Positions 1 through 17,581 of a stretch of DNA of 17,581 nt are shown in pieces (positions within the stretch are counted from its first letter, which is position 1; every line of letters begins with the position of its first letter). Source of the stretch: Candidatus Aenigmatarchaeota archaeon (GTDB taxonomy: Archaea; Aenigmatarchaeota; Aenigmatarchaeia; QMZP01; QMZT01). The notes beneath the pieces were generated by a model. It was not told the origin of the DNA and did no database searches. It was given only the letters and a program-made list of their open reading frames with translations. Position numbers and translations under genes: made by a program. Location of the stretch: contig JBGPQP010000017.1 of the NCBI GenBank assembly GCA_041489155.1, positions 1 to 17,581 on the forward strand, in the 5' to 3' direction.

Positions 1-65
1 AACTTGTTCAGTGGTTTTACCGGACGTTTTTCAGGCGTATGCTTATCCGTAGATTTTACACCCAT
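1..65 (-). CDS. 5' start of a hypothetical gene running off the left edge (MGVKSTDKHTPEKRPVKPLNK...)
   Basis: ATG at 65 on the minus strand, preceded by purine-rich GAGGGAGTG and AT-rich TATA-like elements in 83-126. The frame is open to the window edge but only 21 codons are visible. Confidence 0.45.
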   Translation of the reverse strand, partial: MGVKSTDKHTPEKRPVKPLNK

Positions 66-137
66 AGACACTCCCTCTGCGTTTAAACCCTCTTATAATA
101 GATTATATGCGTCAAATTATTTAAATCTCTATTGAGC

Positions 138-2450
138 TTAGACTCTCTGAACCCTTATATTACTCATGCCTCCGCTTCTGCCAAGGTTCTCGATGATCAG
201 CGTGTTGTAGCCTCTGCCAATCCCAAGCGTTCTGTTCAGATTGATGTTCTGATACTGGAGCACTGTCTTCAGCCTTGACTTCGTGCCGAGGCCGAAGCCG
301 AAACTGGGCTCGGGATAGGTAAGGAATTCACCCCTTTCAATGAGACCAAGCCTGTTGTTGACAGTCACCCAGCTGCCCCTCGAAAAAACAACGAAAACCA
401 TCGAGTTCGCAAACCTCTGCTCCGTGCCGATGCTGAAAATGCTCGAGCCTTTTTCAGTTATGAGGGAAAGGGGATTCGATGACGAGGAGACGACGGCCTT
501 AAGCGCATCGCCGGAGTATGATGCGATGTAGTAATGCTCCGGCGTGTAGTATTTGCCGGTCATGAGCTGCGAAAACGTAATTTCTCCCAAAGCCGGATAC
601 GGTACGTAAATCGCGTCCGAAGTGCTGTTAAGCACGAGCTTTACCTGTATGGTCAGGGTATATATGGCTATCTTCTTCCAGGCGTAGCCCTTTATGTCGT
701 AGGCGTCAGCTGCGGTGATGTTTATGGACCAGAGACCGTCCGCGTTGCTGGGTATGGTATAATTGTATTCATATGCATAGCCGTTCTCTATCTCGGAAAT
801 GTTGGTCATGAGGGCGTTATCGACCATCGTGGAACCGAGATTGTTCGTTATTATGACGGTCGCGTTGCTAAGGTACGATCTCCCGAGGCTCGTGTTAACA
901 AAGGCTCTTATCCTGACAATCCTTCCAGGCTTGAAGCTTTCCTTCTCGGAAAGACCGAGATCGTAGGTTTTCATCTCCACCTGCGGGGCGCCTATTTCTT
1001 CAAGGTAAAGCGCAAGATAAACATTGCCTGTAAGATTGACAGAAGTGCTGTTTGATACGAAACCCGGCCTTGTGGCGTTGACCGTATAGTTTGAATAATA
1101 GTTTTTGCCTGAAGAAGTCTGGTTGTATTCTGTCAGAGATCGCCTCGCTAGATAACCACTTGAGTTGGTCAGGCCGTTGAACTGGATCGAGCCAAAACTG
1201 TTCAGTATGGTGACATTGGCGTTTTCTATCGCAGTCCCGCCGGTCTCATTCAGAATCCTGACATCCAGATGCCACCTGATCCATATGATTGCGCTGCTGC
1301 CAACGTAAACGCTTGCGTCTGCGAAACTCACGTTGGCCAGATAATTGCTCGTCTGGCTGGTGGAAGTGGCATAGACGTCATTGGTTGTCGAATTGGTTGC
1401 ATTGAAATCAGTGAAATAATTGTTGTTTGCATCGTAAACCCTGATGCCCTGGTCATTTTCAACGGCTTTGCAGCCCGTGAAATTGTTGTTGTCCGAAAGC
1501 TGGAGAATGGCCCCGTATATCAGGTTCCCGTTCAGGTTGCAGTTATAAACTGAGTTGTTGAAAGAGGATTCGAGGTACATGCCGTTCCTGTCGTTTTTAT
1601 TGGCGCTTGTGCCGTAAAAAGAGTTCGAAGAAGAGGAATAGACGTAGAAGCCATGATAATCATTCAGCGAGCTGTTCACGCTGTAGAACCTGTTTTTGTC
1701 CGAGCCCTGGTAAAGATAGACACCGGACAGGTTGTTCAGCCTGAAGGTCGTGTTCTGGATTACATTTTCATCCGAAGAGTAGAAGGCCAGCCCATATTTT
1801 ACGTTTGAGTATACGGTGCAATTGGATATGGTGTTGTTGTTAGTGGAGGAAAAGTTTATGCCCGTCACGTTGTTGTAGTACAGGTTCAGCTGCGTGAAAT
1901 TGTTATTTGCTCCCGAGTCCACATATATGCCGTTGTAATCATTGTACGAAATGTCGCTGCGCTCTACGACGTTAGAATAAGAAGATGACACTATTTCAAC
2001 CCCGTTCCTGCGGTTGTCTTTCAGGGTGCAGTTTGAAACATTGTTGCTGCTGCTCATCATCATGTAAACCCCGCGGTTGTTCGAGACTGACGTCGTATTG
2101 TAGACAAGGCCGTTCCCGGTATTGTAAATGTAGACCCCGAACCACCAGTCGCTTGCATTGCAGTTTTTTATCGTCACGTTATTCCTGTTGTCTGCACGGA
2201 TGCCATAGGTGCTGCTGGTGTAGACCCCGTCAACCCTGTGGCCTGCGCAGTCTAGCGTCGCATTGTCAGCTGTGAAGCTGATGCATGTCGTGTTGGAGCT
2301 GTTGATTATGTCCTGGGTCAGAACATAGGTCTCGCCTGCCGTGCCCAGCACGGAGCAGTTGTCTATGTTCGTCGCGGCAGACGCGCTTCCTGCGCCTAAC
2401 AGCAAAAAGATCACCATAAGCGGAGTTATTGCCACCCATCTTCCCAGCAT
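138..2450 (-). CDS. Secreted right-handed parallel beta-helix (NosD/CASH/pectin-lyase-like repeat) surface glycoprotein with Ig-like and unknown C-terminal domains
   Basis: 770-aa ORF. Signal peptide ends ASA-A. An N-terminal C...YVLTQDI...CI...LDCAGH cap is followed by many Asn-rich GxYxxSSxNNxxxNxxxxxN turns. Then an ANVTI...GLTNSSG...YTVNATRPGF beta-sandwich and an ESFKPG...VRIRA Ig-like domain. Many NxS/T sequons. Confidence 0.85.
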   Translation of the reverse strand: MLGRWVAITPLMVIFLLLGAGSASAATNIDNCSVLGTAGETYVLTQDIINSSNTTCISFTADNATLDCAGHRVDGVYTSSTYGIRADNRNNVTIKNCNASDWWFGVYIYNTGNGLVYNTTSVSNNRGVYMMMSSSNNVSNCTLKDNRRNGVEIVSSSYSNVVERSDISYNDYNGIYVDSGANNNFTQLNLYYNNVTGINFSSTNNNTISNCTVYSNVKYGLAFYSSDENVIQNTTFRLNNLSGVYLYQGSDKNRFYSVNSSLNDYHGFYVYSSSSNSFYGTSANKNDRNGMYLESSFNNSVYNCNLNGNLIYGAILQLSDNNNFTGCKAVENDQGIRVYDANNNYFTDFNATNSTTNDVYATSTSQTSNYLANVSFADASVYVGSSAIIWIRWHLDVRILNETGGTAIENANVTILNSFGSIQFNGLTNSSGYLARRSLTEYNQTSSGKNYYSNYTVNATRPGFVSNSTSVNLTGNVYLALYLEEIGAPQVEMKTYDLGLSEKESFKPGRIVRIRAFVNTSLGRSYLSNATVIITNNLGSTMVDNALMTNISEIENGYAYEYNYTIPSNADGLWSINITAADAYDIKGYAWKKIAIYTLTIQVKLVLNSTSDAIYVPYPALGEITFSQLMTGKYYTPEHYYIASYSGDALKAVVSSSSNPLSLITEKGSSIFSIGTEQRFANSMVFVVFSRGSWVTVNNRLGLIERGEFLTYPEPSFGFGLGTKSRLKTVLQYQNINLNRTLGIGRGYNTLIIENLGRSGGMSNIRVQRV

Positions 2451-2470
2451 ATTTTATAATTGTCCGGGGC

Positions 2471-2496
2471 CCAATAAAAACAGAATACAATTTAAA
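2471..2496. promoter_or_regulatory. Divergent archaeal TATA-box promoters, probably leaderless
   Basis: TTTAAA at 2491-2496 lies about 23-28 nt before the ATG at 2519. TTTTTATT on the minus strand (2480-2473) lies about 23-30 nt before the ATG at 2450. Confidence 0.5.
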
Positions 2497-2518
2497 GTTT
2501 CCCGCCAAAAACAAATTG

Positions 2519-2959
2519 ATGGACAGCAGAATTTTCGTCTTGCCTTTGGCCAGCATTGCGATAGTCCTTTTTCTGCTGATGAGACCCGATATCACTGGCT
2601 TCATCGTGGCAGGCGGCCCTCTACAGGAGAGCGAGATATCAGCGAAGATCGCCGTGACCATAAGCGAGGATGGTTTCGTCCCTGAAGATGCCATTGTTAC
2701 AGTATATTTGGATGAAAACAAGGCCTCCATGAAATTCAGCGATTTTGTTTTCAAGACAGGCTCGGCCTTCAACCGCATAAGGGAATATATGCCCAAAATA
2801 AACTACGACGGCTACGGCTATGGCGGCCCTTACGCGTACACGCTGGACATTTCCGCCTTCGGTCTTGGCACAACGGTCGGGCCGGGCGAGCACGAGTTGA
2901 TTATCGAAGTCAGCTACGAAGATTTCGTCTCACGCAGCTCGCAGAAAATAACCACATAG
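2519..2959 (+). CDS. Hypothetical membrane-anchored protein (N-terminal TM helix followed by ITGFIV motif and a beta-rich extracellular domain)
   Basis: Start moved from the ORF track's 2429 to the ATG at 2519 (146 aa). This removes the overlap with the divergent gene and puts the hydrophobic stretch IFVLPLASIAIVLFLLM at the N-terminus. Confidence 0.75.
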   Translation: MDSRIFVLPLASIAIVLFLLMRPDITGFIVAGGPLQESEISAKIAVTISEDGFVPEDAIVTVYLDENKASMKFSDFVFKTGSAFNRIREYMPKINYDGYGYGGPYAYTLDISAFGLGTTVGPGEHELIIEVSYEDFVSRSSQKITT

Positions 2960-2974
2960 CGGACTGGTCCCGAT

Positions 2975-4204
2975 TTACTGTTTCTTTCTTCTCCTGAAGT
3001 AGAAGAACCAGCCCGCGTTTATCATCACGAGAATGAGCACCAGAGGAACGAGAATATCCGCTCCCGGCCCTGCCCCGCCTTTCGTTGTTATCGCCCTCGC
3101 GGTCATGCCCACGATTTCAGTCTCTATGCTCTCGAGCTCGACCTGCGTCTTGAGCAGTTTCTCGGAGGTCTTGCCTGCGTAATGGAGGATGAGCTTCGCA
3201 TCATACGTCCCCTTCTCGACACCTTCGGTGTCCCAGTAGGCGTAGAGCGTCGCCCGCTGCAGGGGCTCGACGTCGACGGACGCCGATTTGAAGCTTGCTA
3301 CCTGATCGCCTTTCTGGCTGCTGATGACCATCTCGCCGAAGACGTTGTCAATCCTCTGATTCCACTTGTTCTCGATGTTTATCTCGAATTTCGCTATGCC
3401 GCCTAGTACGAAGTTCCTTACCTTGACGTCGAGGACTTCTATCCTCATGGCTCCGACCACAAAGTTCTTCTCTATCTTTGCGGTCTTGCCGTCGTAGTTC
3501 ACGCTTACGACGGCGCGGTAGGTTCCTGGGTTGACGTTCGCCTCCCAAGGTATCGTTATTTCCCCGCTTTTCTTGGATTCTATCGCTATCGTTTCGCTTT
3601 CGACGGAGGCGATTTTATCGTTCGTCGGCCCGAGGATGTCGACGGTGGCGAAGGCCTTGTATATGTTTTCAGTGCCAAGGTTGAAGACCTTGACGAAGAA
3701 CGTCGCCGTGGTGTTAGGCTCGACCTCGTTTATGGCCAGGTCGAGCTCTGCGTATTTGCCGGGATAAGGGACCTTGACCCTCAGCTGATGGGCCACTGCA
3801 GTGGTCGCCATGACTATCTGCCCTGCCTCGTTCCCCGCCTCGGGCAGTTCCATCACGACCAGTTTCGCCCAGTTGTCCCCGGGGGTTTCCAGTTTTTCCG
3901 GAAGCCTGAACCTGTATGTGAAAGGCTTTGACTCGTCGGTCTCCTTGAACTCGATTATGTTTTTCTCGGCCGTTATGTAATCCTTGAGGTCGCCTTCCGC
4001 GTAAACGAAGGCCTTGAAATCCTTGTGCTCGTTGTTGATTATCGTAAAGGTAATGCTTTTTTCAAGGTTCGGCTCGAAATCTATCGTGGTTCTGCCCGGC
4101 GTCAAGCCGATCGCCTTCGCGCTTGCAGCGCCCAGACTGAACATTACCAAAACTGCCGTTGCCAAGATCAGCGTTTTACGCCTGCTCTGCCATGACATTT
4201 TCAT
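2975..4204 (-). CDS. Secreted multi-Ig-domain protein with C-terminal membrane anchor (PapD-N/DUF916-DUF3324-like architecture)
   Basis: 409 aa, with an alternative start at 4198. Signal peptide ends AKA and the mature protein begins IGLTPGRTTIDF. Two further CARDB/Ig-like domains (W...PGTYRAVVSVNY; WDT...KGTYDAKLILHY), then a C-terminal TM helix and RRRKKQ tail. Confidence 0.8.
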   Translation of the reverse strand: MKMSWQSRRKTLILATAVLVMFSLGAASAKAIGLTPGRTTIDFEPNLEKSITFTIINNEHKDFKAFVYAEGDLKDYITAEKNIIEFKETDESKPFTYRFRLPEKLETPGDNWAKLVVMELPEAGNEAGQIVMATTAVAHQLRVKVPYPGKYAELDLAINEVEPNTTATFFVKVFNLGTENIYKAFATVDILGPTNDKIASVESETIAIESKKSGEITIPWEANVNPGTYRAVVSVNYDGKTAKIEKNFVVGAMRIEVLDVKVRNFVLGGIAKFEINIENKWNQRIDNVFGEMVISSQKGDQVASFKSASVDVEPLQRATLYAYWDTEGVEKGTYDAKLILHYAGKTSEKLLKTQVELESIETEIVGMTARAITTKGGAGPGADILVPLVLILVMINAGWFFYFRRRKKQ

Positions 4205-4667
4205 TCCCTTCGATTTCGAAGCTCTCGTTTATGCCCAGTATGAATAGGCCTGTTATCCCCCCTCCCAGGCCACTGACTTTGAGCTCTGTGTTGCCCTCGT
4301 TCTTTATATCGTTCTCGGTTCTCGAGAGCACGACGCTCGAGCCCAGCGTGAACTTAGCCGCGCCGCTGGAGAAGGGGCCGGATTCGACTTTCCAGTAATA
4401 CGTCCCGAAATCCATGTCGCTTTCCGGCACGTAGGAGTTTCCGGTCATCCTAACTGCGATTGGCGTTTTGAATTTCGAATTGTCGTCGAGGTAAAGCGTG
4501 TATTCTCCCTGCATCCCGCCCCATGCAAATGACGGCCTCCTGTCGGTCATGTATGCCTTGTTGCCTGGTGAAATCAGGGGTATGGTGAGGAGATTAAGCA
4601 GCAGATAGGAAAGCATGACTATGACAAACAAATTCGCAATAATTACGGTTATCTTGCCTTTATTCAT
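4176..4667 (-). CDS. Membrane-anchored protein with one FN3/Ig-like domain
   Basis: 163 aa. N-terminal TM helix, then LISPGN...PSFAW...Y.LYLDDN..F...GTYYWKV. This FN3-like pattern is also present in the upstream 522-aa protein (LTSPEN...PTFDW...YYNWSV). Overlaps the start of the next gene. Confidence 0.8.
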   Translation of the reverse strand: MNKGKITVIIANLFVIVMLSYLLLNLLTIPLISPGNKAYMTDRRPSFAWGGMQGEYTLYLDDNSKFKTPIAVRMTGNSYVPESDMDFGTYYWKVESGPFSSGAAKFTLGSSVVLSRTENDIKNEGNTELKVSGLGGGITGLFILGINESFEIEGNENVMAEQA

Positions 4668-4671
4668 TTTT

Positions 4672-6240
4672 TCACCTGTGGTACTCCCCGGTAAACACCA
4701 GCGTTGAATTCTTGGAGCCGGGAGGCTCGTCCCCCGGGACCGTTATGCCTATGTCAACTTCGAAAGAGCTGTTGCCGGCAGTGTAGTTGAGGTTGTCAAC
4801 AAACGTCGTGTTGGTTTGCGGGACACTCTCCCAGTCGGTCTGGGAGCCGCTCCAGTTGAAGGCGCCCGCTTCGTCGGAAAGCCAGTCGACCTTGTACTGG
4901 AAATACGAGGATGGCGTTGATACAAAGTCCCACAAAAGGTCGCTCGCGGATATGTTCACGTCGATCATGCAATTGCTTGTGCTCTGTACAGAGAAAGGAT
5001 AGGGGTTGTTGTCGCTGGTGTTGTCGGAATAGCTAGGCGGCCTGTTTTCCCCGAAGTCAACAGTGTCGTTGAGCATGATAATCGAGATGTTCGTGTCTAT
5101 GATAAGCTTCCATATGTCGCTCCATATGCCGTATTCATAACCGTCGCCAGCCCGCACAGACCAGTTGTAGTAGCTGTTGTCGTCGCCGAAGTATTTCAGC
5201 TCCGTGGTCGGCGTGTAGGAATTTGTCATTATATCAGTGACATATCTGTTGTCGTCAGACATGCATGTTCCAAAACAGGTTATGTTTATCGTGTAGTTCA
5301 GCGTGTCGCTGTCTGCGTCGCTCGGAACTTCCCAGTCGAACGTGGGTGTGTGGTCGGTGGTGTGCGACTCATTCTCGGGCGATGTTAGCACGACCTTTTC
5401 CGGCTCGTCGTTCTCCCTGAAGGTGCGCAGGGACTCGTTGGCCATGTTGTTCACGGAGTCGTTGGCGTAAACCTTGAAAGTGTACGTCGTCCCGTCCGTC
5501 GTAGCCTTCGTCGCGTCGCAGGTCACGCTGCTGCCCGTCCCCCTCATGGTCATCGTCTCATTGACACCGTTCCACTCCAGAATGCAGGTATCCACGCTTA
5601 CCCCGGAGTCTGACGTGACGGTGACGTTAATGGTCTCGCTGTTAGAGGTGCGGCGTGTATCGTCGTCCGGCGTCGGGTTTACGTAAGTAATGATCAGGTC
5701 GGATATGACCCCGCAGCATATTTTCCTCCTGTATTCCGTGCAGGGTCCCAGGTGGGCGTCGGTATCGTTGTTTTCAGATGGATAGGCAGAAGCCATTGAG
5801 GCGAAGCATTCCCTGTTCGCAGGGCAGGCGTCGTCGACGTATGTGCAGTTGACGTAGCCTGGCACCCCGCTGAGACAGGCGCTTATGCCGTAAACTATCG
5901 CTCCCGAGTAGTCTCCGCGCTGCACGTGCGTGTTCGTGGTTGCATTTAGCTTGACAACAATCCCCTCGCCGCAGTTGTAGGAAAGCGTGGAGTTCGAATC
6001 GCAGCATATGGTGTAAGGATATGTTGCCTCTGAAACGTTCTCAGCGTGGGCGTTATAATAGCCTCCGGTGTCGTTTTTCAGATACAAAACTTTGGTGTAG
6101 GAGCAGCTGCCGCTCGCTGTTATGCTGCAGCTGAAATTGCCTGCTGCCGAGACGATGTATGCCGGGGAGAAGAGCATGAACATGATGAAAACGGCGGCAG
6201 CTAACAAAAGCACACCAGTGACCGAAGAGCTTTTCATCAT
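4672..6240 (-). CDS. Secreted multidomain surface protein: Cys-rich N-domain, Ig and FN3 domains, C-terminal WxL/fimbrial-like beta-sandwich
   Basis: 522 aa. Signal peptide, then a Cys-rich region (NAHAE...YTICC...AHLGPC...KICC), Ig/FN3 domains (YTFKVYANDS; YYNWSVRAGDG), and a C-terminal domain running from VDFG to ITVPGDEPPGSKNSTLVFTG. Confidence 0.8.
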   Translation of the reverse strand: MMKSSSVTGVLLLAAAVFIMFMLFSPAYIVSAAGNFSCSITASGSCSYTKVLYLKNDTGGYYNAHAENVSEATYPYTICCDSNSTLSYNCGEGIVVKLNATTNTHVQRGDYSGAIVYGISACLSGVPGYVNCTYVDDACPANRECFASMASAYPSENNDTDAHLGPCTEYRRKICCGVISDLIITYVNPTPDDDTRRTSNSETINVTVTSDSGVSVDTCILEWNGVNETMTMRGTGSSVTCDATKATTDGTTYTFKVYANDSVNNMANESLRTFRENDEPEKVVLTSPENESHTTDHTPTFDWEVPSDADSDTLNYTINITCFGTCMSDDNRYVTDIMTNSYTPTTELKYFGDDNSYYNWSVRAGDGYEYGIWSDIWKLIIDTNISIIMLNDTVDFGENRPPSYSDNTSDNNPYPFSVQSTSNCMIDVNISASDLLWDFVSTPSSYFQYKVDWLSDEAGAFNWSGSQTDWESVPQTNTTFVDNLNYTAGNSSFEVDIGITVPGDEPPGSKNSTLVFTGEYHR

Positions 6241-6242
6241 GC

Positions 6243-6479
6243 TTATACCATTTTAATTTTTTCCAGGCTTGGCCCATTCTCCAAGTAATAGAGCTTCGCC
6301 TTTCCCACATCCCTGCGTTTGACAGTGCCTTTGGCTTCAAGAATGGCGAGATATTTCGACGTCGTCGCGCGGTGGGCGTTGATTTTCCTGGAAATCTCGC
6401 TTATCGTAAGCGACGTTTCAGCCCTTTTCAGAACTTCGATTATCGCGTTTTCGATGTCTATCGCCCAACCCAGCGACAT
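6243..6479 (-). CDS. Small winged helix-turn-helix transcriptional regulator (paralogue 1)
   Basis: 78 aa with LTISEISRKINAHRATTSKYLAILEAKGTVKRRDVGKAKLYYL, a classic archaeal wHTH with beta-hairpin wing. Manual alignment gives 36/58 identical core residues with the gene at 12309-12569. The stop is 2 nt from the next ATG. Confidence 0.9.
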   Translation of the reverse strand: MSLGWAIDIENAIIEVLKRAETSLTISEISRKINAHRATTSKYLAILEAKGTVKRRDVGKAKLYYLENGPSLEKIKMV

Positions 6480-6511
6480 TGATGCTGAACATCAATGACT
6501 AACATTAATTA
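6476..6511. promoter_or_regulatory. Putative HTH operator array: three ACATYRATGT-like boxes at 13-bp period
   Basis: ACATTGATGC (6476), ACATCAATGA (6489) and ACATTAATTA (6502). Includes a perfect inverted repeat CATTGATG-n5-CATCAATG (6477-6497) overlapping the HTH start codon. The same motif lies upstream of the paralogous HTH. Confidence 0.75.
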
Positions 6512-6520
6512 TTTGGTCCA

Positions 6521-6545
6521 GCCTGAATATAAAATTATTTCAGGC
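6521..6545 (-). promoter_or_regulatory. TATA box (TTTTATA on minus strand) enclosed in a 7-bp inverted repeat
   Basis: GCCTGAA (6521-6527) and TTCAGGC (6539-6545) flank TATAAAA (6528-6534), 12 nt downstream of the upstream gene's stop. Confidence 0.55.
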
Positions 6546-6557
6546 GTCTTCGCAGCA

Positions 6558-7151
6558 TCACGTGCAGCCAGTCAGGGCCTCTATCCATGCCCTTTCCCTG
6601 ACGCCAGTGTAGTTCATGCGGTTGTAAAGGATGGTCGGAATCTCCTGTACGCCTATCTGCTGGCAGGCCTGCAGGTTCGCGCCAACGCAGTCGACGTAGA
6701 CCTTATTGGCATAGTTGCCGATTATCAGCAGCTGCTGCAGCGTGTTGGGCTCGCTCTTCTGGCCGAGAACGAGGAAGTTTTTCGCTTTCAGGCATTCGGA
6801 GAAATTCTTTTCTTTGTCCAACCTCTCCATGAAACCAGAAACTTCAATGATGTTACCTGATTCTGAAAAGAATCTGCCGTCCTTCGTGGCATATACCTCC
6901 CTCAGCACGTCGCCGCCCTGGATTTTCAGCCTGAGCAGCAGTCTGTAAAGGGAGCCTTCGTCATGCGTTGACAGCACTTCGACGTCGCTTTCTGTCAGCA
7001 GTTCGTAAACGCTTTTCACGCTGTCCAAAACCTGTTTCTGAGATTCTGATGTGATGGTATTCTGCAAGAGCGTAAATGCCAATATAACGATCAGAATCAG
7101 GATGATACCGATGTAAATCAGATCTCTTTTTTCAGGTTTTTTAGCGGCCAT
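6558..7151 (-). CDS. Membrane-anchored thioredoxin-fold protein with DsbC-N-like domain, lacking the redox CxxC motif
   Basis: 197 aa. N-terminal TM helix and an EGSLYRL...VYATKDGRFF DsbC-N-like segment. The pattern FSECL...YVDC...C..IGVQEIPT...YTG...LTGC matches VKOR-associated-type thioredoxin domains, but EPNT (6741-6752) occupies the CPHC position. Confidence 0.7.
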   Translation of the reverse strand: MAAKKPEKRDLIYIGIILILIVILAFTLLQNTITSESQKQVLDSVKSVYELLTESDVEVLSTHDEGSLYRLLLRLKIQGGDVLREVYATKDGRFFSESGNIIEVSGFMERLDKEKNFSECLKAKNFLVLGQKSEPNTLQQLLIIGNYANKVYVDCVGANLQACQQIGVQEIPTILYNRMNYTGVRERAWIEALTGCT

Positions 7152-7171
7152 ACAATAAAAATGAAAGCAGA

Positions 7172-7180
7172 ATATAAAAA
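7172..7180 (-). promoter_or_regulatory. TATA box for a leaderless transcript of the thioredoxin-fold gene
   Basis: TTTTTATAT on the minus strand, 21-29 nt upstream of the ATG at 7151. Confidence 0.6.
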
Positions 7181-7197
7181 CTTATTCTCAAGAACAG

Positions 7198-7245
7198 AAA
7201 AAAACAAAATGAAAAGAAAAAAGGAGGGTTGTGGGCTTCACCCTC
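7198..7245 (-). terminator. Probable terminator after the fibre gene (short stem plus oligo-T tracts)
   Basis: A GAGGGT/ACCCTC inverted repeat (7224-7229 and 7240-7245) is followed on the minus strand by CTTTTTTCTTTTCATTTTGTTTTTTT, directly after the TGA stop. Confidence 0.6.
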
Positions 7246-10200
7246 AGCCTAGTTGTACCACAACGTCCCCAGTCGATGATTTTATCGTGTCACCTACCGA
7301 TATGTTCCCCGCGACCACAAGCTTCGCCGCCGACGGGTTCGTTGTCCCGATGCCGACGTTGCCGTCTGCTTTTATTGTCATTTTTGTGCTGCTATTAGCT
7401 TGAAATGCAAAATCACTTTCAGTGAATGTTCCCATAGTCATTCTGTTTATGCCGCCTGAGCTTCCAACGAATATGTTGCCAGCAACGTTAGGGGCTGTAG
7501 AATTAAGGCGAATACTTATATTGTCGCCGGCAAGATGGAGTAATGACGCAGGACTCGTCGTCCCGATGCCGACGTTGCCCTTGAATGTGGAATTCCCGGC
7601 TCCAAAGGATTGCAATGAACCCGAAAGGACAACGTCACCTGTATTCCTTGTACCGTCAACATACGGAGTAGCCATTGGCTTCTCCTCGAATTGTACGTCG
7701 TCAACCAAAAAGCTACCTTGTACAGCATTGTTGTTGGTTCTGATGTACGCGCTTAAGGTTCCTGAAGAGGTGGGTGTAAAGACCCAGTAGAACCGCTTCC
7801 ATTCGGACGTGGAGATTCCCGTGAAAGAGCCGCCCCCGGCAACCGTGGTCACCGAAACGCCTGCTGATGAGAAGTATGGCGTTGTTACACAACTGATGTT
7901 CTTGGCGTAAACAGACATGGTATAGGTATGCCCCGATGTTACCTCCTGATTCTCCCAAAGGGCAATGGCTGCCACGGTAGAGCTGGTTATATTAGCGGAG
8001 TATGCCCCGGAGCGGACATCGCTGGTATAGATCGCCAGGGCCCCATCCGTCTTTGCATCAAAGCTCCACGGGCTTGTGCTGCCGGTCTCGAATCCTGGGT
8101 TCGTATACCTGTTTGTCGTGCCGTCGTCTACAAAAACCGATCCGCTGGTCACGGAAAGGCTGGCATTGCGTATCTGGGCTGTTCCGCTTACATCCAGCTT
8201 GGCCCAGGGATCCGGCCCCGTCGTCCCGATGCCGACTCCTGTTGCCGTATCGTTGTAAACGTAACCGCCGCTCGTTGCCCAGCCTGCTCCTCCGCTACTA
8301 TCCGTCCCGCATGTCCCAACACCGTCAGACCACTTCAATATCTCCCCATTAGCGCAGTTGGCCTTGAGCGTGATGTTCGAGACGTTCAGCGTCCCGGCCA
8401 CGTCCAGCTTCTGCGTCGGGCTCGCCGTCCCGATGCCGACGTTGCCAGTTGTTGCGTTAATGTGCATTCTATCAACACCGTTTGGCATAAGAACTATATC
8501 TCCTGCATATCCTGTATATAAAACCAAAGGATAGGCTATGCCAGTTCCAAAGGCAGTCCCAGCTGCATTGTCTGTTACCAAATAAGCGACACCAGCACCA
8601 TTTGAAATTGAATGTGACGCCCAATTTGTTCCTGTGGCTGAAGCCCTTATGTCTGGTGACGCAGCAGATACTTCAAGTTTTGTAGTCGGACTCGTCGTCC
8701 CGATGCCGACCCTGTCATTATTCGAATCAACGAAAAGCGTGCCGCCATCGAAGCTCGCGTTGCCGGCAATCGTGTGCGTTCCTGTTCCCAACACGGAGAA
8801 ATTGCCGTTGAGCGTCAGGCCGCCGTCGGACGTGAAGTCTGTGTTGGCGCTGCCTATGTTTGATATCGCGTTGTTCGCCATGTCCAGCGCTCCGCCGACG
8901 GTCGGGCTTGTCAGCGTGTCGTCGCTGCCTACCGTGCATGCCTCGCTGGAACATGTGTCGTCGTCGTCGCAGAGGTCCGAGCTTCCAGTTATTGTCGAGC
9001 ACTCCGTGGCAAGACTTGTTGAGTCGACATCCGAAGCACCGACGCAGTCGCTACAGGCCACGTCTGTCGCCGTCTGGTTCGCCCACGCCGTGCGGTTGGC
9101 AGTCACATCTAGACTTGTTGCGTGGTACGTCGAGTTGTAAGAGGAGGTCAGTCCCGAATCGTCCGCGCAGTCCCAGTCATTCGAACCCGTCTTCTTCAGT
9201 ATCTGGCCGTTCGAGCACGACGCGCCGTCAGGCATTATCTCATTGTAGAATATCAGGCTTCCGCTGGACGCGTTAATGTCTCCTGCCACTTCGAGCTTGT
9301 TGGCAGGCGCCGCCGTCCCGATGCCGACGTTGCCGCCAGTTAATATCGTCATTTTGGCGTTATCTGCGCCGGTTCTAAATACAATATCTCCCGTTGCGAC
9401 ATTCCCCGCAGCTAAATATAGTTTTCCCGGGGTAGATGGGTCTTCATTTCCAGAGAGATGAATATACGCACCCCTTGCAGCGGCATTGTTTCCACCTCCC
9501 GAAACTGATAAATAATTGGTATCAGCACCATCGGTAGAGCTTGGAAGTATTTTTTTTCCACCACTACCAGACAACATTAAGTTTCCGGCTACGTCCAAAG
9601 TTGCCCCCGGTGCCGTCGTCCCGATGCCGACGTTGCCGGATTTATCAACTATAAGCTTGCCGGTTCCGTTACCGTTGTCTATCCTGAACAAGCTGCTGTC
9701 TTTGTATGCGTTTACGTTGGTCCAGTTATAGCTTGCGGCAGAGTCAAGCGTGATGTTCGAAGCTGTTATCGCGCTCACCGTGAATATTTCACTGTTTGTA
9801 ACATTGGTTATTTTTATTGCGTCGCCCACGCTGATTTCTGTTATGAGGTCTGCAGAGGTATTTACCAGTGTAGAACCTGTTGAAGTATTCACCGTGCCGG
9901 ACAGCGCGGTTCCAAGAGTTCCCTTAACATTCAATATGGTTGACGGACTCGCCGTCCCGATGCCGACTCTTCCGTTCAAAGCGTCTACATACAGCGTCGT
10001 GCCGTTCGCGATGAAGAACTTGTTGACGGTAAGGTTGGTCGGGAATATGAAGTCCCCTGTGTCGAAGGTGCTCCCTGATATAGCCGATGCCGGGTGGCCG
10101 GGGTCAGCTGCTTTTGCAAACGGAACGATAAGCAGCGCCGCGAAGGCAAAGAAAACGAGGGCTAGAGCTACCGCTAGGCCTGGTTGCGTTCTGGGCTTGG

Positions 10201-10276
10201 AAAATCCTCCAGTCACGGAGGCGTTTATCGGTTTGCCTCCGGACTTACATTTTCTGGACTTTTCCCTCAAGCCCAT
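7244..10276 (-). CDS. Large secreted fibre/adhesin-like protein with eight G(N/R)VGIGT repeats and a CBM4/9-like carbohydrate-binding domain
   Basis: ATG at 10276 has a perfect GGAGGTGA SD 5 nt upstream (1010 aa); an alternative ATG at 10315 has AGGTGA. Hydrophobic signal segment ends AKA-ADPGH. VGIGT repeats resemble trimeric beta-fibre proteins. NPGFETG...GHTYTMSVYAK...EWKRF...LVDDVQFE...ATPY (about 7654-8118) is CBM4/9-like. No C-terminal S74 chaperone domain. Confidence 0.8.
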   Translation of the reverse strand: MGLREKSRKCKSGGKPINASVTGGFSKPRTQPGLAVALALVFFAFAALLIVPFAKAADPGHPASAISGSTFDTGDFIFPTNLTVNKFFIANGTTLYVDALNGRVGIGTASPSTILNVKGTLGTALSGTVNTSTGSTLVNTSADLITEISVGDAIKITNVTNSEIFTVSAITASNITLDSAASYNWTNVNAYKDSSLFRIDNGNGTGKLIVDKSGNVGIGTTAPGATLDVAGNLMLSGSGGKKILPSSTDGADTNYLSVSGGGNNAAARGAYIHLSGNEDPSTPGKLYLAAGNVATGDIVFRTGADNAKMTILTGGNVGIGTAAPANKLEVAGDINASSGSLIFYNEIMPDGASCSNGQILKKTGSNDWDCADDSGLTSSYNSTYHATSLDVTANRTAWANQTATDVACSDCVGASDVDSTSLATECSTITGSSDLCDDDDTCSSEACTVGSDDTLTSPTVGGALDMANNAISNIGSANTDFTSDGGLTLNGNFSVLGTGTHTIAGNASFDGGTLFVDSNNDRVGIGTTSPTTKLEVSAASPDIRASATGTNWASHSISNGAGVAYLVTDNAAGTAFGTGIAYPLVLYTGYAGDIVLMPNGVDRMHINATTGNVGIGTASPTQKLDVAGTLNVSNITLKANCANGEILKWSDGVGTCGTDSSGGAGWATSGGYVYNDTATGVGIGTTGPDPWAKLDVSGTAQIRNASLSVTSGSVFVDDGTTNRYTNPGFETGSTSPWSFDAKTDGALAIYTSDVRSGAYSANITSSTVAAIALWENQEVTSGHTYTMSVYAKNISCVTTPYFSSAGVSVTTVAGGGSFTGISTSEWKRFYWVFTPTSSGTLSAYIRTNNNAVQGSFLVDDVQFEEKPMATPYVDGTRNTGDVVLSGSLQSFGAGNSTFKGNVGIGTTSPASLLHLAGDNISIRLNSTAPNVAGNIFVGSSGGINRMTMGTFTESDFAFQANSSTKMTIKADGNVGIGTTNPSAAKLVVAGNISVGDTIKSSTGDVVVQLG
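7344..9967. repeat. Eight identical dispersed in-frame 14-nt repeats GTCCCGATGCCGAC (coding strand GTCGGCATCGGGAC, encoding VGIGT)
   Basis: Copies start at 7344, 7560, 8223, 8427, 8697, 9315, 9618 and 9954. Five copies extend to the identical 20-mer GTCCCGATGCCGACGTTGCC. Start-to-start spacings of 216, 663, 204, 270, 618, 303 and 336 nt are all multiples of 3. Confidence 0.95.
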
Positions 10277-10281
10277 CTTCT

Positions 10282-10289
10282 TCACCTCC
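10282..10289 (-). promoter_or_regulatory. Shine-Dalgarno GGAGGTGA
   Basis: Plus strand reads TCACCTCC, 5 nt upstream of the ATG at 10276. Confidence 0.75.
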
Positions 10290-10324
10290 ATCTTTGAAAC
10301 ATCAATTCTTTCCATACGTCTCAC

Positions 10325-12316
10325 CTAAAAGTTCGAGTTGTAGTGAAGCACCCCCTTGAAATACATGTTCCCGGTTGCGCCGTCTATGAAGCCGGCCGTC
10401 GTTCCCGCCGAATCCCTTACGATAAAATCGTCGTTCCCGGAAGGCGCAGGGCTCGTCTGCTTGTAGAAATACCCTTTCGTGTACATGTTGCCAGAATTGT
10501 CCACGTATAGCATCACCGTCCCTGCCGAATTCCTGATTTGGAAGCAGTTCGAACATGACAGCGTTCCGCCCTGGCCGGCATTGTAAGCCCCCTTTATGTC
10601 AATATACCCGTTCTTGTCAAACCTCGCCTTCACTGCTCCGGTCGAATTCGTGATCAGCAGGCACTTGTTGGAGGCGTCGCATGTTGTCCCAGAGCCGCCG
10701 TTTATCGTGTTGTCCACGCAGTCGTTTGATACGCACGAGCTTTCTATCGGGCAGTTGGCGTCCGTGAGGCAGTCGTACCACGTCCCTGCGTTGCAGTAGT
10801 CGGTGTCGCCGTTCCCGTCGCCGTCCGTGGCCGTGCTCCCGCTCGTCACGCAGGTTGTCCCGTCCGTCGCCACGCAGTCCGTCGACGCGTCGCAGCAGCC
10901 GTCCTGTGACGAAGTGCAGCTGCCCGAATCCGGGAAGCCCGAGGCCGCCTGGCAGTAGCGGTAATTCTCTCCGGAGTCGTCGCCGCAGCAGCATTCCCTG
11001 CTCGGATACCCTGCAGAACCTATTGTGCAGTAATTAGGACGAGAGCCTGTTGTCTCATAATATGCTCCTTCCACATCCGCATCACCGCCCATGTTCCAGT
11101 GAAAACCATTGGCTGTGCAATAAGAGGTGTGGTAGTCGACGTTTATCCACCATGATGGATCTTGGGACGGATAGCAGCGATAATCGTTCCTGCCGTCGCT
11201 GTCAAGGTCATAATATGCGTTAGTTGCATAACAGTTCCCGTTGTAGAAGCAGTCGTAAACTCCATTGCAACATGCATCAGAGGATGTATCGGAACCTCCA
11301 ATCTTCCCGTTGCCTTCGCCGGTGTTGCTCGGGTAAAGGTATTTCCATGCATAGAACTCGCTCGCATCATCCTCGCAGCAGCTCTGCGAAGTCCCGGATT
11401 CCCATGTCATAGGGTTCGCCCCGTTCCAGCAGCTTGCGCCATTGCAGTTGGTCGCCCCGACCTTGCAGTTGCACCAGTTCTGGTCGCTGTCCCAGCTGAC
11501 GGTGTAGGCAGTGACCCATGAAGAGTAATCCCAGTCATACGCATCCCCTTGCGCATATGCCCTCGACTGGATGTCATATGTCCCTTCAGATGAGCAGTAA
11601 ACATAACCGTCGCTGTCTGTCCATGTCTCCTGAATCGTATTGGCAAGAGCGCAGCAGTCTTCAGTATAGCAGGTGCATGTGCATCCGCCTGAAGACGAGG
11701 AATATGAAGAATCCTGCCACCCGCGCGGGTCGTTGGAATCGGCGGGGTCTCTCAGGAGGTAGTCCATATCGCTGGTATCGCACATGTGGCATGGCGAAGC
11801 ATCCGTTCCTGTGCAGCTCGCCAAATTTTCTGCGTACGCGGTCTTGCTCATGAAGGAAAATTTTAGATAATGATGGCCGGTCGCGAGAATCTTCAAGAAA
11901 AGCCTTCCCGTTCCGTTTTCGCATTTCCAATCCCTGGCGACAATCTTTCCGTTGTCAATTCCTTCAATCCATGATTCGTTATTGGCTTTTACAGAGAAAT
12001 ATCCCTCAGCTTCGGTCTTCTTGTCGTTGCAGGTCAGCGCAATGAATTCTATATCCTTGCCGAAATACGTTCCATTATAAGCCTCTATTTCCAAATCACC
12101 CTCCCCCTCGGTTTCGAATTTAAGCTCCCACCTTCCCCACAGGGTGGGAGTTGAAACCGGGTTGAGGATTTTTATGTTAACATTTTGCTGCGGCTGTAAG
12201 ATGGAATGCATTAAGAACTCAAGGAGGTTGGTCTGTTTTGCAGCCGCCTGAACGGGCAATAATAACATGGCTAGGCAAACCACCAGCATTGCCCCTGCCG
12301 CTGTTTTTCTATTCAT
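10325..12316 (-). CDS. Secreted cysteine-rich surface protein (43 Cys) with DxDxDG-like motifs and a C-terminal three-repeat beta domain
   Basis: 663 aa. Signal peptide ends VQA-A, followed by a ~125-aa N-terminal beta domain. Two internal repeats CC(E/G)DD..E.Y...D.CC....DC...C...DxDx(D/N)G..DY.C. Three C-terminal repeats of type (I/V)x(N/D)SxG......D..G....KG. Confidence 0.8.
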   Translation of the reverse strand: MNRKTAAGAMLVVCLAMLLLPVQAAAKQTNLLEFLMHSILQPQQNVNIKILNPVSTPTLWGRWELKFETEGEGDLEIEAYNGTYFGKDIEFIALTCNDKKTEAEGYFSVKANNESWIEGIDNGKIVARDWKCENGTGRLFLKILATGHHYLKFSFMSKTAYAENLASCTGTDASPCHMCDTSDMDYLLRDPADSNDPRGWQDSSYSSSSGGCTCTCYTEDCCALANTIQETWTDSDGYVYCSSEGTYDIQSRAYAQGDAYDWDYSSWVTAYTVSWDSDQNWCNCKVGATNCNGASCWNGANPMTWESGTSQSCCEDDASEFYAWKYLYPSNTGEGNGKIGGSDTSSDACCNGVYDCFYNGNCYATNAYYDLDSDGRNDYRCYPSQDPSWWINVDYHTSYCTANGFHWNMGGDADVEGAYYETTGSRPNYCTIGSAGYPSRECCCGDDSGENYRYCQAASGFPDSGSCTSSQDGCCDASTDCVATDGTTCVTSGSTATDGDGNGDTDYCNAGTWYDCLTDANCPIESSCVSNDCVDNTINGGSGTTCDASNKCLLITNSTGAVKARFDKNGYIDIKGAYNAGQGGTLSCSNCFQIRNSAGTVMLYVDNSGNMYTKGYFYKQTSPAPSGNDDFIVRDSAGTTAGFIDGATGNMYFKGVLHYNSNF

Positions 12317-12569
12317 GACCGCTGCCGCCTCTTCCGTTCAGAAACACCATGTCAGGATTTTGAAGTACCTTAACAGAACCAAGCGAATACAGCTTCGCTT
12401 TCCCGACGTCCCTCCTCTTGACGAAGCCTTTTGCCTCCAGGACTGCAAGATACTTTGAGGCAGTCACCCTGTGTATCCTTGTCCTTTCGGCTATTTCCAG
12501 TATGGTCAAAGAACTGTCAGACTGCTTGAGTATGCCCAGTATAATCTCTTCTAAAAACGAAGGCTCCAT
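12309..12569 (-). CDS. Small winged helix-turn-helix transcriptional regulator (paralogue 2)
   Basis: LTILEIAERTRIHRVTASKYLAVLEAKGFVKRRDVGKAKLYSL. ATG at 12569 is preferred over TTG at 12575 because of the GAGGGT SD-like element upstream. The stop overlaps the start of the Cys-rich gene. Confidence 0.9.
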   Translation of the reverse strand: MEPSFLEEIILGILKQSDSSLTILEIAERTRIHRVTASKYLAVLEAKGFVKRRDVGKAKLYSLGSVKVLQNPDMVFLNGRGGSGHE

Positions 12570-12593
12570 TACCAACCCTCATCCTGCATGATT

Positions 12594-12637
12594 GACATTA
12601 ATGTCGAAAATTCGACATTGATGTATTACATTAAATA
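12594..12637. promoter_or_regulatory. Putative HTH operator array: three ACATYRATGT-like boxes
   Basis: Perfect 12-bp palindrome GACATTAATGTC (12594-12605), ACATTGATGT (12615-12624) and ACATTAAATA (12628-12637). Also an inverted repeat AATGTCGAA-aa-TTCGACATT (12600-12619). Confidence 0.8.
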
Positions 12638-12651
12638 ATTGGCATAACTAG

Positions 12652-12657
12652 TATAAA
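12652..12657 (-). promoter_or_regulatory. TATA box (TTTATA) of the second HTH operon
   Basis: Plus strand TATAAA starts 24 nt from the start of the promoter-proximal box. The equivalent offset in the first HTH promoter is 26 nt. Confidence 0.55.
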
Positions 12658-12677
12658 TTGGCTAGCAAAATATTATC

Positions 12678-13061
12678 TCATGCGTTACGACCTGCCTTCG
12701 TTTCTATGCTCTCTATGCATGAGTCTGATAACCCCCTGTCAACAATCTCCTGGCACATGGTCTTGTTCAGCGAAAGCCTTGCAATGCAAAAAGTCCTGAT
12801 GTCATATGCCTGTATCTGCTGGCAAAGGGCAATGTTTTGGTTTATTTCGGCGACATCGCCTATACAGAAATCCTTCTTTGAGGTTTTTTCGCAGTCGGCC
12901 AGCGTGGGATGCTCAGGATAAGAATCATTAAGGGCGTCTTTAGCCGAGTCATTTTTCTCCGAAGCATTTGTATTGCTGGTATTCTCAGGTACCTCAAAAT
13001 GGATAAACAAAGCTGCGGCCAAAGCGAATGCAGCCAATAAAACTATAGCCCATTTGTTCAT
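12678..13061 (-). CDS. Hypothetical membrane-anchored or secreted protein with Cys-pair helical repeats
   Basis: 127 aa. N-terminal hydrophobic helix and low-complexity linker, then three C...C units (CEKTSKKDFC; CQQIQAYDIRTFC; CQEIVDRGLSDSC). ATGA overlap with the upstream gene. Confidence 0.75.
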   Translation of the reverse strand: MNKWAIVLLAAFALAAALFIHFEVPENTSNTNASEKNDSAKDALNDSYPEHPTLADCEKTSKKDFCIGDVAEINQNIALCQQIQAYDIRTFCIARLSLNKTMCQEIVDRGLSDSCIESIETKAGRNA

Positions 13062-13501
13062 TCGTTCACTTCCAAGATGACATTTTTGTTGGGCGTGCCC
13101 ATCCTGGTTTTGTAGCAGTCATTGCCGCAGCACCACTCTGCGGAAAAGCTTCTGATGTCGATGTCATTCGCACACGGTACAAGTTTCAGCACCCCTGTCC
13201 TGTCTGTCTCGAGAGGAGAATTTATGTTAAAATCGGCCGGTAGATTTATCGTGGTTTCCGTGCCCCTGGGAACTATTATTTTTATATAAGTCACGTTCTT
13301 CTCAGCCGGGTTGTAAAAGGGGACCATAAGATAGCCGTCTATGCATTTGCCATAGCCGTACTCTATTCTGCAGTCAGTCGAAAGCGCTCCTGAAAGCTCA
13401 TCTTCCCAGTAAAGCCTCAAGGCAAAAATAAGCAGGGCAATAAAAAAAACCGCAGCAAAAATCAGGTATTTCTTTTTTTCGTCTTTCCTTTTATTTTTCA
13501 T
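13058..13501 (-). CDS. Hypothetical membrane protein with a Cys-containing extracellular beta domain
   Basis: 147 aa. Basic N-terminus, TM helix and 6 Cys. TTTTTAAAAT TATA-like element at 13530-13521 upstream. Confidence 0.75.
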   Translation of the reverse strand: MKNKRKDEKKKYLIFAAVFFIALLIFALRLYWEDELSGALSTDCRIEYGYGKCIDGYLMVPFYNPAEKNVTYIKIIVPRGTETTINLPADFNINSPLETDRTGVLKLVPCANDIDIRSFSAEWCCGNDCYKTRMGTPNKNVILEVNE

Positions 13502-13546
13502 TTGAAATACTTGTCTTATAATTTTAAAAATTGCTTTGAGGAGGTT

Positions 13547-14473
13547 TTATGGCACGGGCACGAGTTCATCGAAGCCTCTTTTTTCCGCATATTCTTTGAA
13601 TATGCCTTCGCATATCTTGTCGTACTTGCACGCCTTGCATTGCCTGCCTTTAACTCTTGCATATTCTCTTCTGTTTTTCTCTACCTCCAAATCCCTGAAT
13701 TCCGGACCTACATGTTCTTCTTTAAGTCTATCTCTTGATTCGTATTCGCTCAAATAAGATTCGTAACCAACGCCTGCCATGTAGCATAAAGGAATGTATC
13801 TCATTACGAAATGCCTTATGTTATGCTCCTTACCGACGTTTATTGTTTTTGATATGTAATCCGACACTTCCTTTAATGTCGGCACAATTGTGTCAAAATT
13901 TTTGTAGGCATTGCCTCTTGGATGTATGAAAATGAATTCGCAGCCATCCGCTCCCAGTTTTATGTTATTTTCGGCTATTTGGGGAAGGTATTTGTAGTTT
14001 GGCCTGATTATCACCGTGTTTGTGCAAACGTAAATATTGGGTTTTATCTCCTTTACGTTTTTTATACCTGCCGTCGCCTGTTTGAAGGATCCAGGAGACT
14101 GGGTTAGATAGTCGTGGAGTTCAGCGTTGTGGCCGTGTATGGAGAATATGACATGGTTAAGACCGCATCCTATTATCTTTTCAGCGAAAGCCCTGTAATA
14201 GAACATTCTCCCATTTGTCGTGGTTGCTATTGTACGGAAACCCAGCCTTTTCGCATATCCTACAAGCTCAAAAATGTCCTTCCTTATTGTCGGCTCACCG
14301 CCGAGAAAATCAACAAAATTGCACCCCCTTTTAATTCCCTCTTCCATCTCTTTCTTGGCCTCTTCTGTTGTTTTGGGTTTTATGTTGCTTTCTCTTTTGT
14401 CTGCGCAATAACAGAATCTGCAATAATTGTTGCATTCATATCCAAGAATCAACGAGAGTTTCTTCGTTATCAT
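13547..14473 (-). CDS. Radical SAM protein (HxsC-related, C-terminal auxiliary Cys motif)
   Basis: CNNYCRFC, GGEPT, TTNG, SIHG...HDYLT..PGSF and C-terminal PLC...CKACKYDKICEG. Start moved to the ATG at 14473 (308 aa). Confidence 0.9.
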   Translation of the reverse strand: MITKKLSLILGYECNNYCRFCYCADKRESNIKPKTTEEAKKEMEEGIKRGCNFVDFLGGEPTIRKDIFELVGYAKRLGFRTIATTTNGRMFYYRAFAEKIIGCGLNHVIFSIHGHNAELHDYLTQSPGSFKQATAGIKNVKEIKPNIYVCTNTVIIRPNYKYLPQIAENNIKLGADGCEFIFIHPRGNAYKNFDTIVPTLKEVSDYISKTINVGKEHNIRHFVMRYIPLCYMAGVGYESYLSEYESRDRLKEEHVGPEFRDLEVEKNRREYARVKGRQCKACKYDKICEGIFKEYAEKRGFDELVPVP

Positions 14474-14498
14474 ATTCCCGAGTATAGTTTGTAAATAG

Positions 14499-14507
14499 AT
14501 TTTTAAG
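14499..14507. promoter_or_regulatory. Probable bidirectional TATA element between divergent radical SAM and methyltransferase genes
   Basis: TTTTTAA at 14500-14506 is centred between the ATGs at 14473 (minus) and 14534 (plus), about 27-28 nt from each. Confidence 0.45.
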
Positions 14508-14533
14508 GTTAAGTTCAATTCTAATTAATTATC

Positions 14534-15481
14534 ATGGAAAGAGAAGATTATTGCGTGCAAAGCTGTATGCTTGATGCGTTCATTGAAGAACTTAGAAATT
14601 TAAAAAATCTGACCCTGCGTTTTTATTTTTCCTTTGATGATCTTAATCCGCATACCGGAGAAAAAATCAAGAAAATAGTAGACATAATTGAAAAAGAAAA
14701 GCTGGATTTGTTTTTAACTTTCGTTCCACCCTGTGTTTTCATCCCAAAAGGAGAGGTATTAAATTTATTTATATTCAGCCAAGAGTCGCCTGTTTTCGTA
14801 TTTGATCATCTTGGCATCAAGCAGGCTCTAACCCATGATGACAAAGAGGCTATATTACATTCCATATTGTATGAAAAATGCGTTAAGTGCAGTCACATGC
14901 TTAACAGAACATGCGGCGGTATACATCTGAGGGGGTTTGAAGAGGAAACTAATAAAAAAACACATGCGTGGTTTTATCATTATCTTGAAAATGTGAGCAG
15001 TGGTGTGATAATGGATATCGGTTCAGGTATAATCCCGCATCTAAATTTTTACGAGAGGTTGGCGTCAGAAAATAAAAAACTTGTTTTCGTATGCCTTGAC
15101 CCCGATAAATTTCTAATAAAACTTATGAACAATAAGATAAACCATAGGGAAAAAATCATTCAAGTCTGTGGCTTTGGCGAGCATCTGCCTTTCAAAAAAA
15201 AATCACTGGATTTTGTAATGATGCAAGGTTCGTATTCACATTTTTTGGATTTGGACGCAGTTCTGGAAAATGTCTATAAATCTTTGAAAGGCAAGGGCAA
15301 ACTTGTGATTTTGGATTCGTATGAGCATGGACATGCTTCAGATAAATTAGACAGATTTGCTACGCACCACAGAGATCACAGGCTTGAAGAAGCACTTGTG
15401 AAAATCAAAGAAAAGGGATTAGCCATTCTTGACAGCTTTGAACGCAAAGATGTATGGGGTATATTGGCCATTAAAAATTAA
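14534..15481 (+). CDS. Class I SAM-dependent methyltransferase with an N-terminal Cys-rich, radical-SAM-tail-like domain
   Basis: 315 aa. Motif I IMDIGSG, acidic LDPD, GEHLPFKKKSLDFV and HF.D...L.NVYKSLKGKGKLVILD. The N-terminal half carries VPPC...CVKCSHMLNRTCGG. Confidence 0.85.
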   Translation: MEREDYCVQSCMLDAFIEELRNLKNLTLRFYFSFDDLNPHTGEKIKKIVDIIEKEKLDLFLTFVPPCVFIPKGEVLNLFIFSQESPVFVFDHLGIKQALTHDDKEAILHSILYEKCVKCSHMLNRTCGGIHLRGFEEETNKKTHAWFYHYLENVSSGVIMDIGSGIIPHLNFYERLASENKKLVFVCLDPDKFLIKLMNNKINHREKIIQVCGFGEHLPFKKKSLDFVMMQGSYSHFLDLDAVLENVYKSLKGKGKLVILDSYEHGHASDKLDRFATHHRDHRLEEALVKIKEKGLAILDSFERKDVWGILAIKN

Positions 15482-15486
15482 ATCCC

Positions 15487-16335
15487 TTATAGGGCTTTAA
15501 ATTCGTTATCACCGGCAAGAACCCAGTAACTTTTCCATATCATGGGGCACTCTTCTTTTAATTTGCATCTTTTGCATGCTTCAACAAACATGAGTTCACT
15601 CTTTTGCTTCGTCACGCCTTTTGCAAGTTTATGGTATTTCTTTTTAATGGTACATAAAGGGAAATGGAACATTTTGACTTCTATATTTTTTTTAAGGAGG
15701 ATCTCTGCAGCCTTTTCAGCATACGGCACCACTTCGCTGTATCTTACGAAAAGGACTTTTCTGTTTATGTAGGCATTGCCCGTATATTTCATGTTTATGA
15801 AAACAACTCTGTAGATTTTATCCAAATTCCTAGCTACGTAATTGGCTATATCTACAAGATGCCTGTAATTCATCTTGCTCACTATAACCCTCAGTTCGAC
15901 CGGAACACCACATTTTATCAAATTTTTAATACCGCCAATTGTTTGCTCAAAACTTCCGGGTATTCTTGTTATGGCGTCATGCACATTTGTGTCATGACCA
16001 TATAGGGCAATTCCCATTTTCAGGTTTTTGAGGCCTATACCAACCATTTTTTCTACAAAATTCTTATAGTAAAACATCCTTCCATTTGAAACAACAAACA
16101 CTTCCATCTCCGGATTTCTTTTCTTTGCGTATCTTAGAAATTTGAAAAACTCTTTCCTTATCGTCGGTTCGCCGCCAGTCATGCATAATATATCACCATT
16201 TTTTACTGAGTTTATAACCTTTCTTATTTGCCTTTCGGGCGGGTCTAATGGTTTCAATTTTTCTACCACATCCAGATTGAATATGCAGGAAATACAATTG
16301 TTATTGCATCTAAAGGTTAAAGGCCAATCGACCAT
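15487..16335 (-). CDS. Radical SAM maturase-like protein, closest in motif pattern to His-Xaa-Ser system HxsC
   Basis: 282 aa. CNNNCISC, TGGEPT, SNGR.F, IALYG...HD.IT..PGSF.QT..G..NL....V.VELRVIV.K.N...L..IA.YV.RN, TG.A..N, and FPLC...CKRCKLKEEC. Confidence 0.88.
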   Translation of the reverse strand: MVDWPLTFRCNNNCISCIFNLDVVEKLKPLDPPERQIRKVINSVKNGDILCMTGGEPTIRKEFFKFLRYAKKRNPEMEVFVVSNGRMFYYKNFVEKMVGIGLKNLKMGIALYGHDTNVHDAITRIPGSFEQTIGGIKNLIKCGVPVELRVIVSKMNYRHLVDIANYVARNLDKIYRVVFINMKYTGNAYINRKVLFVRYSEVVPYAEKAAEILLKKNIEVKMFHFPLCTIKKKYHKLAKGVTKQKSELMFVEACKRCKLKEECPMIWKSYWVLAGDNEFKAL

Positions 16336-16340
16336 TTAAA

Positions 16341-17581
16341 TCACTGTGCCCCTTTCCGATATTTTTTATCCGTCATGTACACATTGAAATAATCTTTTGG
16401 AATGCCCGGACACTTTTTATCAAAACTGCATTTTTTGCATTTATCGATTTTTATCTTACCTTCATATTTCTTTTGATCCAAGTCGGTTATAATGTCAGGC
16501 CAGTACATTATAGTGTTGTAATCGACCGTCCCTGAATATGTCTCTTCTTTATCCAAAAAACAAGGAGGTACGTTGAATATCCAGCCATCACGCCCCCTTT
16601 TTCTTACTATCTCAAGGGCTTCATGTACATATGGCCTTATGTCCTCGTATCTGGGAATAATTCTTTTATTATCAATCAGATTACCGTCTACCGTTGGGAA
16701 TATGATGCAGTAAATTTTAACATTAAATCTGTCTATAGTAGCTTTTATAATCTCAGGTAAAGACTTATAGTTGAGCGTTGTTACTACTATGTTTAAGCTT
16801 ATATCATCTACCAATTTTGAGCAGTTTTCCATACCTTTGATTAACTGATCGAATGATCCTTTCGCTGATGTCAAGTAATCATGGATTTTGGCGTCAGGGC
16901 CATGAAGAGAGAATATAAATCCTGTTGCGCCCGCATCAACAAGTTTTTTTGCGAACCATCCATAAGATAGCATCCTTCCGTTGGTAGTTATCCTTGTACT
17001 GTCAACCTTACCTCTTGCATATGAAACTATTTCAAATATATCTTTCCTTATCGTCGGTTCGCCACCCGTGAAATTTATTTCGCGGGGTCTTTCTTCGGCG
17101 GCCTTATCTATTTCCCATTTAATTTCTTCAAGGCGCATGTTGGTTCGCCTGATACCAACTGAGCAAAACTTGCAGTTGTTATTGCAGGAAAAGCCGACCA
17201 CTATTTCTATTTTTTTATCTAGGTTGTATTTTCCAGAATCTTTTTTATCAGTTTCGGCCTTTAGTCCCAAAGATTCATTGCAAATTTTTGGAAGCCTGCT
17301 TTGGAAAGCATTATAAATGTTATCCTTGTCCTTTTCTAGCACATCCTTTTTGATGGATATTTTTTTATTGCCACAAAGATAGTAATCATCGTCCTTCTTC
17401 ATTAAAAGATAAAGGCAATCTTTGCATGAAGCAGGAATATTGAATTTTTCAACAAGCCTCTTATATTGTTCATAGCCTTCAAAAAATTTTTTGGGTACAG
17501 GCCTCGCTACAACAAAATGGATACCCATATCTTTAAGATCTTCCAAAAACTTCTCTATTCTGTTTCCTGCTCCCAAGGGCG
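16341..17581 (-). CDS. Radical SAM protein with an extra N-terminal Cys-containing domain (5' end probably outside the window)
   Basis: CNNNCKFC, TGGEPT, TTNGR, SLHG...HDYLT...GSF and VPPC...CKKCSFDKKCPG. The N-terminal extension contains RPVP...IPASCKDCL...C. The frame stays open past the TTG at 17576 to the window edge. Confidence 0.88.
   Translation of the reverse strand, partial: PLGAGNRIEKFLEDLKDMGIHFVVARPVPKKFFEGYEQYKRLVEKFNIPASCKDCLYLLMKKDDDYYLCGNKKISIKKDVLEKDKDNIYNAFQSRLPKICNESLGLKAETDKKDSGKYNLDKKIEIVVGFSCNNNCKFCSVGIRRTNMRLEEIKWEIDKAAEERPREINFTGGEPTIRKDIFEIVSYARGKVDSTRITTNGRMLSYGWFAKKLVDAGATGFIFSLHGPDAKIHDYLTSAKGSFDQLIKGMENCSKLVDDISLNIVVTTLNYKSLPEIIKATIDRFNVKIYCIIFPTVDGNLIDNKRIIPRYEDIRPYVHEALEIVRKRGRDGWIFNVPPCFLDKEETYSGTVDYNTIMYWPDIITDLDQKKYEGKIKIDKCKKCSFDKKCPGIPKDYFNVYMTDKKYRKGAQ

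What the first reader, a model, noticed from the sequence alone, without database searches (positions are those of the whole stretch)
7344..9967. Identical 14-20-nt junctions separate modules of contrasting GC content in the fibre gene: possible cassette-shuffling diversification
Seen: all eight VGIGT repeats use exactly GTC GGC ATC GGG AC, with no synonymous variation, and the two Gly codons are always GGC then GGG. The intervening modules are unrelated and compositionally mosaic: hand counts give 21/60 GC at 7381-7440, 22/60 at 8461-8520 and 24/60 at 9541-9600, versus 41/60 at 8881-8940. The GC-rich junction persists even beside AT-rich modules. Protein-level selection alone does not explain fixed third positions. 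Inference: the junction is a recombination or gene-conversion site allowing in-frame exchange of modules from different sources, a shufflon- or integron-like route to adhesin variation. No recombinase lies in this window.
Basis: partly seen in the sequence, partly recalled or inferred. Interest (0 to 1): 0.82.

Follow-up and report, generated by a model that had tools for sequence, protein, structure and literature searches.

The report
Conserved DNA word joins fibre modules
A surface-fibre gene of a tiny symbiotic archaeon is a patchwork of unrelated modules, each joined by the same short DNA word that also recurs in fibre genes of many bacteria and archaea, most likely as a patch of identity where modules are swapped by ordinary recombination.

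Summary
GTCGGCATCGGGAC occurs 8 times, all in frame as VGIGT in one 1026-codon gene and nowhere else in the genome. Genome codon use predicts about 1-2% per copy. The gene encodes a secreted, probably trimeric fibre of the Bdellovibrio MAT / phage tail-fibre kind in an Aenigmatarchaeota (DPANN) archaeon. VGIGT is its structural connector motif.

- **Word beyond this gene:** In 23 homologous genes of related genomes the same codons are used in 33 of 100 VGIGT copies (0.29 expected). Equally conserved residues a few codons away follow background codon use. In an unbiased metagenome sample the 20-mer GGCAACGTCGGCATCGGGAC is the commonest encoding (14 of 150, 0.16 expected), mostly inside AT-rich genes.
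- **Modules:** They are unrelated to each other and differ in GC3 (0.31-0.73). Each has its best relative in a different protein, one labelled as a bacterium (76% identity). They differ between same-genus genomes at a syntenic locus.
- **Best reading (0.55):** The word is a short identity patch for general homologous or microhomology recombination, as in T-even phage adhesin genes.
- **Not supported:** A shufflon or integron. All copies are direct, there is no nearby recombinase or cassette store, and four samples show one arrangement.

The parts
7244..10324 (-). Fibre gene. 1026 codons from GTG; the database copy of the same protein starts 3 codons later and has 1023 aa. It is secreted, modular and MAT / phage-tail-fibre-like.
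   Evidence: ORF list and translation. PDB hits to Bdellovibrio MAT fibres: 8OND E 3e-7, 8OJN E 4e-4. PHROG tail fiber phrog_9942, E 5e-24. 100% database copy P0002.
10109..10177 (-). Hydrophobic N-terminal segment (aa 50-72, LAVALALVFFAFAALLIVPFAKA) followed by ADPGHP. It reads as a signal or anchor sequence.
   Evidence: Read from the translation. The same N-terminal region is 60-74% identical in homologues P0004-P0012. No signal-peptide predictor was run.
9954..9967 (-). Word copy 1 (VGIGT, aa 120-124); junction m0|m1
9618..9631 (-). Word copy 2 (aa 232-236); junction m1|m2; carries the full 20-mer GGCAAC+14-mer
9315..9328 (-). Word copy 3 (aa 333-337); junction m2|m3; full 20-mer
8697..8710 (-). 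Word copy 4 (aa 539-543); junction m3|m4. |dGC3| across it is 0.49.
8427..8440 (-). Word copy 5 (aa 629-633); junction m4|m5; full 20-mer. |dGC3| is 0.54. The k=31 contigs of run X1 break here (30-base overlap 8417-8446).
8223..8236 (-). Word copy 6 (aa 697-701); junction m5|m6
7560..7573 (-). Word copy 7 (aa 918-922); junction m6|m7; full 20-mer. The k=31 contigs of run X1 break here (overlap 7550-7579).
7344..7357 (-). Word copy 8 (aa 990-994); junction m7|m8; full 20-mer; the next codon is ACA, not ACG
9968..10324 (-). Module m0 (aa 1-119): conserved N-terminal anchor, GC3 .605. It is the only module matched in all 6 gene pieces at the syntenic locus of 5 related genomes.
   Evidence: (P0006 74%)
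9632..9967 (-). Module m1 (aa 120-231), GC3 .545. Best relative P0013 at 72% over 112 of 112 residues, inside a protein with a different N-terminus.
9329..9631 (-). Module m2 (aa 232-332), GC3 .386. Best relative P0019 at 66% over 101 of 101 residues.
8711..9328 (-). Module m3 (aa 333-538), Cys-rich, GC3 .728. Best relative P0004 at 74%; P0004 carries it twice.
8441..8710 (-). Module m4 (aa 539-628), GC3 .311. No relative above 40% among the 119 other proteins that one search listed, all of them compared.
8237..8440 (-). Module m5 (aa 629-696), GC3 .721. Best relatives P0023 (81% over 48 aa) and P0011 of the same-genus genome G003 (69%).
7574..8236 (-). Module m6 (aa 697-917), GC3 .611, with a CBM_4_9 / NTTRR-F1-like domain at about aa 737-890. 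It is 76% identical over 221 of 221 residues to each of two tandem copies in a protein labelled Patescibacteria. Within the archaeon's own phylum it was found in only 2 of 370 other genomes, at 35% identity or less.
7358..7573 (-). Module m7 (aa 918-989), GC3 .417. No relative above 40% among the proteins compared.
7247..7357 (-). Module m8 (aa 990-1026): conserved C-terminal end ...STGDVVVQLG, GC3 .649
   Evidence: P0007 65%, P0004 62%
10325..12316 (-). Conserved upstream neighbour (663 aa, no family). It is syntenic with the fibre gene in G003, G004, G009, G014 and G021.
6558..7151 (-). Conserved downstream neighbour (197 aa, no family). Syntenic in G003, G009 and G014; not found in the G004 locus.

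Best explanation
The gene encodes a secreted, probably homotrimeric surface fibre of an Aenigmatarchaeota (DPANN) archaeon. It is of the same kind as Bdellovibrio MAT fibres and phage tail fibres. GNVGIGTxxPxxKLxV is the structural connector (capping-loop type motif) that opens each module.

At the DNA level the connector is written with one particular GC-rich word. The core is GTCGGCATCGGGAC and the consensus is GGCAACGTCGGCATCGGGACGAC. This word is kept far beyond what the protein or codon use requires. That holds in this gene, in its order, and in fibre genes of many bacterial and archaeal phyla.

The most likely mechanism is that the word is a 14-30-base patch of exact identity between otherwise unrelated module-coding DNA. 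General recombination joins modules there, in frame. The possible routes are unequal crossing-over, template switching, single-strand annealing, and homologous recombination with incoming DNA. This gives duplication, loss and replacement of whole modules, including modules from distant donors.

Only junctions that carry the common word can take part, so the word is preserved in genes that keep exchanging. No dedicated recombinase is needed.

Shown here: the repeat; the codon constraint and its extent; the module mosaic; the word-bounded duplications; the cross-domain module; the syntenic but non-collinear relatives. Inferred: that crossovers actually occur in the word, and that this is why it is conserved.
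For: 1. Local nucleotide constraint with an internal control. Over 121 motif copies in 24 genes, codon use departs from the genes' own background only at codons -2 to +6. Examples are the 2nd Gly as GGG in 89 of 121 (background .15) and Val as GTC in 81 of 114 (background .24). The equally conserved P+7, L+11, V+13 and G+15 follow background, with KL of .14 or less. Leaving the window gene out, GTCGGCATCGGG is used in 33 of 100 VGIGT copies against .29 expected.

2. It is a specific word, not general GC enrichment. GTC beats GTG 81:8, GGC beats GGG 90:11 at Gly1, GGG beats GGC 89:12 at Gly3, and ACG beats ACC 71:5.

3. Generality.
- The exact 14-mer is in 18 of 60 related genomes; the reversed control is in 0.
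These are labelled CPR, DPANN, methanogens, Acidobacteria, Planctomycetes, Elusimicrobia, Gammaproteobacteria and others.
- In codon-blind samples it is 14 of 150 metagenome copies (.16 expected from each ORF's own codons; 10 of the 14 sit in ORFs with GC3 .20-.36) and 4 of 196 viral copies (.07 expected).

4. Modules behave as exchange units bounded by the word.
- Each module's best relative lies in a different protein and aligns end to end: m1 112 of 112, m2 101 of 101, m6 221 of 221.
- m6 is 76% identical to a Patescibacteria-labelled protein. There it is tandemly duplicated (220 of 221 residues identical between copies) with the junction inside the motif. In the archaeon's own phylum it was found in only 2 of 370 other genomes, at 35% or less.
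- GC3 jumps are larger at motifs than elsewhere.194 against .116, Mann-Whitney p 1e-6; 5 of 7 window junctions reach .31 or more.
- Of 146 internal ends of 43 intragenic or intralocus direct repeats (90 nt or more, 85% or more), 44 lie in a word against 9.9 expected.
- DNA homology between the window gene and the same-genus G003 gene stops 11 bases after word 1 and resumes 5 bases before word 5.

5. The locus is syntenic in 5 related genomes, but only the N-terminal anchor matches in all 6 gene pieces; the fibre ORF is 376, 847, 1039 and 1401 aa in four of them and split over two contig ends in G003.

6. Precedent. [quoted passage not shown]

7. Protein identity. PDB, PHROG and NCBIfam hits. 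A trimer model of aa 905-1026 scored 0.92 against 0.09 for the best of 3 controls. That mark was reached by 21 of 30 proteins solved as pairs of one chain and by 0 of 23 solved as single chains. The runs agree in at least 96% of contacts, and the partner's pLDDT is at least 90. The pass may come from likeness to solved MAT fibres.
Against: - No recombination event was seen directly. In four runs every contig piece that bridges a word is collinear with the window. All listed 'joints' have sides of 33 bases or less, so they are other genes that share the word.
- 14-24 bases of identity is at or below the length usually thought needed for efficient RecA/RadA-type exchange (recalled, not from a call).
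- Breakpoints at connectors could reflect selection for foldable proteins rather than a recombination hot spot.
- The protein-level test of HSP ends was weak: 6 of 15 ends near a motif against .216 expected, p = .084. It is also partly circular, because motifs extend alignments.
- Copies with the canonical word do not show clearly larger GC3 jumps: exact copies .192 against .194; copies with one mismatch or fewer .211 against .171, p .026; Spearman -.09, p .31.
- Codon sharing in the core is nearly as high between genes as within genes. Intragenic gene conversion alone therefore does not explain it, and a selective reason unrelated to recombination is not excluded.
- Most phage copies of the motif use other codons (192 of 196).
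- GC3 mosaicism is not unique to this gene; 10 other long ORFs in the genome exceed it.
Confidence: 0.55

Rival explanations
1. Passive footprint. The word spread by descent and horizontal transfer of a successful fibre family. It is kept alike by short-tract, possibly GC-biased, gene conversion among copies. It plays no part in creating new module combinations; module boundaries are set only by what folds.
For: All third positions of the word are G or C. Core GC3 exceeds control columns and background in all three data sets: relatives .668/.431/.491, metagenome .448/.312/.352, viral .435/.242/.307. Cross-domain sharing of module m6 shows that transfer happens. Canonical copies do not have clearly larger GC3 jumps.
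Against: GC-biased conversion predicts any G/C-ending codon, yet one specific codon is chosen at each site: GTC 81 against GTG 8, ACG 71 against ACC 5, and GGC at one Gly but GGG at the other. DNA similarity to distant carriers is confined to 20-60 bases around the motif, so there is no recent shared descent of the flanks. Conversion itself needs pairing at the word, so this rival overlaps the main reading.
Confidence: 0.2
2. Selection on the mRNA or on decoding. The particular codons (common GGC, AAC, GTC, ACG plus rare GGG) are kept for translation speed or accuracy, or for a local RNA structure, at a structurally critical turn of each module.
For: The constraint is local, is on the coding strand, and is seen across taxa. 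Part of the GGG preference is a general neighbour effect: Gly before Thr is GGG .25 against .14 overall in this genome. GGC, AAC, GTC and ACG are the genome's commonest codons for their residues.
Against: - The word sits unchanged in genes with GC3 of .20-.36, whose preferred codons differ.
- Other conserved residues of the same motif show no codon bias.
- The 8 copies give no consistent fold; z-scores run from -0.6 to -2.6 with different structures.
- The candidate stem CGUCG/CGACG has no covariation support: in the AT-only subset the odds ratio is 1.7, p .15, and the Watson-Crick excess equals that of non-pair controls.
- Rfam gives no match.
- Identical codons at the two Gly positions are not avoided: observed .36 and .44 against expected .22 and .25.
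Confidence: 0.15
3. Site-specific or guide-directed rearrangement. This would be a shufflon, an integron, or an unknown enzyme that recognises the word and moves cassettes.
For: The core is exact and of a length typical of recombinase core sites. It is conserved as a specific sequence.
Against: - All copies are direct, so a recombinase could only delete.
- There is no recombinase or reverse-transcriptase domain in the window, which is the whole contig.
- The genome has one tyrosine recombinase on another contig and no resolvase, at 89.65% completeness.
- There are no further copies or silent cassettes in the genome.
- Four runs show a single arrangement.
- The word occurs in both domains and many phyla, where no shared enzyme is known.
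Confidence: 0.05
4. Assembly chimera. The mosaic was made by the assembler joining fibre genes of different organisms at the shared word of about 30 bases.
For: The k=31 contigs of run X1 break at words 5 and 7. Depth peaks of up to 95 at word bins show that many other contigs in the same samples share the word. Related assemblies break inside this gene: G003 at the ends of C6 and C7.
Against: - The pieces tiling the gene in X1 have similar depth (6.7-10.5) and no differences.
- Pieces with 0 differences and similar low depth cover all parts of the gene in three further runs from other studies.
- Contigs bridge 6 of the 8 words.
- The frame stays open over 1026 codons, and both conserved ends and the syntenic neighbours are in place.
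Confidence: 0.03

Closest known systems
Bdellovibrio bacteriovorus MAT (mosaic adhesive trimer) fibres, e.g. Bd2133 (PDB 8OND, 8OJN, 8ONB, 8ONC, 8OML); Caulton et al. 2024, PMC10769870 (abstract and passages read)
   Same: The protein has sequence similarity through the connector motif (E 3e-7 and 4e-4). It has an N-terminal export segment, a long fibre built of beta-rich modules, and a conserved end combined with diversified modules. The paper describes 'capping loops' with consensus V-G-G/N-pi-x-x-P-x-x-x-L, which VGIGTxxPxxKL resembles. A trimer is predicted.
   Different: The host is an archaeon, not a predatory bacterium. There is no S74 chaperone domain. Both ends are conserved and the interior varies. 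Similarity of the N-terminal domain to the MAT N-domain was not tested. In the passages found the paper says nothing about DNA-level conservation or recombination at the motif.
T-even phage tail-fibre and adhesin genes (gp37 His boxes; gp38 glycine-rich motifs); Trojet et al. 2011, PMC3157838 (abstract and passages read), citing Tetart et al. 1998 (not read)
   Same: Short conserved motif-coding stretches separate unrelated or hypervariable segments of a receptor-binding protein. Crossovers within these small motifs swap segments between genes that otherwise lack homology. No dedicated recombinase is involved.
   Different: There the motifs are shared within one phage superfamily and exchange was shown by crosses. 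Here the same 20-23-base word is shared across phyla and across both domains, inside genes of very different base composition. Exchange is inferred from comparison only.
Shufflon of IncI plasmids (Rci recombinase, sfx repeats); recalled, not from a call
   Same: Short repeats lie at in-frame junctions of alternative segments of an adhesin (pilus tip) gene.
   Different: Shufflon repeats are inverted and flank invertible segments next to a dedicated tyrosine recombinase. Here all repeats are direct, no recombinase is nearby, and no alternative arrangement was seen.
Integron gene cassettes (IntI, attI, attC); recalled
   Same: The idea of modules captured from different sources at a recurring site.
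   Different: There is no integrase, no attC-type imperfect palindromes and no promoterless cassette array. The junctions lie inside one reading frame and encode a structural motif.
Phage tail fibres and spikes with an S74 intramolecular chaperone (K1F endosialidase, T5 L-shaped fibre), and cellular 'tail fiber domain-containing proteins'
   Same: PHROG tail-fibre families match (phrog_9942, E 5e-24). Many database homologues carry PF13884. The same connector motif is frequent in viral contigs.
   Different: This gene lacks PF13884. Its neighbours match no phage family: 0 of 6 neighbours in PHROGs. It sits in a conserved cellular locus.

Membership tests
MAT / phage-tail-fibre-like trimeric fibres | Sequence similarity to solved members | tested here: met
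   phmmer against PDB: 8OND bd2133 at E 3.1e-7; 8OJN/8ONB/8ONC at E 4.1e-4. The matches run through the connector motif and adjoining strands. PHROG tail fiber at E 4.6e-24.
MAT / phage-tail-fibre-like trimeric fibres | Repeated capping-loop / connector motif (published consensus V-G-G/N-pi-x-x-P-x-x-x-L) | tested here: met
   There are eight copies of VGIGT(T/A)xPxx(K)LxV. Read by eye against the consensus quoted, the fit has a one-residue difference in spacing. No structural superposition was done.
MAT / phage-tail-fibre-like trimeric fibres | Homotrimer with intertwined chains | tested here: met
   Model of 3 copies of aa 905-1026: score 0.92 against a best control of 0.09. The mark was reached by 21 of 30 solved same-chain pairs and by 0 of 23 single chains. 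Contact agreement is at least 96% and pLDDT at least 90. The pass may reflect likeness to solved MAT fibres. This is a prediction only.
MAT / phage-tail-fibre-like trimeric fibres | Conserved ~130-aa beta-rich domain after the signal peptide, homologous to that of MAT proteins | not tested
   A conserved N-terminal region exists among archaeal homologues. It was not compared with Bdellovibrio N-domains, and the PDB entries cover fibre tips only.
MAT S74 subgroup | C-terminal peptidase S74 chaperone (PF13884) | tested here: not met
   Pfam finds only a weak CBM_4_9 match. If the protein is a MAT, it would correspond to the non-S74 type.
Motif-mediated homologous module exchange (T-even gp37/gp38 type) | Short conserved coding stretches between unrelated segments, conserved at DNA level | tested here: met
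Motif-mediated homologous module exchange (T-even gp37/gp38 type) | Relatives are mosaics whose homology breaks lie in the motifs | tested here: met
   (44 of 146 repeat ends in a word against 9.9 expected). The weaker protein-level test gave p .084.
Motif-mediated homologous module exchange (T-even gp37/gp38 type) | Crossovers in the motif demonstrated by crosses or seen in a population | tested here: inconclusive
   Contigs of 4 runs show only the window's arrangement. The short 'joints' belong to other genes. Crosses cannot be done with these tools.
Shufflon | Inverted repeats flanking invertible segments | tested here: not met
   All 8 copies lie on the - strand in the same orientation.
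Shufflon | Adjacent dedicated tyrosine recombinase (Rci type) | tested here: not met
   There is no recombinase domain among 16 ORFs of the window, which is the whole contig. The single PF00589 match in the genome is on contig C15. The genome is 89.65% complete.
Integron | IntI integrase, attI, and attC-flanked promoterless cassettes | tested here: not met
   The junctions are in frame and encode a structural motif.
Diversity-generating retroelement | Reverse transcriptase with a template/variable repeat pair | tested here: not met
   Pfam finds no reverse transcriptase in the window. The only long-range repeats are the motif copies.

The most novel reading that the evidence does not exclude
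The 20-23-base word GGCAACGTCGGCATCGGGAC(GAC) is a cross-domain 'common connector' for surface-fibre modules. CPR bacteria, DPANN archaea, other bacteria and their viruses would share one pool of fibre modules. A module can be taken up in frame only where donor and recipient carry the same word. The word is then held constant by that use, a frequency-dependent constraint on synonymous sites, even inside AT-rich genes. A bolder version is that an as yet unknown sequence-specific machinery recognises it.
Probability: 0.3. Interest if true: 0.85.

Novelty: new variant of a known kind. Interest (0 to 1): 0.66.

Why it matters
Tiny episymbionts (DPANN archaea, CPR bacteria) depend on attaching to other cells, and how they diversify their attachment proteins is poorly understood. 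This locus shows a fibre whose modules come from different sources, one of them shared with a protein labelled as a bacterium.

It also points to a concrete DNA feature that could make such exchange possible: a short word kept constant at synonymous sites across phyla. If the word is the substrate of exchange, three things follow:
- It would be an example of selection acting on synonymous sites for recombinational compatibility across very distant genomes.
- It would give a simple sequence tag for finding exchangeable adhesin modules in metagenomes.
- It would explain why assemblies often break in these genes.

Modular, mosaic fibres and motif-mediated exchange in phage adhesins are already known. 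The new part is the specific word, its breadth, and its independence from the host genome's base composition.

Tried and rejected
- **Population rearrangements.** Contigs of runs X1, X3, X4 and X5 gave no alternative module order. The listed joints have sides of 20-33 bases at 90% likeness and belong to other genes that share the word. Parts without cover in X4 and X5 say nothing.
- **Close relatives in metagenome contigs by protein.** 86 pattern matches, none confirmed, so no alleles were available for fine breakpoint mapping.
- **Recent transfer of whole modules at DNA level from distant carriers.** Similarity to 150 genome loci and 140 viral loci is limited to 20-84 bases around motifs. tblastn against all these loci found only 25-40% periodic matches.
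- **Intragenic concerted evolution as the sole cause.** Core codons are shared almost as much between genes (.43-.67) as within genes (.50-.76).
- **Canonical word marks the sharpest GC3 jumps.** No clear relation.
- **RNA hairpin CGUCG...CGACG.** Folds of the 8 copies disagree and there is no covariation beyond controls. Rfam gives no family in the window.
- **Avoidance of a 6-base tandem repeat (TCGGCA x2) as the reason for GGC then GGG.** The same codon at both Gly positions is commoner than expected, not rarer.
- **Codon bias or neighbour effect as a full explanation.** Rejected.
- **Literature.**
  - Full-text searches for VGIGT (20 papers, on microcin J25, a flagellin and others, none on fibres) and for NVGIGT, VGIGTT, GIGTTSP and GNVGIG (0 papers) found no description of this motif's DNA word.
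  - This covers only the held library.
  - The supplements of PMC10769870, which include a motif alignment, were not opened.
- **Earlier notes of this scan.** Nothing was found near this place or by sequence.


Full report
**1. What is in the sequence**

The 14-mer GTCGGCATCGGGAC occurs 8 times in the window, all on the - strand, against none in 200 shuffles. All eight lie in frame in one ORF, 7244-10324(-), of 1026 codons. Each encodes VGIGT inside a longer motif, GNVGIGT(T/A)xPxxKLxVxG.

The window is a whole contig of a 1.13-Mb, 39-contig genome that is 89.65% complete. That genome holds no further copy of the 14-mer. Its only other VGIGT-coding site uses a different Gly codon.

Pairs of copies share 14-24 identical bases. 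Five carry the 20-mer GGCAACGTCGGCATCGGGAC.

Genome-wide, GTC, GGC, ATC and GGG make up .374.557.307 and .137 of their residues' codons. Allowing for a real neighbour effect (GGG rises to .25 before Thr), one copy has a chance of about .018. Eight identical copies are therefore not a product of codon bias.

The mosaic holds at synonymous sites:
- Module GC3 runs from .311 to .728, p = 3e-13.
- Ten other long ORFs of the genome are at least as heterogeneous; this gene ranks 11th of 133.
- Module bodies are unrelated to one another by BLASTP.

**2. What the protein is**

Against solved structures the protein matches Bdellovibrio MAT fibres: 8OND bd2133 at E 3e-7, and 8OJN/8ONB/8ONC at E 4e-4. 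The matches run through the motif region.

It matches PHROG tail-fibre families (E 5e-24). It has a weak carbohydrate-binding / NTTRR-F1-like domain at about aa 737-890. It has no S74 chaperone domain.

The MAT paper (PMC10769870; abstract and passages read) describes trimeric beta-helix/prism fibres with 'capping loops' of consensus V-G-G/N-pi-x-x-P-x-x-x-L. The present motif resembles that consensus.

Three copies of aa 905-1026 are modelled as an intertwined trimer:
- Score 0.92 against 0.09 for the best of 3 controls.
- The mark was reached by 21 of 30 solved same-chain pairs and by 0 of 23 single chains.
- The runs agree in at least 96% of contacts, and pLDDT is at least 90.
- Because like fibres are solved, this shows likeness rather than independent proof.

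Database homologues from same-genus and same-family genomes are labelled Aenigmarchaeota (P0011, P0014), so the host is a DPANN archaeon. Amino-acid conservation of VGIGT thus has an ordinary structural explanation. That is a lead, not independent evidence.

**3. The codon constraint is real, local and widespread**

I took 24 homologous genes from 20 loci of related genomes. All but two loci were chosen from protein matches, not from the word. Over their 121 motif copies, codon use departs from the genes' own background only at codons -2 to +6:
- The favoured codons are GGC AAC GTC GGC AT(C/A) GGG ACG ACG AG(T/C).
- The second Gly is GGG in 89 of 121 copies, against .15 in the background.
- The equally conserved P+7, L+11, V+13 and G+15 follow background. 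These columns sit in the same copies, so they control for relatedness.
- Without the window gene, 33 of 100 VGIGT copies use GTCGGCATCGGG (.29 expected) and 52 of 100 use GTCGGCAT(C/A)GGG (.8 expected).

The choice is of one codon per site, not of any G/C-ending codon.

The 14-mer is present in 18 of 60 related genomes, against 0 for the reversed control. The records are labelled CPR/Patescibacteria, Woese-, Aenigmat- and Nanoarchaeota, methanogens, Acidobacteria, Planctomycetes, Elusimicrobia, Gammaproteobacteria, Bacteroidota and others. That scan was ascertained by the word.

I therefore also scanned with a codon-blind pattern:

| Sample | Exact 20-mer | Expected from each ORF's own codons | Notes |
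|---|---|---|---|
| Metagenome | 14 of 150 copies, in 11 loci | .16 | Commonest of all encodings; 10 of the 14 lie in ORFs with GC3 .20-.36 |
| Viral contigs | 4 of 196 copies | .07 | Most phage copies use other codons |

In both samples the core columns are shifted toward the same word, while the control columns are not. An alignment of 18 exact carriers shows a 23-base island, GGCAACGTCGGCATCGGGACGAC, in otherwise unlike DNA.

In the sequencing runs that hold this gene, depth rises up to about tenfold at the word. Many unlike sequences continue on both sides of a core of about 30 bases. The word is therefore common in those communities too.

**4. Modules are exchange units bounded by the word**

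Each module's best relative lies in a different protein, and the alignments run from one motif to the next:

| Module | Best relative | Identity and span |
|---|---|---|
| m0 | P0006 | 74% |
| m1 | P0013 | 72%, 112 of 112 |
| m2 | P0019 | 66%, 101 of 101 |
| m3 | P0004 | 74% |
| m5 | P0023 / P0011 | 81% / 69% |
| m6 | P0003 | 76%, 221 of 221 |
| m8 | P0007 | 65% |
| m4, m7 | none | nothing above 40% |

P0003 is labelled Patescibacteria. It carries m6 twice in tandem, with 220 of 221 residues identical between copies, and the duplication junction lies inside the motif. Within the archaeon's own phylum, the m6 body was found in only 2 of 370 other genomes, at 35% identity or less. One module is therefore shared across domains, unless that bin is mislabelled.

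GC3 jumps are larger at motifs than elsewhere. Over 119 motifs the mean is .194 against .116, p 1e-6, and 5 of 7 testable window junctions reach .31 or more, with changing sign.

In the loci held, 43 direct-repeat pairs (90 nt or more, 85% or more) have 146 distinct internal ends. Of these, 44 fall in a word (27 bases, plus or minus 3) against 9.9 expected. Several pairs have all four ends in words. The conserved word tends to pull alignment ends toward itself, so this enrichment is an upper estimate.

**5. Related genomes**

The neighbourhood is HTH, 663-aa ORF, fibre, 197-aa, 522-aa, 163-aa, 409-aa, beta-helix protein. It is syntenic in five related genomes, with neighbours 47-76% identical. 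The fibre differs:
- The fibre ORF is 376 aa in G004, 847 in G009, 1039 in G021 and 1401 in G014. In G003 it is split over two contig ends.
- Only the N-terminal anchor is shared in all 6 gene pieces examined.
- Against the same-genus G003 gene, DNA homology (78%) ends 11 bases after word 1 and resumes (84%) 5 bases before word 5.

**6. Mechanism**

A short patch of exact identity at each in-frame junction of unrelated DNA is what homologous or microhomology-mediated recombination needs. [quoted passage not shown]

I therefore read the word as both substrate and footprint of module exchange by the cell's general recombination. The exchange includes incoming DNA. Junctions that keep the common word remain exchangeable.

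This last step is inference. No event was caught:
- Contigs of four runs show one arrangement. They bridge 6 of 8 words, with no differences.
- The protein-level breakpoint test was weak (p .084).
- Word canonicality does not clearly track GC3 jumps.

A dedicated shufflon or integron is not supported:
- The repeats are direct only.
- The window has no recombinase or reverse transcriptase.
- The genome has one tyrosine recombinase elsewhere and no resolvase.
- There is no cassette store.

**7. Rivals**

- **Passive footprint of spread plus gene conversion.** This remains possible. The core is a GC3 island in all data sets. But the choice of one specific codon per site argues that identity itself matters.
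- **Translational or RNA role.** This lacks support: folds are inconsistent, there is no covariation, and there is no Rfam family. It also fits poorly with the word surviving in AT-rich genes.
- **Assembly chimera.** This is unlikely given even depth, agreement of four runs, and an intact frame with conserved ends.

**8. Verdict**

Mosaic fibres and motif-mediated exchange are known. The specific word, its cross-domain breadth, and its independence from base composition appear not to be described in the library searched. That makes this a new variant of a known kind.

Noticed in passing
window 138-12575 (- strand): A conserved gene cluster surrounds the fibre gene. In order: an 88-aa winged-helix regulator, a 663-aa ORF with no family, the fibre, 197-, 522- and 163-aa ORFs with no family, a 409-aa putative S-layer/CARDB-like protein, and a 770-aa parallel beta-helix (NosD-like) protein. 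The order is kept in five related genomes. It may be a surface-appendage or adhesion apparatus of Aenigmatarchaeota.
   Followed up: partly
window 12600-17581: GC falls from about .50 to .31-.43. This part holds three radical-SAM genes and a methyltransferase. Its composition differs from the genome mean of .49.
   Followed up: no
window 7247-7357 and homologues P0004-P0017: Many archaeal homologues end in the same C-terminal sequence...GG(N/D)V(I/V)(I/V)QLG, just as they share the N-terminal ADPGHPASSIS... region. Both ends are conserved while the interior varies. The C-terminal end might be a sorting or attachment signal.
   Followed up: no
genome contigs C2, C4, C6, C7 and others: Ten other ORFs of 500 aa or more have GC3 dispersion as high as or higher than the fibre gene. 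The 663-aa neighbour (10325-12316) is among them. Mosaic composition may be common in large genes of this genome.
   Followed up: no
G003:C6 end and G003:C7 end (L059, L058); run X1 contigs at 7550-7579 and 8417-8446: Assemblies break inside these fibre genes exactly at the shared word. The same-genus genome has the gene split over two contig ends, and the k=31 contigs overlap by 30 bases at words 5 and 7.
   Followed up: partly
P0003 (protein labelled Patescibacteria), residues 412-853: A 221-residue carbohydrate-binding-like module is tandemly duplicated, with 220 of 221 residues identical. It is 76% identical to module m6 of the archaeal gene, which suggests a recent duplication and a cross-domain shared module.
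   Followed up: partly
L122/L123 (MAG labelled Pseudomonadales), L101-L103 (Paceibacterota): Single genes carry 10 to at least 14 copies of the exact 20-mer, and 277-base modules repeat at 97% identity with all four ends in words.
   Followed up: partly
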